A DNA stretch of 64,000 nt, from contig JAFGQU010000002.1 of assembly GCA_016935525.1 (NCBI GenBank), forward strand, positions 34,560-98,559. The letters are read 5' to 3'. This stretch comes from Candidatus Omnitrophota bacterium. GTDB lineage: Bacteria; Omnitrophota; Gorgyraeia; Duberdicusellales; 4484-171. The position numbers were made by a program, and so were the translations under genes. The notes under the pieces are model-generated. The model had not been told where the DNA came from. It did no database searches and saw only the letters and a list, made by a program, of their open reading frames with translations. The number at the start of each line of letters is the position of its first letter. The first letter of the stretch is position 1. This document shows positions 1-64,000 of this stretch, piece after piece.

Positions 1-219
1 AGCCCCGCCAAACAGATGGATGATAAATCCTGGTAACAAACGGGAAAATTGATGGGGGTCCATGCTCTGAAACCCCTCACTCATAAACGGAGCAAGTTTT
101 GTATAATAACTATACCCCGATACCATATAGATAAAACCGGTGTACCCCAACAAGATGACCGTCACGATCACAATAAGTATCGTACCACTCGTTTTAGGCA
201 CACCAGGCATAACTGACAT
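1..219 (-). CDS. hypothetical membrane protein, N-terminal part only (gene runs off the window start)
   Basis: Minus-strand frame open from ATG at 217-219 (GGGGAG-like RBS just upstream) to position 1 without a stop. Translation starts MSVMPGVPKTSGTILIVIVTVILLGYTGF, a hydrophobic helix. Absent from the ORF track because it is truncated. Confidence 0.3.
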   Translation of the reverse strand, partial: MSVMPGVPKTSGTILIVIVTVILLGYTGFIYMVSGYSYYTKLAPFMSEGFQSMDPHQFSRLLPGFIIHLFGGA

Positions 220-329
220 ATCTACTCCCCACGGCTTCTTTTAATGTTATTCTATCAGCTATCATGTAAGAATCAAATACTACAAGAAGAGCCCGGCAAC
301 ACGCTTATGGTAAACAATCTTTCTCTTTT

Positions 330-1763
330 TTATCCTTGCACTTCACAGACATAATGTCTATGGACCTGACGGGCTACTTTTCTGAATTCTTCTAAACGTT
401 GTTTCCGCACCGCCGGCGTACTTTTCTCACTATACCAGCCATCAGGCTCAAACCGGATCCCCCAACGTTCGGGATTCATCCCCAAGGAAGAGCCTTCTTC
501 GATATGACAACCGGTTACCTGCGCAAAACTCTGGATAAACCGGGCATTTCGTTTCATAAAGACGATCGTCTTTTGAAAATCCTGGTCGGTCTCCGTCGGG
601 AATCCGATCAGGAAAAAGGTATTCGCGGAAATACCGGCATCATGAGTATCCCGTATGACTTTCTCTGCTAATCCCACGCTGAACGTCTTACCCATATCCT
701 TTAATATCGATTCCGACCCGCTTTCAATACCATACGCAAGAGAGACGCATCCCGCACGTCTCATTTTTTCCAAGAGACGAAAATCCATCTCTTTCCTCAC
801 AATAGCTTTTGCCGACCACCGCACTTTTAATCTTTTTTGTAAGATCAAATCGCACATATCTTCAACCCGGGAGATATCACCGTTAAAAGTAGAGTCTACA
901 ATCTCAAAATCATTCATCCTGTATCTTGCTGCCAACGTTTTCATGTCGGCAACGACTTTTTCTGCAGACATACACCTATAGGTTTTCCATAAAGGACTGT
1001 CGGCGCAAAAGGCACATCGGTTCACGCACCCCCGACTTGTGACTAAAGGAAGAGTGTCGGTAATGTATTTTTTTAATATAAAATCATCGAACACCGGAAA
1101 AGGGATAGAGTCAAGATCATGTATCAACGGACGAGGCGGCATTGCACATAATTTCTCTGTCGAAGCATATACTATACCGGGTACGTCATGAAAACCTCTG
1201 GTTTTATCTTTACGACGGCATATCTCATAAAGCCCATCCTCGCCTTCTCCATCGATAAGTAAATCAAACACCTCAAATAACTCCCGGTTGAGAGGGGTGG
1301 CCGGACGAACCCCTTCAATAAGGATCTTTTTTATCCGGTTTACCTCGGCGCCGCCGGCGACAAGGGTCATGTGAGGATTTAATCCTTTCAGTTTTTTCGC
1401 CAAAAGCACACTCACGTTCACTGTCGACATATAAAGCGAAAACCCTACTGTAGCCGGATCATCTTGTAAAATCTCATGTGCCCAATCGTCGATATGTTTC
1501 TCTATCACAGGATAGATGTGCCGGGAGAACAAATGCGGAATAATAAAATATTCGGGATAATTTAAATCCCAGAATTTTTTTTGCGGAAATATTTCATATA
1601 ACTCGACATTGAAATCAAAACATTTCACTCCGAGCCCCTGCCCGGCCAAGAAAGCTTTTAGATACGCCAAGTTTGCCGGGGGATGAAGCACGCCCCAAGC
1701 CGGGCACATCACCAGTACCGTTGCAATTTTCTTTTTCTTCCGTCGAAGCCATAATTTCAACAT
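330..1763 (-). CDS. B12-binding domain radical SAM protein (class B rSAM)
   Basis: N-terminal KIATVLVMCPAWGVLHPPANLAYLKAF matches the cobalamin-binding domain opening of class B rSAMs. Radical SAM cluster TSRGCVNRCAFCADS (CX3CX2C) is present. Start moved to MLKLW at 1763 so it does not run into the upstream gene. Confidence 0.8.
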   Translation of the reverse strand: MLKLWLRRKKKKIATVLVMCPAWGVLHPPANLAYLKAFLAGQGLGVKCFDFNVELYEIFPQKKFWDLNYPEYFIIPHLFSRHIYPVIEKHIDDWAHEILQDDPATVGFSLYMSTVNVSVLLAKKLKGLNPHMTLVAGGAEVNRIKKILIEGVRPATPLNRELFEVFDLLIDGEGEDGLYEICRRKDKTRGFHDVPGIVYASTEKLCAMPPRPLIHDLDSIPFPVFDDFILKKYITDTLPLVTSRGCVNRCAFCADSPLWKTYRCMSAEKVVADMKTLAARYRMNDFEIVDSTFNGDISRVEDMCDLILQKRLKVRWSAKAIVRKEMDFRLLEKMRRAGCVSLAYGIESGSESILKDMGKTFSVGLAEKVIRDTHDAGISANTFFLIGFPTETDQDFQKTIVFMKRNARFIQSFAQVTGCHIEEGSSLGMNPERWGIRFEPDGWYSEKSTPAVRKQRLEEFRKVARQVHRHYVCEVQG

Positions 1764-1767
1764 AGAT

Positions 1768-2835
1768 CTACCGAAGCCATCCTTGTCTACCAAGCTCTTC
1801 ATAGAGAGCTTCGGCGACGATTTGATGGCCTAATTCATTAGGATGGCATTTATCTTGCGCGTTTACTTGAAGCCGGACAGGATTATCTACGCGCTTTTGA
1901 TAATAACGATACATAAAAAAATAGGGGAATCTCAATTCTTCAGCTATATCGGCAAGGATGCGGTTATTAGGGAATCCATCGTAAAACAAGAGATCGGGAT
2001 GAATACATATTAACACATTAAATTTATATTGATCCCTCAGGCGGGCGAGTTTTTCCATATTTTCAAGAAGGATAGCCCTCTCCTGAAGAGTAATATCTTT
2101 ATTTTCGTGCCGAAGAGCAAAGATATAAGCCAGAGATATTCTCCGGCGCAGCCGAGGGAAACGGTCCATAAGGACTTGATACAGGTGAGAACGCGAAAGC
2201 GTATTCTTAATAAACCAACTCAAATATGAGTTCCGGGAATTGTAATATCTCTGAAATACTTTCAGTCTCTGTTTTTCTGTAAGAAAACTGTAATTATACC
2301 AATTATGGATACCGGGTAAAGGTTCGGCATCATTACGGTAAAAGTTCAGTATTACGATATCCGGAGAAAATTGTAACGCTTTTGTTCTCAGTGTTTCTAT
2401 CTCGGCTTCTATATTATATCCTCCCACCCCGAAATTCATGACTTCATAGCGATGAGGACCGGCCGAGCTGTTCTTTCCATTTAATAACGCTTCCAACCTA
2501 TCTGAAAATGTCTTTCCTAAACGAACCGACACCCCCTCGGTAATTGAATCACCCAGCATAACGATCCTTACCAGATATTGATCTTTCGTAAGGACAAAAT
2601 CGGTATCTTTAAATCCAAAATTGTTGATCCGGTCCCCATTTTCTATCGCATAAGGGGTCCTTTCATAGACGATCTTGGCGTTTCTCGACAACCGCCAGTG
2701 TGTTCCTGAATAATCGATGATATCCGGAGATAACCCAAAAAGACGAACAACCCCTTCTAAGAAGAGCATCGTAATAAGGATACTCCCCACGCATACTATA
2801 ATATTTTTGTAAAATCCTTTCATTATGGGATTCAC
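1768..2835 (-). CDS. SGNH/GDSL-family hydrolase, N-terminally membrane anchored
   Basis: N-terminal TM helix, then the block VRIVMLGDSITEGV typical of the GDSL/SGNH catalytic Ser motif. Confidence 0.6.
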   Translation of the reverse strand: MNPIMKGFYKNIIVCVGSILITMLFLEGVVRLFGLSPDIIDYSGTHWRLSRNAKIVYERTPYAIENGDRINNFGFKDTDFVLTKDQYLVRIVMLGDSITEGVSVRLGKTFSDRLEALLNGKNSSAGPHRYEVMNFGVGGYNIEAEIETLRTKALQFSPDIVILNFYRNDAEPLPGIHNWYNYSFLTEKQRLKVFQRYYNSRNSYLSWFIKNTLSRSHLYQVLMDRFPRLRRRISLAYIFALRHENKDITLQERAILLENMEKLARLRDQYKFNVLICIHPDLLFYDGFPNNRILADIAEELRFPYFFMYRYYQKRVDNPVRLQVNAQDKCHPNELGHQIVAEALYEELGRQGWLR

Positions 2836-3059
2836 TCTAAAAGACTCATAGTGATCGACGATACCATCGATCTAAGACCGTTATAAAAGCGTACCTCAAT
2901 TATACCTTTATCGTATAAAAATAAAAGAGGCAGACGTTTAACGGCCTGCCTCTTTCTTGCAAAATCTCTCAAACTGACTATTTTTTCTTTGCTTTTTTCG
3001 CTTTGGGGGCTGCTTTTTTAGTTGCTGCCTTTTTTTTCTTAGCCATCCTTACACCTCCT

Positions 3060-3467
3060 TTAAGGTTTAAACCGTCCGTTAAAATCTTCTATTTCGTCTG
3101 ATTCTTCTGGTTCTTCCCGTCCTCCCGGTTCCTCTAATTCTTCGAGTCCGGGCATCGTGAATGGTTCTGTTTCCATTTCAGTATCTTGAGCCATATCTTC
3201 ATCAAATATGTAAAAATAGTCCACGACTTCCTGTCCATTTTCAGTATTTTCAACGATCAGCTCGACCATATCTCCCACTTCCAGATACGCATATTGGATT
3301 AATTCCGGCGTAATAAAAAATCTCTGGCCGTCAACGATCAGGGTATGTTCGGGAAAATCGATACCTTCTACTTTCCCTTTCACTGATTGGGTCTGAGATT
3401 CAGCCCCGACTATAATCGAGAAAGGAATGATGCAGATCAGTAGCATCAAGCAAATCCTGCGGGACAT
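3060..3467 (-). CDS. secreted hypothetical protein with strongly acidic C-terminal tail
   Basis: Likely start MSRRICLMLLICIIPFSIIVGAESQ (signal peptide). C-terminal 50 aa are rich in E/D (EELEEPGGREEPEESDEIEDF). Confidence 0.45.
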   Translation of the reverse strand: MSRRICLMLLICIIPFSIIVGAESQTQSVKGKVEGIDFPEHTLIVDGQRFFITPELIQYAYLEVGDMVELIVENTENGQEVVDYFYIFDEDMAQDTEMETEPFTMPGLEELEEPGGREEPEESDEIEDFNGRFKP

Positions 3468-3480
3468 ATTTCTCTCCTTT

Positions 3481-3672
3481 TTAATATTCGTCTCCTTCGG
3501 AAGCATCCTCTTCAAAATCATCTAAAGAATCAACATCCAACGCAGGCGGGTCTAATTCTATTAATCTCAATACTGAATCGCATTGCATACAATCAACGGT
3601 ATTGCCTATTTCTAAAAATTCGGCGATTTCAATAGGATGGCTGCAAATCGGACATTTCGCCTTCTTTGCCAT
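3481..3672 (-). CDS. LysW-like zinc-ribbon protein with acidic C-terminal tail (amino-group-carrier-like)
   Basis: MAKKAKCPICSHPIEIAEFLEIGNTVDCMQCDSVLRLIELDPPALDVDSLDDFEEDASEGDEY. It has CPxC...CxxC, then L.L...P..L and an acidic tail, the same architecture as Thermus/Sulfolobus LysW. The C-terminus ends in Tyr rather than the EDWGE Glu. Internal ATG at 3670-3672 is preceded by GGAGGAG; the longer track ORF has no RBS. Confidence 0.4.
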   Translation of the reverse strand: MAKKAKCPICSHPIEIAEFLEIGNTVDCMQCDSVLRLIELDPPALDVDSLDDFEEDASEGDEY

Positions 3673-3838
3673 TTTCTCCTCCTTTGGATAATTGTCTTTT
3701 CTCGGTCTTATATCTTCGCGAACATGTACGCACCCTATACCCCAATCAGGCGTTTCATCTATTATTGAGATACTACTTTCTTCACCTCCTGTTTTTCCAG
3801 TTAATATATCTTTCACATTATCCCTATCGATCTGGTAA

Positions 3839-4198
3839 TCATGTACGGTTACAAAGTTTGATTGAGTCGGCATGGACTTCTTTCAAAGTTTCTTTATCTT
3901 TCGCAAAAGCTTTTACCTCTTGAAATTCCGAAGTGAGGAAAGAAAGCACTTTTCCCTGAGGCGAATCTTGATTTTTGTTGAGAGTATAGTAGACAAAGTT
4001 TCCCTCTCTACGGTCAGATACTACCCTTAAGAGTCTTAACCGGGAAAGATGTTTGGAAATAGTGGGTTGGTTAGCGGTAAGCGCCGCACAGATATCTTTT
4101 ACAGTAAGTTCCTGTTCGGTAAGAAGATTAATGATTCTCAGGCGGGTATCATCAGCACAGGCTTTTAATGTTTGCCGTAATGCTCTTAAACTCATCAT
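3839..4198 (-). CDS. ArsR/SmtB family transcriptional regulator
   Basis: Winged-helix block RLRIINLLTEQELTVKDICAALTANQPTISKHLSRLR is typical of ArsR family. Confidence 0.75.
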   Translation of the reverse strand: MMSLRALRQTLKACADDTRLRIINLLTEQELTVKDICAALTANQPTISKHLSRLRLLRVVSDRREGNFVYYTLNKNQDSPQGKVLSFLTSEFQEVKAFAKDKETLKEVHADSIKLCNRT

Positions 4199-4317
4199 TT
4201 TTTAATATATGAATATATTGGCATATACTCATATATAAATATATCAAGCAAAATAAGCCCTGTCAACACATTATTTGTCATTTCTTATAAAAAAGGAACG
4301 ACAACGGAAGGGATCAT

Positions 4318-4617
4318 TCAGTCGCCTTTACGATACATCAACACGACAACCGCGACCATCGTAAACAGGATGAGGTTCATGATATTGAACGCGCGCCAGA
4401 CAAGATCGGTTGAACGAAACGCTTGAGGAGCCATCAACAGGAAACAGATCCATACCCCTAACACCCAATAAATACTTATATCTCGCGACGATTTCCTTTG
4501 TAGAATCCTCACGATAAGCGGTATATTCCATAGCGGTAACACGATCGCTGCGATCAAGGCAATTTTATCGGTAATCATACTCCTCCTATTGTATACTAAA
4601 AATCGCTTTTTACACAC
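4318..4617 (-). CDS. small integral membrane protein, function unknown
   Basis: 99 aa with three hydrophobic helices. Confidence 0.4.
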   Translation of the reverse strand: MCKKRFLVYNRRSMITDKIALIAAIVLPLWNIPLIVRILQRKSSRDISIYWVLGVWICFLLMAPQAFRSTDLVWRAFNIMNLILFTMVAVVVLMYRKGD

Positions 4618-5384
4618 AAATCATCAAGAGCGACTTCAGGATGCCGGTACCGTTTTCTTCCTATCGTACTCTTTTTATATTGAATCGCTTCCTGAGGACA
4701 CCATTGTAAACAGGCAAAACATTGTTCGCATCGATTAAGCCATTTCGGTTTACCGGAGATAAGTTCGATATTCCGTACCGGACAGACTTTCACACAGATA
4801 CCGCAACTATTACATTGCTCATCCGCCCAGAAATTTTTGTCCGCAGAACGGATCTGAGACGAACCAAGTTTATAGATCCCGGAAAAAAGCCAGTTGGTCA
4901 ACCGGGAATTATGTTCGATGGGATGTGATTGCTTTCTACGGATAATACCAACGATATTTTTTATTTTCTTTTTTTCTTTCTCAAAAAGAGCATTCTGTTT
5001 ATCAGCGGGGATAGCTTCATAAAGCGGGGTATAATTCCCCGGCATAGGGATGATGAATCCGGCCGATAATTTTATGCCGCTCCTCTTACATTCCCGGTAG
5101 GTCTGCCCTAACGCGTTCGCCGCCATCCCGCCGCAGGTCGCGATCGCGAAAATATACTTGTCTTCTCCTCCCTTCATTTTTTTGATAAACCGGCTCACGA
5201 TCAGCGGCATGCCGAACATATAGACCGGATAGATAATACCGATACATTCTGAAGTTACATTAATGTCTCGATCGATCGCCCCAGCGATGGCAATAATCTG
5301 AGTATCACCCAGTTCATCCGCAAGATCTCGGGCTACTTTCAAACTATTTCCTGTGCCGGAAAAGTAAAACAATGTCGTTTTCAT
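4596..5384 (-). CDS. flavodoxin-like protein with C-terminal 2x[4Fe-4S] ferredoxin domain
   Basis: MKTTLFYFSGTGNSLKVA is a flavodoxin FMN-loop motif. The C-terminus has two CxxCxxCxxxCP clusters (CNSCGICVKVCP, CEQCFACLQWCP). Start placed at 5384 because a -35/-10 pair sits immediately upstream (see promoter feature); track start 5420 lies inside that -35. Confidence 0.6.
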   Translation of the reverse strand: MKTTLFYFSGTGNSLKVARDLADELGDTQIIAIAGAIDRDINVTSECIGIIYPVYMFGMPLIVSRFIKKMKGGEDKYIFAIATCGGMAANALGQTYRECKRSGIKLSAGFIIPMPGNYTPLYEAIPADKQNALFEKEKKKIKNIVGIIRRKQSHPIEHNSRLTNWLFSGIYKLGSSQIRSADKNFWADEQCNSCGICVKVCPVRNIELISGKPKWLNRCEQCFACLQWCPQEAIQYKKSTIGRKRYRHPEVALDDLCVKSDF

Positions 5385-5391
5385 CGGTAGC

Positions 5392-5420
5392 ATTTTACAA
5401 TATTCGGTACGGCGAGTCAA
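5392..5420 (-). promoter_or_regulatory. putative sigma70-type promoter giving a leaderless or near-leaderless mRNA for the flavodoxin-ferredoxin gene
   Basis: On the minus strand: TTGACT (plus 5415-5420), 17-nt spacer, TAAAAT (plus 5392-5397), then 7 nt to the ATG at 5384. There is no Shine-Dalgarno in between. Confidence 0.35.
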
Positions 5421-5492
5421 TTCGCAAACGGCAAGCTATATTTGTTTTAACGTGTGACCTTGTGACGTGTGTCGTGTAACGTGAAGAAAACA

Positions 5493-5566
5493 TGGCGGCG
5501 AGTGGACTTGAACCACCGACGCAACGGGTATGAGCCGTTTGCTCTACCGGCCTGAGCTACGCCGCC
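5493..5566 (-). tRNA. tRNA-Met (CAT anticodon; elongator-type acceptor stem, could also be the lysidine-modified Ile2 type)
   Basis: Reverse complement GGCGGCGTAGCTCAGGCCGGTAGAGCAAACGGCTCATACCCGTTGCGTCGGTGGTTCAAGTCCACTCGCCGCCA folds as a cloverleaf with anticodon loop CTCATAC and a GTTCAAGTCC T-arm. G1:C72 is paired, so it is not an initiator. CCA is encoded. Confidence 0.8.
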
Positions 5567-5752
5567 GATATTCGTAATGCGAAATGCGTACATTCCCACA
5601 TAAAAATTCTTTTTAAATTATACCACCGATACCTGAAAAATCTATATGATTTTGAGTGCTCTTTTGAAGGAAAATAAGGTTGGCGTTATCCGTAAAAGGC
5701 TAAAAACACCCTGCTTTAATTTTTTAAATTCCTTCTGCGAGTTTTTAATGGC

Positions 5753-6079
5753 TCATCCCTTAAGGATAAGCCATACTAATACCACGATAATCGCAGTAGA
5801 AATGATATAGAAATCGTTAAAGTAGAGCGTTTCACGAATTTTTTCTTTCACGGTAACCGTCGGGGTCCTTAAATTAAACCGCCCCTGGATCTCGCTTTTA
5901 ATCTTTACTATATCTTCGCGTTTAAAACGCAAGAATTCTCCGGCAACACGATAGTGGGGGATCTTATTTTCCTGGCTGAGCTCGATCACGTCTTTTTCAG
6001 AAAGCCCCAGGACCTGCGCCGCTTCGCGTGTAGTCAATAAATTACCGGAAATCTTTTTCAACGATTCTGTTCTACCCAT
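5753..6079 (-). CDS. excisionase/MerR-type HTH (HTH_17) protein with C-terminal transmembrane anchor
   Basis: LLTTREAAQVLGLSEKDVIELSQENKIPHYRVAGEFLRFKREDI is an excisionase-family helix-turn-helix. The C-terminal IISTAIIVVLVWLILKG is hydrophobic. Confidence 0.55.
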   Translation of the reverse strand: MGRTESLKKISGNLLTTREAAQVLGLSEKDVIELSQENKIPHYRVAGEFLRFKREDIVKIKSEIQGRFNLRTPTVTVKEKIRETLYFNDFYIISTAIIVVLVWLILKG

Positions 6080-6549
6080 AGTTCTAGTTCTCTCCTGTCA
6101 AACACCAGTTCGCTGCCTTCTTTTTGTGCGGGAAGTTTTCCACTGTTTGCCCATTCTACGATCTTCTCGGTATCTACAGAAAGGTATTCCGATAATTCCG
6201 AAAGGGTGAGACGTTCAGTGTACATCTTGCATTTCCCGTTCATCACCGCACCTTCCTGTACCGATAACCGGATCGTTTCTATATCGCCGAACACATTTGC
6301 GGTTGAGGTCAAAGAGATCGTCCCGGTTGCCTTGATATTCCCGCGTACTAATCCGGATATCACGACATCTTCTCCTTCGATATCGGCAGTCACTTTTGCA
6401 TCTTCGCCGATAATAAGGTTCCCTTTTGCTTTCAAGTTCCCTTCGAACTTCCCGTTAATACGCAAATTGACCGGTTCGGAAAATACCATTGTCCCTTGCA
6501 TCGCAGCATTTACATCAAGAATTTTCTCATCATCTCTTTTACGTGCCAT
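6058..6549 (-). CDS. bactofilin-domain protein fused to a C-terminal HTH_17 DNA-binding domain
   Basis: Core VVISGLVRGNIKATGTISLTSTANVFGDIETIRLSVQEGAVMNGKCKM matches the bactofilin (DUF583) beta-helix repeats. The C-terminal LTLSELSEYLSVDTEKIVEWANSGKLPAQKEGSELVFDRRELELWV is an excisionase-type HTH. Confidence 0.7.
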   Translation of the reverse strand: MARKRDDEKILDVNAAMQGTMVFSEPVNLRINGKFEGNLKAKGNLIIGEDAKVTADIEGEDVVISGLVRGNIKATGTISLTSTANVFGDIETIRLSVQEGAVMNGKCKMYTERLTLSELSEYLSVDTEKIVEWANSGKLPAQKEGSELVFDRRELELWVEQNR

Positions 6550-6642
6550 TCTATTTCACCCCCTCTCTTAATGAATATTCATCTTCCTACAAAACTATAC
6601 TAAAATCAACCCATTCTTTCTGTCTGGTTAAGATCAAACGGG

Positions 6643-7092
6643 TCATGTATCGGATTTGTCTTTTTGCAGTCTGGGCTCAAAAAAGCTTAAACAGAATAAT
6701 GTCAGAAAAGCAATGAGCGTAGTCACGACCGCCCCCGAAATAAATCCGCAGCCAACGGCTAACCCTATGGCCGCACTCACCCAGATACTGGCGGCAGTAG
6801 TAAGCCCCATGACTCCTGTCCGCGAACGGATGATCGTTCCGGCACCTAAAAATCCTATACCGGTCACGACCCCGGAAGCGATCCTCGCCGGATCAAGGGA
6901 GCCTTCATGTTTAAAAAGCTCATAAATGTAGATAGATACGAGCATGATCAACGCCGAGCCCGTACATACCAAAATATGGGTACGCAATCCGGCATCACGG
7001 CCTTTACGTTCCCGTTCCAGGCCTAAAATGCTGCCTAACACAAAAGCCAGGCCTAACCGGATACACACCACTTTAAATCCAAAATCCATCAA
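6643..7092 (-). CDS. MgtC/SapB family membrane protein
   Basis: RLGLAFVLGSILGLERERKGRDAGLRTHILVCTGSALIM is the hallmark MgtC N-terminal block. Confidence 0.7.
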   Translation of the reverse strand: MMDFGFKVVCIRLGLAFVLGSILGLERERKGRDAGLRTHILVCTGSALIMLVSIYIYELFKHEGSLDPARIASGVVTGIGFLGAGTIIRSRTGVMGLTTAASIWVSAAIGLAVGCGFISGAVVTTLIAFLTLFCLSFFEPRLQKDKSDT

Positions 7093-8081
7093 TTAGTCTC
7101 CACTTCAAGATCTAAAGAACTGGTATTTTTTTTATCATTATACAGATAAAACGCGAGTCCTGCAACCATAGCCGCATTATCGGCAGTATACCGTTTTTGC
7201 GGTACATAGAGCCTTGTTCCGGTCTCTTTTGCTTTCTCATTAAGACAGGACCTTAATCGTAAATTAGCAGTAACTCCTCCTCCGCATATAATCGTTTTTA
7301 TCTTATGGGCGGCGGCGGCGGCAAATACATTCTCGACCAGTGTCGTCACTACACTTTCCTGAAACGAAGACAAGATCTTTATCGTTTCGTCTCTGGTCAA
7401 CCGGTGTGCCTTTTCTAACTCCATTTTTTTATAGATAACTGCCGTTTTTATTCCGCTGAAACTAAAACCCAATCCGATCCGGGGACAACGAAAACGATAA
7501 CTGTCCGCCCATTGAGCTTGATAAAGGGCATCGATATATCCGCCCCCCGGATACCCTAATCCGAACGAACGAGCTATCTTATCATAGACTTCGCCGCAGG
7601 CGTCATCGCGGGTCTCTCCGAGCAATGTGATATCATCAAAATCTTTTACTAAAAAAATGTCGGTATGCCCGCCGGATACTACAAGGCCGATACATGGTAA
7701 AGGGATCTTTTTCGGATAATCGAGAAACGGCGAAAAAAGATGGGCATGAAGGTGATTGACTCCTAAAAAAGGGATCTTACAAGAAACACTCAAAGCCTTG
7801 GCAAAATTCACGCCGATCACCAGTGCCCCCCTTAATCCCGGACGGTACGTAGCGGCAATGACCGATATATCATGTAACCTTACCCGCGCTTTTTTAAGCG
7901 CCTGACAGCATACGCTATCGATGAACTGCAGATGGTTACGGGTAGCGATCTCCGGGATAACCCCTCCATAACGTTTATGATAGTTAAGCGAAGATACGGT
8001 CACAACCGACCGTACCCGCTGGCCGGATACAACTGCGCAGGAAGTCTCATCACAAGAAGTTTCGATACCGAGAGAGTACAT
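7089..8081 (-). CDS. tsaD: tRNA N6-adenosine threonylcarbamoyltransferase TsaD (Kae1/YgjD family)
   Basis: MYSLGIETSCDETSCAVV start, HLHAHLF metal site, 330 aa. Confidence 0.85.
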   Translation of the reverse strand: MYSLGIETSCDETSCAVVSGQRVRSVVTVSSLNYHKRYGGVIPEIATRNHLQFIDSVCCQALKKARVRLHDISVIAATYRPGLRGALVIGVNFAKALSVSCKIPFLGVNHLHAHLFSPFLDYPKKIPLPCIGLVVSGGHTDIFLVKDFDDITLLGETRDDACGEVYDKIARSFGLGYPGGGYIDALYQAQWADSYRFRCPRIGLGFSFSGIKTAVIYKKMELEKAHRLTRDETIKILSSFQESVVTTLVENVFAAAAAHKIKTIICGGGVTANLRLRSCLNEKAKETGTRLYVPQKRYTADNAAMVAGLAFYLYNDKKNTSSLDLEVETN

Positions 8082-8084
8082 TGC

Positions 8085-9326
8085 TTATTGTATTGCGGGA
8101 TGAAGGACCAAAAGCCCTTTTATGAGATCAACGGCACGGACAAGCTGGTAATCTTTTGTATAATCAAATTCTTTTTCTGTCGCTTTATCTTTGATCTTTG
8201 CAAATACATCTTCCTGCTCTTGGCCCGACGGTTCTACTATTTTACTTTCGACGATAATATCCGGTTCAACGCCTTTTTCATGGATACTTTCTCCCGAAGG
8301 AGTGTAATATTTCGCCGTCGTAAACCTTAACGCCGATCCATCGGAAAGAGGCACTACGCTTTGCACGGAAGCTTTTCCAAAACTCTTCTCCCCGACCAGG
8401 ACTGCCCGTTTATTATCTTTAAGGGCGGCAGCGACGATCTCGCTTCCCGATGCGCTCCCCTTATTGATCAACACTACCATCGGCACGTCCAGATATTTAC
8501 GGGCATAAGGGACCGATTTATATACTAATTCTTCTTCTTTACGCGATTTAGTAGAAACGATCACCTCACCGGTCCCCAGGAACCTACTGGCAACATCGAC
8601 TGCCGAAAGAAGTAATCCTCCGGGATTATTCCGTAAATCAAGGATTATCGCCTTCATCTTTTCATCGGCAAGGTTTTTAAGGGCGGTATCCAGGTCACGG
8701 GCAGTTTTTTCCCGAAATTCCGTCAATTTAATATACCCGATTCCTCCGGCGATGAGGACCGATTCCCGGATATCCTTGATTTTAATAATATCACGTACGA
8801 TCGTAATATTTTCAACCCGCCGGTCGGATTCGCGGAATACCGTTACCGTCACTTCTTCACCTGGCTCGCCACGCAATTTTTTCACCGCTTCGTTTAAGGT
8901 GATCCCTTTAGTCACCGCGCCGTCGATTTTAATAATGACATCCCCGGGTTTTAACCCGGCTTTCTCGGCCGGGGTCCCCTCAATGGGCGAAACAATGGTC
9001 AACAGGCCGTCGATCATGGTTATTTCTATGCCTAACCCTCCGAATTTACCTTCGGTTTCCACCAGAAGTTCACGGTAATCTTCCGGTTTTAAAAACTGGC
9101 TATATGAATCCAGAGAGCTTGCCATCCCCGAAAGAGCGCCATAGATCAGGTCTTTGAATTCTTTTTCTTCGACATATTTCTTCTGGATCATCGAAAGGGT
9201 CTCTCCAAAAAGATCAAGCTCCTCATAAGAGGAATCGTTATCGCTACGGTTGAGCGTAAACCCTACCAGGTATGAAGACCCGCAAAGTAAAACGATTAAT
9301 GCGACCAGAACCCATTTCTTTTTCAT
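8085..9326 (-). CDS. ctpA: S41 family C-terminal processing peptidase with PDZ domain
   Basis: Signal/TM N-terminus, PDZ block GLKPGDVIIKIDG, S41 core with SASGSEIVAAALKD. Start set to MKKKWVLV at 9326, 5 nt downstream of a perfect AAGGAGG. Confidence 0.8.
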   Translation of the reverse strand: MKKKWVLVALIVLLCGSSYLVGFTLNRSDNDSSYEELDLFGETLSMIQKKYVEEKEFKDLIYGALSGMASSLDSYSQFLKPEDYRELLVETEGKFGGLGIEITMIDGLLTIVSPIEGTPAEKAGLKPGDVIIKIDGAVTKGITLNEAVKKLRGEPGEEVTVTVFRESDRRVENITIVRDIIKIKDIRESVLIAGGIGYIKLTEFREKTARDLDTALKNLADEKMKAIILDLRNNPGGLLLSAVDVASRFLGTGEVIVSTKSRKEEELVYKSVPYARKYLDVPMVVLINKGSASGSEIVAAALKDNKRAVLVGEKSFGKASVQSVVPLSDGSALRFTTAKYYTPSGESIHEKGVEPDIIVESKIVEPSGQEQEDVFAKIKDKATEKEFDYTKDYQLVRAVDLIKGLLVLHPAIQ

Positions 9327-9341
9327 GAGATCCTCCTTCAT

Positions 9342-10763
9342 TTATTGCTGAATTTTTTTCTCGATCATTTCCCGCACTATCTTAGGATTCGCTTTCCCTT
9401 TTGTTTTTTTCATAACCGATCCGACAAGAAACATGAGCGCTTGAGACTTCCCTTTACGATAATCTTCAACGCTCTTAGGATGTTCCGCGACCGCATCGCT
9501 CACATATCCGTCGAGTTCCGATTCATCGGAAACCTGAATAAGACTTTTCTCTTGTATTATCTTATCGATATCTACGCCTGTGGTCAATGCTTCCGTTAAG
9601 ACTTTCTTTGCGGTAATATTATTTAATGTACCTTCGGAAAAATACCTCACTAATTTCGCAAATTCCCCCGGGCTCATCTTGATCTTGCTGAAACCCTCCG
9701 GAAAAGCATTGGTTATTTCAAGTAAAGGGCCGATGATCCAATTCGCTATCTGTTTAAAATGAGGAAAATGCACACTACTCTGTTCGAAAAAGTCGGCTGA
9801 CCACCTGTGGGAAATAAGCACTTCTACGTCTTTTTCCGATAAACCATATTCATCGATAAATCGTTTCGTCCGCGCCAGCGGTAATTCGGGGACGTATTGT
9901 CTTTGTTCCGTGATCATCGATGCGGTCACGCTGAAACTCACCAAATCCGGCTCGGGAAAATAGCGATAATCGTGCGCCTCTTCTTTCGTGCGCATCGTCA
10001 CGGTTTTGCCTTTGACCTCGTCCCAAAGCCGGGTCTCCTGGCTCAAGGTTTTCCCATCAAGAAGAAGATTACGCTGCCTTTTTTCTTCAAAGACGAGGGC
10101 GTCCTTGACGCCTTTAAAACTATTCATATTTTTAAGTTCGATCTTTGTCCCTAATTGCGTAGCCCCTTCTTCCCGTAAAGAAATATTGGCATCACAACGC
10201 AGGTACCCTTTTTCCATATCGCAACTCGATACTTCTATATATTGAATGATCAGTTTAAGCATCTGGAGATATTCCCAGGCTTCCTGAGGGCTGTTCATAT
10301 CCGGGTAAGAAACGATTTCAAGCAACGGAGTACCGGTCCGATTAAAATCGACCAGGGAACAATCCTCACGATGGATAAGTTTACCGGCGTCTTCTTCAAG
10401 ATGCACCCGGGTAATCCCGATCTTTTTACCGCCGGAAAGTTCGAGGTGCCCGTTTTCCCCAAGCGGCAAGGCATACTGGGAGATCTGATAGTTTTTCGGA
10501 AGATCGGGATAAAAGTAGTTTTTTCGTTCAAAATATATTTTCTCGTTTATCGTACAATGTAATGCCAGGCTTGTCCGTACTGCCAATTCTAACGCTCGCT
10601 TATTAAATACCGGTAATACCCCGGGATACCCGCAACAGACCGGGCAGATGTGAGTGTTCGCCGGAGCATTGAATTCGGTAGGACAAGGGCAAAAAATCTT
10701 CGAATTCGTGTTCGGCTGAACGTGGACTTCAAGACCAATGACAGTTTCGAATGATTTAGCCAT
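9342..10763 (-). CDS. gatB: Asp-tRNA(Asn)/Glu-tRNA(Gln) amidotransferase subunit B
   Basis: [16 protein letters not shown]...NTHICPVCCGYPGVLP is GatB N-terminus. Start moved to 10763, 4 nt after the gatA stop. Confidence 0.9.
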   Translation of the reverse strand: MAKSFETVIGLEVHVQPNTNSKIFCPCPTEFNAPANTHICPVCCGYPGVLPVFNKRALELAVRTSLALHCTINEKIYFERKNYFYPDLPKNYQISQYALPLGENGHLELSGGKKIGITRVHLEEDAGKLIHREDCSLVDFNRTGTPLLEIVSYPDMNSPQEAWEYLQMLKLIIQYIEVSSCDMEKGYLRCDANISLREEGATQLGTKIELKNMNSFKGVKDALVFEEKRQRNLLLDGKTLSQETRLWDEVKGKTVTMRTKEEAHDYRYFPEPDLVSFSVTASMITEQRQYVPELPLARTKRFIDEYGLSEKDVEVLISHRWSADFFEQSSVHFPHFKQIANWIIGPLLEITNAFPEGFSKIKMSPGEFAKLVRYFSEGTLNNITAKKVLTEALTTGVDIDKIIQEKSLIQVSDESELDGYVSDAVAEHPKSVEDYRKGKSQALMFLVGSVMKKTKGKANPKIVREMIEKKIQQ

Positions 10764-12180
10764 GGGTGACCAAAGGGATCCGGGCATGAAAATCAGTAAC
10801 GGTCTGATACGTATACCCCATCCGTATCAAAATCTCTTCATCAAAAGGTCTACCGATAAACTGAGCCCCTATCGGCAGACTGCCTTTAGAAAAACCGCAG
10901 GGGAACGATACCGCCGGAAGCCCCGCAAGATTAGCGGAAATCGTATAAATATCGGAAAGATACATACTGAGCGGGTCTTCGGCCTTCTCGCCTATCTTAA
11001 AGGCGCAGGTAGGAGCAGTAGGAGTCAAAATGACATCCACCTGTTTAAATGCCTCTTCAAAATCACGTTTAATAAGCGTCCTCACTTTTAACGCCCGTAC
11101 ATAATACGCGTCATAATATCCGCTTGACAGGCTATATGTTCCTAGAAAAATACGGCGTTTTGATTCGGGGCCGAACCCTTCCCCGCGGGTTTTTTTATAC
11201 ATATCGAGTAGCTCGGAAGATTTTACCCGCAGGCCGTATTTTACCCCGTCGAATCTCTGAAGATTTGAGCTTGCTTCCGAACATCCTACGATATAATAGG
11301 TAGCAACGGCATATTCGGTATGCGGCAGTGATATATTCGTTATCTGCGCCCCTCTTCCTTTTAATACCGCGGCGACCTCACCGATCGCTTTGGCAATATC
11401 GCTGTTAAGCCCTTGACGAAAATACTCCTGAGGTAATCCGACCTTTAATCCTTCTACATTATCGATCAGACTCTTCGAGAAATCGGCCACGTCTACCTGG
11501 GCGCTCGTAGAATCATACGGATCATGTCCGCAGATAACATTGAGTAGATACGCACAATCGACAAAATTCGTGGTAAGCGGGCCGATCTGATCGAGACTCG
11601 ACCCGAACGCGATCAAGCCATAACGGGAAACCCGGCCGTACGTCGGTTTAAACCCGACCACACCGCAGAACGATGCCGGCTGGCGGATCGATCCCCCGGT
11701 ATCCGAACCTAATGCCCAGGGAATAAGCCGGGCAGCGACTGCCGCCGCCGAGCCTCCGCTGGAACCTCCGGGAACACGGGTGATGTCCCAGGGATTACGG
11801 GTCGGACCATAACAGGAATTCTCGGTCGATGAACCAAACGCAAATTCATCCATATTCATCGTCCCCATGATCAAAAACCCGGCCTGTTTAAGCTTACCGA
11901 TGACGGTGGCGTCATACACCGCCCTGTGCCCGTTCAAAATCCGGGAAGCACAGGTGATCTCTTCATCTTTAATACAAATATTATCTTTTATTCCGATAGG
12001 GATACCCAGGCCGGTATCGGCCGGGGAAAGGTGAGTAAACACTTTTACAAAACTATGGATGTACGGATCAAGATCAGTTATCCGTTTATTGAAAAACCCG
12101 CGGACGTCTTCCTTGGTTATTTGATTCTGGGAAAGTTTTTGGACAATATCAACGGCTTTAAGAGAGGAAAGATCGTTCAT
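10756..12180 (-). CDS. gatA: Glu-tRNA(Gln) amidotransferase subunit A (amidase signature enzyme)
   Basis: Amidase signature [13 protein letters not shown] and [25 protein letters not shown]. Confidence 0.9.
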
Positions 12181-12461
12181 CCGATTACCTTAGGGATTCT
12201 AAAATGGTTGTCGGTGACGGCCGGCGCATTTTTCAGGATATCTTCGGCTCTTTCCGAGTTTTTTGCGATATCTTCCCGGAACACATTTTCGCGCAAAAAC
12301 GGCTCTTTTGTAGGTTCGATCCCTTCGACCGACAGGACGTTTAGTTGATCGATATATTCTAAAATACGAGAAAGTTGAGGCCGCAGGGCTTCTTTTTCCG
12401 GCTCAGTCACCTCAATACGGGCTAGACGAGCGATATATTCGACTATGTGAAGATCGATCAT
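12177..12461 (-). CDS. gatC: Glu-tRNA(Gln) amidotransferase subunit C
   Basis: 94 aa; IEYIARLARIEVTEPE GatC-like start; sits upstream of gatA in a gatCAB operon. Confidence 0.75.
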   Translation of the reverse strand: MIDLHIVEYIARLARIEVTEPEKEALRPQLSRILEYIDQLNVLSVEGIEPTKEPFLRENVFREDIAKNSERAEDILKNAPAVTDNHFRIPKVIG

Positions 12462-12540
12462 AAGAAACTCCTCTTAGACCAGGTATAATTGATCAAGAAC
12501 ACCTATTATAATTCAATAAAAGGCATTTTCAAAGGTAATA

Positions 12541-14073
12541 TTACGAGTGCCGATATTTCCCTTTAAAAAGCGTAAGTTCCAAAAATGCCTGGAGGCGGCG
12601 GGACCGGCTGGGATGTCGTAATTTTTTAAGGGCTTTAGCCTCGATCTGGCGAATACGTTCACGGGTCACTTTAAAAATATTACCCACTTCTTCTAACGTC
12701 TTGGGAGTCCCGTCTTCGAGGCCGAACCGCAGGCTGAGGATCTTTTTTTCGCGATCGGTAAGGCTTTCCATTGCCTGATCAAGCTCTTCGCGTAACATCG
12801 AATAGACCGTGGCGTTTGCCGGTGAAATCGCTTTTTTATCTTCGATAAAATCACCAAAATAGGTATCTCCGTCATCGCCGATAGGAGTATGGATAGAGAT
12901 CGGCTGTTGTGATACCTTGAGAATATCTTTCACTTTGACAATAGGCATCTTTAATTCTTTGGCCAGCTCTTCCGGGGTAGGTTCCCGCCCTTTCTCCTGA
13001 ATAAACAAACGGGAAATACGGATGATCTTATTGATCGTCTCGGTCATATGTACCGGGATACGAATAGTCCGGGCCTGATCGGCGATGGCCCGGGTAATCG
13101 CCTGACGGATCCACCAGGTCGCATAGGTAGAAAATTTATATCCCCGTTTATATTCGAATTTTTCAACGGCCTTGATCAACCCGATATTCCCTTCCTGAAT
13201 AAGGTCAAGAAACGAAAGGCCGCGATTTACATATTTTTTCGCAATACTTACCACCAGACGCAAGTTCGCCTCCACCAGAGACTTTTTTGCCTGATTATAA
13301 TGGGTCTGTTTTTCCAGGATACCTCTCATCCGCTTTTTGGATTCTTCGACATTTGCCGCGATCTTTTTGATCAATTTACCCTGGCTGCGTTTTAATTCCC
13401 GGCGTTTTTTAGGCGACCGGGTCTTTTTGATATGCCGTTCAGCCCGGTCGATTTCCCGGACCATCTGCCGCATCCGGCTGACAATCACTTCGATAAGGCC
13501 TATGGTAAAATTAAATTTCTTCAAAACTGCTTTCTGAGAATCGACACGTTTTATCCGGGAAAGTTTATTGTAAAGACCACGGATCCTTTTTATCTCCCGG
13601 TCCTTATTCTTGATCTCACCCTTTACGAAATCATCCGGATTAAGTTCACCGTCGATCAATTTACGGCTGATATCGATATAGGCCTCTTTCGCGACAAAAG
13701 TGGCATAGATCATCTCCCGTAACGCGTCTTCCCGTTCTTCTATCGCCCGGGCCAGATTGATCTCTTCTTCACGGGAAAGCAAAGGGATCTGTCCCATCTG
13801 TTTTAAATACATCTTCACCGGATCGTCGATCGGCATGCTCTCCTGAGTAACCACGCGTTTTTCTTTCTCTTTTTCCCACTCTTCGACCTCTTTAGTCTCC
13901 AAGATACTTATCTTTTCCTTGTCTAACCGGTCGAAAATAGCGTCCAGTTCTTCGGCATTGATAATATCTTCGGCAAGAAAATGATTGATCTCGTCATACG
14001 TCAGATACCCTTTTTTCTTCCCTAAGTCGATAAGCTGTCCGACGTTACGATTCAATAGTTTTTGTTTCACCAT
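12541..14073 (-). CDS. rpoD: RNA polymerase primary sigma factor (sigma-70)
   Basis: Regions 2-4 recognisable: [54 protein letters not shown]; C-terminal [30 protein letters not shown]. Confidence 0.9.
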
Positions 14074-15814
14074 AATGTTCTACCTCTCCATGCATCTTCT
14101 TTTTCATTAATTCCCTTAGAATTTCTTCGTCCCTTTTTAGTTCGGCTTCGCTGATCTTTTGCGTGAGAAACGCATTGAGCATCTTATGTCTTTTGCCCTT
14201 CAATTTCTCGACACAACTATTCAAAAGTTCCTCGGTAAGCGGCGGGCCTTCTTCAAGAAGAAGCCCCGAGAGGAACCGAGCGATCTCATGGTCATGGATC
14301 GTCCCGGAAATCTGAGCGCTCACGGGAAGATCATTTTTTAAAATATCGGAAAAAATACAGCCGACAGCTTTTTTCGTCAAAGGGTGCGTAAAGTATTCTT
14401 CGTTCAAACTGTCCCGGATAGCGAACGCGGCATCTTTATCGTTCAGCATGAATTTGATTATCATCTTTTCCGTCAAAGGGATCGGGCTTGTGAGCATGCT
14501 TTTTGCGATCTGTTTTTTTCCCCAGGCCGGTTTATGCATCTTACCGAGTTCAAGCAGCAATACTTCTTCTTTAGTCTTAAGTAAAGAAGCTAACCGCTTG
14601 ATATATTCGGACCGCTCGACCTGGCCGGAGATCTTATCTATGGTAAGCAACATCTTTACGGCAAATTCGCTCTTGCCGTTTATAGTCTTAAGGTCATGAG
14701 TCCTCATAAGCGCTTTACTTTTATAATCAAAAAAATCCGTTTTTTGAGAAAGTATTTTCTGAAAACCGTCGGCCCCTTGAGCCCGGACCAGAGAATCCGG
14801 GTCGAACCCTTTAGGCAATTCGACAATTTTTACATTCACGCCATTCTCTAAAAATATATCGAGCGCGCGTAACGCCGCCATCTGCCCGGCATTATCCGAA
14901 TCAAAAACCAACGTGATACTTTGAGTATAGCGCTTGAGAAGACGGATCTGTTCTTCAGTCAACGCCGTACCGAGAGAAGCCACCACGTTTTCTATCCCGG
15001 CCGCATAAGGAGTGATCATATCGAGATACCCTTCGACCACGATCACCTCATCCGCCCGCGTAATCGCTTCCTTGGCATAGGTCAGACCATAGAGATGCTC
15101 GCGTTTACGATAAAGGATATTTTCCAAAGAATTTATATATTTAGGAGCGTGTTCTGTCTCTTTAAGTATTCTCCCTCCGAAGGCGACGATCCTCCCCCGG
15201 GAATCCGCGATCGGAAACATGATCCGGCCACGAAACATATCACTATATCCCTGGTCTCGGCGCGGAGTGATCAAAGACGCTTTCTCAAGCAGCTCCAGAC
15301 TATATCCTTTGTAGCGCATATGCCCGATAAGGGCATCCCCGCCAAAAGGCGCATAGCCTATTTTGAACTTTTTCACTATCTCGGCGTTCAGCCCCCGGCC
15401 GGATAAGTATTTCTGGATATGGGCAGCCTCATTGGCCGAATACAGCATTGAGCAAAAGAATTCGGCCGCTACATCTACTACTTCATAGAGAGAAGTCTTT
15501 ATGTGTTCCTGAGGCGTTTTTTTCTGATAAGGAATATCTATACCCAGACGTTTCGCCAGGATCTCTACGGCTTCGACAAAAGGGACTTTTTCATAGAGCA
15601 TGACAAACTGGATTGCTCCCCCGCCTTCACCGCACCCAAAACAATGAAATATCTGTTTCTGAGCGCTTACGATAAACGAAGGAGTCTTCTCGCCATGGAA
15701 CGGACAGAGAGCTTTGAAATTCCTTCCGGTCTTTTTAAGCGGGATATAATTACCGATAAGTTCGGCAATATCTGTCCGGGACTGTATTTCTTCAATAAAT
15801 CGCTGGGGGATCAT
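14045..15814 (-). CDS. dnaG: DNA primase
   Basis: Zinc-ribbon [13 protein letters not shown]...[10 protein letters not shown] and [16 protein letters not shown]...FDSDNAGQ. Confidence 0.9.
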
Positions 15815-16770
15815 CGTTTCCTTGCAACCCTTGTAAATCCGGAGAACTCATGGATAGTAACCTTATCTTTGCGCAGGAGATGGTCAAGCATCAGATTCAC
15901 TCCGACATTATCGGAAGCGATGTGGGATGCGACCACGACATTTATATTCGCTTTTTTACATCTCTGGTAATGGTCTTCAGATTGATGCATCGCGACGATC
16001 GTATCGACTCCTTGCGCGGAAAGTTTATCATAAATATCCTGAGGCCCTTCGGTTCCTCCGGTAAACTCAAAATGGATCTTAGCCACCCGGGAATTCCTGC
16101 TCCCGATAAAGATCTTAGGAGGATTATTGATCTTAGCTGCATACTGATATTCGGGTATATCGAAAAGGATAGCCAGGACATCGGCGATCGTCTTGGGCTT
16201 TTTCTGTTTCATCGTCGTATTCATGTATTGATACGCAAGGTTATCACATACGGTGTGCATACAGAGAAAATTAATATCCAACAGGCGGGCGATATCTATC
16301 GTACGCTGATGATTTGCCGCCGAGACCCTTCGTTCGACCTGACTACGACGTTCGGCGAGAAGATTTTGGGCTGCCGCGAGGTTCATTCCGGTCTGGGCAA
16401 ACACGTCGATCTGTACGTCCATCGTTTCGTAAAAATTCGCAAACGCGTGCCCCTCGGGATGATGAGCCAGAGCCAGGTCGATCTTAGTCCCGCTTTTTCT
16501 TAAAGAATCTATCAATAACAACTCCGGCCCTTCGATGTCGATCCCTACTATCGCAGATTTGATTTCGGCATTCTGGTCTCCCCAGAGGATCCGGGTATCA
16601 CTATAGGGATTAGTCAGGCTCTCAACATCAAAGAATCTCTTTTCTTTAGGATCCAGCTTATTGAACGCGGCTTTCCTTTCTTTTAAGATATAGTCTATCT
16701 CTTTAAGAGAACGGGGGTCGTTTTCTTTGCCCTTTTTAACCGCTTCGTCATATATTTTTCTTAACTTCAT
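15811..16770 (-). CDS. Nif3-family dinuclear-metal-centre protein (YqfO-like), tentative
   Basis: AIVGIDIEGPELLLIDSLRKSGTKIDLALAHHPEG resembles the Nif3 N-terminal His pair. It sits in the sigA-dnaG neighbourhood as yqfO does in Firmicutes. The C-terminal metal site matches less clearly. Confidence 0.45.
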   Translation of the reverse strand: MKLRKIYDEAVKKGKENDPRSLKEIDYILKERKAAFNKLDPKEKRFFDVESLTNPYSDTRILWGDQNAEIKSAIVGIDIEGPELLLIDSLRKSGTKIDLALAHHPEGHAFANFYETMDVQIDVFAQTGMNLAAAQNLLAERRSQVERRVSAANHQRTIDIARLLDINFLCMHTVCDNLAYQYMNTTMKQKKPKTIADVLAILFDIPEYQYAAKINNPPKIFIGSRNSRVAKIHFEFTGGTEGPQDIYDKLSAQGVDTIVAMHQSEDHYQRCKKANINVVVASHIASDNVGVNLMLDHLLRKDKVTIHEFSGFTRVARKR

Positions 16771-17314
16771 AATATTCTCCTACCTCCTTGTTTATTCTCA
16801 TTTTAGGCATCCGGGCCTGTAGCGCCCTGACAGTACCCAGATATAATTGAGGAGTGATCCTCCCTATATTTTGAACGACGATACTTCCTTTACAAGCACC
16901 GTTATCGCAAAACGCGCCTAACGAAACTAAAAAGCCGATTAAGCTTACCACTATTATTCCCCGCGCAACCGCTACGGGGATACTCAGCCATCGTTCAGCT
17001 TGAGAGACTTCTTCTTTTTTTATAAGCATATGGATAATACGCCGGATGAAATAAAAAAGCACATATGCGAAAAAGAAGATCCCTAAGAAAGAAATCACAT
17101 CGGCACACTCTTTTTTAATCCGGAAGAAATCGATCTGTACATTCCTAAGCAACATCGGATAAAAATGGAATGCAAAAAAAGATGCGACACCTACCGCGAT
17201 TACTTTAAGGATTTCGCACAAAAAACCGTTTTTAACCGCGATGTACAGTATGCGTAAAAGGATAAAAAGAGAGAGAAACTCTAACCACGTGAGATTTTTT
17301 GTGATATTCATCAA
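16748..17314 (-). CDS. CvpA family membrane protein (colicin V production protein-like)
   Basis: Four TM helices; the N-terminal WLEFLSLFILLRILYIAVKNGFLCEILKVIAVGVASFFA aligns in pattern with E. coli CvpA. Confidence 0.5.
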   Translation of the reverse strand: MMNITKNLTWLEFLSLFILLRILYIAVKNGFLCEILKVIAVGVASFFAFHFYPMLLRNVQIDFFRIKKECADVISFLGIFFFAYVLFYFIRRIIHMLIKKEEVSQAERWLSIPVAVARGIIVVSLIGFLVSLGAFCDNGACKGSIVVQNIGRITPQLYLGTVRALQARMPKMRINKEVGEYYEVKKNI

Positions 17315-17625
17315 TGGCGGCCTATTATAAAATTACTTAGTATATAACATATATAACCCTAAATGTCAAGAAAGCGCTTACAGTTTTTCAGCTTGATTTT
17401 TCAAGCGATTTTTGCGGGAAAGTCCATTGAAAAAACAATACCTCGCAATGCCGGCTGTTGTTTGCGACCGGTGCCACGTTCGCGTCACGCCCTTAAAGAT
17501 TATAGGTTACCGTTATCAAAAGGACAAGGCTTTAAAAATCAGCCATTACCTCACACGGAGGCGGCTCCATTATTTTTTTAATACGCGCCGGCGGCGGCCG
17601 GAGTGAGGCTCTCCTTCATAAATAA

Positions 17626-17654
17626 TTGACTTTTCTTAAGATATATGTTAATAC
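17626..17654 (+). promoter_or_regulatory. possible sigma70-like promoter for the GGDEF gene
   Basis: TTGACT (17626-17631), 17-nt spacer, TAATAC (17649-17654). If real, the GGDEF CDS would start at the second ATG (17669, MENQ) rather than at 17645. Confidence 0.25.
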
Positions 17655-18832
17655 AAGTGGTATATCTTATGGAGAACCAGGATAATATCCACAAGCTGGA
17701 ACATGAGCTGGAGAAAGCCAGGTCTCAATTCTACATATTTTATGAGCTTACTCAAGCCATGCGGACGACGTTACGTCTGGAAGAAATTGCCTATATCATC
17801 CTCACCGGTCTTACGGCCCATCACGGATTAGGATTCAACCGGGCGGTCCTCTTTCTGGTTGATGAACGAAAAGAGAATATCAACGGGTTCATGGGAATCG
17901 GCCCCATGGATACTTCCGAAGCAAATCCGATCTGGAAAGCGATTGAAAAAAATAAAATGGACCTCTATTCGCTTATCCAAAACTATCATAGTATCAAAAA
18001 AGACCCGCAAAAGCCGAAATTCATCGAATTCGTCCAGACCTTACAGTTTCCGCTGACGGCCGAATCGGGGATCATGTATGAGACCATTCATGAAGTGGCC
18101 CCTTTACATATCGATATTACGTCTGAAGCCGGCAAGAAATACGCATACGACCCGATAGTGACTAAATTATCCCTTAAAGAATTCGTGATCGCTCCGCTCT
18201 GGTCCAGCGGGAATCCTCTGGGAATAATCCTTGTCGATAATTGTGTCACCCAGAAAAGCATTACCGAAGAAAACCGGAAAATATTAGCGATGTTCATCAA
18301 CCAAGCCGCCGGCGCGATCGAAAACTCAAAGATATTCGAGAACACATTATTTAAGGCTCACACCGATTCACTCACTAATCTCTGGAATTACGGTTATTTT
18401 CAATATAAACTCGATGAAGAACTGATGCGGGCAAAAAATAATGGAGCTAAGATCTCGGTCGTCATGGTCGATATTGACGACTTTAAAAAGTTCAATGATG
18501 CCTACGGCCATCAAAACGGCGATGATGCGTTAAAGTTGTTGGCAAAATTACTTAAAGAAAATGCCCGTAAAATCGATGTGATCGCCCGTTACGGCGGAGA
18601 GGAATTCACTCTCATCCTTCCTCATACCAATAGAGAAGAAGCAGTGATCATTGCCGAACGGATCCGTCAGGCGGTAGAATCCAGCGAGATCTGCAACAGC
18701 CGCCTTACCGTGAGCATCGGGATCGCTTCGTTCGATGAAGACGCCAAAGATAAAGAAGAGCTTATCCGTAAAGCCGATATTGCCCTCTATCGCGCCAAAC
18801 GCGAAGGAAAAAATCGGATAATCCTCGCCTAA
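17645..18832 (+). CDS. GAF-domain diguanylate cyclase (GGDEF)
   Basis: C-terminal GGDEF domain with RYGGEEFTLILP active-site motif and DDFKKFNDAYGHQNGD. N-terminal half is GAF-like. The alternative start is 17669. Confidence 0.8.
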   Translation: MLIQVVYLMENQDNIHKLEHELEKARSQFYIFYELTQAMRTTLRLEEIAYIILTGLTAHHGLGFNRAVLFLVDERKENINGFMGIGPMDTSEANPIWKAIEKNKMDLYSLIQNYHSIKKDPQKPKFIEFVQTLQFPLTAESGIMYETIHEVAPLHIDITSEAGKKYAYDPIVTKLSLKEFVIAPLWSSGNPLGIILVDNCVTQKSITEENRKILAMFINQAAGAIENSKIFENTLFKAHTDSLTNLWNYGYFQYKLDEELMRAKNNGAKISVVMVDIDDFKKFNDAYGHQNGDDALKLLAKLLKENARKIDVIARYGGEEFTLILPHTNREEAVIIAERIRQAVESSEICNSRLTVSIGIASFDEDAKDKEELIRKADIALYRAKREGKNRIILA

Positions 18833-18993
18833 TGCACGTAACGCGACACGCGTACTGCGCACACGAGAATTTAGAAAGAAAAATCCTTCCAATATCCATG
18901 GTTAAATTTGTATCTTGTAGTATTGAATTGAACGCGTTACTCATGACGCATGACGCGTTACGAATAATACCTTCATGTAGATTATGAGGGTAA

Positions 18994-21900
18994 TTAAGAC
19001 TGGACGGGTTCCTGGGCGAACTTGACCGAGACGATTTTGGAAATACCTTTTTCCTGCATAGTAACCCCATAGAGCACATCGGCATTACTCATCGTCTTTT
19101 TATTATGAGTAATTACCACAAACTGAGAACCTTTGGCGAATTCCGATAACAGCTGGTTAAAACGGTCGACATTGGCTTCATCCAAAGGAGCATCGATTTC
19201 GTCAAGAACGCAGAGAGGAGAAGGTTTGATCTGGAATATGGCAAAAATGAGTGAAATAGCAGTCAGAGCTTTTTCTCCTCCGGAGAGTAAAGACACGTTT
19301 TGTAATTTTTTTCCGGGAGGCTGGACCTCGATCTCTACTCCCGATTCCAGGACATTATTTTCATCAAGTAATATCAATTCGGCTCGTCCGCCGCCGAATA
19401 AATAGCGGAAATTCTTTTTGAATTCTTCTCTGATCTTGGTAAACGTATCGATAAAGATCTGCCGGGAGACACGGTTTATTTTCTGGATCGCTTTTTTCAA
19501 TTCTTCGCTGGAATAAATAAGGTCTCCCTTCTGTTTTTCTAAAAATTCATACCGTTGATTCAGTTCCTGGGACTCTTCTATCGCGACCAGGTTCACTTCT
19601 CCCAAAGAATCCAGTTTTTTTCTCCAGGAATCTCTCTTTTCTATAAGTTCTTGTACCACAATATCTTGGGGAATATCTTTTAGGGAAAAATCAATGTGAT
19701 ATACCTGTTTTAGATAGTCGACGATCTTATTTTTTTCAAATTCGGATTCCTGGATTTTCATTTTTACTTCGTACATATCCGCCTGGATTTTCTGAAGGAC
19801 TCCCTCGACACCGTCGATGTCGCTGGCGACTCCTCCGGCGCGAACAAACAATTCCTGTTGACGGACCTTCAACGATTCTTTCTCGGTTTCTAAAGAGGTG
19901 ATCGTCTGTTTTTCCTGGACAATACCGTTTTCTAGTCCTTCTATTTCCTGAGTAAACGAAGAGATCTTATCACGGATATCCCGCGATTCCGTTTCCAATC
20001 TTGTCTGGTTTTCAAGAAAACTTTTTTTATCTTCGGTAAAAATAGCTATCCGCTGAAGGAGAGATTCTTTATTCTCTTTGAGAGACACCAGCTCCGTCTC
20101 GTTTCGGGTAATGCAGATCTCTAACTCCTGGATCTTCTGGCGGCTTTCCACTATGTGCTGTTGGATCGTCTCCATTTCGGTTTTTACCGCAGTCAGGTTC
20201 TCTTCAATCCCTTTTAACTGGGTTTCTTTTGCGGATTGGGCGCCTTGAGCCTGGGTGATCGCCTGGGTATTCTCTTCGATTTCCCGCTCCAAGAGCTCAT
20301 ATTCCTCTTTCACCCGTTCATATTCTCTTTGCAGGTTTTCCCGTTCCTGCACTTTCTGTCCTAACCTTTTATCGAATTCGGAAAGTTCATACGTAGCTTT
20401 TTTCCATTCTTCTTTTAATTGGGCCGTCCGGTCCTCTTCTTTCTGGATAGTCTCGTTCAGATGTAAGATTTCCTGGGCATACCCGTCGATCTTCTCTTTA
20501 AGTTCCTCTTCTTCAAACAGGACTACTTTAGCTTCCACCTGAGCGGAATATTCTGTTCTCCCTTCGTGGGCGATCTCGGAAAACTGCACATCTTTAAACG
20601 AAGCGATAAGTTTGTTTATCTTAGTCGGGGGCTCTTCAAAGATCACCCTTACTTTCTTACTGCTGGAAAAACTTCCGTATTTACTGCGCAAATCCTTTAA
20701 GAAATCATAATAAGACCTTAATTCGATCAACTGTTTTTCTTTTTCCTGGCGTTGTATTTCCAGTTGCCGGTATTTCGCTTCGGAGGCCGAAAGGGCCTCT
20801 TCTAAACTTCGTTTTCTTTCCTGCAGTCCGGAAGCGTTGACATTAAGTTGTGTGAGCTCTTCGGTCACCGCCGCCAGCGATTCTTGACGTTCCTGGAAAA
20901 AAGTGGCAAGTTTTTCTTTATCCAGCAAAAGACGCCGGTTGCGGGCATGGATATTTTTCAGATGGGTCTGGATCTCGACCAATTCGTTATTACAATTGGT
21001 CTTTTCCGATTCGGCATTGAGAATCTCATGTTTTTTTAAATCAAGAGCCCCTTGAGCTTCCTTCACCTGAACGGCTAATGCCTCTTTCTCTTTTTGCGAG
21101 GCAACTGCCTCCTGATTAAGACGTTCTACATCGCCGTCTATAGTGCTCAACAATCTGGTCTCCCGTTCGATCCGTTCATCCTGAAATGTTATCTTTTCTT
21201 TTAATTCGGCAAGCTCTGATCCGATCCCGGAAATCCGGGCATTTCTCTCTTCTATCCGTTGCCGGTTGATCACAATCGTATTCTGGGAAAGCTCTATCTT
21301 GGAATTTAAGGAAAAAATGCGGGAAGTGATCTCCTCCAGCGTATCGCGTAATGTCTGGATCTGCCTACTGAAATCATCTTTCGTCACGCGCAGTCGGGCT
21401 AAGGCCTCTTTCTGTTCATTCTCTCCTGAGGTATGTTTCTCAAGTTCCTGATTGAGTCCGTCTATCCTTTCGGAACAAGTCTTATAGTTAATATTGGCGA
21501 TAGTCTGTTCAATCTCGATCAGAGAGGCTTCAATATCTTTATATTTTTTGGCTTTCGCGACCTGACGGTCTAAATAACGGATCTGACGGTGTACTTCGGC
21601 GATGATATCGTCAAGACGGATGATATTTTCTTCGGTCGACTGAAGTTTTCTTAACGTTTCTTTCTTACGGTCTTTATATTTTACTATCCCTGAGGCTTCG
21701 TCGAATATCAGTCTTTTCTCTTCCGGTTTATAACTTAAGAATATCTCTATTTTCCCCTGTTCGATAAAAGAATAGGTAGATTCTCCTATCCCGGTCCCCA
21801 TAAAGAGTTCCTGGACATCTTTCAGCCGGGCAAGATTTTTGTTAAGGTAATACTCGCTTTCTCCGGAACGATAGAGTTTTCTTGAGACCGATACTTCCTT

Positions 21901-22185
21901 AAAACCGATCGGAAGGTATCCATCTTCATTGGCAAAAGTGAGGGCGACTTCGGCATAATTGAGCGGAGAGAAATGTTCGGTCCCGTTAAAGATGATATCT
22001 TCCATCTTGGTCCCGCGTAAAGATTTAGGGCTTTGTTCGCCTAACGCCCATTTGATCGCATCGAATACGTTACTTTTACCGCATCCGTTAGGCCCGACGA
22101 CAACCGTAATACCCGGCTCGAATTTAAGCGAGACTTTTTCGGGAAAGGATTTAAAACCGAATATTTCTAATGATCTTAAATACAT
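18994..22185 (-). CDS. smc: chromosome segregation protein SMC
   Basis: 1063 aa; Walker A GPNGCGKSN at N-terminus, long coiled coils, C-terminal signature LSGGEKALTAISLIFA and Walker B LCVLDEIDAPLDE. Confidence 0.9.
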   Translation of the reverse strand: MYLRSLEIFGFKSFPEKVSLKFEPGITVVVGPNGCGKSNVFDAIKWALGEQSPKSLRGTKMEDIIFNGTEHFSPLNYAEVALTFANEDGYLPIGFKEVSVSRKLYRSGESEYYLNKNLARLKDVQELFMGTGIGESTYSFIEQGKIEIFLSYKPEEKRLIFDEASGIVKYKDRKKETLRKLQSTEENIIRLDDIIAEVHRQIRYLDRQVAKAKKYKDIEASLIEIEQTIANINYKTCSERIDGLNQELEKHTSGENEQKEALARLRVTKDDFSRQIQTLRDTLEEITSRIFSLNSKIELSQNTIVINRQRIEERNARISGIGSELAELKEKITFQDERIERETRLLSTIDGDVERLNQEAVASQKEKEALAVQVKEAQGALDLKKHEILNAESEKTNCNNELVEIQTHLKNIHARNRRLLLDKEKLATFFQERQESLAAVTEELTQLNVNASGLQERKRSLEEALSASEAKYRQLEIQRQEKEKQLIELRSYYDFLKDLRSKYGSFSSSKKVRVIFEEPPTKINKLIASFKDVQFSEIAHEGRTEYSAQVEAKVVLFEEEELKEKIDGYAQEILHLNETIQKEEDRTAQLKEEWKKATYELSEFDKRLGQKVQERENLQREYERVKEEYELLEREIEENTQAITQAQGAQSAKETQLKGIEENLTAVKTEMETIQQHIVESRQKIQELEICITRNETELVSLKENKESLLQRIAIFTEDKKSFLENQTRLETESRDIRDKISSFTQEIEGLENGIVQEKQTITSLETEKESLKVRQQELFVRAGGVASDIDGVEGVLQKIQADMYEVKMKIQESEFEKNKIVDYLKQVYHIDFSLKDIPQDIVVQELIEKRDSWRKKLDSLGEVNLVAIEESQELNQRYEFLEKQKGDLIYSSEELKKAIQKINRVSRQIFIDTFTKIREEFKKNFRYLFGGGRAELILLDENNVLESGVEIEVQPPGKKLQNVSLLSGGEKALTAISLIFAIFQIKPSPLCVLDEIDAPLDEANVDRFNQLLSEFAKGSQFVVITHNKKTMSNADVLYGVTMQEKGISKIVSVKFAQEPVQS

Positions 22186-23396
22186 TGAGTTGACGTTTTT
22201 GCCTGATTGCTCAATGCTTTTGTTAAAAGCGGGATCACTTTAAATATGTCTCCGACGATCCCGTAATTAGCGACTTTAAAAATCGGGGCTTGAGGATCTT
22301 TATTGATCGCTACGATAACCTTTGCCGACTGCATCCCTACCAGATGCTGGATCTGGCCGGAAATGCCGCAGGCAATATATATTTTCGGCGAAACCGTACG
22401 TCCGGTCTGGCCGACCTGATGAGAATACGGCATCCAACCGGCATCGACCGCGGCCCGCGATGCCCCGATTGCTGCGCCCAGACTATCGGCAAGCGCCTTA
22501 ATCATCTCAAAATTCTCCGGTTTCTGCAGGCCTCTGCCGCCGGAAACAATGATATCGGCCTCGGCAAGGTTCACTTTATACGCTTCTTCTTTGAGGAAAT
22601 CGATGAATCTTATCCGGGAATCAAATAGATCTTCTTCGACTTTTTCCTGAATGAGCTTACCGGTACGGTTCGTATCAAGTTCGCATTCCGGCATCACCTT
22701 ATGACGTACGGTCGCCATTTGCGGCCGGTGATTGGGAGTAATGATCTGCGCCATGATATTGCCTCCGAATGCGGGACGCGTCTGAATAAGCAGATGTTTA
22801 TCTTTATCGATATCCAACCCCGTACAATCGGCAGTCAAACCGGCATAGATCCTTATCGCAATCCGGGAAACCAGAGAACGGCCGGTAGTGGTCGCGCCGG
22901 CAAGGACGATTTCCGGTTTGTATTTCTGGATCAGATGACTGATCACATTGGCATAATTTTCGGCAATATAATGGCCAAGTTTAGGATGGTCGACAAAAAT
23001 CACTTTATCGGCACCTTTGTAAAACAGTTCAGGTATTTTATCTTTAAGAGTATGCCCTAAATACACGCCTACTACCTCGGTATCCAGATCGCTGGCAAGT
23101 TGGCGGGCTTTATTTAACAGTTCGAATGAAACCCCGGCGATCTTTTCGCTTTCTTCTTCAATAAACACCCATACCCCCTGATATCCGCTTACATCGGTGC
23201 GAACGATCTGAGGTTTAAAGATCTCTATCGCGTCAAAGGAACACGCTTCCCGGCAGGCACCGCATAGAGTGCAGGTATTGAGGTCGATCACCGCGATCTT
23301 GTTAGCAAGGGTAATCGCTCCGAAAGGACAGGCTTTTACACAAACGCCACAACCGACGCATTTTTCGTTGATCACTTTTATTCCTTTTTCGCTCAT
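22176..23396 (-). CDS. etfA: electron transfer flavoprotein alpha subunit with N-terminal 2x[4Fe-4S] ferredoxin domain (FixB-type)
   Basis: N-terminal CVGCGVCVKACP and CTLCGACREACS clusters, followed by the ETF-alpha FAD-binding region. Confidence 0.8.
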   Translation of the reverse strand: MSEKGIKVINEKCVGCGVCVKACPFGAITLANKIAVIDLNTCTLCGACREACSFDAIEIFKPQIVRTDVSGYQGVWVFIEEESEKIAGVSFELLNKARQLASDLDTEVVGVYLGHTLKDKIPELFYKGADKVIFVDHPKLGHYIAENYANVISHLIQKYKPEIVLAGATTTGRSLVSRIAIRIYAGLTADCTGLDIDKDKHLLIQTRPAFGGNIMAQIITPNHRPQMATVRHKVMPECELDTNRTGKLIQEKVEEDLFDSRIRFIDFLKEEAYKVNLAEADIIVSGGRGLQKPENFEMIKALADSLGAAIGASRAAVDAGWMPYSHQVGQTGRTVSPKIYIACGISGQIQHLVGMQSAKVIVAINKDPQAPIFKVANYGIVGDIFKVIPLLTKALSNQAKTSTQCI

Positions 23397-24181
23397 AATA
23401 GATGTTTCTTAAGTTCGCCGACTAATTGTTCTACGCATTCTTCCGGTTCGCCTTCAAATACCATACCTTTTTCCCGGGGCGGCGGAGTAAAGATCTTCAC
23501 GACCTGGGTCGGAGACCCTTGAAGCCCTATTTGTCTTTCTTCGACTCCGATATCCCGATAACCCCATACCGGGATCGTCTGTCCTTTTGCTTTCATTTTA
23601 CCACGTAAAGAAGGAAGCCGCGGGTCGTTTATTTCTTTTACCACGGTAATCAATGCCGGCATCTGTATTTCGAGTATCTCGCTGCCTTCTTCCAGTAACC
23701 GTTCCAGCCGGATTTTATTATGCTCCGGATCGAATTCGTCGACTTTACGGACGTAGGTGGCTTGAGGTAGATTTAAATGAGCGGCAATGCCCGGGCCGAC
23801 CTGAGCGGTATCCCCGTCGGATGCCTGTTTCCCGCAGATCACCAGATCGACCTCACCTATTTTTTCTATGGCTTTGGCTAATACCAGACTGGTCGCCCAA
23901 GTATCGCTTCCGGCAAAAGCCCGGTCGCATAAATGGACCGCTTCGTCGATACCGAGAGCAAGGGTCTCTCGCAAAGCCGTCTCGGCCTGAGGCGGGCCCA
24001 TCGTCAATGCTACCGTATGAGCGCCGAACCGTTCTTTAAGAAGGATCGCCTCTTCGATCGCATACATATCAAAAGGGTTGATAATAGAAGCCACCCCTTC
24101 ACGAATGAGCGTATTGGTTTCGGGATTGATCTTGACGTCGGTAGTATCGGGTACTTGTTTAAGGCAGACAACTATTTTCAT
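23393..24181 (-). CDS. etfB: electron transfer flavoprotein beta subunit (FixA-type)
   Basis: MKIVVCLKQVPDTTDVKINPETNTLIREGV is the canonical ETF-beta start; it overlaps etfA by 4 nt. Confidence 0.8.
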   Translation of the reverse strand: MKIVVCLKQVPDTTDVKINPETNTLIREGVASIINPFDMYAIEEAILLKERFGAHTVALTMGPPQAETALRETLALGIDEAVHLCDRAFAGSDTWATSLVLAKAIEKIGEVDLVICGKQASDGDTAQVGPGIAAHLNLPQATYVRKVDEFDPEHNKIRLERLLEEGSEILEIQMPALITVVKEINDPRLPSLRGKMKAKGQTIPVWGYRDIGVEERQIGLQGSPTQVVKIFTPPPREKGMVFEGEPEECVEQLVGELKKHLL

Positions 24182-24274
24182 AACTCTTTTACCATACTAT
24201 ATATTTGAAAAATGTCAATATCTACGGGCAAAAAATACCACATATTGTCTTCGCGAGGCCTCTTAAAATACGGA

Positions 24275-25180
24275 TTAAAAAGATTTTTCGGCGCCCAATT
24301 GGTGCCCGGTAAGCAGGGCATATCCTTGTCGATACTTTTCCTGCGTTTTTTGCACAATATGAGCGGGTAAAGCGGGAGCCGGAGGATTTTTATCCCAATT
24401 CATCGTTTCCAGATAGTCACGTACAAATTGTTTATCAAAACTGACCTGAGATCTTCCCGGCTGATACTCATCCTTTGGCCAGAATCGCGATGAATCGGGA
24501 GTGAGGATCTCATCGATCAAGATGAGCTTGCCGTCGGCCAATCCGAATTCAAATTTGGTATCGGCGATGATGATCCCTTTTGATTGGGCATACCGGGCAG
24601 CTTCGGTATACAGGGTAAGACTTGTCTTTTTTACTTTCTCGAATATCTCTTTTCCGACGATTTGCGCGGCTTGGGTGTGCGAGATATTTTCGTCATGACC
24701 GGATGTCGCTTTAGTCGAAGGAGTAAAGATGGCCTGGGGAAGTTTATCGGATTCCCGGAGCCCTGGTGGTAACGGGATACCGCAAATCGATTGGTTTTTT
24801 TTATACTCTTTAAATCCCGAACCGGCAAGGTATCCCCGGATGACGCATTCGATCGCAAGCGGTTCTACTTTTTTTACGATCATTATCCGGTCAGAGAGCA
24901 TCTCGCGATAAGAAGCGAACCTATCGGGCAGATCATTTACCTCATTGCTTATCAGATGGTTCTCGATTATGTTTTTTGTGAATTCAAACCAGAAAAGAGA
25001 TATCTGGGTAAGCACCATCCCTTTTTGAGGAATGGGCGTGGGCAGGACTACATCAAAACAAGAGATCCGGTCGCTGGCGACGATTAAAAGGTTCTCGCCT
25101 AAATCATACAAATCACGCACTTTACCTCTTTTGGTGACGGGAATATGCTCAAAATTGGTCTGGTATATAGGAGGATTCAT
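24275..25180 (-). CDS. purC: phosphoribosylaminoimidazole-succinocarboxamide synthase (SAICAR synthetase)
   Basis: Long-form PurC: KRGKVRDLYDLGENLLIVASDRISCFDV. Confidence 0.85.
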   Translation of the reverse strand: MNPPIYQTNFEHIPVTKRGKVRDLYDLGENLLIVASDRISCFDVVLPTPIPQKGMVLTQISLFWFEFTKNIIENHLISNEVNDLPDRFASYREMLSDRIMIVKKVEPLAIECVIRGYLAGSGFKEYKKNQSICGIPLPPGLRESDKLPQAIFTPSTKATSGHDENISHTQAAQIVGKEIFEKVKKTSLTLYTEAARYAQSKGIIIADTKFEFGLADGKLILIDEILTPDSSRFWPKDEYQPGRSQVSFDKQFVRDYLETMNWDKNPPAPALPAHIVQKTQEKYRQGYALLTGHQLGAEKSF

Positions 25181-27045
25181 CCTTTAATAAATACGTCGGG
25201 CGCGATGACCTCGCCGAATTGACGTTCGGCTTCATCAAGACGGTCCCGTTGCTCTTGAAGTACGTCAAAAAGCAGAGAAGGGATTTCTATAAGCCCGTGA
25301 TAGATGTTTTTTATCCGTTCAATTTTTGTAACGAGCCGTTGAGTATATAACGTAAACTGTTTGAGATAATCTTCTTTACTATATTCTTTAGCTACTACCT
25401 CACGAAAAAGCCGGTTAAGGTCTTCGTAGCAGGGAATATATCCTATCGGGGTCTTATAGGCCTGCACGTCATTATGGACCCGTAATTCCATCCATTTGAT
25501 CCAGACGTGTTTATCTTCTTTGGCATTAAAAAAGTTGCCTTCCTCGTCACGCAAGAAATAGTTTACGGCAAAGATCCTCGCCGGATCGGTAAGTTTCTTT
25601 TCAAATTCAAGATGCATCTTAATATAGTGGCCGATCGGGATCGCCATGAAATCGAGGTTAGAAAACGGGTCGAATTTACGTTCACCTTCTTTATCCAAAG
25701 TGGCAAATGTCACTTCGGATTCAAGAGAAGCGCCGCAGGTGATCACTCCGTGCGTCCAATCAAAACTCTGAAATACCGGCGGCCAGGTACTGGAATCACG
25801 GCCTCCGTAAATAATGCCTTTTACATTCACCCCTTCGGGATCGTCAATCGCGGGATCGCAATTTTCAAGCACCTTCAGGTTTACCGTGTACCGGGCGTTC
25901 TTATGGGCATAAGGAATCTCTTTTGCCTGAAGATCAGTTTTACCGCACACCCATTCTCCGCTGAAATTCATCCCTTTCTCCGGCATCGGCCCTCCATCAC
26001 CCAGCCAACGCACTTTACCGTCTTTGGTCAACAATACATTACTAAAGATCACCTCCGGAGAATTCAACAATGCATCCCAGATAAGCGGATCGTTCTTCTT
26101 GCTCACATCCTGCAGGATCCCGAACATACCTTCTTCGGTATTGACCGCGTAAAGTCCTCCGTTTTTTTCCCGTAAAAAAGCGATATCGTCCCCGACTATC
26201 GTTTCATCCGGTAACATCGCCGTAGAGGTCTTGCCGCAGGCCGAAGGAAAGGCGCCGGTAAAATACGTTTTACGACCGCCGGGGCCGTTGATGCCGGTCA
26301 CAAACATATGTTCAGCAAGCCAGCCACTTTGCGAAGCTTCCTTGATCGCAAGGCGTAATGAAAGTTTTTTTAATCCCACGGTGTTTCCGGCATACTGGGT
26401 ATTGATACTGTAGACCACATTATCTTTCAATTCAATATAGACCCGGCGCTGCGAAACGTTTTTACTTACCGCACCTTCAAGTTCGCCGGCACTATGGATA
26501 ATAGTAAAAAATTTATCGGGTTTTTCTTTACGGAACGCTTCATAGGCGCTGCGGTAAAGGATCATCTCGGAATGGGCTACATAATACGAATCGGTGACCT
26601 GCAGGGCCAAGCGGGAAAAATCGGAATAGAGCGGGCCCAGGCAGAAAAAACAAACGATCATCTCTTTGCCGGCCATGGAATCCTTTAATAATCCGCGGAT
26701 CTCTTTACGGCCCTCTTCTTTGGGAATATTATTGATATATTTGCTGAAGTATTCTCCCGGAGAAACGAGGTATTTTGTCGCTCCTTTATCTCTGGCCTGA
26801 TCAAAATACCCGTCAAAATGGACCGTATGGCCCGATTTCGCCAGCGGTATTTCTTCGCCTTTTTCTACAGCCTGGGTACGAAGATACTCTCGGTCTCGGG
26901 CGGAATCCGTACAGACAAATATGCTTTTAGGATTGCATAATGAGACATAATCCAAGACTATTTCGATTACCGCCGGATTTACCAGCTGTGCGAACTTTTC
27001 GAAATTACCCGGAATACATTTATTTTTGACGATTTCCATAGTCAC
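25177..27045 (-). CDS. pckG: phosphoenolpyruvate carboxykinase (GTP)
   Basis: 622 aa; kinase-1a loop FPSACGKTSTAM and the other GTP-PEPCK signature blocks. Confidence 0.9.
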   Translation of the reverse strand: MTMEIVKNKCIPGNFEKFAQLVNPAVIEIVLDYVSLCNPKSIFVCTDSARDREYLRTQAVEKGEEIPLAKSGHTVHFDGYFDQARDKGATKYLVSPGEYFSKYINNIPKEEGRKEIRGLLKDSMAGKEMIVCFFCLGPLYSDFSRLALQVTDSYYVAHSEMILYRSAYEAFRKEKPDKFFTIIHSAGELEGAVSKNVSQRRVYIELKDNVVYSINTQYAGNTVGLKKLSLRLAIKEASQSGWLAEHMFVTGINGPGGRKTYFTGAFPSACGKTSTAMLPDETIVGDDIAFLREKNGGLYAVNTEEGMFGILQDVSKKNDPLIWDALLNSPEVIFSNVLLTKDGKVRWLGDGGPMPEKGMNFSGEWVCGKTDLQAKEIPYAHKNARYTVNLKVLENCDPAIDDPEGVNVKGIIYGGRDSSTWPPVFQSFDWTHGVITCGASLESEVTFATLDKEGERKFDPFSNLDFMAIPIGHYIKMHLEFEKKLTDPARIFAVNYFLRDEEGNFFNAKEDKHVWIKWMELRVHNDVQAYKTPIGYIPCYEDLNRLFREVVAKEYSKEDYLKQFTLYTQRLVTKIERIKNIYHGLIEIPSLLFDVLQEQRDRLDEAERQFGEVIAPDVFIKG

Positions 27046-27129
27046 CTCGGCAGTTATTATATTGAAAAATATATGAATTACAAGAAAAAAATATCCCGAT
27101 GCTGTGGTTACTCACCGGGATTAAAAATA

Positions 27130-27213
27130 TGCGAGGGAGGGGATTTGAACCCCTACAGTATCGCTACCGCTAGCCCCTCAAGCTAGTGCGTCTGCCAGTT
27201 CCGCCACCCTCGC
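27130..27213 (-). tRNA. tRNA-Leu (GAG anticodon), long variable arm
   Basis: Reverse complement GCGAGGGTGGCGGAACTGGCAGACGCACTAGCTTGAGGGGCTAGCGGTAGCGATACTGTAGGGGTTCAAATCCCCTCCCTCGCA. Anticodon stem CTAGC/GCTAG, loop TTGAGGG, 14-nt variable arm, T-arm GGGGTTCAAATCCCC. Confidence 0.8.
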
Positions 27214-27332
27214 GTTACGTTCTGAGATTAAATGGTATCCTTATCGAAAGAACAAAACTTCAATGATCAAGACCGAGCTTCTGCGAGAATAACTCTATTC
27301 ACTCTTTTAAAAATCGCCGATGGCGATAGTTA

Positions 27333-27651
27333 TTGCCGCCACCCTCGCATGGGCGATAGTGTTATCACACTTCCGTTCAGACTCGGGAATGTTGTCAGGG
27401 CGATTTGAAGTGGTCAGGCACCTTCACTCATGCCTTACCTCACAAGGTGTATCGCCCTTCATAGGGGCTCTGCCCCTGCTGATGTTTCGCTGTAAGTATA
27501 CCACAGAAGAACATCACGCGAAACCCGTCCCGCTGGCGATAACGCTACGCGGGACTGGTCTACCCCGGAGACTTTCAAAGAAGACAATTAAAAACCTATC
27601 GACTAAAGACCAACGACTATAGACTTTTTCACGTTGCCGCCACCCTCGCAT
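27333..27651. repeat. pair of 18-bp direct repeats (TTGCCGCCACCCTCGCAT) derived from the 5' end of the adjacent tRNA-Leu, bracketing ~300 bp of noncoding DNA
   Basis: Identical 18-mers at 27333-27350 and 27634-27651. 13 of the 18 nt (CCGCCACCCTCGC) equal the first 13 nt of tRNA-Leu (27201-27213). Confidence 0.5.
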
Positions 27652-27809
27652 AGGCAGTCCCCCCTGAAGTCAAATCACAGAAGAGAATTTCATCTAGCCG
27701 CTCATCGCTATCCGCTCTTTGCTGTCTGCGGATTGCTATGCGCTGCGCTAAAAGGATTATATTTTATATCATGCCGGACCGATTTAGACAAGTATAAGTT
27801 TACCTGTCT

Positions 27810-28565
27810 TTATTTTTTACCTTTTCTAGCCCACACCAGGAAATATCTGATTAATTTATATAATTCCTTACCCATCGCCCACGAATCCTTCGTTATGCTT
27901 ACAGTGCTTGAACTATTTCCCGACATAAAGATAGGTAGTTCTTTAATACGCATATCCTGCTGGCGCAGCTTGAGGATCAATTCGAGATCAAATAGAAACC
28001 CGGCGCATAAAAAATCCCCTCCCAGTCGATCAAACACATCTTTTTTCAGGAATTTCGCTCCCCCTTGGGTATCGGAAAATTCCAGTTTAAACAGGACTTT
28101 TACAATATAATTGAATACCCGGCTCAGGCATTTCCGAAAAAATTTCTGTCTTACGTTACCAAAGGAATTCCCCTTCCATTTAGAAAAAATAAGGCAATCA
28201 CAGGAATCATTATCCAATAAAGTAAGTTTATCTTTTATTAAATCCAGAGGAAACGGGGCATCGGCATCTACAAAACCGATAATAGATGTCCGGGCGGCTT
28301 TAAATCCTTCCTGAAGAGCAATCCCTTTCCCTAGCCGCTGTTTAAAATACAGATACGATACCCCGGGATCTTCCCGCGCGATATTTTTGATAATTGAGAG
28401 CGTATCGGACAGAGGGTCATTTACTACCACAATGATCTTTGGTCCTGAGCCAAACGTTGCCCTGATCTTCCTCATTGTATCGCCAATGTGCCTTTCGGCC
28501 CGGAAAGCGGGGATCACTACCGATATACCGCTATCGTATTGTGAACCGTTTTTTGATATTTGCAT
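27810..28565 (-). CDS. family 2 glycosyltransferase (polyprenyl-phosphate sugar transferase-like)
   Basis: ISVVIPAFRAERHIGDTMRKI and a DAD (DxD) motif in FVDADAPFP; 251 aa is the size of DPM1/GtrB-like enzymes. Confidence 0.75.
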   Translation of the reverse strand: MQISKNGSQYDSGISVVIPAFRAERHIGDTMRKIRATFGSGPKIIVVVNDPLSDTLSIIKNIAREDPGVSYLYFKQRLGKGIALQEGFKAARTSIIGFVDADAPFPLDLIKDKLTLLDNDSCDCLIFSKWKGNSFGNVRQKFFRKCLSRVFNYIVKVLFKLEFSDTQGGAKFLKKDVFDRLGGDFLCAGFLFDLELILKLRQQDMRIKELPIFMSGNSSSTVSITKDSWAMGKELYKLIRYFLVWARKGKK

Positions 28566-30033
28566 AAAAAGTTTTTGGTAGATAATAGAAATATTTTCTA
28601 TAGTATCTTCTGCGGGGAATATCCAGACGCTCCCGGGAAAACATCATATAAGGATATTCAATACATGCCGGATTTATCATCGGCAAGAAACGATATAATC
28701 TATGACGCACACACCAACGGAATATTCTCAGGGATAAAAAATGGTATAACACGAACAATAAATGGAACCTCTTTTTTTCTTTTGCCAGTCCCGGATCAAC
28801 CAAGGTGTTCGCATTTTCACAAGGGCACTCCTCCAGTTCTCTTATCTTTTGAGCATTAAGGACATCCTGTTTTTCGGCAATATCGACAATCGAAGTACCA
28901 GGATAATATTTCAACCAAAAGATACATATCCGATCGGGCCGATGTTGCCCGTAAAATTCTGCCATTTCAATCAAATCGCCGGTTGTTTCTCCGGGATATC
29001 CAATAATATTATCAACCACTATCCGCAACCGATAACTACGACATACCTCAATCGCTTTTATAATCTGTTCATTAGTGGTCATCCGCTGGAAAATACGTTG
29101 ACGGACATCAGGATTTACGCTCTGAACCCCCATACATAACTGATAGCATCCCCCTTGTTTCAAAAGCGAAATGGTCTCTTCGTCAATCGTGGAAGGAGAG
29201 CCAAAACAGTAAAAAGGTACGTTTATTTCTTTACGATAGCAAGCCACAAACTCTCTTAACCACGGGGTGTGGTAAGTAAACAGATCATCATTGATCCTTA
29301 ATAATTTAAAACGATATTTCTGTTTAGCGGCCCTTAATTCTTCCATTACGTTATCGACACTGCGTAATCTTATCCGCTTTGGCTCTTTACTGTACACCCG
29401 GTCCAGCACGGAATGGTGACAATAAGAACAACGGTTAAGACAACCCCGGCGAGTAATCAGAGTATAACCATGGTGGTAACCGGGGATTTCACGATAATAC
29501 AACTCTTTGTCCGGAAAAGGAAGGCTATCAAGATCAGCTATGAGTGGACGCACCGGATTAGAAATAATTTGTTTCTCTTTTTTCAACCATACATTGGGTA
29601 TTGAGTAATCAATCTTCCCTGATGCTAAAGATTGAACTAATTCTAGAAATGCGTACTCCCCTTCTCCGACGATAACTGAATCCACACATTCCTGTAAAAT
29701 GACTTTGTCCGGGACAGAAGAAGGATGAATCCCCCCCATGGTGATATGGACCGGTAAAGAAGCCTTTATTTTCTTTGCCAGATCGAGGGCCCAAAGATAA
29801 TTGGCACTCACGACGGAAAAAGCTATCAGTTGAGGTTGAAAATCTTCGATCTGTTTCAATAGTATCCGTTCGGAATTGAACAATCCGCTCAAGAAACCGC
29901 ATTTAAAAAAAGGATCCCGAAAAAGCTGAGGATCGAAGGCAAGACGGGTTTCTACCCCACAATCGAGTAGCATCGCAGAAAGGTATTCAATACCTATATT
30001 TTCAAATCCCGGATATACGAACATTACTTTCAT
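28531..30033 (-). CDS. B12-binding domain radical SAM protein (class B)
   Basis: MKVMFVYPGFENIGIEYLSAML B12-domain start; TRRGCLNRCSYCHHS CX3CX2C. Confidence 0.8.
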   Translation of the reverse strand: MKVMFVYPGFENIGIEYLSAMLLDCGVETRLAFDPQLFRDPFFKCGFLSGLFNSERILLKQIEDFQPQLIAFSVVSANYLWALDLAKKIKASLPVHITMGGIHPSSVPDKVILQECVDSVIVGEGEYAFLELVQSLASGKIDYSIPNVWLKKEKQIISNPVRPLIADLDSLPFPDKELYYREIPGYHHGYTLITRRGCLNRCSYCHHSVLDRVYSKEPKRIRLRSVDNVMEELRAAKQKYRFKLLRINDDLFTYHTPWLREFVACYRKEINVPFYCFGSPSTIDEETISLLKQGGCYQLCMGVQSVNPDVRQRIFQRMTTNEQIIKAIEVCRSYRLRIVVDNIIGYPGETTGDLIEMAEFYGQHRPDRICIFWLKYYPGTSIVDIAEKQDVLNAQKIRELEECPCENANTLVDPGLAKEKKRFHLLFVLYHFLSLRIFRWCVRHRLYRFLPMINPACIEYPYMMFSRERLDIPRRRYYRKYFYYLPKTFYANIKKRFTIR

Positions 30034-30046
30034 CGCTCTTTTTAGC

Positions 30047-31045
30047 TTATAGATATTGCGCTGCGTCGAAAATCGCGCTTAGTTTTCCTGAATAGATAAG
30101 ATTTAACTCTAACGTGGAGGTACACGCACAATAATCACACCCGGCAATCGGCATACTTTCTATGATCTCTTTTAAAGATTTGGATGACTGAAAATACTCC
30201 ACGGGTAAATTCGTTTTCTTTGACATCATCCCCGAACAACAATAGAAACTGCCCACCGGGTCGATACGGAAAAACATTCTACCGGCACAACAAGCCATCG
30301 GTCTATAATGAGGATAGTCACTTAAATACCCGAGACCTGCCTGAGAATTCACTATAGTCCGCCCATACCCTTTCTTTTTCATCTGGATAAGCTGAGAGAT
30401 CGTATCCTTGAAATTCTCCGGCGAAGGAATATATTCTTTTATATCCTTATCTCCGCTGAGCAACATATTTACCGGCTGGAATTTCACTGTAATCCCTAAA
30501 CTATAGGCAAGTTCTACCAGATACCCCGCATACTCTAGATTTTTTCTGGTCAAAGTCGTATTCAAAGAAACACGAATACCATATTTTCGGGCTACCTTTA
30601 CCGCTCCGATAACCTCATCATAATGCCCTTCTCTATTGCGCAGTATGTCATTGATCGAAGCCGGCCCATCGAGACTTATTTTTACAAGGTCTACTTTCTT
30701 CAGCCAATCTAATCTTTCCGCGAATAATATGCCGTTAGTAAGAATCCCCAATGTGATATTTTTATTTTTACAATGCTCAATAATCACACCTAAATCTTCA
30801 CGTAAGAGCGGTTCTCCGCCGCCGAAATGGATATGCCTTAGGCCTAAAGCTGCCAGATCGTCAATAATATAAAGGATATCTTCAGTCGATAACTGCGCGG
30901 ACCAATGATGCATCACATCGCAATAGAGACAAGAACAATTACATTGATGGGTGATATCCCACCCTATGAATAAAGGGACTCTTTTTTTCAACAATTTTAC
31001 CCGCAGCAGGTTTTGTACATAAGGAAATATTTTTTTTATTCTCAT
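30047..31045 (-). CDS. radical SAM protein with C-terminal Cys-rich SPASM/twitch-like domain
   Basis: WDITHQCNCSCLYCDV (CX3CX2C), FGGGEPLLRED; C-terminal CCAGRMF...YCCSG...AGCDYCACTS. Start reset to MRIKKIFP at 31045 forming an ATGA stop/start overlap with the upstream gene. Confidence 0.8.
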   Translation of the reverse strand: MRIKKIFPYVQNLLRVKLLKKRVPLFIGWDITHQCNCSCLYCDVMHHWSAQLSTEDILYIIDDLAALGLRHIHFGGGEPLLREDLGVIIEHCKNKNITLGILTNGILFAERLDWLKKVDLVKISLDGPASINDILRNREGHYDEVIGAVKVARKYGIRVSLNTTLTRKNLEYAGYLVELAYSLGITVKFQPVNMLLSGDKDIKEYIPSPENFKDTISQLIQMKKKGYGRTIVNSQAGLGYLSDYPHYRPMACCAGRMFFRIDPVGSFYCCSGMMSKKTNLPVEYFQSSKSLKEIIESMPIAGCDYCACTSTLELNLIYSGKLSAIFDAAQYL

Positions 31046-32037
31046 ACTACTTTCCTTAATACCATCCTCCCGGTATTCCAAATCGCTTCCGGATGCAATC
31101 CGTATAAGAGGCTCATTTCCACCCGCTGCGCACACCAGCAGGAAGAACAATGGCCAGCAACAAGTCGTTGAAATGCTTCAGCCACCCCATTATCGACAAT
31201 ATTTATCCTGGTTTTCTGGTTCCGGTTGCACACACATACATCTCCCGAACTCTGCACGCGACAGGAAAAATAGTCCGCCCTACAGCGCAAGGGATAAGGT
31301 CCCGGCCAATGGGCAAAATGGCGTAAACATGCCGATGAATTGGTAATATATATATTTTTTTTCTTAAGAATAAGCAATTTTTTTATCGCCGCGCTATATT
31401 CTTCAAAAGAAGGAAGTAAAGGATTGTCTTGATGAGCACAATACAGTAAAGATGTAGTAAGCGGCTGAAAGGTTATTGTTGCTTGATACGACTGTGCTGT
31501 CGTTAACAAAAAATCGATTTGATCCAAGTTTAAGCGGGTCAAGGTCGCCGCGAAATTCAAAGGGATATTATGCCGCCGGGCACATTCAGCGGCTTCTAAA
31601 ACCTTATCGTAAGACCCTTCCTGCCGGATCGTATCATGAACCGACCGATTTCCCTCTATACTAAGACTTAACAGATCTACTTTTTGCAAAGAATCGATCT
31701 TTTTTTTCACATCCCATCCGTTCGAACTCACCGAAACATATATGCCTTTCTTTTTACAGTACGCGATGATCTTTCCAAGATCATCGCGCAGGAGCGGTTC
31801 GCCGCCGGTAAAAGAAATAAACCGGGTCCCTAATTGAAAGAAATCTACGATTTTTTCGATAACAACATCGGTAGATAACTCTTTCTGAGGGGTTTCCCAG
31901 ACTCCACAATATACACAACGCAGATTACAACGGGAGGTCAGGGCCCAACTTACCAAAAGGGGGATCTTTTTCCCGCAAAACTTGACTTTACTCAAAGTGA
32001 TCAGCAATTTCAATATGTCATTGTATTTCATTTTCAC
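31042..32037 (-). CDS. radical SAM/SPASM-like protein
   Basis: LTSRCNLRCVYCGVW, FTGGEPLLRDD; C-terminal CRADYFSCRV...CVCN...GHCSSCWCAQ. Confidence 0.8.
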   Translation of the reverse strand: MKMKYNDILKLLITLSKVKFCGKKIPLLVSWALTSRCNLRCVYCGVWETPQKELSTDVVIEKIVDFFQLGTRFISFTGGEPLLRDDLGKIIAYCKKKGIYVSVSSNGWDVKKKIDSLQKVDLLSLSIEGNRSVHDTIRQEGSYDKVLEAAECARRHNIPLNFAATLTRLNLDQIDFLLTTAQSYQATITFQPLTTSLLYCAHQDNPLLPSFEEYSAAIKKLLILKKKNIYITNSSACLRHFAHWPGPYPLRCRADYFSCRVQSSGDVCVCNRNQKTRINIVDNGVAEAFQRLVAGHCSSCWCAQRVEMSLLYGLHPEAIWNTGRMVLRKVV

Positions 32038-32113
32038 TATAATTCACCATTGACCGGATGTGGTATATATTATTCCGAAAATCAAACCGGGATCTGCATA
32101 TTGGATCTTTGAA

Positions 32114-34006
32114 TTAGATCTTTATGTTATACCTCTCCGCCCAAAGATAAAAACAAAGTAACCCGAAAATCTTCCAACTATGGTCTTCCTGCCGGAGACG
32201 ATGCTGACGCAACAAAATTTCAATGTACTTACGCTGAAATACCTGCCCGGTTAATTTAGATGAAAAGAAAACTTCTTCTGCTGTCTTGCCCCAATCATTA
32301 CGGATCCATAAAGATAACGGGGTAGTAAACCCCCGCTTAGGCCTGTGGATAATCTTATGAGGTATTTTCCCCGCCATTATTCTCTTAAAAATATATTTCG
32401 TAGTAAACCGATGCAATTTCATCTCTAAGGGCAGATGTGCGCAAAAGGCGACAAGCCGATGGTCCAAAAAAGGCACACGACTCATTAATGAGAACGCCGA
32501 AGTCATGCTGTCTAACCGTTTGAGCATTGAAAGCAGCAGGATTTTTTGATCGGCATAAAGGACTTTCTCGAGGATAGAGGCATCTTCTCTTTTCCTATAA
32601 TAAAAGTCATAGAGAGAAAAAGGATCATAATTTCCCATTCTCTCGGTTATCGCGGGACAGCATAACTGTTCTCTTTCAAAACCAGAAAACACTTCCCGCC
32701 AGAAAAAATGGGCGCGACCTAAAGGATACTGCGTTCCTTGTAAGAATCTCTTTAATTTAAACCTCATTCCCCAAGGATTATCCCCAAGAAGACACCGAAT
32801 ATCCAAAATCTTATGTACATATTGTAAGCCGGCTGGGGATAAAAAACGGCTCAACATGCACAGCAATTTATCCGCTACATAGGTATCATATCCGGCAAGA
32901 ATCTCATCAGCGCCGGTTCCGACAAAAAGGATCTTAACCGATTGGCTTGCGAATTGGGATATAAAATAGGTGGGGATAATACTGGGGTCTGCGATCAGAT
33001 CGCTATTATGTTTCATGAGCGTTTGAAGCGTATGGATATCTACATCTGCCGAAGAGATAACGATTTCATGGTGATCGGTTTTTAATTGACGGGAAAACCA
33101 TTGAGCATACCTTCGGTTATCATCAAATTTTTTCTCTCTAAAGCCTAAAGAAAAGGTGGAAAGCGGCCTTGAATCTTGATCAAGGAAATAGCTTATCGCC
33201 GAAGAATCGATCCCTCCGCTTAATAAAACCCCCTGTTGGGGCACTCCAATAGTCCTTTTATGGACAGCATCTTCTAAAAGGCATTCAAATCGTTCTTCGT
33301 ACTGTTTCTTTTGGGTGTACTCTTTTTTTTCGTTTTCCAGAATATCCCAGTATTGCACTTTACGCATCTCTTCTGGAGAAAACGACACATATGTCCCCGG
33401 TTCAAGCTGATGGATACCTTTAAATAACGTCAACGGGCCCGGCACATAATTAAGAGAAAGATATTGGGCGAATGCCGTATAATCTAACTCTCGCGGTATC
33501 TGTTGGTTGCATAACAATGCGCTGATTTCTGAAGCGAAAAAGAGTGATTGATGACGACGATAATAATAAAGAGGTTTCACTCCCAAATGGTCACGCGCCA
33601 TGTATAACACATTTTTAAATTTATCGAAAAGGCAAAAAGAAAATATACCGTTAAAACGGCCCACACATCCTTCCCCCCATTCTTTATAACTGTTTAATAT
33701 CACCTCTGTATCTGAATCCGATTCGAATGCATATCCTTTACGTTGTAATATTTCTCTGATTTCTCGATAATTATATAGTTCTCCGTTATATACCAGGATG
33801 GTCTTTTCGGCCCGATCACACATTGGCTGTTGGCCTCCGGAAGAACCGATAGTAACCAGCCGAGAATGTACGGCAGCGAACGAATTGGTAGAGAAAATAC
33901 CAATTTCATCTGTCCCCCGATGGGCTATGGCCTGAGACATTTCTCGCACCTGAAATGTTGTGGCTGGAGATCGCTCAAAATCGATATACCCGGCAAATCC
34001 ACACAT
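32114..34006 (-). CDS. asnB: asparagine synthetase B-like glutamine amidotransferase
   Basis: Ntn start MCGFAGYIDFE, PP-loop LLSGGIDSSAISYFL, 630 aa. Confidence 0.8.
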   Translation of the reverse strand: MCGFAGYIDFERSPATTFQVREMSQAIAHRGTDEIGIFSTNSFAAVHSRLVTIGSSGGQQPMCDRAEKTILVYNGELYNYREIREILQRKGYAFESDSDTEVILNSYKEWGEGCVGRFNGIFSFCLFDKFKNVLYMARDHLGVKPLYYYRRHQSLFFASEISALLCNQQIPRELDYTAFAQYLSLNYVPGPLTLFKGIHQLEPGTYVSFSPEEMRKVQYWDILENEKKEYTQKKQYEERFECLLEDAVHKRTIGVPQQGVLLSGGIDSSAISYFLDQDSRPLSTFSLGFREKKFDDNRRYAQWFSRQLKTDHHEIVISSADVDIHTLQTLMKHNSDLIADPSIIPTYFISQFASQSVKILFVGTGADEILAGYDTYVADKLLCMLSRFLSPAGLQYVHKILDIRCLLGDNPWGMRFKLKRFLQGTQYPLGRAHFFWREVFSGFEREQLCCPAITERMGNYDPFSLYDFYYRKREDASILEKVLYADQKILLLSMLKRLDSMTSAFSLMSRVPFLDHRLVAFCAHLPLEMKLHRFTTKYIFKRIMAGKIPHKIIHRPKRGFTTPLSLWIRNDWGKTAEEVFFSSKLTGQVFQRKYIEILLRQHRLRQEDHSWKIFGLLCFYLWAERYNIKI

Positions 34007-34277
34007 AATTATTTTTTAATGTGCATATGAGAAATCACTGAGGAAGGGCTTTCCCGGTAAAAAAAGGCAATATAACGGCATTCAAGAAAAAAACCTTGAC
34101 GGTTAATAAAAAAATCCACACATCCTCCCGTTTCAACAAAAACCATATGCCATCATAGTATCAATGAGATGAAATTGGAATGTGCCTATTGATTGATTTA
34201 AACCGGTATGAGCAGAAACCAACAAAATTCGTGAGGTACTATTTTCCTTATATCATCCGGTATATGTTCCTAAAAGA

Positions 34278-36005
34278 TTAATTGTCGTTGGGATTATTAT
34301 GGATTTTCTTCTCTTTAATTTCTCTCAAGAGGTCGGCGTAACCTTTATCAATTCCCTCTAATGTGTTAATAACGCCTGGCAAGCGATTCAGATATTCATC
34401 AGAAGTGCTGTGAGCGTATATGATTCCCAATAAAAAATACCCATCAGGGTGAGTGGGGGCGATCTTAATCGCTTCTTGATAGGATTTTACCGCAGGTTCG
34501 GTCTCTCCCACACGCGCATATATATTCCCTAATCCGATATGCCCAGCGATGTTTGAATGGTCTAACGCGACCGCTTTCTGGAAATACTCTTTGGCTTTCG
34601 TAAAATCTTCCCGGCCGAAATAGAATTCACCGATCCGGGTGTACACGCCGGCATCTTCATATCCTAATGACGCTGCTTTTTCAAAATGTTCAAGGGCAGA
34701 TTCTAACTGGCCTTCGGTCAAATAGACATGGCCCAAATTCATATGGGTAGCCGCATTCTCTTGATCGAACTGAATGCTTTTTTGATAGTATTTTTTTGCT
34801 TCGGGAAGGTCGTTTTTCTGCTGATACAGATCGCCCAGACTCCGATAGAGTCCCGCGTTATTTTGATCCTGCGTGAGCCCCTGACGATAATATTCTTCGC
34901 ATTTCTCGATATTTCCGGTCCGCTTATAAAGATTCCCTAAAATACTATACAGATTAGGATCTTTGGGATTGAGCGGTAACGCTTTTTCAAAATATCCAAT
35001 AGCCTTCTCCCATGCTTCTTTTTGGACATAGATATCCCCCAGCTCAAAATAAGCGGTATAATTATCCCCGGCTACGTCGAGCGCCCTCTGGAAAGAAGCT
35101 ATAGCCTCTTGGAAATTGCCTTTGCGCTTGTAGAGCTCCCCCAAACGGGTAGGGATGTCCTCCCGGGATACATTCAACTCCTGCGCTTTTTTAAAATATT
35201 GTATTGCTGTTTCTGTATTGTGTAACTTATCGTATATGTCTCCCAGAACGAAAAGGATCTCCTCACTATCTCCCTGAATCTTATAAGCTTTATGAAAAAA
35301 ATCGGCGGCTTTTTCAAATTCACCGCTCTGTTTATATAAATTGCCGATATGAAAATAAATATCCGCATTCTCCCGGTCAAGTGAAAGTAAATGTTCATAA
35401 TAGACAATTGCATTTTTGATATCACCTTTTTGCAGATAAAAATCTCCTAAAATATAATAGGTACGCGGATAGGTTGGGTCTATTTGAAGAGATTTTTCGT
35501 AAAAGTATATCGCCCGGTCAAGATCGTTCCGATCCCGGTACTCATCTCCTACTTCCTGGAACAGATTTCTTACTTCATCATATCTACCGGAATCATGAGG
35601 ATCATCTAATAAACTGATCCCTTGAGAGTAGTACTCGAGAGCTTTCTCTTTTTCCTTAAGCTCATAATACATATCGGCAATATGTATGTAAAGATGCGGG
35701 TTATTCTGTTCGAGTTGCAGTATCTTTCGCCCGTAATCAAGAGCTTTGCGATATTCCTTTTGAGCCCGGTATGCTTCCATCAAAGAATAATACGCCGGAA
35801 TATAATCATCCTCTAGCTTAAGCGCCTCATTATAATATTTTATCGCTCCCGGAAAATCGCCCTGCTTAAACGCGGCTTCTCCCAACACGACCAGCTCTCG
35901 ATGTGTGTTCTGAACAACCACATACGGTTTTTTCTCCGGCTCGCACCCCGCGATAATAATGAATAACACAAAGGCTAACGTTATTCTCGTTACAAACGGG
36001 ACCAT
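34278..36005 (-). CDS. TPR-repeat lipoprotein
   Basis: Signal peptide plus lipobox LFIIIAGC; about 15 tandem 34-aa TPR units (AxxYYxxAL...P pattern throughout). Confidence 0.7.
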   Translation of the reverse strand: MVPFVTRITLAFVLFIIIAGCEPEKKPYVVVQNTHRELVVLGEAAFKQGDFPGAIKYYNEALKLEDDYIPAYYSLMEAYRAQKEYRKALDYGRKILQLEQNNPHLYIHIADMYYELKEKEKALEYYSQGISLLDDPHDSGRYDEVRNLFQEVGDEYRDRNDLDRAIYFYEKSLQIDPTYPRTYYILGDFYLQKGDIKNAIVYYEHLLSLDRENADIYFHIGNLYKQSGEFEKAADFFHKAYKIQGDSEEILFVLGDIYDKLHNTETAIQYFKKAQELNVSREDIPTRLGELYKRKGNFQEAIASFQRALDVAGDNYTAYFELGDIYVQKEAWEKAIGYFEKALPLNPKDPNLYSILGNLYKRTGNIEKCEEYYRQGLTQDQNNAGLYRSLGDLYQQKNDLPEAKKYYQKSIQFDQENAATHMNLGHVYLTEGQLESALEHFEKAASLGYEDAGVYTRIGEFYFGREDFTKAKEYFQKAVALDHSNIAGHIGLGNIYARVGETEPAVKSYQEAIKIAPTHPDGYFLLGIIYAHSTSDEYLNRLPGVINTLEGIDKGYADLLREIKEKKIHNNPNDN

Positions 36006-36069
36006 TGATCTCTTCTTTTTTGGCCTATAGTTTTATCTTCTTTTCTATGTTCGGTCATTGCGCTCATTT

Positions 36070-37419
36070 TTATCGGCTGCTATTTTTCTGAAGGATACGT
36101 ACCTGACCCAAATACCTCTCTAAATCGGCCGGCGACAATTCACCGGTGCCGGCCACAGCCCTGATATTCCCATTATACTGCGACCAATCCCTTGTCTTCA
36201 ACAGATTGTTTTGTTTAAGATCATTATAAAGCTCGGTCCCCGGAAAAGGAGTAGCTAAGGAAAATTGAACTGAATCCGGATCAACCTGCCTGAGAAAACA
36301 GAGAGATTCCTGTATGGTATGGGGGGTTTCCCCGGGGAGCCCCAGACAAAATGTAAGATGCACCCGAATACCTATTTTTTTTGTTTCTTTTACGATCTTC
36401 CGGCATCGTTCTATATCCATATTTTTCTTACAGCGCCTTAATATCTCAATATTGGCAGATTCAATGCCGTATTTTATTGCATACATCCCCGCCTCCCGCA
36501 TCTCACGTAGGAGCTCCTGATCCATAAGATCGGCCCGGGCCATCGCGGCCCAGGGAATATGTATCCCGCGTTTCTTTATCTCGTTACAAATTTCCACTAC
36601 ATACGGCTTATTCACGTTAAACGTGTCGTCATCAAAATATACCGCCTTAAAATCATAGGTTCGGATAAGCCACTCCAACTCATCGATAACCAATCGCGGA
36701 TCCCTGCGGCGATGGACATGTTCCTGATACATGACCTGGGGCCAAAGACAAAAAGTACAGCGAAACGGGCACCCGCGGCTCGCAAGCATTTGCACGTGAG
36801 GTTCGGGCAGCCCGCAAAAACCATCATTATAATTATAAAGAGGGACATCTTCTCTTTCCGGCCAGGGTAATCTATCCAGATCTTTTAAAGTCGGCCCCGG
36901 CCGGTTGATCCGTATTTCTCGGCCCTGGCGATACGCGACCCCTTCGGTATATTGAATATCTCTTTTTTGTTCTAACGCGTCGGCTAACCCGGCAGCCGCA
37001 AGTTCGTACTCCCCCATAAGAACATAATCAATAACCGGGTGGGTCGTGAGAATATCCCGGGCATATACCGTAGCGTGCGGGCCGACACACACACAAATCG
37101 TGTCAAGGCGCTCTTTAATCCTTAACGCAATACCGATATCATGTTCAAAACTGGGAGTCGACGTCTCGGCAATAATCATCTGAGGCTTATACCTCACAAC
37201 CCTTTCCAGAAAAGACTCCTCATCAAGGCTTTCGGCGATCGCATCGATCATTTTTACCTGATATCCGTTCCGTTTCAAATAAGAAGCCGTATAAGCGAGA
37301 AAAAAAGGAAAAGGGAGGTATGTTGCCGGGCCTTGCGCGGTGAACGGCCAGCGGGATCCCGCTCTTACTCCGCATTGACCCTCAACACACCAGGGGAAAT
37401 TTGCTATAAGGATCCTCAT
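36070..37419 (-). CDS. B12-binding domain radical SAM protein (class B)
   Basis: MRILIANFPW... B12-like N-terminus; ASRGCPFRCTFCLWP CX3CX2C. Confidence 0.8.
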   Translation of the reverse strand: MRILIANFPWCVEGQCGVRAGSRWPFTAQGPATYLPFPFFLAYTASYLKRNGYQVKMIDAIAESLDEESFLERVVRYKPQMIIAETSTPSFEHDIGIALRIKERLDTICVCVGPHATVYARDILTTHPVIDYVLMGEYELAAAGLADALEQKRDIQYTEGVAYRQGREIRINRPGPTLKDLDRLPWPEREDVPLYNYNDGFCGLPEPHVQMLASRGCPFRCTFCLWPQVMYQEHVHRRRDPRLVIDELEWLIRTYDFKAVYFDDDTFNVNKPYVVEICNEIKKRGIHIPWAAMARADLMDQELLREMREAGMYAIKYGIESANIEILRRCKKNMDIERCRKIVKETKKIGIRVHLTFCLGLPGETPHTIQESLCFLRQVDPDSVQFSLATPFPGTELYNDLKQNNLLKTRDWSQYNGNIRAVAGTGELSPADLERYLGQVRILQKNSSR

Positions 37420-37889
37420 CTTTTCAGATCAAGTTCTTTCTCGATATTTTCCAAAAACTTCGTAAGTTCATAAAAATTCTGATTCATATCTTTTACGTCG
37501 CAGGCCAATCTTTCAATAATCTGCTGTTTCTCCTGTGATGTGCATTCTATTGTATTCAAATGTCGATGTATCCGCTGAACGTATTCCTCGTAAGGATCAA
37601 ATTTACGGCTTACATCTTCAACCGCATCACGGATTCTTTCCAGAACGAGCTGATTTCTACGGATATCCTCTAAGATCGATAGGTTGTTATTCACCAAAAA
37701 GAAAAGAAATTCTCCTATATTTACGAATAATTTTAAGACCAACGCGCTTATAACACTGCCTCCGATACAAAGTACTGGAATCCACCACGATCTATAAAAA
37801 TACCAGTAACTCATAGAACCTACTATTCCAATACCTAATAATATCCACGCACAGACAGTAACCGCTCTTCCCGTAGGGGTTTTTTTCAT
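37416..37889 (-). CDS. small membrane protein with cytoplasmic coiled-coil tail
   Basis: Two N-terminal TM helices, then a charged helical region (EDIRRNQLVLERIRDAVEDVSRKF...). Confidence 0.4.
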   Translation of the reverse strand: MKKTPTGRAVTVCAWILLGIGIVGSMSYWYFYRSWWIPVLCIGGSVISALVLKLFVNIGEFLFFLVNNNLSILEDIRRNQLVLERIRDAVEDVSRKFDPYEEYVQRIHRHLNTIECTSQEKQQIIERLACDVKDMNQNFYELTKFLENIEKELDLKR

Positions 37890-37890
37890 A

Positions 37891-39216
37891 TCATACCTCC
37901 TTTTTGGTCTTCACGACTTGGTTCTGAGATGCTTTTATCAGATTAACCATTTCCGGCAGATAGCTTTCGAGTCGGGACAACCAATCCTGCCAAGAAATGA
38001 ACATACTCCCAAAAAGACCCTTTTCAATCCGGTCATGGTCTTTTTTAAAAAAATCACTCCATTCTTTTTGAAGCACATAGAGCGATAACAATTTATCTTC
38101 AATAAGCAGGATGTCTCCTCCTTTACCGGTAAAAATGCTTTCGGTGATATGGGCTATCAGTACTTTCAAAAAATCGGAATCCGAGAATGTATCTTTCAGT
38201 ACATCCCCGATAAGCAGTAAAAATACAAACACATTTTGAAGCACCCGGCGCCGGGGCACCACAAGGGTCCTGAGCGACTTTCTTGTATCATCAAAATGAT
38301 AAAAGAAAGTAAGATCTAACAAAATCAGGTATAGCACCGGCAAAGAAAGGGTATGATCGATACGTAAAAAGACCTGTTTATCATATCGTATAAAAAGGTA
38401 ATCTTTGAGAGAAAGGATAAAAGGAAGAATCAAGTCGATATAAAGCAGATCTATTCTTTTGTTACGAAAATCTTCTTGTAGGAACCGGGCTCCCAGGCCA
38501 AGGTTTTCCTCCATCTTCACCGAAGGGTCTTTCTCATAGAAACCCTGTTCTTTATGAAAATCGTAATTCCAGCTCCAGAAAGAATGAAAGAGAGAAGATA
38601 TGGTATCTTTTTTTAAATGAAAAACACGGGCCGCCGGCTCGTACATCAATAGATGGTCTTTCTGTTTTAATCTCCGGGATATATCTACATCTTCATAATT
38701 ATTGCGGTAGCGCTCGTCATAGAAACCTACCGAATATAATGCTTTTTTTCTAAACACATTGTTGGAACCGAACAGAAACGGGACCGAATCATCTTTTTGT
38801 TCTCCCCACTCCTGTTTCATATGGACTGCCCGCCACCGGTCCACGGGATCATGAGCATACGATTCCAGCAACCGTCCGCCGACACCGGCTATTTTCTCAG
38901 AAGAAAAATTCTCCATGAGCCGGCTCAGCCAATCACGCTCCGGTATGCAGTCGGCATCTAACGACGCGATATATTCTCCCCGAAGATTCTGTAAAGCGGT
39001 ATTGCGGGAGGCAACCAGGCCTTTATTAGAAGGATGTTGAATAAGGGTCACCGGGAATTTTCTCACGATATCGGCAGTGCGGTCGGTAGAACCGTCATCA
39101 ACCACTACTATTTCCTCTATGGGATGGTCCTGGACCATGATTGCCTGGAGGCAGCCGGCAATATATTCTTCAGCATTGAAACAGGGAATATACACGGATA
39201 CTTTCATATGAGCCAT
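37891..39216 (-). CDS. family 2 glycosyltransferase with ~200-aa hydrophobic C-terminal extension
   Basis: VSVYIPCFNAEEYIAGCLQAIMVQDHPIEEIVVVDDGSTDRT GT2 N-terminus and a DAD (DxD) motif in SLDADCIPE. The C-terminal third has several hydrophobic helices. Confidence 0.7.
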   Translation of the reverse strand: MAHMKVSVYIPCFNAEEYIAGCLQAIMVQDHPIEEIVVVDDGSTDRTADIVRKFPVTLIQHPSNKGLVASRNTALQNLRGEYIASLDADCIPERDWLSRLMENFSSEKIAGVGGRLLESYAHDPVDRWRAVHMKQEWGEQKDDSVPFLFGSNNVFRKKALYSVGFYDERYRNNYEDVDISRRLKQKDHLLMYEPAARVFHLKKDTISSLFHSFWSWNYDFHKEQGFYEKDPSVKMEENLGLGARFLQEDFRNKRIDLLYIDLILPFILSLKDYLFIRYDKQVFLRIDHTLSLPVLYLILLDLTFFYHFDDTRKSLRTLVVPRRRVLQNVFVFLLLIGDVLKDTFSDSDFLKVLIAHITESIFTGKGGDILLIEDKLLSLYVLQKEWSDFFKKDHDRIEKGLFGSMFISWQDWLSRLESYLPEMVNLIKASQNQVVKTKKEV

Positions 39217-39264
39217 GCCCGTCCTATATCATTTCGGTCAAAAACAAAAAGAGAATACAGCGAT

Positions 39265-40488
39265 CTATTGCAATAGTTTCAACTCACGCTGAAGAGAATC
39301 TCTCGCTCGAGCGATTTCCGATAACGTCCGGGCAAGCCCATCGTCAACTGTGATGTCCGTTTTTCGCCCGGATATTTTCTTCTTTAAAAACATTTCTATT
39401 TTCTTTACAAAATCACTGAATGTACCCTGATACGAAGAATAAAATTTCCAACGACGCCGCCAGCGGGTTACGGCTTTATTCAAGGTTTCTTTTAATCTCC
39501 GGTTTTTCATGGCTTCTATCTTCTTGGTCAACATCCTTTTTACAGAATCGCCTCCGAAGACTTCGTCATAACAACTCATCATACATCCTCGACAGCCTCT
39601 TTGCCTGAGACTCTCACGCATAGCATTATGACGCTCCGAATTCCACATATCGAGTAGCCGTTCTTCTTTTACGTTACCGATGGTTTTATCAGGTTGAGCT
39701 AATACCCAGCAGAGATACACATCCCCGCCCGGAGCGATAGGACAGGACTGCCAGGGAGCCATGCACATGGAACGATGCCGAAAAGAATCTCCTGACAAAT
39801 AACCGGGGATCTTTTCTAAATAAGAAACCGGATTCGTAGAGATCCCTTGGGTATCGCAAGCATGGATTACTTTCCCTATTATTTTTTGCAGTTGGGGAAC
39901 TTCTTTATGAGTAATAAAAAAGTCATTATTCCTTGTTTTATCATGTAGAAAAAGGCTGTTGAACGGCTGAAATTTAATCGTTGTCGAATCGTATTTGCGC
40001 GCATAAGAAACTATTTCGGGAAGATATTTATAGTTGTATCGTGAGACCATCGTCGCGATAGTAGTCTCAATTTTATAATGCTGTAGATAAGCCAGGGCCG
40101 ATGTCACTTTGGAAAAACTTCCGGTGCCGCGTAAATACTCATGCACTTTATCGTTACCTTCCAGAGATACATTTACCACGTCGATACCGGATTCATAAAG
40201 AGCACGGGCTCTCTTCTCGTCAAGGAGAAGGCCATTGGTAGTCACGCAAGCGTTCATATGGTTCTGTTTTACATAGGAGATCAATTCAAACAGATCATCT
40301 CTCAAAAACGGTTCGCCGCCGCTGAATACCACAGTCGAAGCACCAAGTATATAGGCATCTTTGATCACCTGTTTCCAGCAGGATGAAGGAAGTTCCGTAT
40401 CGGCGTCATCGGGGATATCACACATACGGCAATTGCCGTTACAACGATGGGTAAGAGATATGATCACTTCTTTCAAGGTATTCTTCAT
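39265..40488 (-). CDS. radical SAM/SPASM-like protein
   Basis: LTHRCNGNCRMCDIP, FSGGEPFLRDD; C-terminal CMAPWQSCPI...CWVL...CRGCMMSCYD. Confidence 0.8.
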   Translation of the reverse strand: MKNTLKEVIISLTHRCNGNCRMCDIPDDADTELPSSCWKQVIKDAYILGASTVVFSGGEPFLRDDLFELISYVKQNHMNACVTTNGLLLDEKRARALYESGIDVVNVSLEGNDKVHEYLRGTGSFSKVTSALAYLQHYKIETTIATMVSRYNYKYLPEIVSYARKYDSTTIKFQPFNSLFLHDKTRNNDFFITHKEVPQLQKIIGKVIHACDTQGISTNPVSYLEKIPGYLSGDSFRHRSMCMAPWQSCPIAPGGDVYLCWVLAQPDKTIGNVKEERLLDMWNSERHNAMRESLRQRGCRGCMMSCYDEVFGGDSVKRMLTKKIEAMKNRRLKETLNKAVTRWRRRWKFYSSYQGTFSDFVKKIEMFLKKKISGRKTDITVDDGLARTLSEIARARDSLQRELKLLQ

Positions 40489-41657
40489 GGCTGTTTCAGT
40501 TTCTCCTCGTATTCGTTCAGCATACTCAACGCTTCCCTGAGAACCGTTTTTTTATCATTGTGCGCATCGTGGCGCAATTGATCAAGAAACTCTTTTATAA
40601 TACCGGACAGGGAATCGGCATCGGGATGAGCCCAACAGGTCTGTAAACAAGGCTTTGCGCAGGTTTTCATCAAAATCCGCGCTTCATACGCGTCTTCGCT
40701 GCGTAAACAACTACTAAGGCTCATCTTATGTATATTACCGAATGAATCTCCGCAACTTCTTACTTCTCCGTCCGGCCCGATATTAATGAATACGAAAGGG
40801 TTGCATTTCCATTGTTCCCGTTTTAGATTCCCCTCAAAATAGTTAAGCCACAAATAGGGATCGTGCAAAAACGCTACTAACCCGTTTTTCTTCTGATATT
40901 CAATAATCTTGTCGATCTGCGTTTTCAATATCTCCAGCTTAGCTTTGGTTATCCAGAACGGAGCATCACTTAATGTGTTCTGCATATTTTCCTGGACTAC
41001 AATCACCGGATGATAGACAAGGCATTCAACCCCTACCTCCCGTACCAGCGCTATCATCTCATACAGTTCGGTGACATTCTCGTTCATGATCGTCGTCCAT
41101 ACCGATATCTGCGGGCCATGACCTGACCTTCTTTTGGCCTGGACAAGGTTGCGCAGAGCATTTACCGCTTTATCAAAACTGCCTTTCGCACGTATCGCGT
41201 CATGAGTCTCAGGAGAAACTCCGTCTAAAGATACCGCGATATTATGTAACCCGCAAGACATTATCTTTACCGCGAGTTCTTGATCTATAAGCGCGCCGTT
41301 AGATACCGATTCGATATGAATATTCTTTCGAATACCATACGCGATGATATCGAATATATCTTTACGCAAGAAAGGTTCTCCGCCGGTTAATACGACCTCA
41401 CTTTTTGCGCGCCATTGGGCGATTTCATCAAAGACGTGCTTGACTCTTTCCGTAGTAAGTTCATAGTTTTGTAAAATCTTTACCACCCCGCACATCTTAC
41501 AACGATACGTACATCTATGACTTAAGCTCACATATACCCAATGAGGTTCTATGTAGGGATAGCCCGTTTTTTCGGAAAAATGATAGGCTAGATCCCGTTC
41601 AAACTTTTTAAGGTAACCTATATTCTGGCAAAGCACGTCTTTTCTATCCATGATCAT
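40485..41657 (-). CDS. radical SAM/SPASM-like protein
   Basis: LSHRCTYRCKMCGV, LTGGEPFLRKD; C-terminal WKCNPFVFINIGPDGEVRSCG...CAKPCLQTCW. Start MIMDRKD at 41657 gives an ATGA overlap with the methyltransferase stop. Confidence 0.8.
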   Translation of the reverse strand: MIMDRKDVLCQNIGYLKKFERDLAYHFSEKTGYPYIEPHWVYVSLSHRCTYRCKMCGVVKILQNYELTTERVKHVFDEIAQWRAKSEVVLTGGEPFLRKDIFDIIAYGIRKNIHIESVSNGALIDQELAVKIMSCGLHNIAVSLDGVSPETHDAIRAKGSFDKAVNALRNLVQAKRRSGHGPQISVWTTIMNENVTELYEMIALVREVGVECLVYHPVIVVQENMQNTLSDAPFWITKAKLEILKTQIDKIIEYQKKNGLVAFLHDPYLWLNYFEGNLKREQWKCNPFVFINIGPDGEVRSCGDSFGNIHKMSLSSCLRSEDAYEARILMKTCAKPCLQTCWAHPDADSLSGIIKEFLDQLRHDAHNDKKTVLREALSMLNEYEEKLKQP

Positions 41658-42484
41658 CGCCGGGCACACAAGGTAATGGCCTGCCCTTCCTTTCTTTGCT
41701 CGCGTCCAATAATATCGATGTTGCTGAATCCGGCATCATTGATCAATCGCACCAGATCGTCTTCACATAACCAAAACACTTTCCCCTTTACAGCGTTTAC
41801 CTTTATCCGGCTGTCTTCCCAGGCATATGTTCCACGGTATCTATTATTTTGATATTCTATGTGTACGAGCCTTTTGGGCGCGGCGGAAGAAGGGATACAG
41901 TGTGTCCAGACAAATATATTTCGGCTGATTTTTCCAAGATGATACATTATCTTTACCGGATCGGGAAGATGATACAGTATCCCTACCGCCAGACAAAGAT
42001 CGAATATCTGATCTATCTGAGGGACTACTTCATTTAAATCACCAAGAAGGAAAGTGCATCGTTTACTTCTCAAAGCGTTTTTTGCAACAAGGCATTTCAA
42101 GAAATTTTCTTCTCTCCCCTCGATGGAGATTATTTCCCCGGCTCCGGCGCCTTCCAGCATCATCGCGTGAGCCCCTTCCAGACTGCCTAATTCCAGCACA
42201 CGTAATCCTCTTATATCAATCTTTTCTAAAAGCACTTTTATTCTCGGTTCGACTTCTATATCCGAAGGGGCCGATTCTCTCAAAATAAAAGGGTCCTGAG
42301 AATACCGGCAATGCCAATGAGAAAACAGAGAAAATCCGTAATGATCTTTTGCGGCAATCCTGCCGAACGGCTTTCTCTTGGACCGGGCCCGGACCGTATT
42401 CATAGTTCGATTAAAGATGTTGTTCCATAATCCGCGATAATTCATCGATCTTCCTGGTTTGGGTTTTTGTGCATTTTTCAACAA
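41654..42484 (-). CDS. class I SAM-dependent methyltransferase
   Basis: Motif I VLELGSLEGAHAMML, then an acidic post-I residue and motif II-like ILYHLPDP. The true start may be an internal Met (about 42403-42445) because the track ORF overlaps the upstream gene by 74 nt. Confidence 0.55.
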   Translation of the reverse strand: MLKNAQKPKPGRSMNYRGLWNNIFNRTMNTVRARSKRKPFGRIAAKDHYGFSLFSHWHCRYSQDPFILRESAPSDIEVEPRIKVLLEKIDIRGLRVLELGSLEGAHAMMLEGAGAGEIISIEGREENFLKCLVAKNALRSKRCTFLLGDLNEVVPQIDQIFDLCLAVGILYHLPDPVKIMYHLGKISRNIFVWTHCIPSSAAPKRLVHIEYQNNRYRGTYAWEDSRIKVNAVKGKVFWLCEDDLVRLINDAGFSNIDIIGREQRKEGQAITLCARR

Positions 42485-42755
42485 TATCGGAAAATACCAA
42501 CAGATCTTTTTCCATTCTGAGGTTCATCTGCCTCAGCTGCCTAAGCTCAAAAAACATACGGAGCGCAAGAAAGGTTATATTACAGTTTAAAAACAAAGTC
42601 GCAAGCAAAGTCATACCCAGGATAAAAATACCCCGGTCAAAAACAAAATATTCCCGGTGGTCAATCCATAAGAACCCTATCCCCAATACTACCCCGCTCA
42701 TAATGATGATCTGGGGGGCAAGAAGCAATGCGGCAATTTTTATTCGTCGGCTCAT
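42411..42755 (-). CDS. small membrane protein with cytoplasmic coiled-coil tail (same architecture as 37416-37889)
   Basis: Three hydrophobic helices, then RQLRQMNLRMEKDLLVFSDIVEKCTKTQTRKIDELSRIMEQHL. Confidence 0.4.
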   Translation of the reverse strand: MSRRIKIAALLLAPQIIIMSGVVLGIGFLWIDHREYFVFDRGIFILGMTLLATLFLNCNITFLALRMFFELRQLRQMNLRMEKDLLVFSDIVEKCTKTQTRKIDELSRIMEQHL

Positions 42756-42765
42756 GTTCTCCTCC

Positions 42766-44163
42766 TTAATTAAGATTTTCTAAATCAGCAAAAGGGATGT
42801 TCACTTGTGCGGCAAGCTCCCTCTTTATGAATCTTATCTTTTCGATCCTCTCGCCAAAGTCGTGAGATTCGGATCCGGCATACCATTGACGCATCCGGTC
42901 GCGACCGGTCTCGATAATACCAAATCCCTTTTTGCGGGCGCCGAGGACCGAAGCCGGTAAAAGCACCAAAGGATGCACAAAGATATTGTGAATATTGCGC
43001 CGGTTCCTCTTAAGAAAATCTACAGTATACCGTATATCTTCCCAGGTCTCCCGGGGAAACCCGACAATGATATTTACGCTCACCTGAATGCCGGCGGCAT
43101 GGGTATCGCGAATAACTTTCCGGGCTTCCGTAAGCGAAAACCGTTTTCCCATAGACTGTAAGACCTTCTCGCTCCCGCTTTCCAGCCCCAGACTTACTGA
43201 CCGTAAACCCGCCTGATACGCCTTTTTCAGAAAAGGATAATCCATCTCCCGGCGGATCATCATCTGCCCGCCCCAGGAGACCGGCGGACGGCTCCGGATA
43301 AGTAATGCGATCAACTTACCGAGCATGATGACATCACCGTTGATCAACGAATCATTAAAATGGAAATAGGTCACGTGCGGATTTTTTTCTAATTGATACA
43401 CGATCTCTTCATATACATTCTCGGCGGTTCGCCGGCGGTACTTTCCCCAAAGGACCGATTCCTCACAAAAAAGACAACGGTTAATACATCCCCGGCTGGT
43501 TGATATAGGAAGCCCGGCTAAATCATAATGAGACAGGTCGAAGTCGGAGAAATCAGCAAACGGCAAGAAATCGAGCGGGACCGGAGAAGGGATATCAGGT
43601 TTTCCAACGAAAACGCTGTTGCTGTCTTTGTAGAGAAACCCGGAACAGGAAAAAGACCGGTTTTCTTCTATACTGTGAAACAATTCCCTTAACGCGATTT
43701 CTCCCTCGCCCAGACATACGGCGTCGACATAGTCAGCCCTGCACAATTCCTGAGCAAGTTCACGATGGAAACAAGAAAACCCGCCGAACACGATCTTTAT
43801 CTGAGGGTCCCTTTTTTTTATCATCGCCGCGACCGCTTCGCTATACCAACGTGAAGAATCGTAGATACTAAACCCAACCGCTTGATAACATTCCCCCATC
43901 AGTTCATCAACGAGTTGGTCTACATAGTATCGGTGACTTTCAATCGCCCGGTTGACAGATTCTCTCTCATACCAGTCGAGAGATTCTTCTTTTGAACATG
44001 AAGGAGCTCTTCGTTTAAACGACATATATCTCTGTATACGCACATTAAAATCATAACAACGGACCTGATGTCCATCCTGTTTCAAACAGGACGAAAGCAG
44101 GGCGAGATTATAAGGAGGCACCAATGTGCTCCATTGCGGACATTGAATTAATGCTACTTTCAT
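42766..44163 (-). CDS. B12-binding domain radical SAM protein (class B)
   Basis: MKVALIQCPQWSTLVPPYNLALLSSCLKQDG; TSRGCINRCLFCEES. Confidence 0.8.
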   Translation of the reverse strand: MKVALIQCPQWSTLVPPYNLALLSSCLKQDGHQVRCYDFNVRIQRYMSFKRRAPSCSKEESLDWYERESVNRAIESHRYYVDQLVDELMGECYQAVGFSIYDSSRWYSEAVAAMIKKRDPQIKIVFGGFSCFHRELAQELCRADYVDAVCLGEGEIALRELFHSIEENRSFSCSGFLYKDSNSVFVGKPDIPSPVPLDFLPFADFSDFDLSHYDLAGLPISTSRGCINRCLFCEESVLWGKYRRRTAENVYEEIVYQLEKNPHVTYFHFNDSLINGDVIMLGKLIALLIRSRPPVSWGGQMMIRREMDYPFLKKAYQAGLRSVSLGLESGSEKVLQSMGKRFSLTEARKVIRDTHAAGIQVSVNIIVGFPRETWEDIRYTVDFLKRNRRNIHNIFVHPLVLLPASVLGARKKGFGIIETGRDRMRQWYAGSESHDFGERIEKIRFIKRELAAQVNIPFADLENLN

Positions 44164-44202
44164 CGGGTCAAAGCCTCTTTCTCATCGTTCCCTCTCCCGT
44201 GT

Positions 44203-45327
44203 TTAATGAAAAAACCCGAATAATCTTTTCTTTTGGAAAAAATCCTCTATTTCCATAAAAGCTTCCCGATAAGAACACCACTGCAGACAAGGAGTCGCAC
44301 AGTTTCTGATCATATCCCGATAATCTCCCGCCACGGATGAATACCAAAGATCGCTCAGTGTAGACCGTTTTATATCGCCAAACGCCGCATCTTGATTTTT
44401 CTGACTGACGCAAAAGTAGAGTTTACCTTCCTGAACTACCTGGACTCGGTTGAAACCGGCGTAACAGGGAAAACTATCTGAGAGAGGGCCACCGTTAAAA
44501 TATTTTTTTATCAATTCCAAATACCTTGTGCTGTTGGCAATAAAGTTAAACTGTGCCGGGCTCTGTTTTTTGTATTCTATCAATGAGTCTATTCCCTTAT
44601 TAAGAAGGACAAGCCGCTCAGAGGGAACGAATCCGGGATACTGCTCGACTCGCTCGGTCTGATCGACATTCCTGGCGACGACCGGCTGGAAAAGGATACG
44701 TTCACATTCGATATCTCGGCACAGTCTGACTATTTCCAGAAGCTCTTCGATATTTTCGTCCATAATCGTGCATACCGCGACCACTTTAGGAAACCTCCGT
44801 TTTTCCTGTCTCTTGATCTGGTGTAAAGAACGTATATTCGATATGATTTTATCAAAAACTTTTTCTCCGCGGATCCGGCTGAATGTCATATCCGTCGCCG
44901 CATCGATGGATATGCTCAACCAATCGACCCCGTGTTTTAGACAGTTGAGTATGCGCGCCGGATCAAGTAACACGCCATTGGTCACTATCACGGTGGCTAA
45001 CTGAAGTCGTTTTGCCTGTTCGGTGAAATCAAATATGTCTTTGTGCAGAAACGGTTCCCCCCCTATAAAAAGGACAGTCCCGACGCCCAGCTCCTTAGTT
45101 TCGCGTATAATCTTATGTACAGTAGCCGAATCGATCTCAACCTGACGCCCGGCTTGTTTAAGAAATCCTTTTTGTTCACTCATCCCGCACATTTTACATT
45201 TCAGGTTGCAATCAAACGTAAAATTAATTTGCACCATATCGGGAGCAACCAGAGGATAATTGAGCTTACGGGAAAGCCAAAACAGGGAATTTTTCCTTAA
45301 CAAATCGAATACGCTCAAAATATTCAT
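44203..45327 (-). CDS. radical SAM/SPASM-like protein
   Basis: RKLNYPLVAPDMVQINFTFDCNLKCKMCGMS, FIGGEPFLHKD; C-terminal CYAGFNRVQV...CATPCLQWCSY. ATGA overlap with upstream gene. Confidence 0.8.
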   Translation of the reverse strand: MNILSVFDLLRKNSLFWLSRKLNYPLVAPDMVQINFTFDCNLKCKMCGMSEQKGFLKQAGRQVEIDSATVHKIIRETKELGVGTVLFIGGEPFLHKDIFDFTEQAKRLQLATVIVTNGVLLDPARILNCLKHGVDWLSISIDAATDMTFSRIRGEKVFDKIISNIRSLHQIKRQEKRRFPKVVAVCTIMDENIEELLEIVRLCRDIECERILFQPVVARNVDQTERVEQYPGFVPSERLVLLNKGIDSLIEYKKQSPAQFNFIANSTRYLELIKKYFNGGPLSDSFPCYAGFNRVQVVQEGKLYFCVSQKNQDAAFGDIKRSTLSDLWYSSVAGDYRDMIRNCATPCLQWCSYREAFMEIEDFFQKKRLFGFFH

Positions 45328-46586
45328 CGTATACAGATCCTGCAAGGATTCTTTTGAGGCTCCCCCGGTTTTTTTAAAAGACGAAGTTGATGACGGTAAA
45401 ACTTAAAATACGGCTTGCCTTTTTTTGCCAATAAAGCGGAATACTCTTCGATTTTTGAGTAAAGCTTATCACGGATACTCTCAACCTCTCGAGTCTGCGG
45501 GAGCGCATCTAATTTCTTCAAAAATATTTTTATTTCCTGTAAGATATCTTCGGGAAAATACACACAATCCTGGAGGCAATGCCGCCGGCAATGCCTTACC
45601 AGTTCCCGCATTGCCGTCGCGTTTTCCGAAACCCAGTTGTTCTGCAAAGATTCTTCCTTGAGATCGCCATACCGCCCGCGGCAACTCCATAACTGTCCAT
45701 TACAATCAATAACGATCCTTTTAATCCCTTCATAACACTTGAAATTGCGGTCTATTTTTTCTCCCCTAAAATAAGCCGGAATCGATTCCAAAATGGCCCG
45801 GTCGGTAGCGATATAAATATCCTGAAGTTCTTCCTTCAGAGAAACGACCTTTTTTAAAATACGTTCCAGTTTCCGGACTTGCTTATCTGTAGGCCATAAC
45901 GGATTCGATTTCATCTCGTACATCTTAGTATTACTGAACAATACCGGCTGAAACACGATCATATGACATTTCTTTTGCCGGGCAAAATCAATCATAGGGA
46001 TAATATCATCGATATTCGTATCCATAATAGTGAAATTTATACCTAACAGAGGAAATTGCGCGTGTTTTTTATTTTTATAATAATTTATTCTGTCGATACT
46101 ATGAGCGGCTTTTTCAAAAGTGCCCGGCCCTCTGATTTCATCATTTCTTGGGCCCAATCCGTCGATGGAAACCGTCATATGGTTCAACTTACGTTCGATA
46201 AGGCCCTGGATGATCTCGTCATTAAGCAATGTCCCGTTAGTAATAATGCTCAACCATTGAATGCCGCGGGAAAGCGCGAACCCTACGATATCAAGTATGT
46301 CTTTATGGAGAAACGGCTCTCCGCCGGAAAGGATTAAATGGTTAATACCCATATTTTTTATCTGCAGAATAATATCTTTTATTTTCAAAGAGCTCAGTAC
46401 TTCGGCATCTTCGGCAAAGCCTTGCGGAATATCACACATCCGGCACCGTAAGTTACACGCACTGGTAATAGAGAAATATACATGTTCCGGAGGGATGAGC
46501 GGATAAGAAAGCTTCCGGCTCACAAAGAAACTCAATTTTCTTTCGATATCATTATATTCCTGAGCTAACTCTGGATTAAGAACCAT
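45324..46586 (-). CDS. radical SAM/SPASM-like protein
   Basis: RKLSYPLIPPEHVYFSITSACNLRCRMCDIP, LSGGEPFLHKD; C-terminal CYEGIKRIVI...CRRHCLQDCVY. Confidence 0.8.
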   Translation of the reverse strand: MVLNPELAQEYNDIERKLSFFVSRKLSYPLIPPEHVYFSITSACNLRCRMCDIPQGFAEDAEVLSSLKIKDIILQIKNMGINHLILSGGEPFLHKDILDIVGFALSRGIQWLSIITNGTLLNDEIIQGLIERKLNHMTVSIDGLGPRNDEIRGPGTFEKAAHSIDRINYYKNKKHAQFPLLGINFTIMDTNIDDIIPMIDFARQKKCHMIVFQPVLFSNTKMYEMKSNPLWPTDKQVRKLERILKKVVSLKEELQDIYIATDRAILESIPAYFRGEKIDRNFKCYEGIKRIVIDCNGQLWSCRGRYGDLKEESLQNNWVSENATAMRELVRHCRRHCLQDCVYFPEDILQEIKIFLKKLDALPQTREVESIRDKLYSKIEEYSALLAKKGKPYFKFYRHQLRLLKKPGEPQKNPCRICIR

Positions 46587-47646
46587 GAGATTTTACGATT
46601 TTTTTAAAATGACGATTGATAATACTCGATACACTCTGGGCCGATTCCAACGAGTAACAACTTTGCAGGCATGGATTTTTACAGGTTTTCGCCTGTATCC
46701 TTAGCCGGCGGGCCTGGGAAGATTCCCATCCTTTTTTAAGCGATATCTCGTCTAAATTGCCGCATATCCCGTGACAGGAATAGATGAGCGGCTGTTTTTT
46801 CGAATAACAGATAAATACGGTTTTTAATCCACCAAAACATCTCCACTGATTCTGGGTAAGTGTTCCGCGATAATAATCGACCATCAATTCCAAACGCGGT
46901 TCTTCGTATATACGGACATGGCGAGGACTGAATCTTCTTATCTTTTTGATCTCTTCGGCTAATCGCACAATGCTTCCCTGATCCAGCCAGAAATCCGAGG
47001 CTTTGTTATCCATAAAATTAGCGTTATCCTTTACTAACGGTTGAAAATTTATGGTATCCACTTTTAACTCATCAGCCAATTGTACCATATCCCCCAATTG
47101 ATGTACGTTTTTGTTCATGACCGTACACGCGATACCGATAGAAAAAGAACGGTTTTTTGATCTTTCGGCATTTAAAAGAGTGATCGCATCGAGTACTTTT
47201 TCAAAAACCCCCTCCCCCCGAAAGTAATCATTCATATCGCTCAACCCGTCTAATGAAAAATGGAAATGGTTTATTCCCGAATTCGCCACCTTATTGACGG
47301 TTTCTCTATTGATACCCGTTCCGTTAGTAGTGACGATAGAAAACATCTGATTATCACCGATGTACTTGAGTATCCGGTATATATCCTCACGCAAAAACGG
47401 TTCCCCCCCGGTAAGGAGTATTTCTTTGATCCCGTATCGCTTTGCCTCATCGATCACATGAAAAATCTGTTCGGTAGAGAGTTCTTCTTCCTTATCCAGA
47501 TGATGGGCGATACTGCACATTTTACAGTTCAGGTTACAGCGATAGGTAACTGATAGCTGCAATACCTGCGGTTTAGAAAAAGGATACGCCAATAACCTCG
47601 ATATCCAAAACAAAAAATCCCGAAAAAAAGCATCCATATTCCGCAC
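46576..47646 (-). CDS. radical SAM/SPASM-like protein
   Basis: RLLAYPFSKPQVLQLSVTYRCNLNCKMCSIA, LTGGEPFLRED; C-terminal WRCFGGLKTVFICYS...CKNPCLQSCYS. Confidence 0.8.
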   Translation of the reverse strand: MRNMDAFFRDFLFWISRLLAYPFSKPQVLQLSVTYRCNLNCKMCSIAHHLDKEEELSTEQIFHVIDEAKRYGIKEILLTGGEPFLREDIYRILKYIGDNQMFSIVTTNGTGINRETVNKVANSGINHFHFSLDGLSDMNDYFRGEGVFEKVLDAITLLNAERSKNRSFSIGIACTVMNKNVHQLGDMVQLADELKVDTINFQPLVKDNANFMDNKASDFWLDQGSIVRLAEEIKKIRRFSPRHVRIYEEPRLELMVDYYRGTLTQNQWRCFGGLKTVFICYSKKQPLIYSCHGICGNLDEISLKKGWESSQARRLRIQAKTCKNPCLQSCYSLESAQSVSSIINRHFKKIVKSHGS

Positions 47647-47654
47647 GTTATATC

Positions 47655-48689
47655 CTATTCTTCATAATTACAATTAAGTAAAAAATGGCACACGTCTTTA
47701 CAAGACGCTATTTCCCGGCGACGCTCCTGCGCGCTCGTTGAGAGATACAGTTCCCGGAAATCTTGCCGGACATTACCGATGGGTAGTTTATAGGGGCATA
47801 ACGCGATATCTCCGGCAGGAAATATAAAAATACCGAAATCAACCGCGTTACACGGCCCTTTTCTCTCTACGAACCCTTGAGGGTCTTTGAAGTATTTTTT
47901 ATACAAGGCCAATTGCGAAACGGGATTACAGATCTTATGGAATTTTTTCATTTTCAATTCGATAAGCTTATCCAGTACCGAATAGACCTGTTCGATATTT
48001 TGCGGCCAGATGGAACGAGCGGTCTTTTTCAAATACCACTGGTCGTTATGATTCTCGTTAAACGGTTGGGTCACCGCCTGAAAATTAATAAACTTTATAC
48101 TACTATGTTCTTGCGCCCACCGGGCCAAAGAGAGGATATCTTCGAGATTGCTTTCCATGATCGTCGCGGAAATACTGATATCGACTTCGGGAGCGACATA
48201 ATCAAGGCACTCGATAGCTTCAAACACACTTGATAAAGCACCGGTTTTACCGCGCAGATAGTCATGGGTACCGCTTTTAAGACTGTCTAAAGAAAGCATG
48301 ATCGAGTTCACTTTCGCGTCTTTTATTTTCAAAGCTATTTCCGTATCGATAAGATACCCGTTGGAATTCAATACCAATCGAAACCCAAGGCCGCGGATTA
48401 TTTTGATAAGGGGAAACAGATTTTCGTGAGTCAGCGGTTCCCCTCCGCCGATAGAAATATCGATCGGTTCGTGAATATATTCTTTAAAAGAAGAAAAAAA
48501 ACGCTCCCAATCATCAAGCGGCACCTTTGAGACACGCTGGGGTGTCTGCCAAAACTTACACATTTTACATCTCATAAAACAGTTATCGGTAAGATGCACA
48601 TAGCACATCTGCGGGTCTCTAAAATCAACTTTCCCGCAAGAACGGTTTTCCGCGGAAAAATTATCTTTTTTTTCTTGAGGTATTATCAT
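47655..48689 (-). CDS. radical SAM/SPASM-like protein
   Basis: HLTDNCFMRCKMCKFW, IGGGEPLTHEN; C-terminal CNAVDFGIFIF...CKDVCHFLLNCNY. Confidence 0.75.
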   Translation of the reverse strand: MIIPQEKKDNFSAENRSCGKVDFRDPQMCYVHLTDNCFMRCKMCKFWQTPQRVSKVPLDDWERFFSSFKEYIHEPIDISIGGGEPLTHENLFPLIKIIRGLGFRLVLNSNGYLIDTEIALKIKDAKVNSIMLSLDSLKSGTHDYLRGKTGALSSVFEAIECLDYVAPEVDISISATIMESNLEDILSLARWAQEHSSIKFINFQAVTQPFNENHNDQWYLKKTARSIWPQNIEQVYSVLDKLIELKMKKFHKICNPVSQLALYKKYFKDPQGFVERKGPCNAVDFGIFIFPAGDIALCPYKLPIGNVRQDFRELYLSTSAQERRREIASCKDVCHFLLNCNYEE

Positions 48690-48724
48690 ATCGACCTTTT
48701 ACCGGTCTCTTTTGGCAATGTTCT

Positions 48725-49726
48725 TTAAAAATAATGACAAAATTGTAAACAGGGATTTTTACATTTTTGGGCTTTCCTTCTCATCTGTCCGGCTTTAGAA
48801 GAATACCAGGCCTGACGTATACCCATCCGATACACATCGCCGCAACTATCCTGGCAAAAAAACACACAAGAACTCATCCGTCCATTACGTTTTTCTCCGG
48901 CAGTAATGATCATGCTTTTATACCCGGCAGCGCATTTCTTGTGAATGCTTTTAAGCGAATAGTAATCCTCAAGGAGGCCGGCGTCGGGATTCCAGTCAAT
49001 ACGAAGATTTTGATACTCATGAGTTAATATCATTTTAAAGTCGTCTTTAAGTCGCATCACGTCATCTTCCTGGGGCCACAAATCGCTTGCCTGAACGCCT
49101 TTAGGAGAATTCTGAGGATCGGTATTGCGCACCAGATACGGTATAAAATTCATCACGTTTACCCCTAACCTGTCGGCAGTGTTCGTCATTTCATACAACT
49201 GCCCGCAGTTGTTACGATAGATCACTGTGCCTACTCCGATCGATTTTACCGGATTAAGCTTCCGCAATAAGACGATGTTCTGCAGCAGACGATCATAGGC
49301 CCCCGCCCCTCTTAGTCGATCATGAGCATCTTTGTTCCCGTCAAAAGAGAAATGCACGTGATCGATAGAGGAAGCAGCGATTCTTTCAATCATCTCCCGG
49401 TTATAATACCCGTTCGTCGTCACCGAAACATCCATATTTCGCTTTTTGATATAGTCGGATATCTCGAATATCTCTTTTACCAAAAACGGTTCTCCGCCGC
49501 TTAATACCACCTGAGAGATCTTCATCTGGCAAGCTTGATCGATAATATCAAATATCTTCGCTACATCCACCGCGCCGCGGGGAGCATCTACCGGCTGTTT
49601 GATGCTGCAGATGCCACACTGTAGATTACATTGGTTGGTAAGCGAAAGAATCATCATCTGCGGCGGCAAAAGCGGCCTCCCCAGATACCGTGACAACCCG
49701 TACACCATCTTTTGAAAAAAAGTCAT
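48725..49726 (-). CDS. radical SAM/SPASM-like protein
   Basis: RYLGRPLLPPQMMILSLTNQCNLQCGICSIK, LSGGEPFLVKE; C-terminal CKNPCLQFCHYF. Confidence 0.8.
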   Translation of the reverse strand: MTFFQKMVYGLSRYLGRPLLPPQMMILSLTNQCNLQCGICSIKQPVDAPRGAVDVAKIFDIIDQACQMKISQVVLSGGEPFLVKEIFEISDYIKKRNMDVSVTTNGYYNREMIERIAASSIDHVHFSFDGNKDAHDRLRGAGAYDRLLQNIVLLRKLNPVKSIGVGTVIYRNNCGQLYEMTNTADRLGVNVMNFIPYLVRNTDPQNSPKGVQASDLWPQEDDVMRLKDDFKMILTHEYQNLRIDWNPDAGLLEDYYSLKSIHKKCAAGYKSMIITAGEKRNGRMSSCVFFCQDSCGDVYRMGIRQAWYSSKAGQMRRKAQKCKNPCLQFCHYF

Positions 49727-49728
49727 AG

Positions 49729-50889
49729 TTACTCCCGGTCCCGTTCTAACAAATATTGATTAAACTCATACGTCTCGCTGCGTAAAGGGCCACAGCATTC
49801 ATGACAGGCCTGGTGAATAAATTGTTTTTGCGATACTTTTTCTCTTAACTTGTTCATCTGGTCGCCCTGCCAGGCTTTTTGGTAAGAATCCCCTATTTTA
49901 CATAATTTGTCTTTGATCAGTGTGCAGGGAGAAAGGTACCCGTCTTCGGAAATCACCAGAGTTTTCCATACATGTATACAATAGAACGGCAGTTGAAGGA
50001 TCCCCTCTTTTTCCTCTCTCCCCGCATTTCTCTCCGGTTTCTTTCCATAATGAGCGAGAAAAAAATTGATATTATGTTTGATCCTCGTCTCATCCGCCTT
50101 TTGCCGCAACAACGAGACGCATTCCCGGGATTCCTCTTCGGTCAGCATCAGCTGTTCGGCGCGAGAATGGACGTTCATCAAAGGCATCAACTGGATCTCT
50201 TCTACTTTTTTTTCAATACAATAATCGATAAGCTCAAGGATCCGACGATAATTTTTCTTATGGACCACCGGGCAACAGATAATGTAAGGAGCCGTTTTAT
50301 CCGATGCCGTTTTTATATCGGCGAATTTCGTTAACGCATTGTCTATTTTCCGGAAATTACCCGGAACCCCCCGTATTTCATCATGGATTTCTCCGGAAGA
50401 AGAATCCAGGCTGATCCTCAACAGATCCCAACGTATATCGTGTAACGCGCCGATAAACGCCTCATCGAGCAGTAACCCGTTCGTAATAAGTATTCCTCTC
50501 ATATTACATTTTTTTATCTCCCTTAAGATCCCGATAATATTTTTATATAATAACGGTTCTCCGCCCCGCCCGCCGATATTCCATACTTCGGTCCCGTTAC
50601 GAGAAGATTCCCGCACAATACCCACAATGCGTTCATAAGGGACTGCCGGTTCAAACTGACGTTGCGAATCGGAATCGTATCCTCCGCAATATTGGCAACG
50701 GGAATTACATATATACGCAGGGAACCATTCGATCATGTATGGACTCTCTAATGAAGAGAATATCGAAGAATAGAGCCGGCCGTAAAGATCTCCGGAAGCG
50801 ACCGGCTCCTTTTGACTATGCCGATACAATATTTTATCGGCGATCTTGCGCAAAAATCCGGATTTTTTAGTACCTGTTTTTTGGTTCAT
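49729..50889 (-). CDS. radical SAM/SPASM-like protein
   Basis: YICNSRCQYCGG, GGRGGEPLLYKN; C-terminal CIHVWKTLV...CTLIKDKLCKIG...CHECCGP. Confidence 0.75.
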   Translation of the reverse strand: MNQKTGTKKSGFLRKIADKILYRHSQKEPVASGDLYGRLYSSIFSSLESPYMIEWFPAYICNSRCQYCGGYDSDSQRQFEPAVPYERIVGIVRESSRNGTEVWNIGGRGGEPLLYKNIIGILREIKKCNMRGILITNGLLLDEAFIGALHDIRWDLLRISLDSSSGEIHDEIRGVPGNFRKIDNALTKFADIKTASDKTAPYIICCPVVHKKNYRRILELIDYCIEKKVEEIQLMPLMNVHSRAEQLMLTEEESRECVSLLRQKADETRIKHNINFFLAHYGKKPERNAGREEKEGILQLPFYCIHVWKTLVISEDGYLSPCTLIKDKLCKIGDSYQKAWQGDQMNKLREKVSQKQFIHQACHECCGPLRSETYEFNQYLLERDRE

Positions 50890-51857
50890 ATTACGTCATA
50901 TATTTCCCGATAGGAATGTTTACTCAATAACACATGCATGCAATTCGAGCATATTTCTCGATAACGCGAGCGCATCTCGACATATTTTTGATTATTCCAG
51001 ATATCCTCAAATGAAGATTGAGTGATATTCCCCATCAGGTCGTTATTCATACAACATCCTAACACGTCGCCGTTGGGGAAAAGATAAAGATTCTTCCACA
51101 ATACCGGGCAATGCCAATCGGCCACTTTTTGTAACGTATTCACGACAGTAAGTGCGGGATGCATCTTTCGGAAGCGTTCCAAAGCGTCTAAAAAATCGAC
51201 GAACTCTCCGTAAGAAGGAAGGTATTCGTCTCTTAATTCTTCTTTGAGAAAAAGGACTTTTGTGTAAATCAGGTTTTTGCAGTGATACTTTGCCCCGACT
51301 TCAAACAGTCGCAATGAATCATCCAGGTTTTTTTTAGTCACTACCGCCGAAAGGTTCAGGTTGAATCCGTAGACATTCTTATATTCCCTCAATCTCTCCA
51401 GAGTCGGAACGATCTTTGAAAAAGGGTACCCCCTGGTCAACTCATTGGTCTTGGGCCCGTCTACGGATATGGTAATGCTCCGGGTACACGGCAACAGTTT
51501 AAATAATATCTTTTCATCGATATCTATCCCGTTGGTGGTAAGAAAAAATTCTATACCCAGAGGAGCCAGTATTTCAATCAATTCTCCCAGATAGGGATAA
51601 AGAAAAGGCTCTCCGGTCACGCTGAATTCCACATACTTTGCCCGGGTAAACAGAAAAATATTATTTTTTATCAATTCCAACGGCATGGTCCCATACTGAA
51701 AACTTTTTTTATTAAGGCCGTGTATTTCACAATACACGCAACGGGCGTTACAATTGTTATTGGTCTGAAGATTGATGATCGTGGGGTAAGACCGCAGGAC
51801 TGTTTTATGTTCACAATATTCCTGCTGATTGAGCTGGGCATTCACTCTACGATCCAT
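50886..51857 (-). CDS. radical SAM/SPASM-like protein
   Basis: TNNNCNARCVYCEI, VTGEPFLYPY; C-terminal WHCPVLWKNLYLFPNGDVLGCCMN...CSNCMHV. Confidence 0.75.
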   Translation of the reverse strand: MDRRVNAQLNQQEYCEHKTVLRSYPTIINLQTNNNCNARCVYCEIHGLNKKSFQYGTMPLELIKNNIFLFTRAKYVEFSVTGEPFLYPYLGELIEILAPLGIEFFLTTNGIDIDEKILFKLLPCTRSITISVDGPKTNELTRGYPFSKIVPTLERLREYKNVYGFNLNLSAVVTKKNLDDSLRLFEVGAKYHCKNLIYTKVLFLKEELRDEYLPSYGEFVDFLDALERFRKMHPALTVVNTLQKVADWHCPVLWKNLYLFPNGDVLGCCMNNDLMGNITQSSFEDIWNNQKYVEMRSRYREICSNCMHVLLSKHSYREIYDVI

Positions 51858-52818
51858 AATTTTCCTGATTGATATGGAGCCCCTGCAAACAAGGTTCCTT
51901 GCAGGTCTTTATTCGTTCCAGTTCGGCCTGATATTCTTCGGAATAGAAAATCTCCTTAAAATCATATGCGTACAGCGGCATCGGGACCTCTTTCCCGCAC
52001 AGATACGGTAATCCTTCACAGGTGATGTTCAGCGATTCGTATCCGGTAAGACATCGCCCGTTTTTTTCTAACACATTGGCGAAATAGTGCATATACGACC
52101 TGATTAAAGGTGCCGGACGGGTACTTATATATTCATGAGCTACCAGATAATCGATGATCTCTTTTAACTTTGCTTTCTCTTTTTCGGTAAGCCGGAATTT
52201 TTCCCGCACATAACATAATTCATTGTTGGGGATTACCGGCTGGACATCAAATCGCACCCCTTTAAATCTCTCAAACTCTTTAAGAAAATCCACAAAATGA
52301 GAAAAATTCTCCGGCATCAATATTGAACTTACCGTCAGGCTCGCGATCTTCTCGGCAAGAAAATATTCTTTATACACCCGCTCAAAATTGTGTACCGTCT
52401 TCTTAAACGTCCCGCCCCCTCTTATAAAATCATGGTCATATTGAAGGCCATCGATAGAAAAGATTATTCCTATTTTTTTCAATTCGTGTTCGTCAAATTG
52501 ATCCAAAAAAACTCCATCAAATAAAGTCCCGTTAGAAATGACATTGACGGTATTTATGTCGCATGCGCAGGTAAATTTCATAATGTGTCCAAGGTCGTCT
52601 CTTAAAAGCGGCTCTCCGCCGCCGAAGGTAATCCGCTGAATAGCACAGTTTCTTTCGAGATTTCCGATAATCTTGATCCACTCCTGGGAAGAGAGTTCCG
52701 ATTCCGCGCCATATTTCCCTTTACCGGTGGTACACATCAGGCATTGCAGGTTACAACGGTTGGTGATCGCGATATAAAATTCGCATATATTAAAATGTTT
52801 ATCTCTCATCTGGCTCAT
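51847..52818 (-). CDS. radical SAM/SPASM-like protein
   Basis: ITNRCNLQCLMCTT, FGGGEPLLRDD; C-terminal CLTGYESLNITCEGLPYLCGK...CKEPCLQG. Confidence 0.75.
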   Translation of the reverse strand: MSQMRDKHFNICEFYIAITNRCNLQCLMCTTGKGKYGAESELSSQEWIKIIGNLERNCAIQRITFGGGEPLLRDDLGHIMKFTCACDINTVNVISNGTLFDGVFLDQFDEHELKKIGIIFSIDGLQYDHDFIRGGGTFKKTVHNFERVYKEYFLAEKIASLTVSSILMPENFSHFVDFLKEFERFKGVRFDVQPVIPNNELCYVREKFRLTEKEKAKLKEIIDYLVAHEYISTRPAPLIRSYMHYFANVLEKNGRCLTGYESLNITCEGLPYLCGKEVPMPLYAYDFKEIFYSEEYQAELERIKTCKEPCLQGLHINQENYGS

Positions 52819-53863
52819 GACATCCTGCTTTTTTTTCTACACCATCACCTTCAAGATAATATTCCAATTCCTGATTCAACTGTTTTATCGGGCTGCAACA
52901 GGACTCATAACAATAAGGATATTCTCTTAAAAATTCGTATTCGCTTAAGATCCGGCCGTAGATCTTTTCTAAGTCGTCCCGGATGACGTTAAATTTTGTC
53001 TTTAAGGGGTCGCCGTTGCATTTAAGCACCTGCCCATCACAGTTGATTAAAAGTTTATACAGATGAAAATAACATATCTTCTTCAAGGGGCTGTGCTGGA
53101 CTGGTCGATGGGAATCCCTGCCGTCGGGGGCCTTTTCGATCCACTCTAACCGGTTAAACGTGACTTTGGTCTCGATTTCTGACAGTAGTGCGCGGAAAGA
53201 CTGCATCTCTTCATCATGAAGACTGAGCGCATCATACTGTTCATTCATCCTGACCAGTTTCAATAATGTAACATTCTTGGCGTTATATGAATCGACGATC
53301 CGAAAATAGTCTTTGACGTACGCATAATTCAATTTATTCACCACCATATTGAAATTGAGATGTACCCGCGGATTTTGTTCTGCCGAATAGCGCAGAAATC
53401 TATGAATCGCTTCCAAGTACTTTTGCTTACCCGGCATCGGCCGCAATTGATATTGGATATCGTCGGAGAAAGAATCGATCGAAACGATGATAATGTCCCA
53501 TCCGATCTCCTTTAAAAATTTCGCGAAATCTTCATCAAGCCGACTCCCGTTGGTCAAAAGCGTGCCAAAAAAACCTCTCTTTTTAATCTCGCCCATAAGG
53601 AATCTCAGGTTTTTAAATACCGTAGGCTCCCCGATCAAAGAAGTCAGCGAGATTTCTTTTACGCCTAAGGCCTGCGCCGAATCAAGAAGACGCAACAGGG
53701 TATCTTTTGACAACAGGTCTTTCGGTTTAGCGCTTATTTTCCCTGAACAATAAAGACAATCCAGATTACAAGAACTGCTTAATGCCAAGTCTAAGCAATA
53801 AGGCCCTTTAGGAGAACAGGTCAGATTATGTTGTACGCGGGCGAGAAAAGCTTGAGAGATCAT
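52799..53863 (-). CDS. radical SAM/SPASM-like protein
   Basis: LSSSCNLDCLYCSGK; C-terminal ICYFHLYKLLINCDGQVLKCNG...CYESCCSP. Confidence 0.7.
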   Translation of the reverse strand: MISQAFLARVQHNLTCSPKGPYCLDLALSSSCNLDCLYCSGKISAKPKDLLSKDTLLRLLDSAQALGVKEISLTSLIGEPTVFKNLRFLMGEIKKRGFFGTLLTNGSRLDEDFAKFLKEIGWDIIIVSIDSFSDDIQYQLRPMPGKQKYLEAIHRFLRYSAEQNPRVHLNFNMVVNKLNYAYVKDYFRIVDSYNAKNVTLLKLVRMNEQYDALSLHDEEMQSFRALLSEIETKVTFNRLEWIEKAPDGRDSHRPVQHSPLKKICYFHLYKLLINCDGQVLKCNGDPLKTKFNVIRDDLEKIYGRILSEYEFLREYPYCYESCCSPIKQLNQELEYYLEGDGVEKKAGCHEPDER

Positions 53864-53865
53864 TT

Positions 53866-56298
53866 TTAAATATTTTTATACATATAACAATCCTGAAAAC
53901 AGCGCACCTTACACTTTTTCGCTTTATCACGAAACGTACGGGCCTCCGGAGAATACCATATCTGTTTTAACGGACGGCTACTGATATTGCCTAACGTACT
54001 GCTGCATAGCCACACATCTCCATTCGCAGTGATGGATAATCGGTTATATCCGGCAAAACATTTCCAATTCACATACTTTTTAGAAAGCAGATAGTTGAGG
54101 TACGCCTGAGGATAAAAAAAGACGCAATTATGAAAACGGCAATAGCCTTCGATTTTCCCGATCTGATCAAATAATATTCCGGGATGTTCGATGTCGGCAA
54201 GCGGACTGTTGATGCCGGCGATCACGTTAGTATTATCATCGACTACGTTTAAAAGCTGGAATTTAGAATAAGGATACAACTGGTGCAGATATCTCACCAG
54301 TTGGTAAAGATCCTGATAATTATATCTCGTGATCAGGATATTAAAACATACTTCAAAACGGACACCTTTGTGCTGCACAAAGTCATATAGTTTTCTTAAA
54401 TTCTCGGTGACGCGGGCGAACGCCCCCGCTCCTCTTATCTCATCATGGGCCGAGGGAAACCCGTCCAGAGAGATATTCAACAGATCGAAAGAGACTGTTT
54501 CGGCAAGAAACCGGTCAAGAAGCATACCGTTAGAACTGAGGTGGAATGAACGACGGTCGTTTTTTACGGTCTCAGCGATCCGGGAAAAATCGGGATGCAG
54601 TAACGGCTCTCCTCCGGTAAGCTGAATGATCTTGTGCGGGTTTTTGAACTCATCGATTTGCTCCAGCAGATCGGTAAACATCGAAAAATCAAGATGCCCC
54701 ACGCATTTATTGGCTTGGCACATCGGACAACGGAGATTACAATGGTCAGTTATTTCGATCATAAAATACTGAGGCTCAACAAAAGGATGCCCGATAAGAC
54801 GGGAAAAAATAAATTTCATTTTTGCCGGATCGATCCTCTGTTTCACTTTTTTCCAACGGTTATAGTAAGATAAGCTCCTCAGAAAAATATTTTTTCCGTT
54901 TCTCTTTGGCGGAGAAAAAAAAGAAGCGAATTTGGCCAAAGAATTCAATAAGCCATAGTGTTTTTTACCGGCATTCTCAATATAGGTCTCAAGCAGGCGC
55001 AGATCCGATTCAAGATAATCTTTTTCCCTCGCGCTCAATCCTCCGATCCGTAGATTCTGCTCAAGAGACCTGATGAAATCATCGATATGCTCTTCGATCA
55101 AATGGTATCCGGCTACAAGGATCGGCCGCAACGGCAACTGGGGATACCGATGGATATATTCTTCCAGAAAATGCAGTTCCCGCATGAGTAAAAAAAAGTT
55201 ATTGTGTTCCATGAGCCGCTGATGGATCTCACTTAATGTATCTGCCGAAGGACGTATAGAACAGAATTGCACGCAATTTGCCTTGCAATTTTTTATGGTC
55301 TCCCGGAAAGACCGGGCCGCGAGGCCAGACCAAACTTCAAAGAGCGAATCTTTTTCGGCTAAACCGAAATGCTGGTCTTTTTCTTTATTGGGCCCATTAC
55401 ACACAAAACAGATCTTCTCTCCTACCGCCAGAGCCCGGCAAAAACCGGCATAACATTTATCAACATAAATCTCGCTGGAAAAATATGTATAGATCTTTTC
55501 GTGAGGGACTTCGATATGGACCCAGGTATGGAAGTTACGCTCTTTTATCTTATCAAGCGTATCTTTAAGCAAAGGCAACCGCTCAGGCGGGATCCAAAAC
55601 CTATCTTCACGACGCCCTTTTAAATCGCTGTTACACACATAGGGTTGAATATGGATACCACAGACATTATACTTTTCACAGAAATCGATCATCTCATACA
55701 TGGTATCCAGGGTCTGGTCCATCAACACCGAACAGGTATCGACCAGAGGATATTTGGTGTTACGGCGTTGTTTTTCAACGTTGATATATTCGAGAGCGTC
55801 AATAATTTTTTCAAACACCCCTGCTCCTCGCAAAGAATCATGAATCTCCTTCTTCGGAGAATCAATGGATATCCCTAATGTCTCCAGCCCCGAATCAAAT
55901 AATCTATTGATTGTTTTATGATCCAGCAGAGTACCGTTGGTATTCACATGCGTACGCACATGAGGGTAGTAGTCGCGGACATATTTTATGAGACTAAAAA
56001 TGTCCGGCCGCAGCAGCGCTTCGCCTCCGGTGAAATACACTTCTTTAAGATTCCCTAAACGATACGCATCGTCAATGAGTTTTTTCACATAAAAAGTATC
56101 TATCTCTTTTTCTTTCACTCGCCAGACACCGCACATCGCACACTGCAAATTACATCTTGTGGTGAGGATCAACTGCAGCATATGCGGGCCGATCAGGGGA
56201 ATATTGAGGGCGAGAGAAAAATTATAGAGATAATCTTCTTTTATCGAATCGAAAAATACAAGTTGCTCGTTGATATTATCCAGACAATAATGAAACAT
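53866..56298 (-). CDS. tandem double radical SAM/SPASM-like protein (two complete rSAM modules in one 810-aa polypeptide)
   Basis: Module 1 has LTTRCNLQCAMCGVW (aa 46-60), FTGGEALLRPD and CKANCVQFCSI. A ~140-aa helical linker follows. Module 2 has ITDHCNLRCPMCQAN (aa 516-530), LTGGEPLLHPD and CKVRCFQDCYM. There is no in-frame stop between them. Confidence 0.8.
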   Translation of the reverse strand: MFHYCLDNINEQLVFFDSIKEDYLYNFSLALNIPLIGPHMLQLILTTRCNLQCAMCGVWRVKEKEIDTFYVKKLIDDAYRLGNLKEVYFTGGEALLRPDIFSLIKYVRDYYPHVRTHVNTNGTLLDHKTINRLFDSGLETLGISIDSPKKEIHDSLRGAGVFEKIIDALEYINVEKQRRNTKYPLVDTCSVLMDQTLDTMYEMIDFCEKYNVCGIHIQPYVCNSDLKGRREDRFWIPPERLPLLKDTLDKIKERNFHTWVHIEVPHEKIYTYFSSEIYVDKCYAGFCRALAVGEKICFVCNGPNKEKDQHFGLAEKDSLFEVWSGLAARSFRETIKNCKANCVQFCSIRPSADTLSEIHQRLMEHNNFFLLMRELHFLEEYIHRYPQLPLRPILVAGYHLIEEHIDDFIRSLEQNLRIGGLSAREKDYLESDLRLLETYIENAGKKHYGLLNSLAKFASFFSPPKRNGKNIFLRSLSYYNRWKKVKQRIDPAKMKFIFSRLIGHPFVEPQYFMIEITDHCNLRCPMCQANKCVGHLDFSMFTDLLEQIDEFKNPHKIIQLTGGEPLLHPDFSRIAETVKNDRRSFHLSSNGMLLDRFLAETVSFDLLNISLDGFPSAHDEIRGAGAFARVTENLRKLYDFVQHKGVRFEVCFNILITRYNYQDLYQLVRYLHQLYPYSKFQLLNVVDDNTNVIAGINSPLADIEHPGILFDQIGKIEGYCRFHNCVFFYPQAYLNYLLSKKYVNWKCFAGYNRLSITANGDVWLCSSTLGNISSRPLKQIWYSPEARTFRDKAKKCKVRCFQDCYMYKNI

Positions 56299-56348
56299 AT
56301 TTGTATATCTAAAAAATTTTCTTCACCCTCGGGCTCTTTAGGCTTACG

Positions 56349-58295
56349 TTACACGATACATTCTACCTTTATTTCTCCCGAGGTTTTCCGAGGATCACAA
56401 AAACAAGGTAAAAGACAAGGCCAGGGACACCGGGCAGCCTGGTTGTAAGCATGTATCCTGGCTGCCCCGTCAAGTATATCTCTTAACGACTGCTTTTTTA
56501 TATCGCCATAAAAAGAGAAACAAGTCGCACTTTTACCTTCATTCGCAATAAGCATCGTCTTTTGAGCCGACTTACAGCGGACATCGGTACCGCGCAGCTG
56601 ACGACGATAATATTTTTTCATTAAAAGCAGGTTCTCTTCCGAATTGCAAATGAAATCTTTATAGCGCTTTTTCGTTTGGATCAGCAGATCAACGGTTTTA
56701 TCCAGTAACGGCAGTTGATCCGGAGTGACCCAGAACGGAGACTGCCTCCGGTCAGCCATTCTCAAATTATTCGGCAGAAGCGCTTGAAATTGCAACGAAT
56801 TTACCTTTAATTCATAGAGAAAAGGGATTAACTGCGGCAATTCTTTTAGATTTGCTCCGCAGATAATACTGATTACATTAAACCGGACCTGGGCGCGGCG
56901 GCTTTTAAGCGCTGCCAGCAAACGCAGACTTTCTACCGTATGTTCCCAGGCGCAAGGCGAGTTCCGCATATAATTATGGATTCGGGGAGTAATCGAGTCG
57001 AGAGAGATTATTAAAGATATCGTCTCGTCGGTCAGATAGGGTTCTAAACGAGAAAACATTTCTTTTACGGCCAGACCATTACTTAATACGCCTATCTTTT
57101 TCAGGCCGAGGTGTCGGGCATGATCGAATATTTCCGGAATATCTTTCCTCAAAAGAGGTTCTCCACCGGAAAGGGTAATTTCTTTAATCCCGAGCCGGCG
57201 CGCTTCACGTAAGACTTTTTTTACATACCTCAACTCCAAGTCAGACTCCTCTTTGGCGGTTTTCCAGATGTCACATATCCGACAGGAAAGGTTACAACGA
57301 TGAGTGATGTCCAATATCAAGAGTTGCGGCGGCGGCAGCAGTTGTGGTGTAATTGTCTTATTTTTCTTTACTCTCAGGTACTCGGCAATATTACCCAGTA
57401 TATATACCGCCTTATGGATGCTCAGGCAGATGTACATCGACAGTTTTTTATTGATATTTTTGATCTGTTCTTTACAAATAAGTTTTCTTGCCAATATATA
57501 CACAAAACGGGGAATTTTAAGGATATTGAACGCGGTAGCCCGCCAAAAAGAAAATGTTCCCGGATCAAGCTCTTTCAATAAAGGATGGTCACGGTGGAGA
57601 TATTGGACCAAAAAGTTTCCGCGACCATAGATATAGGCTTGTCGAATAAAACTAAAAAAAGTCTCATCCCGGTCATGGACCACAATAATATCCTGATCCC
57701 AGAGAAACCTCTTACCATTTTTAAAAAGACGCCAGAAAAATTCCAGGTCTTCCCCTCCGGGAAAAGGAAAATGTTCATTAAACCGGGCCTGCTCAAATAC
57801 CTCTTTTTTAAAAGAGACATTGCAGGTGGGGAAGAATATCGCTTGCATTCCTTGACCTATTTTCACTTCAATACTGCACGTACTTAAAAACTGCCCCACC
57901 ATTACATAGCTTCTCTGCTGCGCGGGCAGAGTATCGCCTCCGATGGCCGCAATACCGGGATTATTTCCGTGGGCGGTGACCATTTTTCCTGCCCAATCCC
58001 GCCGGCAGATACAATCATCATCAACAAACCCGATAAGTCGTCCCCGGGCTTGATGTATGCCGAGATTTCTTGCTGCCGCCGGGCCCCGGTGATGTTGCGA
58101 GAAATAGCGCACCTGCGTAAATTCTTTAGCAAAATCCGAAATCAGTTGTTCGACCCGACAGTCGGAGGCATCATCAACAACGATAATCTCAAAATGTTCC
58201 TGAGGATAGTCCTGACCAAGCAAAGCATTAATACAATTTTTGAGCTTTTCTATCCGTTTATATGTGGGGACAATGATCGAAATGATGATATTCAT
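56349..58295 (-). CDS. family 2 glycosyltransferase fused to a C-terminal radical SAM/SPASM-like domain
   Basis: N-terminal IISIIVPTYKRIEKLKNCINALLGQDYPQEHFEIIVVDDASD and FVDDDC (GT2 DxD). A hydrophobic linker follows. The C-terminus has ITHRCNLSCRICDIW, LSGGEPLLRKD and RCPWPCLLPCFC. Start set at MNIIIS (58295), which has AAGGAG 6 nt upstream. Confidence 0.8.
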   Translation of the reverse strand: MNIIISIIVPTYKRIEKLKNCINALLGQDYPQEHFEIIVVDDASDCRVEQLISDFAKEFTQVRYFSQHHRGPAAARNLGIHQARGRLIGFVDDDCICRRDWAGKMVTAHGNNPGIAAIGGDTLPAQQRSYVMVGQFLSTCSIEVKIGQGMQAIFFPTCNVSFKKEVFEQARFNEHFPFPGGEDLEFFWRLFKNGKRFLWDQDIIVVHDRDETFFSFIRQAYIYGRGNFLVQYLHRDHPLLKELDPGTFSFWRATAFNILKIPRFVYILARKLICKEQIKNINKKLSMYICLSIHKAVYILGNIAEYLRVKKNKTITPQLLPPPQLLILDITHRCNLSCRICDIWKTAKEESDLELRYVKKVLREARRLGIKEITLSGGEPLLRKDIPEIFDHARHLGLKKIGVLSNGLAVKEMFSRLEPYLTDETISLIISLDSITPRIHNYMRNSPCAWEHTVESLRLLAALKSRRAQVRFNVISIICGANLKELPQLIPFLYELKVNSLQFQALLPNNLRMADRRQSPFWVTPDQLPLLDKTVDLLIQTKKRYKDFICNSEENLLLMKKYYRRQLRGTDVRCKSAQKTMLIANEGKSATCFSFYGDIKKQSLRDILDGAARIHAYNQAARCPWPCLLPCFCDPRKTSGEIKVECIV

Positions 58296-58387
58296 TGTTG
58301 TCTCCTTACACAGCAAACAGCTGAAAACACCTGTCTTCGCAGAATAAAAAAATAAGGGATTTTTCGTCTCTTTTAAAGAATCCGTTA

Positions 58388-58416
58388 ATTATACCACCCC
58401 TTAAAAGAAGTAACAA
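58388..58416 (-). promoter_or_regulatory. putative sigma70-like promoter (extended -10) in the only sizeable gap of the cluster
   Basis: On the minus strand: TTGTTA (plus 58411-58416), 17-nt spacer, TGgTATAAT (plus -10 at 58388-58393). It lies 93 nt upstream of the GT2-rSAM start. Confidence 0.3.
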
Positions 58417-58493
58417 CTCAAGGACCTTTTAGTCTTTTTATTGCCTTTTCCCTCAATACCTTTTGCCTCAAGGGACTTCCGTTTCTGGATACA

Positions 58494-61223
58494 TCATTCA
58501 TCAATGACAATATTCCCTTCACAAAGGAGGTATTGCCCGAGCTCATTGAATTTCTGCCCTTCTTCATTAAACCGCAAAATCCTTCCACGATGATAAAGAT
58601 CGGAATTTACTATACAAAACTTTCCCAAAGAAGACGTGAGGGACGAAGAAACCTTTATCGGAGGGAAGTGCTGCCGCCGGGGGCCGTTGACACGAGTAAC
58701 CCCTGATTGAAGATGGTCATATTCTCTGTTGTCTACACAAGCGATGATATCCCATTCATCATCGATTTCTCCACGAAAATCGGGAAAAATCCCCATCCGT
58801 GTGCCGAGATCCCATGTATCATATTCTTCTGAAAGCATAAGATTAGCCTGGATCCGGTCAAAAGCCACCGGCTTATCGATAAAAAGATATATTTGAAAAA
58901 TAATATTATTACTGTTTTCCAATCTCAAACGCCACAATTGCCGCAAAGGTAAAGGCGACCAGTCACCTTCACACATAAGACCTTCAGAGTCCTTTTTTAA
59001 GGTCCAGCGGGCATACGCACAAGAATCGTACCATCTTCCCTGTAATCGCAATGAAGAATAAAATCCTAACTTTTTTGTTAATTTCTGCCCCTGCCAATAG
59101 ATCTGACCCGCGCCTCCTTCAAATATGAACTTCAGGTCTTGCTGCTGTAACGTCCCCGAAGGACCAGTTTCCGACGGAGGAGTATGGCCCGGGAAACAGA
59201 CCGATACGTTAAAATCCTGTTCTTGTTCAACCGATGATGCGCACACGGATTCACCCATGCGATAGAAATTTATCACCCGTTTTTTCCGATAGCGATCACC
59301 GTTAAAGATCTTCGCAAAAGTATCTTTCCCGGCTACGTTCTCCAAATGGACAGGCAGGTATTCTTTTTGCCGGCTATAAAGTCCTATCGACCCTTGAGAA
59401 ATACACCGCTGAAGCACATCTACTTCAAAATCACAAAATTCCTCAGGGAACGCTTTCCTCCCGTAATCAGTCTGGAATTGTTGATAGGTATCGGAAAAAT
59501 AGAATCGTAAATCCTGTTCCTGAATGCGTATCTGACGAGGATTTTCTGTTTTTACCTTCAAGGAAAACGAATCCTTACCGGTCAATTCGATACGCCAGCG
59601 CTGGCGTATCGATAGATCCGGCCAATCACCGATAGCGATAATCCTTCCCTGAGCATCTTTTTCTACTTTCCAAAAAGCACGGGATGAATAATATTCTCTT
59701 GTTTCTACAGTCAGAAAAGAGTTTATTTTACCTACCATGATTTTCTGAAAAGAATTTATAAAGATCGAACATTCCCCCTGGGTAAATACTATCTGCATAT
59801 CCTGATTGTTGAGGATCGAATGTTCATAGGTATTTTTAAGATATGCGTCTGCCTTATCTTTTCCGACGATGATTTTTCCTGAAAAAAACAGCGCCCTTTG
59901 AGCCTGAGTATGCGAATAGTTATGGATATGCGCCAGTTTATATTGGGCTACCCGGCAGCGCAGAGAATAGTCGGTATTATAGATCTGGCTGGTCGCTACC
60001 GGGGTAGCATCATTTTGCGTAACAAGACAAGCCGGGACGGGATTATCGCCTGGCGATGATCCCGGATATACCGCGATGCATTGATGTTCCGAATGCCAGT
60101 TCAATAACGGACGCCAGTTTTTATCTTCAAGGGAAATATCAGGAAACTTTTTACCGTCAAAAGGGGTCCGCCAGCACACATATTCTTCGCTCAACATTAC
60201 ATTAAAATATCCTTCATCCAGATCGATAGTCTGGGCGCTTTCTATTTCAATATCGATATGGATCGCCTCATCCCGGTCAATCCATATATTCCAGACCTGG
60301 GTCAGATCCAACCGCAGCAATTCTCCGCCGGCAATGATTCTTTCGTCATCCTGGCTTACAATATGCCAGTCCCCCTGGGTGGAAGCCGACCATGTATCCT
60401 GCTGATGCATGACCGTATAAACCCCTTCATGAGGAGTAAGTAATGTCTCCCGGTGATATATAAAAAGTTTCCCGTTATTGAAAATAATCTTTACATCTCC
60501 CTTCTCGAAGACGGCGATACCTTGTTTTTCTCCGATCATCTTAGAATAAAGCGGAATGATCTTCTTTCTCGATCCGTCGGCGACTAACCTTCCGTTCTTA
60601 AGAAAAATCACCCGGTCACAAAGCTTAGAAAGTATACTCATGTCATGGGTTACAAAAAACATGGTTTTCCCGGACTCTTTGAGCTCGATGATCTTCTTTA
60701 TGCATTTCCTTTGAAAATATTCGTCGCCCACCGAAAGGGTATCATCGATAAGTACGATCTCCGCCGGAATATGTACCGCCAGAGAAAAAGCCAAGCGGAC
60801 GAACATCCCTTGAGAATAAGATCTAATCGGCGCATCGATGAACCGCCCTAAATCGGCAAAGGCGACAATGACATCATAAAGTCTGCCGATTTTTTCCTGT
60901 GATAAACCGTACAAACCGGCAATAGTAAGGATATTCTGATGTCCGGTCATCTCGGTTTCAAATCCCGCGCCAAATTCCAATAGCCCGGTCACTTTCCCGG
61001 TTACGTATATAGTACCCCTATCGGGGACCAACATGCCGGCAATGACTTTCAAAAGCGTCGATTTCCCTGAGCCGTTCTCACCGATCACCCCGACGGTCTC
61101 TCCGGGAATGACCGAGAAACTAATATCCCGCAATGCCCAAAAGTTTTCCCAGATGATTTTGGACCCCTTAATAAACTTCACCTTATACATTTCCCAGATA
61201 TTATTCGCGCGGATTATTTCCAT
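58494..61223 (-). CDS. ABC transporter ATP-binding protein of the Wzt/TagH polysaccharide-exporter type with ~650-aa repeated C-terminal extension
   Basis: Walker A GENGSGKST, signature YSQGMFVRLAFS, Walker B EIVLIDDTLSVGDE. The start is reset to MEIIRANN (61223), just after the permease stop. The C-terminal region holds three copies plus a truncated fourth of a ~125-aa module; each copy has GDW...L...W and two copies end in MLSEEY..W. Confidence 0.75.
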   Translation of the reverse strand: MEIIRANNIWEMYKVKFIKGSKIIWENFWALRDISFSVIPGETVGVIGENGSGKSTLLKVIAGMLVPDRGTIYVTGKVTGLLEFGAGFETEMTGHQNILTIAGLYGLSQEKIGRLYDVIVAFADLGRFIDAPIRSYSQGMFVRLAFSLAVHIPAEIVLIDDTLSVGDEYFQRKCIKKIIELKESGKTMFFVTHDMSILSKLCDRVIFLKNGRLVADGSRKKIIPLYSKMIGEKQGIAVFEKGDVKIIFNNGKLFIYHRETLLTPHEGVYTVMHQQDTWSASTQGDWHIVSQDDERIIAGGELLRLDLTQVWNIWIDRDEAIHIDIEIESAQTIDLDEGYFNVMLSEEYVCWRTPFDGKKFPDISLEDKNWRPLLNWHSEHQCIAVYPGSSPGDNPVPACLVTQNDATPVATSQIYNTDYSLRCRVAQYKLAHIHNYSHTQAQRALFFSGKIIVGKDKADAYLKNTYEHSILNNQDMQIVFTQGECSIFINSFQKIMVGKINSFLTVETREYYSSRAFWKVEKDAQGRIIAIGDWPDLSIRQRWRIELTGKDSFSLKVKTENPRQIRIQEQDLRFYFSDTYQQFQTDYGRKAFPEEFCDFEVDVLQRCISQGSIGLYSRQKEYLPVHLENVAGKDTFAKIFNGDRYRKKRVINFYRMGESVCASSVEQEQDFNVSVCFPGHTPPSETGPSGTLQQQDLKFIFEGGAGQIYWQGQKLTKKLGFYSSLRLQGRWYDSCAYARWTLKKDSEGLMCEGDWSPLPLRQLWRLRLENSNNIIFQIYLFIDKPVAFDRIQANLMLSEEYDTWDLGTRMGIFPDFRGEIDDEWDIIACVDNREYDHLQSGVTRVNGPRRQHFPPIKVSSSLTSSLGKFCIVNSDLYHRGRILRFNEEGQKFNELGQYLLCEGNIVIDE

Positions 61224-61230
61224 TCTATTC

Positions 61231-62013
61231 TTATAGTTCTTTGAGAAAATATTTCTTTCTGGAAAGAAAAAAAAGATACCCCGCTCCGAATGTGACCAGC
61301 CCCAGGAAAATCGCAACACCCCACAGATGAGCACCGGGAAATTGTCCGAACAAAAGGATATCGCGATATATACGGATATAAAAAACCATGGCATTACAAT
61401 TATACATCCATCGAACTGGATCGGGGACCATATCGATCGAATAGAATATCGGCGTGATCCAAAACCAGAATAACAATATTGTCCCCAAAAGGTGAGAAAG
61501 GTCTCTCACAAACACGTTCACGCAGGCGACCACAAGGCCAAGTCCGGCTACGAAAAACAGATGGGCCAGAAGGACCAACGGCAACCCGAGTAAAGTTTTG
61601 GTTACCTGTATATTAAACAGACAGAATATCGGGATAATAAAAATAAGCCCAAAGACAAAATTGATGAAATTCGCACATACTACCGAAAGCGGGATAAATT
61701 CCACGGGAAGATTATACTGACGTAAAAGCTGCGCTTTTTGGATTATTGATACTGAAGATTCCGATAACGATACTGAGAAGAAAAACCAGGGGAGCAAACC
61801 GGCTAATGAAAACAAAGAAAAATTCTCAATATTTACTTTTATGATCTTGGTAAAGATAAACGTCACGGTCGCCATGATCAGCAAAGGAGTGACTACCGAC
61901 CACCATACCCCTAACAGCGAACCGATATACTTGGTCTTCAGTTCTTTTTTTATCAGACTCCACAAAATATGTCTCTGCGAGATCAATACGTTCATACCTA
62001 CCGGAGTGGTCAT
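61231..62013 (-). CDS. ABC-2 type transporter permease (Wzm/TagG-like)
   Basis: 260 aa and six predicted TM helices. The N-terminal cytoplasmic KKELKTKYIGSLLGVWWSVVTPL block is typical of ABC-2 permeases. It overlaps the upstream gene by 4 nt and precedes the ATPase. Confidence 0.7.
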   Translation of the reverse strand: MTTPVGMNVLISQRHILWSLIKKELKTKYIGSLLGVWWSVVTPLLIMATVTFIFTKIIKVNIENFSLFSLAGLLPWFFFSVSLSESSVSIIQKAQLLRQYNLPVEFIPLSVVCANFINFVFGLIFIIPIFCLFNIQVTKTLLGLPLVLLAHLFFVAGLGLVVACVNVFVRDLSHLLGTILLFWFWITPIFYSIDMVPDPVRWMYNCNAMVFYIRIYRDILLFGQFPGAHLWGVAIFLGLVTFGAGYLFFLSRKKYFLKEL

Positions 62014-63353
62014 CGATGCGCCAATAAAGCTGCCGTACGTTCGGCTTCCAAAATCACATCTTCCATCGACATATATTGCCAGCCGCCAAAACGCCCCACC
62101 GGGAAGATATGGTAGGCATGTAAGTATTTCAAAATATTACTCCTGGCGGTTTTCCACTCGAAATCATAAAGAGGATACGCAAAGGGTATATCGTTTACAT
62201 GGATTGTCTCGATCGCGTGCGGCGAAGAGATGATCTTCGCTTTCATTAAATCGTCTATCGCCTGCTTTTCTATTTTCTTATCCAGAGGCTTCCCTTTAGA
62301 ATATGAGACTTCCACATAGAGCGATCTCTTTCCCGGAGGGACCAAAGAAGGAGAAAACCGGTCAAAACATCCCACTCGAAAGAAAGAATGCGCGTGTTCC
62401 GGAAAATACATCCAATGATGATCAAAATTGACCGGTTGAGCAAGCCCTAAATTTATATTATATATCGAAGTCCACCTTAATTTTTTAAAGTCATCACGGA
62501 CCGTATCGGGTAACCCGGCGATTACGTTCGCCAAAAGGGGCAACGGCATAGTAGAAACCAGCCGGTCATACTGCTGGGAGGACCCGTGAGAAAACCAGAT
62601 ACGTCTTGTGACCGGATCGATTCTCACGACTTCATGTTCGGTATGCATAGATTGATTACCGCGGGTAAAAGACTTGATCAACTGCTCAATCCCTCCGGAA
62701 GAAGGGTACCAGAAAAAAGAATGGTAACCTAACCTTCTTTTTTCTTCTCTTTGAATCCGGGCCCGGACTTGCCTGAGGGTAGGTACGACGATAAAATCAT
62801 TCACCCACTCACAGGAAAGTTCTTCTAAAGAAACCGTCCAGAATTTTTCATTATAAGGTTTCATGAAGTATTCGGTGATCGCCCGGCCGAAATGACAATG
62901 ACTCCATTGAGCAAAATTCTCCGGATGATCGCTCGGTATTCTCTTTTTTGCTTGAATAAAGCCTTCAAGACACGCAGCACGTACCTGTGGCGGCAACCCA
63001 TGGAGATTTGCCTGAAAAGGATAACGGATATGTGTATTGAATATAGAGACCGAAGCATCGCGTCGATGGCGGGTCAGATCCTTCCCCATAAGAGAATGAA
63101 GTAACGTGAATACTTCCGGACGTCTAAAATGCAGTAAATGGCCGCAATAATCAAACGTATACCCGTTGATATGCGTGGAACGACAAAGCCCGCCTATATT
63201 TTTTTCTTTTTCATATACTGGCGCGGTAATACCGGATCCTCTCAAGAAAAAGGCAGTCGCAATCCCGGAGAGACCCGCGCCAATAATGATGATTTTTCCA
63301 CCCGGAAGGGAATCCTGGGCGCGATGGATTAAGGAATGCGTCTCTGTGGACAT
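62010..63353 (-). CDS. FAD-dependent oxidoreductase of the UDP-galactopyranose mutase / amine-oxidase fold (Glf-like)
   Basis: KIIIIGAGLSGIATAFFL Rossmann GxGxxG, EKEKNIGGLCRS and GHLLHF blocks resemble UDP-galactopyranose mutase; 447 aa. Confidence 0.5.
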   Translation of the reverse strand: MSTETHSLIHRAQDSLPGGKIIIIGAGLSGIATAFFLRGSGITAPVYEKEKNIGGLCRSTHINGYTFDYCGHLLHFRRPEVFTLLHSLMGKDLTRHRRDASVSIFNTHIRYPFQANLHGLPPQVRAACLEGFIQAKKRIPSDHPENFAQWSHCHFGRAITEYFMKPYNEKFWTVSLEELSCEWVNDFIVVPTLRQVRARIQREEKRRLGYHSFFWYPSSGGIEQLIKSFTRGNQSMHTEHEVVRIDPVTRRIWFSHGSSQQYDRLVSTMPLPLLANVIAGLPDTVRDDFKKLRWTSIYNINLGLAQPVNFDHHWMYFPEHAHSFFRVGCFDRFSPSLVPPGKRSLYVEVSYSKGKPLDKKIEKQAIDDLMKAKIISSPHAIETIHVNDIPFAYPLYDFEWKTARSNILKYLHAYHIFPVGRFGGWQYMSMEDVILEAERTAALLAHR

Positions 63354-63563
63354 CTTTCAATTATAGCAAATTTCTTATGTTTTTTCTAAAAAACTTCCGG
63401 TACCGATTATTGCCGTTTTTTATACATTTCTCCTTGCGAATTCATTTTTGGGTATTCGTCGGGGACAGAAGAGAAAGAATTATTTCTGTTTCCTCTTGTG
63501 CGATAAGGACCTAAGAATAAAATCTTTAAGGGGCGTATCGGGAAGCTCTTCCCTGACCTTTTA

Positions 63564-63950
63564 TTATTCGTGAGAAAAAAGGATATACTGCGGCTTTTCC
63601 CAATAGATTCTCAAGTTAATATCGGTGATATCCGAATTCCCCACCTGAATCGGAGGGCATTGGGGAGGACCTGACTCCTGACGGGATGCGCAGAATGTAC
63701 ATGCTCCCAGCCCGGCCGGGACTTCCATTCTGAAAGGAGCTCTTTCTTGAAAGTCTTTAAGAAAAATCTTTTGAATCTTGCGGGGTTCAGCCCCTTCGCA
63801 GACGAGACTGAGATATACCGGGCCTTGATAAAACTCGCTGGCGTCCCATATGACCCCCGAAAGCGTCACGGTCTTTTCCCCCTGATGATCAGCCATATAG
63901 TAGCTATCGGGTTTTAGTGCTATATCCAAGGTAGTATCTTTATTCTGCAC
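63564..63950 (-). CDS. hypothetical protein (GTG start in the track; the frame stays open to the window end, so it may be 5'-truncated)
   Basis: No recognisable motif. The codon at 63948-63950 is GTG. The minus-strand frame has no stop between 63951 and 64000. Confidence 0.3.
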   Translation of the reverse strand: MQNKDTTLDIALKPDSYYMADHQGEKTVTLSGVIWDASEFYQGPVYLSLVCEGAEPRKIQKIFLKDFQERAPFRMEVPAGLGACTFCASRQESGPPQCPPIQVGNSDITDINLRIYWEKPQYILFSHE

Positions 63951-64000
63951 CTCAAATTCTTTTATATTAAAACATTGATCTGGCCCCTGGGTAAACGTGC

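Follow-up and report, generated by a model that had tools for sequence, protein, structure and literature searches.

A 36-kb operon of an uncultivated Omnitrophota bacterium combines a sugar-polymer export system with 18 anciently diverged radical SAM enzymes

In a 64-kb stretch of DNA (the window) from an uncultivated Omnitrophota bacterium, there is a 36-kb operon that combines a sugar-polymer export system with 18 anciently diverged radical SAM (rSAM) enzymes, 12 of which are encoded in an unbroken row. We favor, with moderate confidence, the interpretation that this is an ABC-transporter-dependent operon for a surface glycan (O-antigen- or capsule-like) of this Candidatus Omnitrophota bacterium and that the row forms its tailoring section. 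We found no published description of this locus type and no function described for it.

Composition of the operon

The cluster occupies positions 27810–63353 of the minus strand and contains 18 rSAM genes with 19 rSAM domains identified by Pfam. Its first gene (62010–63353) encodes an FAD-dependent amine-oxidase-family oxidoreductase (Pfam Amino_oxidase and NAD_binding_8; PRK07208-type NCBIfam match below cutoff), followed by a Wzm-type ABC-2 permease (61231–62013; Pfam ABC2_membrane, 66 bits; weak matches to galactan Wzm and KpsM) and a Wzt-type ABC ATPase (58494–61223; NCBIfam TagH and galactan Wzt matches below cutoff). Wzt is 909 aa long from an internal ATG, compared with 905–929 aa in relatives. 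Its C-terminal extension comprises ~650 aa organized as three ~220-aa repeats. Pfam finds only ABC_tran in this protein, and the extension differs from the known carbohydrate-binding module Wzt_C.

The rSAM run starts with G1 (56349–58295; 648 aa), in which a GT2 glycosyltransferase is fused to a radical SAM/twitch domain, and G2 (53866–56298; 810 aa), in which two rSAM paralogs are joined and which has two CX3CX2C motifs (two Pfam Radical_SAM stretches and SPASM). It continues with G3 (52799–53863; twitch type), G4 (51847–52818), G5 (50886–51857; with SPASM), G6 (49729–50889; with SPASM), G7 (48725–49726), G8 (47655–48689), G9 (46576–47646, starting at GTG 47646 or ATG 47637), G10 (45324–46586), and G11 (44203–45327; 374 aa, with SPASM/twitch). 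An earlier note had counted twelve genes with 13 domains between 44203 and 58295; this interval itself holds 11 genes and 12 domains, and the larger count is reached with G12 (42766–44163), a B12-binding (class B) rSAM enzyme that lies outside it (Pfam B12-binding and Radical_SAM). The claim that no other family interrupts the run is borne out, since every gene carries a Pfam Radical_SAM domain and the interior, with widest gaps of 50, 39 and 35 nt, has no space for an additional gene. If the share of rSAM genes in a genome is taken to be a few percent, we infer that twelve in a row would arise by chance with negligible probability, a judgment reasoned from this assumed share rather than from a computed statistic.

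Beyond the run, the cluster carries six further rSAM genes. Specifically, G12 is followed by a 114-aa small protein (42411–42755; Shine-Dalgarno AAGGAGG), a class I SAM methyltransferase (41654–42403; Pfam Methyltransf_31/11), G13 (40485–41657), G14 (39265–40488; Pfam SPASM, 48 bits), a 441-aa GT2 glycosyltransferase (37891–39216; Pfam Glycos_transf_2, 119 bits), a 157-aa small protein (37416–37889), and G15 (36070–37419), an HpnJ/BchE-like B12-binding rSAM enzyme. Translation of both small proteins reveals two TM helices and a coiled coil. Next come a TPR-repeat protein (34278–36005; Pfam TPR families), whose kind recurs in related loci, an AsnB-type glutamine amidotransferase (32114–34006; Pfam Asn_synthase and GATase_7), X1 (31042–32037; Pfam, 96 bits), X2 (30047–31045; Pfam, 93 bits), the B12-binding rSAM enzyme X3 (28531–30033), and the last gene of the cluster, a 251-aa GT2 glycosyltransferase recognized by Pfam (27810–28565). 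A tRNA-Leu gene (27130–27213) and PEPCK lie 3′ of the cluster.

Integrity and divergence of the radical SAM enzymes

Twitch/SPASM-type domains number 15–16, and each carries a single conserved set of auxiliary-cluster cysteines; four enzymes are of the cobalamin type, three of them in the cluster. The CX3CX2C motif is intact in every rSAM domain of the run. The 16 twitch-type domains can all be aligned over their full length; in this alignment (G11 numbering), CX3CX2C, the GE of the GGE motif, N117, G118, S140, R153 and the auxiliary-cluster cysteines 288, 306 and 347 are invariant, and Cys 343 is present in at least 90%. Judged by these residues, no rSAM domain here looks like a pseudoenzyme.

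The paralogs in the window share pairwise identities of 20–35%, far from the >80% that the earlier note named as a mark of assembly duplication. Furthermore, other Omnitrophota loci contain orthologs, 47–62% identical, of 13 of the cluster's 18 rSAM genes, indicating that the expansion is old. We found no long DNA repeats in the run, in which only 38–52-nt motif-coding stretches recur (60–83% identity), and assembly duplication is thereby excluded. All three results lend strong support to the earlier proposal of an old expansion rather than a recent duplication. Gene by gene, orthologs are 47–48% identical for G3 (L016 and L069), 60–62% for G4, 53% for G6 and 55% for G7 (both in L016), 57% for G9 (18 loci), 47–50% for G10, 44–48% for G12, 59–63% for G13 (32–34 loci), and 50–52% for G15. 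G11 is 100% identical to P0121 and has orthologs at 44–64% identity, all from Omnitrophota; the top match of G8 in other loci is only 30% identical, and G5 has no ortholog at ≥40% identity in the sampled loci.

Gene junctions, gene order and fusions

Junction spacing in the 12-gene run is −22 to +50 nt, so that the reported upper limit of 50 nt holds and the reported maximum overlap of 20 nt is exceeded. Of the three ATGA stop/start junctions highlighted before, only 45324–45327 lies within 44203–58295, and the other two are further downstream in the same cluster (41654–41657, and 31042–31045 between X1 and X2). The junction at 45324–45327 hinges on the ATG at 45327, a start backed by the 374-aa P0121 and by orthologs of 371–377 aa. 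Four ATGA junctions had been left out: 50886–50889, 40485–40488, 37416–37419, and 62010–62013, the last joining the Wzm gene to the FAD oxidoreductase gene.

The earlier note took such overlaps as a sign of stoichiometric co-production, with translational coupling enforcing equimolar synthesis of a multi-enzyme complex. The genes are indeed packed tightly, with overlaps at 5 of the run's 11 junctions. However, housekeeping genes of the window, including the pairs purC/PEPCK and etfB/etfA, overlap at 10 of 18 junctions, four of them ATGA. The overlaps are thus no commoner in the run than between unrelated genes and are no proof of a stoichiometric complex; they reflect genome compaction and operon organization. 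Gaps of 35–50 nt at three run junctions and the free variation of module content among genomes, which speaks against a single obligate complex with a set composition, also make this explanation unlikely, even though relatives fuse adjacent paralogs and keep some neighbor pairs invariant.

These fusions and pairs come from comparison with related loci. The locus type recurs throughout Omnitrophota, with the FAD oxidoreductase at its head, followed by Wzm, Wzt, the GT2-rSAM fusion, and a modular, variable rSAM run, which comprises 7–10 genes in relatives. Across 80 loci there are ~43 rSAM orthogroups, and blocks of two to six genes are combined differently from genome to genome, reminiscent of serotype-variable O-antigen loci. 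G14 directly follows G13 in 24 of 24 loci, and G10 follows G9 in 14 of 14. G11 adjoins G1 in 26 of 30 loci and stands apart from it in this window. An ortholog of the 441-aa GT2 follows that of G14 in 14 loci, the 157-aa protein keeps its position in the string GT2, small protein, B12-rSAM, GT2, and a protein similar to the 114-aa one occupies the same position in L007. Orthologs of G3 and G4, and likewise of G6 and G7, are fused in L069 and L080; a B12-rSAM enzyme is fused to a G2-like one in relatives, and a G11 ortholog to a methyltransferase in L044 and P0222. L008 encodes a GT2+rSAM+rSAM fusion and a second GT2-rSAM, and the N-terminal half of G2, itself a fusion of two rSAM genes in this window, occurs as a separate gene in L001, L014 and L016. 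On the strength of these sequence comparisons, the idea of coupling between neighbors, functional or physical, gains support that is independent of the overlaps.

Candidate substrate of the radical SAM enzymes

In the cluster, 19 rSAM domains adjoin three GT2 domains (one fused in G1), Wzm, Wzt, AsnB and the methyltransferase, on one strand and with small gaps, consistent with a glycan substrate. The covalent fusion in G1, conserved in >120 protein clusters (45–57% identity), provides a further link to a glycan. G1, which is 100% identical to the Omnitrophica protein P0001, has Glycos_transf_2 at residues 13–126 and Radical_SAM at residues 337–497 (Pfam), with invariant DxD, CNLxCRIC and CxWPCLLPC motifs; the GT-A part of its structural model (pLDDT 86.6) matches PcManGT, TarP and TarS. 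The nearest fold to the G11 model (pLDDT 86.6) is that of the sugar-acting rSAM enzyme BlsE (target-normalized TM-score 0.75), with DesII, viperin and BtrN among the other leading matches, which counts for the glycan reading. Against it count the odd ratio of three GT2 to 19 rSAM domains, the non-canonical Wzt extension, and the absence from the 64-kb window of any nucleotide-sugar synthesis gene, initiating phosphoglycosyl transferase or O-antigen ligase. In relatives, an initiating WecA-type PF00953 transferase and a GT4, absent from this window, lie beside the locus, and some also have sugar epimerase/dehydratases, a Wzy_C/O-antigen-ligase-like gene, PMT_2 (GT-C), and GDSL genes.

Two further points count against the glycan reading: no rSAM enzyme here reaches the cutoff of any curated NCBIfam family (the top match of X1, to the PTO1314 family, is likewise below cutoff), and the peptide-modifying SuiB, SkfB, PqqE and anSME score similarly in the G11 fold search. 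These fold matches, many sub-threshold NCBIfam matches to peptide maturases (WgkB, StsB, PqqE, RiPP C-methyltransferases), and an AsnB homolog that could in principle be lasso-cyclase-like would fit cross-linking or epimerization of a ribosomal peptide, followed by glycosylation and export. However, CX3CX2C begins at residues 16–61, leaving no space for an N-terminal RiPP recognition element, and the enzymes have none. The gaps contain no plausible precursor ORF, the small ORFs being the two-TM-helix membrane proteins, a leader peptidase is absent, the exporter belongs to the ABC-2 Wzm/Wzt type, and AsnB exceeds the asparagine-synthase cutoff (TIGR01536, 421 bits versus 267), not that of lasso cyclases. 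A peptide substrate is therefore highly improbable.

A membrane lipid (polyprenol, hopanoid-like or membrane-spanning), given a head group by GT2 and flipped or exported as a glycolipid by Wzm/Wzt, is suggested by weak matches below threshold, in which G15 and X3 resemble HpnJ, and several paralogs resemble HpnH and the tetraether synthase Tes. G15 comes after a GT2, as HpnJ accompanies HpnI in hopanoid biosynthesis, and in the G1 model the GT-A domain is followed by long amphipathic helices, as in the membrane-associated GT2 PcManGT. However, these matches are far under the curated cutoffs (HpnJ, 261 bits for G15 versus 578; Tes, at most 73 versus 450), isoprenoid, squalene and acyl-lipid synthesis genes were not found in the cluster or related loci, and a setting with WecA-type, GT4, Wzm and Wzt genes is the classical one for polysaccharides. 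We consider a lipid substrate very unlikely.

With a surface glycan as substrate, we infer that a lipid-linked chain would be radically tailored before ABC export. The rSAM enzymes would take hydrogen from unactivated sugar carbons, with C-methylation (B12 class), oxidation, epimerization, deoxygenation, decarboxylation and ring rearrangement as candidate chemistries, and G1 may couple one glycosyl transfer directly with one radical step. The amidotransferase and the SAM methyltransferase could add further decoration, and Wzm/Wzt would export the finished chain, with the unusual three-repeat extension of Wzt probably reading the modified chain or cap.

Alternatively, the rSAM enzymes could act upstream of polymerization, remodeling one or a few nucleotide-activated sugars in multiple steps into exotic donors that the three GT2 then transfer. 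BlsE, DesII, BtrN, AprD4 and GenK remodel sugars in antibiotic pathways; of the closest fold matches of G11, BlsE, DesII and viperin act on nucleotide-linked sugars. Many rSAM domains per GT2 domain would fit many steps per sugar, and the consecutive fusions (G3+G4, G6+G7, B12+G2-like) would suit enzymes that act one after another on a single small substrate. On the other hand, the cluster has no nucleotidyltransferase, sugar kinase or 4,6-dehydratase gene for precursor supply or activation, and the GT2-rSAM fusion would agree just as well with post-transfer modification, so that we regard donor remodeling as possible but doubtful. Donor remodeling and tailoring of the lipid-linked glycan differ solely in timing.

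Organisation of a minus-strand cluster of radical SAM genes

The cluster extends from ~63353 down to 27810 (35.5 kb), and every gene in it lies on the minus strand. Its upstream end comprises an FAD amine-oxidase-family oxidoreductase (62010–63353), a Wzm ABC-2 permease (61231–62013) and a Wzt ATPase (58494–61223), followed by radical SAM (rSAM) genes that we number G1–G15 in their order along the cluster. G1 (56349–58295), which encodes a 648-aa GT2-rSAM fusion and has an ATG start at 58295 with an AAGGAG Shine-Dalgarno sequence, is followed by G2 (53866–56298; 810 aa), with two rSAM domains, and by the single-domain genes G3 (52799–53863), G4 (51847–52818), G5 (50886–51857), G6 (49729–50889), G7 (48725–49726), G8 (47655–48689), G9 (46576–47646), G10 (45324–46586) and G11 (44203–45327), and then by G12 (42766–44163), in which an rSAM domain is joined to a B12-binding domain. 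Each gene from G1 downstream to G12 has a Pfam Radical_SAM domain above threshold. Downstream of G12 follow a 114-aa protein, a class I methyltransferase, G13, G14, a GT2 gene, a second small membrane protein, the B12-binding G15, a TPR protein, an AsnB-type amidotransferase, three more rSAM genes (X1, X2 and the B12-binding X3) and a further GT2 gene. In total, the cluster holds 18 rSAM genes with 19 rSAM domains; a tRNA-Leu gene and PEPCK lie beyond its end.

The earlier note had placed twelve consecutive rSAM genes with 13 domains at 44203–58295; this interval contains 11 genes and 12 domains, and the larger count is reached only when G12 is added. Its statement that no gene of another family interrupts the rSAM paralogs holds, the gaps being too small for another gene. 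From G11/G12 up to G1/G2, the junctions measure +39, −22 (or −4), −11, +8, +35, +2, −4, −11, −20, +2 and +50 nt. Among the three ATGA stop/start junctions reported in the earlier note, the one at 45324–45327 is inside the interval and the other two are outside it, and four more had been missed (50886–50889, 40485–40488, 37416–37419 and 62010–62013).

These overlaps had been taken as a sign of a stoichiometric complex, a reading that we regard as unlikely. Specifically, 5 of the 11 junctions in the rSAM run overlap, against 10 of 18 co-directional housekeeping junctions in the window (genes including dnaG, rpoD, gatAB, tsaD, SMC, etfAB, purC and PEPCK), four of these 10 being ATGA junctions. 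Since overlaps are equally common in housekeeping genes, they do not point specifically to such a complex; they reflect genome compaction and operon organisation, and in compact genomes overlapping start and stop codons should not count as evidence for protein complexes.

An extended −10 element (TG-TATAAT) marks two promoter-like sites on the minus strand, one at 58388–58416, in the 177 nt that separate Wzt from G1, and one at 63360–63388, immediately before the first gene of the cluster. The counts from the promoter and terminator scans are no higher than in shuffled sequence, and the two sites are leads only. An Rfam search of the window returned two tRNAs and neither a cobalamin nor an SAM riboswitch. 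GC skew is negative throughout the window, and the sole sizeable plus-strand gene of the 64 kb is a GAF-GGDEF diguanylate cyclase (17645–18832).

Radical SAM domains and their predicted cofactors and substrates

The CX3CX2C motif occurs once in each of the 19 domains of the cluster (two copies in G2) and is intact in all, and the Pfam PF04055 scores are 62–156 bits against a threshold of 29.5. In an end-to-end alignment of the 16 non-B12 domains, X1 and X2 included, the residues C40, C44 and C47 of the radical SAM cluster, G90 and E91 of the GGE motif, N117 and G118 are invariant, as are S140, R153, C288, C306 and C347, while C343 is shared by at least 90% of the domains (G11 numbering throughout). 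Towards the C-terminus the pattern reads CX13GX4C ... CX3C(X3C), often in the form C-x-x-P-C-L-Q-x-C. The canonical SPASM domain has seven cysteines (CX9–15GX4C ... CX2CX5CX3C ... C) and two auxiliary clusters. The cluster enzymes share with members of the SPASM/twitch subfamily (anSME, PqqE, SuiB, SkfB and MoaA) the β-hairpin CX13GX4C, with a hairpin at residues 294–304 of the G11 model, and further C-terminal cysteines; unlike these enzymes, most paralogs have CX3CX3C in place of CX2CX5CX3C, and only four cysteines, not the seven of the SPASM motif, are conserved over the 16 domains. Judged from the alignment, four cysteines would suffice for a single auxiliary cluster, the number in twitch domains. 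PF13186 exceeds its gathering score only in G2, G5, G6, G11 and G14, and the twitch model NF033640 scores 43–98 bits (cutoff 170). Cobalamin binding is predicted for G12, G15 and X3, in which a B12-binding Rossmann domain at the N-terminus, scoring 47.8, 46.7 and 55.1 bits with PF02310 (cutoff 32.1), precedes the radical SAM core.

No NCBIfam family scores above its cutoff for any rSAM protein. The recurring top match, the tungsten-cofactor maturase TIGR04317, was rejected as an assignment because it scores 206 bits at most, its cutoff being 380, and a sequence search of the PDB gave remote matches only (E-values 7e-12 to 8e-4).

Modification of a ribosomally made peptide (RiPP) is suggested by similarities to peptide maturases, all of them sub-threshold, with every RiPP-maturase NCBIfam model far below its cutoff. 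The CX3CX2C motif begins at residues 16–61, so that the cluster enzymes lack an N-terminal RiPP recognition element, in which they again differ from the SPASM/twitch enzymes named above; furthermore, Pfam gives no PqqD match, and the gaps of the run and cluster contain no candidate precursor ORF. The apparent 281-nt gap at 42485–42765, considered as a site for a precursor peptide, holds instead the 114-aa protein (42411–42755, minus strand), which lies between the B12-rSAM gene and the methyltransferase and has two predicted TM helices besides a coiled coil. The second small protein (37416–37889, minus strand; 157 aa), between the GT2 gene and the HpnJ-like B12-rSAM gene, has the same predicted architecture. 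Both occupy conserved positions in related loci and may be membrane anchors or chain-length factors. We consider a RiPP pathway highly improbable, and since rSAM-rich loci of the glycan type are likely to be misannotated as RiPP clusters, the finding is a warning against that label.

A role in lipid modification is improbable as well. The similarities that suggest it all fall below the NCBIfam cutoffs of the lipid rSAM families (hopanoid HpnJ, 261 versus 578 bits; hopanoid HpnH, at most 70 versus 225; tetraether Tes, at most 73 versus 450). The HpnI/HpnJ pair converts a sugar to a cyclitol in hopanoid side chains, and the module at 36070–39216, which recurs in many loci, resembles it in that a GT2 gene is followed by a B12-rSAM gene, G15, with HpnJ as best NCBIfam match; the module departs from the pair in its sub-cutoff score, in having no hopanoid genes nearby and in the small membrane protein placed between GT2 and G15.

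The AlphaFold model of G11 (pLDDT 86.6, pTM 0.87) is closest in a fold search to BlsE, the cytosylglucuronate decarboxylase, followed by SuiB, DesII, SkfB, PqqE, viperin and BtrN. Enzymes that act on sugars or nucleotides are prominent among the matches, and peptide-acting ones are present too. The cluster enzymes share with BlsE, DesII and BtrN a radical SAM core followed by a C-terminal auxiliary-cluster domain, and G12, G15 and X3 share the B12-rSAM architecture of class B methyltransferases of the GenK/Fom3 type, although identity to these enzymes in the fold matches is only 13–21% and the corresponding NCBIfam models are below cutoff. To our knowledge, carbohydrate-acting radical SAM enzymes are few; those known work singly in small-molecule, antibiotic pathways, and none is fused to a glycosyltransferase. 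The Omnitrophota locus differs from them in placing arrays of 12 to 18 rSAM in a polymer-export operon.

The model of G1 (pLDDT 86.6) comprises a GT-A domain, long helices and then the rSAM domain. The GT-A domain most closely resembles PcManGT, TarP/TarS and the cellulose and hyaluronan synthases, and its DxD motif is invariant across the G1 family.

Related loci and the age of the rSAM families

We collected one locus from GTDB (L001), four by exact look-up (L006–L009) and 78 from metagenomes (L010–L087), with flanks examined to 10 kb. A contig scan with G1 alone yielded L001 as a true relative, and L002–L005, irrelevant matches to GT2 only, were left out. G1 and G11 are 100% identical to the database proteins P0001 and P0121, both named Candidatus Omnitrophica bacterium. 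The full GT2-rSAM architecture is found in more than 120 protein clusters at 45–57% identity, nearly all labelled Omnitrophica/Omnitrophota, and orthologs of G11 (44–64% identity) have the same distribution.

The relatives share a conserved head made up of the FAD oxidoreductase, Wzm, Wzt and G1, with a TPR gene after the oxidoreductase in some of them. Ahead of it, several relatives have a GT4 gene and a WecA-type PF00953 transferase gene, the PF00953 gene lying two genes upstream of Wzm in L001, L007 and one further relative; one relative also has sugar epimerase/dehydratases and a Wzy_C/O-antigen-ligase-like gene. After the head comes a variable rSAM run, at times interspersed with PMT_2 (GT-C), GDSL, methyltransferase and GT2 genes. 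Within the 10-kb flanks, consecutive rSAM runs of the relatives comprise 7 to 10 genes, and the window is thus an extreme, not a unique, example of this locus type.

The paralogs of the window are 20–35% identical to one another, and the only DNA repeats among them are stretches of 38–52 nt (60–83% identity) that encode the GGEPL and CNLxC motifs. Recent duplication and duplication in assembly are thereby excluded. By comparison, other loci contain orthologs, at 47–62% identity, of 13 of the 18 rSAM genes of the cluster, whereas identity between paralogs within the window does not exceed 35%, in agreement with the proposal of the earlier note that the expansion is old; for G5, G8, X1, X2 and X3, the sampled flanks of other loci contain no ortholog at 40% identity or more.

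The 389 rSAM ORFs in the collected loci fall into ~43 orthogroups, and their order is modular. Specifically, G13 is followed by G14 in 24 of 24 loci, G9 by G10 in 14 of 14 and G10 by G13 in 12 of 14, G11 adjoins G1 in 26 of 30, and a block comprising G12, the N-terminal half of G2, G3, G4, G6 and G7 recurs in L001, L014 and L016. The run in the window is a concatenation of recurring rSAM modules, and its paralogs are therefore old, functionally distinct families that have been reshuffled between genomes, the behaviour expected for a variable surface-polysaccharide locus.

Neighbouring genes of the cluster are fused in several relatives. In L069 and L080 (12031–19202), the orthologs of G3 and G4 form one 666-aa protein, those of G6 and G7 one 694-aa protein, and a B12-rSAM protein continues into a G2-like domain (991 aa); each of the three has two CX3CX2C motifs. 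L008 and L050 (10001–12892) encode a 963-aa GT2+rSAM+rSAM protein, and the G11 ortholog is fused to a methyltransferase in L044 (2922–4704; 594 aa) and in the database protein P0222. G2 of the window is itself a fusion; in other loci its N-terminal half stands as a gene of its own. As evidence that neighbouring enzymes act in sequence or are physically linked, these fusions are far stronger than the overlaps.

A pair of genes outside the cluster, the B12-binding rSAM gene at 330–1802 (PF02310, 30.5 bits, just under the cutoff of 32.1) and a GDSL-family gene at 1768–2835, lies 25 kb from it, with housekeeping genes between. In L021, L051 and L052, orthologs of this B12-rSAM protein (53% identity) are encoded within the locus itself, directly behind G1 and G11, and in L008 G1 is followed by a GDSL and B12-rSAM pair. 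The rSAM locus thus appears to be split in the genome of the window.

Probable glycan export and proposed radical tailoring

The ABC-2 permease and ATPase (ABC2_membrane, 66 bits; ABC_tran, 61 bits) are encoded together with glycosyltransferases (three GT2 domains in the cluster), as in Wzm/Wzt export. Wzt has a C-terminal extension of ~650 aa (residues ~241–909) made of three internal repeats of ~220 aa, which align locally with one another at scores of 86–100, shuffled sequence giving 25 ± 4. This region is not the Wzt_C carbohydrate-binding module and has no Pfam match beyond the ATPase at E-values up to 0.1; Wzt of the relatives is of similar length (905–929 aa).

No WecA-type initiating transferase is encoded in the window. 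The stretch upstream of the FAD oxidoreductase gene (63354–64000) holds an unrelated, incomplete ORF ending near 63564 and, between the two, a 210-nt intergenic region; the WecA-type and GT4 genes found in relatives are absent here, and the initiating transferase would have to be encoded elsewhere.

The locus shares Wzm and an extended Wzt beside GT2 with ABC-dependent O-antigen and glycan pathways (E. coli O9a, Klebsiella O2a and mycobacterial galactan), and, in relatives only, also the WecA-type transferase, GT4 and O-antigen-ligase-like gene of Wzm/Wzt O-antigen pathways. In the Wzm/Wzt systems known to us, sugar tailoring is the work of conventional epimerases and dehydratases and of methyl- or acetyltransferases, not of radical SAM enzymes; the Omnitrophota locus differs from these systems in being dominated by 18 rSAM genes and in its Wzt extension without a Wzt_C match.

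Taken together, the GT2 domains, the GT2-rSAM fusion, Wzm/Wzt, the amidotransferase and methyltransferase, the WecA, GT4 and ligase-like genes of relatives, and the absence of peptide- or lipid-pathway genes from the locus argue that the cluster probably makes a lipid-linked surface glycan that radical chemistry would tailor before ABC export. From what is known of their families, the B12-class rSAM enzymes would carry out C-methylation, and those of the twitch class could catalyse oxidation, epimerisation, deoxygenation or decarboxylation. In a variant of this pathway, the rSAM enzymes would act not on the growing chain but on nucleotide sugars before transfer; the excess of 19 rSAM domains over three GT2 domains and the rSAM-rSAM fusions are in its favour, and we regard it as a serious, though less probable, alternative.

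The proposed tailoring of the lipid-linked glycan has an analogue in the proteusin (polytheonamide) pathways, where a set of rSAM enzymes, class B C-methyltransferases and an epimerase among them, extensively transforms a linear polymer. That polymer is a leader-bearing ribosomal peptide, and the logic may be comparable, although the cluster has neither a precursor peptide nor a leader-recognition domain. We further suggest, tentatively, that cell-surface glycopolymers of Omnitrophota might be extensively radical-rewired by a combinatorial toolkit of more than 40 rSAM families, with GT2-rSAM as a new bifunctional enzyme. Such rewiring would include multiple C-methylations, epimerisations and deoxygenations, and possibly ring contractions and C–C or ether cross-links, and the GT2-rSAM fusion would couple glycosyl transfer to a radical step. 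If this is true, the products would be the carbohydrate counterpart of proteusin peptides, and the loci a large, so far unexploited source of radical enzymes that modify sugars.

The building blocks of the locus all come from known superfamilies, and glycan export by ABC transporters is itself an established kind of system. Neither a GT2-rSAM fusion nor an rSAM-dominated glycan locus was found among the curated families, solved structures and literature searched, and the literature searched on radical SAM together with Omnitrophota or surface polysaccharides contains no description of the locus. Omnitrophota are ultra-small, possibly host-dependent bacteria, and a polymer-export operon with 18 rSAM genes, modular across the whole phylum, points to a surface chemistry without characterised precedent. 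The significance of the locus lies in its scale, its phylum-wide conservation and the many uncharacterised enzyme families that it makes accessible; dozens of orthogroups with clear genomic partners, the GT2-rSAM fusion among them, are concrete targets for enzymology.

An electron-transfer flavoprotein pair is encoded at 22176–24181, 3.6 kb downstream of the cluster end, with purC and PEPCK between. Its alpha subunit has an N-terminal 2x[4Fe-4S] ferredoxin domain, and the pair could supply low-potential electrons to the rSAM enzymes.

Follow-up and report, generated by a model that had tools for sequence, protein, structure and literature searches.

Enzymes of the SPASM/Twitch type (anSME, BlsE, DesII, MoaA, SkfB, SuiB) are built from a partial TIM-barrel core with a CX3CX2C motif, followed by a Cys-rich C-terminal domain that holds auxiliary clusters. 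The canonical SPASM motif has seven Cys (CX9-15GX4C...CX2CX5CX3C...C) and binds two auxiliary [4Fe-4S] clusters. FbiC is an old and widespread fusion, made to our knowledge of domains that carry neither SPASM nor Twitch auxiliary parts. Its two radical SAM domains, CofG and CofH, lie in one polypeptide, are found as separate proteins in other organisms and act on one and the same pathway intermediate, each with a 5'-deoxyadenosyl radical of its own (PMC11917521). [quoted passage not shown] Glycan export loci of the Wzm/Wzt and TagGH kind combine an ABC-2 permease with an ATPase that has a C-terminal extension, next to a GT2 glycosyltransferase.

We have analyzed a window of 64,000 nucleotides (the whole stretch of DNA considered here, from contig JAFGQU010000002.1 of assembly GCA_016935525.1) belonging to the Omnitrophota, a phylum for which we know of no cultured representatives. 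One of its genes codes for an 810-aa protein with two radical SAM modules. As in FbiC, there are two such domains per chain and the orthologues are separate elsewhere (loci L004 and L005), but the analogy is architectural only: there is no specific homology, the FbiC, CofG and CofH families being absent from the best 25 of the 74 NCBIfam families matched, and, unlike FbiC, this fusion hinges on a single base and has been seen in one genome. TrnC/TrnD exemplify the kind of association that the fusions described below would imply. However, TrnC and TrnD are not joined to each other and their substrates are peptides whose precursor is known, whereas the two modules of the 810-aa protein share one chain and we see no evidence of a precursor peptide.

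Architecture of the double radical SAM protein

The ORF is divided as follows.

53866..56298, minus strand: complete ORF of 810 aa, an N-family radical SAM gene joined to a C-family radical SAM/SPASM gene
56188..56298, minus strand: N-terminal helix specific to the N family, aa 1-37 (invariant columns of alignment A1; AF2 helix at 9-31)
55474..56187, minus strand: radical SAM core of module 1, aa 38-275 (PF04055 stretch 44-206, 89 bits)
55243..55473, minus strand: auxiliary Fe-S (SPASM/Twitch-like) subdomain of module 1, aa 276-352 (C282, C300, C338, C342 and C346 invariant)
54853..55242, minus strand: conserved C-terminal helical extension and tail of the N family, aa 353-482 (A1 and AF2)
54847..54852, minus strand: A6 homopolymer run (T6 on the plus strand), codons 483-484 (KK), where the frame hinges on one A
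54820..54846, minus strand: translated former spacer of nine residues, VKQRIDPAK, aa 485-493
53869..54819, minus strand: module 2, a complete radical SAM/SPASM enzyme, aa 494-810, starting at the ancestral ATG, M494

The reading frame runs without interruption down to the stop codon at 53866-53868, and the product is 100% identical to NCBI MBN2482664.1, a 'radical SAM protein' of a Candidatus Omnitrophica MAG. The preliminary description had proposed two radical SAM modules in one chain, and the motifs on which it relied are all present in both halves. CX3CX2C is found at aa 49-56 (CNLQCAMC, window 56131-56154) and at aa 520-527 (CNLRCPMC, window 54718-54741), the GGE loop at aa 91-93 (GGEALL) and at aa 562-564 (GGEPLL, with GGEP at 562-565), and the CK..C.Q.C cluster at aa 338-346 (CKANCVQFC) and 796-804 (CKVRCFQDC). 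The Radical_SAM profile (PF04055) matched two stretches, with 89.0 bits in the N half and 73.2 bits in the C half when scored separately (cutoff 29.5), and both modules belong to this family by CX3CX2C, by profile score and by GGE and the other core motifs.

That the two modules are both complete radical SAM/SPASM enzymes holds for the radical SAM cores and for five auxiliary Cys in each of them, but the threshold of the SPASM profile (PF13186, cutoff 21.5 bits) is passed by the C half only, with 46.5 bits against 13.5 bits for the N half. The conserved Cys are arranged in each half as C-X17-C...C-X3-C-X3-C, which does not match the canonical motif of seven; in module 2 they are C747, C765, C796, C800 and C804 (window 53887-54060). 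Since five Cys suffice for one fully Cys-ligated cluster, both arrangements are Twitch-like or reduced SPASM domains. The pattern is common to the N and C families in alignment A2, where MAFFT stacked the proteins of the C family on the N half. Because of this stacking the AF2 model was built from alignment A1, which comprises the N family with 17 homologues, and not from A2.

The stretch between the modules had been described as a helical linker of ~140 aa. It is indeed helical in the model (aa 355-445, with helices extending over aa 355-458) and pLDDT is 80-94 until ~aa 410, but it drops below 50 for aa 447-505 and the region is not purpose-built. By comparison with the homologues, it consists of a C-terminal extension that belongs to the N family, followed by the nine residues of read-through spacer, and it did not evolve to join modules. 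This extension is kept in all the standalone N-family homologues of 446-515 aa (A1) and gave no match in Pfam. At the other end of module 1, residues Y23, L24, N26, F27, S28, P34, I36, G37 and P38 of the N-terminal part are invariant in the N family (A1). We also asked whether the basic tail of the N family could form an amphipathic helix that targets the membrane, and rejected the idea, the hydrophobic moment of the tails (0.32-0.85) being not above that of background windows of the N module (mean 0.59, maximum 0.77).

Regarding the fold, the best Foldseek matches of the modules were SPASM/Twitch radical SAM enzymes, with E values of 1e-9 to 1e-12, and the best sequence matches to solved structures were BlsE and MoaA. 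Enzymes acting on sugars or nucleotides (BlsE, DesII, viperin, MoaA) are among the nearest solved folds or sequences, and the peptide-modifying SkfB, SuiB, CteB and anSME are also among the fold neighbors. The characterized SPASM/Twitch enzymes (anSME, BlsE, DesII, MoaA, SkfB, SuiB) differ, however, in that identity is only 15-20%, in that the auxiliary motif here has five conserved Cys and not the seven of the canonical SPASM motif, and in that the N family adds to the common plan a helix at its N terminus and a helical stretch of ~100-130 aa at its C terminus. With NCBIfam, every match of the 810-aa protein was far below cutoff, the nearest families being W_rSAM_matur, NirJ, MoaA and AhbD. 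The top model was TIGR04317 (tungsten cofactor oxidoreductase radical SAM maturase), which also ranked first for several paralogues in the window; membership was rejected at 206.1 bits summed over the modules against a cutoff of 380 bits, and there is no aldehyde:ferredoxin oxidoreductase gene nearby. A tethered pair is unusual, as had been suggested, only when compared to characterized enzymes, for which FbiC is a textbook precedent, but not among the relatives: 30 of the 150 closest 50%-identity cluster representatives have at least two radical SAM cores, and several carry three.

Split orthologues and a junction that depends on one base

In two related genomes the N and C genes are separate, adjacent and in the same order, which settles for these loci the earlier question of whether the orthologues are split. 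In L004 the N gene spans 5016-6356 and the C gene starts at 6349, the overlap being ATGAATAA; in L005 they span 4206-5753 and 5732-6724. The standalone C-family orthologue P0030 has 322 aa and 58% identity over 100% of aa 494-810, and P0031 and P0032 are further examples. A search for additional C-module orthologues in metagenome contigs, with back-translated patterns that proved too generic, retrieved only paralogues (80 of 80 loci, at most 38% identity).

As sequenced, the A6 run reads WKK-V. When one A is removed, the computed reading becomes TGG AAA AAG TGA (WKK-stop), giving a 484-aa N protein; in this A5 variant the TGA is followed by a 23-nt spacer and then by the ATG that opens a 317-aa ORF, and an AGAGGA Shine-Dalgarno-like motif is located in the spacer 14 nt upstream of this ATG (codon 494). 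Standalone N proteins of 483-487 aa finish in '...KK(G)', aligned to 'NRWKK' of the 810-aa protein (A1). The preliminary description had named a wrongly read stop at the junction as a weak point of the double enzyme, and the point is sharper than expected: the whole fusion hinges on a single A in 54847-54852.

We think it probable that the protein arose by a recent end-to-start fusion of adjacent, divergent paralogous genes, that both modules are catalytic and that they form part of an operon series tailoring an exported polymer, most likely a glycan. The upstream partner would be an N-family enzyme, with radical SAM core, five-Cys auxiliary Fe-S subdomain and helical C-terminal extension, and the downstream partner an accessory radical SAM/SPASM enzyme of the C family. 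An extra A in the A-run would have removed the TGA of the N gene and brought the second gene in frame, the nine spacer residues becoming translated. The covalent tether would then merely make permanent an association of operon neighbors that already existed.

The fusion is thus either a very recent real event or, less likely, an indel error. An artefact of assembly or sequencing, with a true A5 at 54847-54852 and separate N and C proteins of 484 and 317 aa as in L004 and L005, seems unlikely to us, although several observations fit it. One base sets the frame, the A5 stop falls exactly where the homologues end and is followed by the spacer with its AGAGGA and ATG; the other C-family genes of known context are split; and the fused product comes from one organism only. 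Nevertheless, there are 228 homopolymer runs of at least 6 bases in the window and none visibly breaks a gene, long intact ORFs such as rpoD, dnaG, gatA, gatB and smc tiling it throughout. The identical 810-aa product is on record both from NCBI and from an independent Logan re-assembly, and analogous fusions of the N module appear in independent data sets (P0018 on 3 contigs from JGI and ENA, P0006, P0016 and L008). A search of JGI metagenome contigs for independent contigs of the same strain by exact flanks gave 0 matches, and a lookup of contigs encoding P0001 returned no record. If the fusion is real, it need not be functional and may be neutral or even slightly harmful, since neither the 9-residue spacer nor the junction, predicted to be disordered (pLDDT <50, aa 447-505), shows any sign of adaptation.

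Are both modules catalytic?

For either half, none of the three radical SAM Cys varies among the orthologues (A1, A3), a point that the preliminary description had asked to be checked. Across the 17 N-family homologues of A1, C49/C53/C56, the GGE (G91/G92/E93), N121/G122, S144/D146 and the five auxiliary Cys do not vary. Alignment A3, made of C-family orthologues and two paralogues, gave the same picture for C520/C524/C527, GGEP and C747/C765/C796/C800/C804, and for G69/G70/E71, N97/G98 and S117/D119. The SAM-binding residues of both modules (motifs GGE, TNG/SNG and SxD(S/G)) are hence conserved (A1, A3). Both modules would generate 5'-deoxyadenosyl radicals, since all the residues expected for the radical SAM [4Fe-4S] cluster, for SAM and for at least one auxiliary cluster are retained.

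The proposal that one module had become a non-catalytic scaffold finds no support in the sequence, no motif being lost in either of them. The broader possibility, of a real fusion in which one module or its radical chemistry is dispensable and serves mainly as a scaffold or substrate-presenting partner, has a precedent in the non-fused TrnC/TrnD pair (PMC12093266), and the N family has extra helical parts at both ends that would suit it. We judge it improbable, because the cluster-binding Cys and the SAM motifs are invariant in both families, standalone orthologues included, and because a fusion this recent leaves too little time for the degeneration of either half. Regarding the other proposal, that of two radical steps on one substrate, coupled action is plausible: the halves are adjacent operon genes in relatives and fusions between neighbors recur.

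The surrounding gene cluster

The 810-aa ORF is located in a long cluster of genes with the same orientation.

27810..63353, minus strand: co-directional cluster, syntenic with loci L001-L010
62010-63353, minus strand: FAD oxidoreductase
61231-62013, minus strand: ABC-2 permease (PF01061, 66 bits)
58494-61394, minus strand: Wzt-like ATPase (ABC_tran match)
56349-58316, minus strand: GT2-rSAM fusion

Besides, the cluster has 13 further radical SAM genes of the SPASM/Twitch type, 3 B12-rSAM genes, a methyltransferase, two GT2, a TPR protein and an AsnB-like amidotransferase, which makes 19 radical SAM modules in ~30 kb. The operon is conserved in Omnitrophota, with the Wzm/Wzt-type exporter, the glycosyltransferases and ~12 core radical SAM genes plus several accessory ones.

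As in a Wzm/Wzt pathway, an ABC-2 permease and a Wzt/TagH-type ATPase stand beside GT2 glycosyltransferases. No gene for an initiating phosphoglycosyltransferase could be recognized in the window. The best NCBIfam matches of the ATPase were TagH (NF010065, 184.6 bits) and Wzt/RfbE, all below the equivalog cutoffs. Its extension differs from the single C-terminal domain of Wzt in being made of three repeats of ~210 aa, modeled as all-beta with a beta-supersandwich fold (pLDDT 82.6). This C-terminus had no Pfam match, and its top high-probability fold matches were galactose-mutarotase-like sugar-binding domains, although these are weak (E ~1e-3 to 1e-4, low TM). In the literature we found no characterized Wzm/Wzt-type locus with a dozen or more radical SAM genes, and nothing relevant on such a cluster in Omnitrophota/Omnitrophica or on radical SAM enzymes at Wzt-type loci.

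A glycan is our best guess for the substrate of the 810-aa protein and of the operon, in a context of ABC-2 permease, Wzt/TagH-like ATPase, GT2, AsnB and methyltransferase. The SGNH genes of L004 and L008, the sugar-binding-like fold matches of the ATPase C-terminus and the sugar- or nucleotide-acting enzymes close to the modules in fold or sequence point the same way. A peptide substrate has also to be weighed. SPASM/Twitch enzymes and B12-rSAM methylases are typical of RiPP clusters, SkfB, SuiB, CteB and anSME are fold neighbors of the modules, and maturases of the sactipeptide and WgkB types are found among the weak NCBIfam matches, so that the operon could mature a ribosomal peptide on whose precursor the two modules install cross-links or epimerizations. 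There is little probability of this in our opinion. No RRE/PqqD-like domain (PF05402) was found in any radical SAM protein of the window, and the conserved partners are a Wzm/Wzt-type exporter, GT2, AsnB, SGNH (with genes in the L004 and L008 loci) and GT1, not peptidases or leader-processing transporters. The intergenic gaps gave no plausible precursor ORF, in a search that was not rigorous for small ORFs; the only ones found were a 114-aa protein with two TM segments (42411-42755) and an implausible ORF of 45 aa.

Origin of the halves and fusions among neighboring genes

An internal tandem duplication of one rSAM/SPASM gene, the weakest of the alternatives, would account for the motif layout shared by the halves (CX3CX2C, GGE, C-X17-C...C-X3-C-X3-C) but is refuted by the paralogue comparison, the standalone orthologues and the split loci. 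Among the paralogues in the window, the N half is closest to w44203 (30% identity) and the C half to w48725 (29%). As neither half has the other for its closest paralogue, as each has its own standalone orthologous family (47-62% identity) and as the orthologues are separate adjacent genes elsewhere, the 810-aa protein is a fusion of two different genes.

Fusion of neighbors is actually recurrent in this operon, at least six other combinations being found in related genomes. The N gene is joined to a w52799-like gene in P0018 (3 contigs, from JGI and ENA) and in P0016, and to a w49729-like gene in P0006 of L006. L008 has three more: B12-rSAM with N (991 aa), w52799 with w51847 (666 aa) and w49729 with w48725 (694 aa). 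These at least seven different neighbor fusions, with GT2-rSAM included, suggest physical association, and the enzymes of the operon could work as an associated series by which a single exported polymer (most likely a glycan), or a precursor of it, is tailored in successive radical steps. A wider reading, possible but one that we hold with some doubt, is that of a 'radical SAM assembly line', in which at least a dozen associated SPASM/Twitch and B12 enzymes would carry out serial radical tailoring or C-C bond forming on one exported surface polymer, bound by the triple sugar-binding-like C-terminus of the ATPase, the 810-aa protein being a fresh covalent link. We know of no characterized pathway in which a glycan is worked on by so many radical SAM enzymes.

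Taken by itself, the double enzyme is a modest find: a one-nucleotide read-through fusion of neighbors in an operon, with many uncharacterized relatives that also combine two or three radical SAM units. Its value is that of a signpost to an undescribed, conserved radical SAM cluster coupled to a polysaccharide-type exporter. Natural pairs of fused and split forms could be used to test for ordered radical SAM complexes and to seek a new, heavily radical-tailored surface polymer. The repeated fusion and fission of neighbors is Rosetta-stone evidence on which enzymes work together, and it runs in both directions: GT2-rSAM, fused as a rule, is split in L008.

Two complete radical SAM modules in one protein

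The preliminary description claimed a single 810-aa ORF with two complete radical SAM modules. We found the frame open throughout, with no interruption, and two Radical_SAM stretches were detected in its product by Pfam. The motif positions proposed for both halves were also exact:

53866-56298, minus strand: the 810-aa ORF
aa 49-56: CNLQCAMC, CX3CX2C of module 1
aa 91-93: GGE of module 1
aa 338-346: CKANCVQFC, CK..C.Q.C of module 1
aa 520-527: CNLRCPMC, CX3CX2C of module 2
aa 562-564: GGE of module 2
aa 796-804: CKVRCFQDC, CK..C.Q.C of module 2

NCBI protein MBN2482664.1, which comes from a Candidatus Omnitrophica MAG and is labelled "radical SAM protein", matches the product at 100% identity, and a Logan assembly has the same sequence. 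Scored apart, the N half (module 1) reached 89.0 bits and the C half (module 2) 73.2 bits for Radical_SAM (Pfam cutoff 29.5), while SPASM (cutoff 21.5) was above the cutoff in the C half (46.5) and below it in the N half (13.5). No NCBIfam model was matched at its own cutoff, the top one being TIGR04317 (206 bits versus 380).

Proteins of 446-515 aa with 51-62% identity to the N half make up the small family of which it is part; they begin with an N-terminal helix. In the alignment of the 810-aa protein with 17 homologues, the invariant residues of the radical SAM core were C49, C53, C56, G91-E93, N119-G122, S144, D146 and S147, and exactly five Cys were invariant in the auxiliary subdomain (C282, C300, C338, C342 and C346). 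After it comes a C-terminal extension of helices (invariant I358, R361, L370, E374, L378, Y385, P386 and L388). Since it is found in every standalone member, the helical segment of about 140 aa previously taken for a linker is the family's own C-terminal domain. The orthologues of the C half are P0030 (322 aa, 58% identity, 100% coverage), P0031 (298 aa, 59%, 94%) and P0032 (330 aa, 47%, 98%); aligned with these and two window paralogues, C520/C524/C527, GGEP, C747, C765, C796, C800 and C804 were invariant. Both modules are thus intact, as had been proposed, and both halves have the layout C-X17-C...C-X3-C-X3-C. The canonical SPASM motif has seven Cys and each half only five, a number that suffices to ligate one auxiliary cluster fully.

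The AF2 model made from the first alignment had a mean pLDDT of 75, with 80-96 in most of module 1, 80-94 in the helical extension to about aa 410, values below 50 at aa 447-505 and 75-90 in most of module 2. Foldseek matches in the PDB were DesII, SkfB, SuiB, CteB, BlsE (TM-target 0.69), anSME, viperin, MoaA and PqqE. By sequence, the nearest solved structures were BlsE and MoaA, followed by viperin-like enzymes and GDGT-MAS (E 1e-6 to 1e-8).

Probable origin by fusion of neighbouring genes

The radical SAM proteins of the window are divergent paralogues (22-35% identity). The halves are not mutual best matches, the closest window paralogue of the N half being the product of w44203 and that of the C half the product of w48725. 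In two related loci each half has a gene to itself, and the two orthologous genes lie side by side in unchanged order, at 5016-6356 (N gene) in L004 (GCA_041643015.1) and at 4206-5753 and 5732-6724 (N and C genes) in L005, the split genes that had been suggested as a check. These relationships rule out an internal duplication, and the 810-aa protein is best read as a fusion of neighbouring genes. In L004 the C gene, read from the sequence, starts at an ATG overlapping the N-gene stop (ATGAATAA), from which the conserved N-terminus of the family (MNKKLVKSKFILSRF...) begins; the annotated start (MIEITDH..., region 6349-6427) is probably too far downstream.

The fusion hinges on a single homopolymer base. 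Where an N protein stands alone and has 483-487 aa, its end is "...Y..KK(G)", in exact alignment with YYNRWKK (aa 478-484), and the junction reads TGG AAA AAA GTG AAA CAG AGG ATC GAT CCG GCA AAA ATG, with this run:

54847-54852: A6 run

Removing one A gives TGG AAA AAG TGA, that is WKK-stop and an N protein of 484 aa, followed by a 23-nt spacer with AGAGGA and the ATG of a 317-aa ORF. Residues 485-493 (VKQRIDPAK) are translated spacer. The join is the work of a very recent mutation or of an indel error. The window has 228 homopolymer runs of at least 6 bases, 11 of them within the gene. Even so, rpoD, dnaG, gatA, gatB, smc, pckG and purC are among the unbroken, normally sized ORFs that tile the window. 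Because of this, because two sources list the identical product and because equivalent fusions occur elsewhere, we consider the fusion probably real. A search of JGI metagenome contigs for the exact flanks of the run found no second contig from the strain.

Recurrent fusions between neighbours

The partner of the N module is whichever gene comes next or, in one case, the preceding one.

Fusions in the window and in related loci (w, window genes named by coordinate)
N + C: this window, 810 aa
N + w52799-like: P0018 in L007 (3 contigs; JGI and ENA), 773 aa
N + w52799-like: P0016, 776 aa
N + w49729-like: P0006 in L006, two intervening genes absent, 834 aa
B12-radical SAM + N: L008, 991 aa
w52799 + w51847: L008, 666 aa
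w49729 + w48725: L008, 694 aa
GT2 + radical SAM: this window, 56349-58316, minus strand, 655 aa

In L008 (CAZAYU010000006.1, from a MAG labelled "uncultured Planctomycetia") three double radical SAM proteins follow in succession at 8432-15603, and the operon is almost wholly fused in pairs. The GT2-radical SAM protein (GT2 at aa 13-126 and beyond, radical SAM at aa 337-497) stays fused in L001-L006 and is two genes in L008 (6396-7343 and 7261-8301). When 1.84 billion cluster representatives were scanned in full with HMMER, 30 of the 150 best matches had at least two CX3CX2C+GGE cores. Together with the fusion series, this indicates that tethering of radical SAM modules is common within the branch, which is uncharacterised. 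Pfam confirmed three Radical_SAM stretches per chain in P0161, P0205, P0207, P0217 and P0224, all metagenomic (928-1444 aa); P0205 has a GT2 domain between its radical SAM modules.

To our knowledge, tethered radical SAM modules are rare among studied enzymes. In that sense the pair is unusual, as had been said, but not within its own family. The clear precedent is FbiC, a CofG+CofH protein whose two radical SAM domains use two separate radicals (PMC11917521), and the adjacent radical SAM/SPASM enzymes TrnC and TrnD can form an obligate complex (PMC12093266).

A radical SAM-rich operon with an exporter

The density of radical SAM genes is extraordinary, with 20 modules in 19 genes of the window:

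about 27810-63353: co-directional cluster holding the double enzyme
28531-58316, minus strand: 30-kb co-directional run with 19 of the 20 modules
58494-61394, minus strand: Wzt/TagH-like ABC ATPase
330-1802, 28531-30033, 36070-37419 and 42766-44163: four B12-binding radical SAM genes

In the direction of transcription the cluster runs from an FAD oxidoreductase through an ABC-2 permease, the Wzt/TagH-like ATPase and the GT2-radical SAM fusion to the double enzyme. Behind it come SPASM/Twitch-type and B12-type radical SAM genes in series, and scattered among these are genes for a methyltransferase, a TPR protein and an AsnB-like amidotransferase, as well as two GT2 genes. Across L001-L007, L009 and L010 the conserved order is ABC-2, Wzt, GT2-radical SAM, (B12-radical SAM), N, (C), w52799, w51847, w49729, w48725, w46576, w45324, w40485 and w39265. 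The C gene, an accessory, was seen in no locus other than the window, L004 and L005. No RRE/PqqD domain was found in the window's radical SAM proteins, nor any convincing precursor ORF in its intergenic gaps.

The C-terminal 667 aa of the ATPase, with no Pfam match, are three repeats of about 210 aa, modelled confidently as all-beta domains (AF2, pLDDT 82.6). Their high-probability but weak fold matches (LacZ domain 5, a GalM homologue, galactosaminidases) point to putative galactose-mutarotase-like sugar-binding supersandwiches. The listed start of this ORF is probably over-extended, homologues aligning from M58 (61223).

Each module would bind its own radical SAM cluster, SAM and at least one auxiliary cluster, and generate a 5'-deoxyadenosyl radical. 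Both would work on one substrate or on consecutive intermediates, like other operon members. By the Rosetta-stone principle, we infer that the fusions capture associations already existing between neighbours, and coupled action of both modules is plausible. From the context, the leading candidate for the substrate, proposed tentatively, is a glycan or its precursor bound for the Wzm/Wzt-type exporter; a peptide or a lipid is less likely. The double enzyme, whose fusion rests on one base, is in itself moderately interesting; the more novel feature is the surrounding operon with its pattern of fusion and fission.

Other genes in the window

Flanked by the methyltransferase gene and one for a B12-radical SAM protein, an ORF of 114 aa (42411-42755, minus) is predicted to have two hydrophobic helices and has a tail resembling a coiled coil. 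A satellite pair at 330-2835 (minus) consists of a B12-radical SAM gene (33% identity to w42766) and a GDSL/SGNH hydrolase-like gene (1768-2835); as SGNH genes sit within the operon in L004 and L008, it may be part of the same system. Outside the conserved operon, an EtfB/EtfA pair (22176-24181, minus; EtfA N-terminally fused to a ferredoxin-type 2x[4Fe-4S] domain) and a flavodoxin-like and dicluster-ferredoxin protein (4596-5420, minus) are possible low-potential electron donors for radical SAM enzymes. At 6058-6549 (minus) a bactofilin domain and, C-terminal to it, an HTH_17 DNA-binding domain are fused in one protein; a second small HTH_17 protein (5753-6079) is encoded just downstream. A tRNA-Met (CAT) is at 5493-5566, and a tRNA-Leu (GAG; 27130-27213, minus) just downstream of the last gene of the cluster (GT2, 27810-28565).

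Follow-up and report, generated by a model that had tools for sequence, protein, structure and literature searches.

One open reading frame of Candidatus Omnitrophota encodes, as read from its sequence, a complete family 2 glycosyltransferase (GT2) module with intact catalytic residues and a complete radical SAM domain. The gene lies within a cell-surface polysaccharide export locus. Because the conserved fusion sits in such a locus, the data suggest that Omnitrophota tailor a surface sugar polymer through uncharacterised radical reactions. The window, the whole stretch of DNA that was analysed, covers 64,000 nucleotides, and its relevant features are given in Table 1.

Table 1. Positions in the window of the fusion gene, its domains and the neighbouring genes
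Feature	Position	Strand	Remarks
GT2-radical SAM fusion gene	56349..58295	minus	ORF, 648 aa plus stop, ATG start; Pfam
Shine-Dalgarno AGGAG	58302..58306	minus	6 nt 5′ of the fusion ATG; good ribosome-binding site
GT-A catalytic domain, aa 1-234	57594..58295	minus	D42, D92xD94 (58014-58022), E182-D183 (57747-57752), Q219..Y223
Amphipathic helical subdomain of the GT module, aa 235-311	57363..57593	minus	conserved; non-transmembrane
True inter-domain linker, aa 312-324	57324..57362	minus	13 residues; variable, low-confidence
Radical SAM core, aa 325-510	56766..57323	minus	C334x3C338x2C341 (57273-57296), G377-G378-E379
C-terminal bridging and Cys-rich auxiliary-cluster region, aa 511-648	56352..56765	minus	(near-)invariant Cys
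Cys of the C-terminal region	56397-56576	minus	C574, G587x4C592, C623x3C627x3C631xC633
Wzt/TagH-like ABC ATPase	58494..61223	minus	909 aa when read from M58 in the listed ORF
ATPase C-terminal ~600 aa	58497-60320	minus	repeated all-beta domains
ABC-2 (Wzm-like) permease	61231..62013	minus	Pfam PF01061; in 33/36 loci
FAD/NAD-binding oxidoreductase (PRK07208 family, amine-oxidase-like)	62010..63353	minus	Pfam, NCBIfam; in 27/36 loci
Double radical SAM protein, directly downstream	53866..56298	minus	810 aa; Pfam; two CX3CX2C (motif scan)
Nine stand-alone radical SAM paralogs in tandem	44203..53863	minus	Pfam; BLAST with the fusion radical SAM domain
Distal cluster part	27810..44163	minus	three B12-radical SAM, four more radical SAM, two GT2 (Pfam, NCBIfam)
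Distal cluster part, also	27810..44163	minus	methyltransferase, AsnB-like amidotransferase, TPR protein, small ORFs

The GT2 module and the authenticity of the fusion

In the protein, the GT2 module spans aa 1-311 and the radical SAM domain aa 325-648, and a Pfam scan matched both: Glycos_transf_2 (PF00535) at aa 6-119 (1.9e-28; 99.9 bits, cut-off 23.3), Glyco_tranf_2_3 (PF13641) at aa 5-219 (48.9 bits, cut-off 27) and Radical_SAM (PF04055) at aa 330-490 (5.2e-22; 79.2 bits, cut-off 29.5). The N-terminal GT2 domain with VPTYKR and FVDDDC (D92xD94), recognised in the preliminary description, is indeed present. Furthermore, D42, D92xD94 and E182-D183 are invariant among 38 aligned orthologues, so that the GT2 half does not lack its catalytic residues. 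The module has a GT-A Rossmann-like fold, with the nucleotide-binding Asp after beta-2, the metal site DxD and, further downstream, an acidic residue which is probably the catalytic base; the spacing parallels that of D39, D98-D99 and D191 in SpsA.

The two halves had been thought to be joined by a hydrophobic linker, a view that has to be revised. Residues 235-311 form three well-predicted amphipathic helices (AF2 pLDDT about 95) which are highly conserved (column conservation 0.63; H294, K295, Y298, G301 and E305 invariant) and belong to the GT module; the same subdomain is found in stand-alone GT2 relatives of 300-330 aa. This region contains no transmembrane segment since the maximum 19-residue Kyte-Doolittle mean is only 1.29, and hydropathy together with the AF2 model rules out a transmembrane linker. 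The true linker is confined to aa 312-324, with a column conservation of 0.25 compared with 0.62-0.68 elsewhere in the fusion and a pLDDT below 50 at aa 314-318. The relative orientation of the two domains is not confidently predicted (pTM 0.60).

About 280 residues of hyaluronan synthase (HAS) align with the fusion, more than the GT-A core alone, and the match may extend into the helices beyond that core. However, HAS, BcsA and chitin synthase are membrane-embedded processive GT2 enzymes, whereas the fusion has neither transmembrane helices nor a channel. The QxxRW motif of HAS/BcsA-type synthases is not conserved as such, being replaced by QAYxYGRGN, in which Q219xxxY223 would keep the same spacing. 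No NCBIfam model reached its equivalog cut-off with the fusion or its neighbours. The GT2 domain is neither an MftF nor an EpsD equivalog: MftF (TIGR03965), its second-best NCBIfam match (4.2e-37), gave 128.1 bits for a cut-off of 280, and EpsD (NF041875) 133.4 bits for a cut-off of 370.

A protein of 648 aa with 100% identity is present in NCBI, from a Candidatus Omnitrophica MAG. Searches of NCBI, JGI, ENA and Logan assemblies for the fused architecture retrieved more than 120 orthologue clusters from independent assemblies, all full-length fusions with 45-57% identity and nearly all from Omnitrophota. The best 120 homologous clusters measure about 605-670 aa each, except two of 963 aa, and cover 93-99% of the query. 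Since these clusters are full-length and each carries both PF00535 and PF04055, the fusion does not result from a frameshift or a merge error. The architecture also occurs in 59 genome loci, its GT2 and radical SAM halves being equally conserved and diverging jointly, and the junction is a short, variable, in-frame linker. That adjacent genes were joined through a frameshift or an assembly error, one of the doubts raised at the outset, is thus hardly conceivable, and nothing in the clusters, the loci or the junction speaks for it. More divergent GT2-radical SAM fusions are likewise located in Wzm/Wzt loci. Upstream of the fusion gene, one promoter-like site was found, no more than expected by chance.

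The radical SAM domain and its paralogs

The radical SAM motifs quoted earlier, ITHRCNLSCRICDIW (C334x3C338x2C341) and RCPWPCLLPCFC, are both present. C334, C338 and C341 (CX3CX2C) and G377-G378-E379 (GGE) are invariant across the orthologue alignment, and the domain adopts the partial TIM-barrel fold. The assignment to radical SAM/SPASM therefore holds for its first term, while the second needs qualification: Pfam SPASM (PF13186) has no match in the fusion protein at E≤0.01 and is matched in a minority of orthologues and variants. Six C-terminal Cys, C574-x17-C592 (GX4C kept) then C623x3C627x3C631xC633, depart from the canonical seven-Cys pattern CX9-15GX4C...CX2CX5CX3C...C, which goes with two auxiliary clusters in the SPASM subfamily. 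Judged by this pattern, the region is best called SPASM/twitch-like, and it presumably holds an auxiliary Fe-S cluster.

Fifteen other radical SAM proteins of the window share 23-31% identity with the fusion domain (BLAST, E down to 7e-38) and have the C-terminal CxxxCxxxC motif in common with it. They were correctly placed in one paralog family, but the relationship is distant. The cluster in the window comprises 19 radical SAM domains, and 3-12 more are found near the fusion in related loci. The double radical SAM protein ends with a SPASM domain and has a 786-aa counterpart in two loci (L002 and L003).

Among solved structures, the radical domain matches BlsE best, in sequence as well as in fold (PDB 7VOB; PMC3715490); BlsE is the radical SAM enzyme that decarboxylates cytosylglucuronate during blasticidin S biosynthesis. 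The identity is only 19%, and the C-terminal motif is CxCxxC in BlsE versus CxxxCxxxCxC in the fusion. Moreover, BlsE works as a separate protein in the synthesis of a nucleoside antibiotic and acts on a free nucleoside-sugar, whereas the domain studied here is linked to a GT2. The BlsE model TIGR04466 (equivalog at ≥400 bits) is absent from the 25 best NCBIfam families of the fusion and gives 38-42 bits for two radical SAM paralogs in the window. The fusion is thus not a BlsE equivalog, the likeness being limited to fold and distant sequence. The RiPP maturases SkfB and SuiB are the next-best fold matches; viperin, MoaA and DesII match significantly in sequence and fold with lower scores than these three, and tetraether synthase (Tes/GDGT-MAS) and HpnH give weak but significant matches.

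The polysaccharide export locus

Among 36 related loci, the gene order is a WecA-like initiating transferase, the FAD oxidoreductase, the Wzm-like permease, the Wzt-like ATPase and then the fusion. Permease and ATPase adjoin the fusion in 32-33 of the 36, and a gene for a WecA-like/Glycos_transf_4 polyprenyl-phosphate HexNAc-1-P transferase, the initiator expected of such pathways, is found upstream in 26; no such gene lies inside the window, which ends 647 nt beyond the FAD oxidoreductase. The ATPase best matches TagH/Wzt models, below their equivalog cut-offs. An ABC-2 permease and a TagH/Wzt-type ATPase are therefore encoded together with glycosyltransferases, as expected for ABC-transporter-dependent assembly. 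GDSL-family proteins often neighbour the fusion loci.

The C-terminal 608 aa of the ATPase have no Pfam or PDB match, whether the query is one sequence or a profile, and PF14524 (Wzt_C) has no match in the protein. Fold comparison of the predicted structure revealed galactose-mutarotase-like repeats, and the extension of about 600 aa is accordingly predicted to adopt carbohydrate-binding folds. ABC-transporter-dependent O-antigen assembly uses multi-module glycosyltransferase/terminator proteins, e.g., in K. pneumoniae O4/O7 (PMC11231755), and the carbohydrate-binding domain of Wzt recognises the cap (PMC9445017). The present locus resembles these systems in cytoplasmic polyprenol-linked assembly, variably fused catalytic modules and Wzm/Wzt export, and its ATPase also has an extra domain, which the predicted fold suggests to be sugar-recognising. 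It differs from them in several respects: the fused tailoring modules known for O antigens are kinases, methyltransferases or further glycosyltransferases and here a radical SAM domain, galactose-mutarotase-like repeats stand in place of the Wzt_C jelly roll, and a coiled-coil ruler is not seen.

Proposed function and alternatives

We consider it fairly probable that the fusion is a bifunctional enzyme of a Wzm/Wzt-type pathway, which probably builds a polyprenol-linked surface glycan conserved across Omnitrophota. The GT2 module would be peripheral, at the cytoplasmic face of the membrane, and would work as an inverting, metal-dependent transferase through its DxD, D183 in the 'ED' motif serving as the base. 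Its sugar donor would be an NDP-sugar, and its acceptor a lipid-linked molecule already primed by the WecA-like enzyme. The attached radical SAM domain would then remove a hydrogen atom, either from the sugar thus added or from the donor immediately ahead of the transfer, leading to a redox-type tailoring of the sugar. Since BlsE is the closest solved relative and the paralogs are similar to NirJ/AhbD, the most concrete candidate is a C5 decarboxylation that converts a uronic acid into a pentose; other classes of reaction, namely epimerisation, dehydrogenation and deoxygenation, are just as possible. The stand-alone radical SAM and B12-radical SAM paralogs, the methyltransferase and the AsnB-like amidotransferase may modify the product further. 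Wzm/Wzt would export it, and the C-terminal domains of the ATPase may recognise it. In a more specific and doubtful version, the fusion is the constant catalytic partner of a new Wzt type: it would add a sugar, either terminal or serving as an adaptor, and radically remodel it (decarboxylation, epimerisation and C-C or C-O rearrangement being examples), the triple galactose-mutarotase-like domain would read this cap, and 3-19 radical SAM paralogs would diversify the polymer.

GT2 and radical SAM genes are known as pairs in mycofactocin (MftF/MftC) and arsenosugar synthesis (ArsS and the TIGR04283 glycosyltransferase), and in the hopanoid pathway HpnJ, a radical SAM enzyme, rearranges the sugar installed by the GT2 HpnI. 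In these pairs, as in the fusion, the two activities share a pathway. However, the partners are separate proteins, the fusion reaches none of their model cut-offs, and their products are cofactors or lipids rather than glycans exported by Wzm/Wzt.

The radical SAM domain might instead act on a nucleotide-sugar or nucleotide before transfer, an unstable or unusual NDP-sugar being handed to the fused GT2 site. Fusion is a classic route for channelling a labile intermediate, the substrate of BlsE is itself a nucleoside-sugar, and viperin, MoaA and DesII, whose substrates are nucleotide-linked, are among the significant matches; we nevertheless think this rather unlikely, given their scores below BlsE, SkfB and SuiB, the low-confidence domain orientation, and the many radical SAM paralogs unfused to glycosyltransferases, which fit tailoring of an assembled glycan at least equally well. 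It is also unlikely that the radical SAM domain, like its paralogs, alters an isoprenoid or alkyl chain, with the GT2 adding a head-group sugar and the ABC-2 transporter flipping the glycolipid. Tes, HpnH and the enzymes of carrier-lipid saturation and cyclisation are precedents for such chemistry; the matches to Tes/GDGT-MAS and HpnH, the CrtI/HpnE-like FAD oxidoreductase conserved in the core and the frequent GDSL-family neighbours are consistent with it.

Glycan rather than peptide chemistry, as first proposed for the paralogs, is supported by the Wzm/Wzt and WecA-like context and by the search for a precursor peptide. No conserved precursor-like ORF was found in the intergenic gaps of the cluster, which yielded, besides chance ORFs, a single ORF of 114 aa with a putative membrane product, and Pfam detected no PqqD/RRE domain or peptidase family among the cluster proteins. 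The cluster does not, therefore, qualify as a RiPP maturation system. A RiPP-like or mycofactocin-like route, in which radical SAM/SPASM-like enzymes modify or cross-link a ribosomal peptide glycosylated by the GT2, is for these reasons very improbable. MftF and the glycocin S-glycosyltransferases are precedents for the glycosylation. Such a route would accord with the ranks of SkfB and SuiB after BlsE and of MftF among the GT2 matches, and with the B12-radical SAM enzymes, methyltransferase and Asn-synthase homologue, which occur together in some RiPP clusters. However, the MftF score of 128 bits lies far from 280, the conserved gene order at the core comprises WecA-like, Wzm and Wzt genes, and for the AsnB-like protein an EPS amidotransferase model outscores lasso cyclase.

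Omnitrophota are a little-known phylum of uncultured, ultra-small bacteria, and sugar-acting radical SAM enzymes are known chiefly from small-molecule antibiotic pathways. To our knowledge, routine tailoring of exported bacterial polysaccharides is not an established role of any radical SAM enzyme, and we know of none fused to a glycosyltransferase. The coupling had been presented as uncharacterised, and we found no account of it in the literature on Omnitrophota or on glycosyltransferases and radical SAM enzymes, where radical SAM is mentioned generically. The phylum-conserved fusion provides a physical link between GT2 and radical SAM activities and, with 648 aa and no membrane segments, a tractable single-protein way into loci with as many as 19 radical SAM domains. 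If the radical SAM domain acts on the transferred sugar, this would be new carbohydrate chemistry, would help to define the envelope of Omnitrophota, and would indicate the class of substrate for a large group of 'radical SAM/SPASM' genes, which genome-mining tools probably label as RiPP or 'ladderane' clusters. A Wzt variant with mutarotase-like domains would, if real, widen the known glycan recognition by ABC transporters, and if such domains read a radically remodelled cap, the Omnitrophota glycan would be the first polysaccharide structured largely by radical SAM chemistry.

Integrity and anatomy of the fusion protein

The preliminary description had proposed that a GT2 glycosyltransferase is fused to a radical SAM (rSAM) domain in a single gene, and had named a merge of two genes by assembly or frameshift error among the results that would refute this reading. 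A protein 100% identical to the fusion was found in a Candidatus Omnitrophica MAG (contig of 171,716 nt). Furthermore, each of the best 120 homologous clusters, drawn from NCBI, JGI, ENA and Logan assemblies, contains the two domains, with 93-99% query coverage and 45-57% identity. Such full-length orthologues across assemblies rule out a merge, and the fusion is no artefact. A scan of species-representative genomes gave 65 loci, labelled almost all as Omnitrophota, some under placeholders such as 'uncultured Planctomycetales'. In an alignment of 38 orthologues, the GT and rSAM halves are equally conserved (column conservation 0.62-0.68; mean pairwise identity 0.505 and 0.538, respectively), their divergences are correlated (r = 0.68), and only residues 312-324 are variable (conservation 0.25). 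Fusions, orthologous or divergent, were also observed in MAGs that carry the label Nanoarchaeota, Woesearchaeota, Thorarchaeota or Paceibacterota (loci L048, L051, L061, L037 and L071; proteins P0267 and P0272); the 'Nanoarchaeota' contig, L071, bears bacterial-type MurA/MurB-like genes. These labels could reflect mis-binned co-filtered ultra-small cells or lateral transfer.

The four sequence strings quoted earlier were all found in the ORF, and Pfam scanning placed both domains within it: Glycos_transf_2 at aa 6-119 (1.9e-28), Glyco_tranf_2_3 at aa 5-219 and Radical_SAM at aa 330-490 (5.2e-22). Because an AGGAG sits 6 nt upstream of the ATG at 58295, the longer listed TTG start is unlikely. 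A promoter-like site (TTGTTA, 17 nt, TATAAT, with TG ahead of the -10; 10/12 matches) falls in the 198-nt gap between the fusion and the upstream Wzt/TagH-like ABC ATPase gene; the number of such sites in the region was not above chance. The two genes are near-contiguous in most related loci.

The AlphaFold2 model (mean pLDDT 87.9, pTM 0.60) predicts the succession of modules listed in the table. Its final 20 residues are of low confidence, as would be expected from metal-free modelling of a cluster-binding loop. The catalytic residues of the GT2 module are intact, and the invariant positions comprise D42, R76-N77, D92xD94-C95, F154xPTCN159, G181-E182-D183, H207, Q219, Y223-G224 and G226-N227, followed in the helical subdomain by H294, K295, Y298, G301 and E305. 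In the rSAM domain they are C334x3C338x2C341, G377-G378-E379, S431xD433, H440 and R444, and toward the C-terminus C574, G587x4C592 and C623x3C627x3C631, with C633 kept in at least 90% of the sequences. Two GT2 catalytic motifs contain a cysteine, C95 and C158, invariant in 38/38 sequences, and C21 is nearly invariant. Cysteine at the C95 and C158 positions is unusual; these residues may form a metal site, take part in redox chemistry or be purely structural.

The 'hydrophobic linker' reported between the domains did not hold: this stretch contains no transmembrane segment (maximum 19-residue hydropathy 1.29). The helices in question belong to the GT module, since a stand-alone 316-aa GT2 from a Brevinematales MAG matches fusion residues 3-310 with 43% identity, and there is a small set of similar proteins of 300-330 aa. 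The gene for the 316-aa protein (locus L063, 10001-10951), encoding a GT-A domain plus helical subdomain, lies beside genes for a CBM-bearing GH5 cellulase, a LacI regulator and a sugar ABC importer; none of the five neighbouring ORFs checked encodes an rSAM protein. The GT2 module also overlaps hyaluronan synthase (HAS) over ~280 residues, longer than the GT-A core, so that this match may reach helices beyond the core as well. The ED motif of the fusion is followed 36 residues on by Q219xxxY223, which presumably parallels the TED...QxxRW of the HAS branch; the similar spacing serves as a lead only.

Kinship of the radical SAM half

The C-terminal part had been assigned a SPASM domain. No Pfam SPASM match was obtained, and the fusion has a six-Cys pattern instead of the canonical seven-Cys motif. 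Because the rSAM paralogs of the window share its C...GxxxxC...CxxxCxxxC arrangement, it is best described as a SPASM/twitch-like variant. Membership in the same paralog family extends to 15 other rSAM proteins of the window, as claimed, but the kinship is distant (23-31% identity). Several paralogs score best with NirJ/AhbD/W_rSAM_matur-type models. Nine of the 18 other rSAM motifs of the cluster (genes 39265-56298) read CxxxCxMC, Met taking the place of the usual aromatic residue; in the fusion the motif is CxxxCxIC.

The best PDB match of the rSAM domain by sequence was BlsE, the cytosylglucuronate decarboxylase of blasticidin S biosynthesis (5e-16 when searched as a family profile, 2.2e-12 as a single domain). 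It was also the best match by fold, where SkfB (23.5), SuiB (23.4) and anSME (21.2) came next among rSAM enzymes, then viperin (19.9), DesII (19.5) and MoaA (19.2). BlsE strips the C5 carboxylate from a glucuronic acid residue and is 35% identical to NirJ; its sequence contains GGEP and an unusual CxxxCxMC, as well as a C-terminal motif rich in Cys (PMC3715490); the CxxxCxMC peculiarity thus recurs in nine window motifs but not in the fusion. Each domain clearly belongs to its superfamily, and no NCBIfam equivalog model was matched, those for BlsE, MftF, EpsD, MoaA, NirJ and the rest all scoring below their cut-offs.

The gene cluster and related loci

All genes from ~27,810 to 63,353 lie on the minus strand, with gaps mostly below 80 nt or overlaps. 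The order is a PRK07208-family FAD oxidoreductase, an ABC-2 permease, the ATPase, the fusion, a double rSAM protein and nine stand-alone rSAM genes; then a B12-rSAM, a methyltransferase, an rSAM, an rSAM/SPASM, a 441-aa MftF-like GT2 and an unknown ORF; and lastly a B12-rSAM, a TPR protein, an AsnB-like amidotransferase, two rSAMs, a B12-rSAM and a GT2. These about 36 kb (27810-63353) hold three GT2 genes and 19 CX3CX2C domains, spread over 18 genes, of which three encode B12-binding rSAMs. Housekeeping genes (PEPCK, PurC, ETF, SMC, DnaG, RpoD, GatA/B, TsaD) fill the rest of the window, which indicates a normal chromosomal setting.

Features of the fusion and its surroundings (window positions, or residues of the fusion)
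Feature	Position	Strand	Remarks
GT2-rSAM fusion ORF	56349..58295	-	648 aa
GT-A domain	aa 1-234		AlphaFold2 model
Three long helices	aa 247-311		AlphaFold2 model, confident prediction
Disordered linker	aa 312-324		AlphaFold2 model, pLDDT <50 over residues 314-318
Radical SAM barrel and beta-rich, Cys-rich C-terminal region	C-terminal half		AlphaFold2 model
D92xD94 in the DDDC95 motif	58014-58022		
C158 in the FFPTC158N motif	57822-57824		
Promoter-like site	58388-58416	-	
FAD/NAD-binding amine-oxidase-like protein	62010-63353	-	PRK07208 family, uncharacterised
Double rSAM protein	53866-56298	-	810 aa; CNLQCAMC at aa 49, CNLRCPMC at aa 520
ORF with hydrophobic segments	42411-42755	-	114 aa; in 281-nt gap between B12-rSAM and methyltransferase
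B12-binding rSAM	330-1802	-	far end of window
GDSL/SGNH-family protein	1768-2835	-	far end of window

The double rSAM protein has two complete radical SAM domains and a SPASM match at its C-terminus only; loci L002 and L003 have a counterpart of 786 aa. The 114-aa ORF, possibly a small membrane protein, runs over the TTG listed as the start of the methyltransferase, whose true start is probably further on. The B12-rSAM and GDSL/SGNH pair is set apart from the main cluster by about 25 kb of housekeeping genes; elsewhere (L002, L004, L071) both families are found flanking the fusion.

Related loci share a core of Glycos_transf_4 (WecA-like), amine-oxidase-like, ABC2_membrane, 905-911-aa ABC ATPase, fusion and rSAM arrays; in one of them NDP-sugar epimerases or dehydratases are present too, along with GT1, GT2 and Wzy_C. 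Among 36 loci of at least 15 kb, with these neighbours all on the strand of the fusion, the permease was present in 33, the ATPase in 32 (median position directly upstream of the fusion), the FAD oxidoreductase in 27, between the WecA-like gene and the permease, and the WecA-like GT4 in 26. The oxidoreductase resembles UDP-galactopyranose mutase, HpnE and CrtI only weakly and in part; a sugar or the lipid carrier is its candidate substrate. In the 31 loci that span at least 20 kb, 3-12 rSAM domains (median 7) share the strand of the fusion and lie no more than 10 kb from it, and array size varies widely, up to the 19 of the window.

The ATPase truly starts at M58 of the listed ORF (nt 61223), since the NCBI protein has 909 aa. 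Its C-terminal ~600 aa, conserved in more than 40 loci and built with three internal repeats, matched no sequence in Pfam or the PDB, whether a single sequence or a 27-member profile served as query. This region is not the Wzt_C jelly roll, yet it is predicted to be a sugar-binding fold. It sits where Wzt proteins carry their cap-recognising domain (PMC9445017).

Recurrence and candidate chemistry

The architecture is not confined to one family. An exhaustive HMMER search of 1.84 billion representatives gave 355 proteins at E<=1e-30. Pfam scans of selected matches, one homologue-search protein and one neighbouring gene revealed, beside the orthologous family, B12-rSAM+GT2+rSAM (1161 aa), GT2+rSAM+rSAM/SPASM (963 aa), GT2+rSAM/SPASM+rSAM (1179 aa), GT2...rSAM/SPASM (880 aa) and separate GT2+rSAM(+SPASM) families of 600-650 aa with 27-30% identity to the fusion; some bear Nanoarchaeota or Thorarchaeota MAG labels. 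One divergent fusion lies with an ABC ATPase bearing a true Wzt_C, an ABC-2 permease, a GT1, three GT2, MurA/MurB-like genes, GDSL proteins, a B12-rSAM and an rSAM/SPASM. That such fusions arose repeatedly and independently in like loci is strong evidence, of the Rosetta-stone kind, that glycosyl transfer and radical chemistry are functionally linked.

These analyses show that the fusion is bifunctional by sequence and predicted fold, that both active-site signatures are under purifying selection and that the gene lies within a glycan locus of the Wzm/Wzt type. We propose that the GT2 module would add a sugar onto a lipid-linked acceptor at the cytoplasmic membrane face, and that the tethered rSAM domain would tailor the transferred sugar by abstracting a hydrogen from it or from the donor. 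Further tailoring before export would fall to the stand-alone paralogs, the B12-rSAM methylases, the methyltransferase and the amidotransferase, and the predicted sugar-binding domains of the ATPase may recognise the product. The most concrete candidate chemistry, itself rather unlikely, is uronic acid decarboxylation, suggested by the BlsE/NirJ affinity and also by the AsnB-like amidotransferase, which among NCBIfam models scores best to one for exopolysaccharide amidotransferases.

Action of the rSAM domain on an NDP-sugar donor, in the manner of viperin, MoaA or DesII, is a rival to tailoring of the transferred sugar. Tailoring of a lipid or glycolipid would fit the similarity to Tes and HpnH, the GDSL neighbours and the conservation of an oxidoreductase resembling CrtI and HpnE. 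Against a RiPP or mycofactocin-like pathway stands the cluster itself, in which a search revealed neither a precursor nor an RRE or peptidase. The earlier proposal that the rSAM proteins act in glycan chemistry gains computational support.

GT2 and rSAM enzymes occur as separate proteins in mycofactocin, hopanoid and arsenosugar pathways. Full-text searching of the literature gave no account of a GT2-rSAM fusion, in agreement with the earlier remark that no such combination was known to be characterised, nor of a polysaccharide locus in which radical SAM enzymes predominate, and databases label the proteins merely 'glycosyltransferase' or 'radical SAM protein'. ABC-transporter-dependent glycan assembly commonly uses enzymes with several modules (PMC11231755), but the known fused tailoring modules are kinases, methyltransferases and further GTs, whereas here it is an rSAM domain. 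The system is best regarded as Wzm/Wzt glycan assembly in which a tailoring module is fused to the glycosyltransferase, and the chemistry of the fusion could be categorically new.
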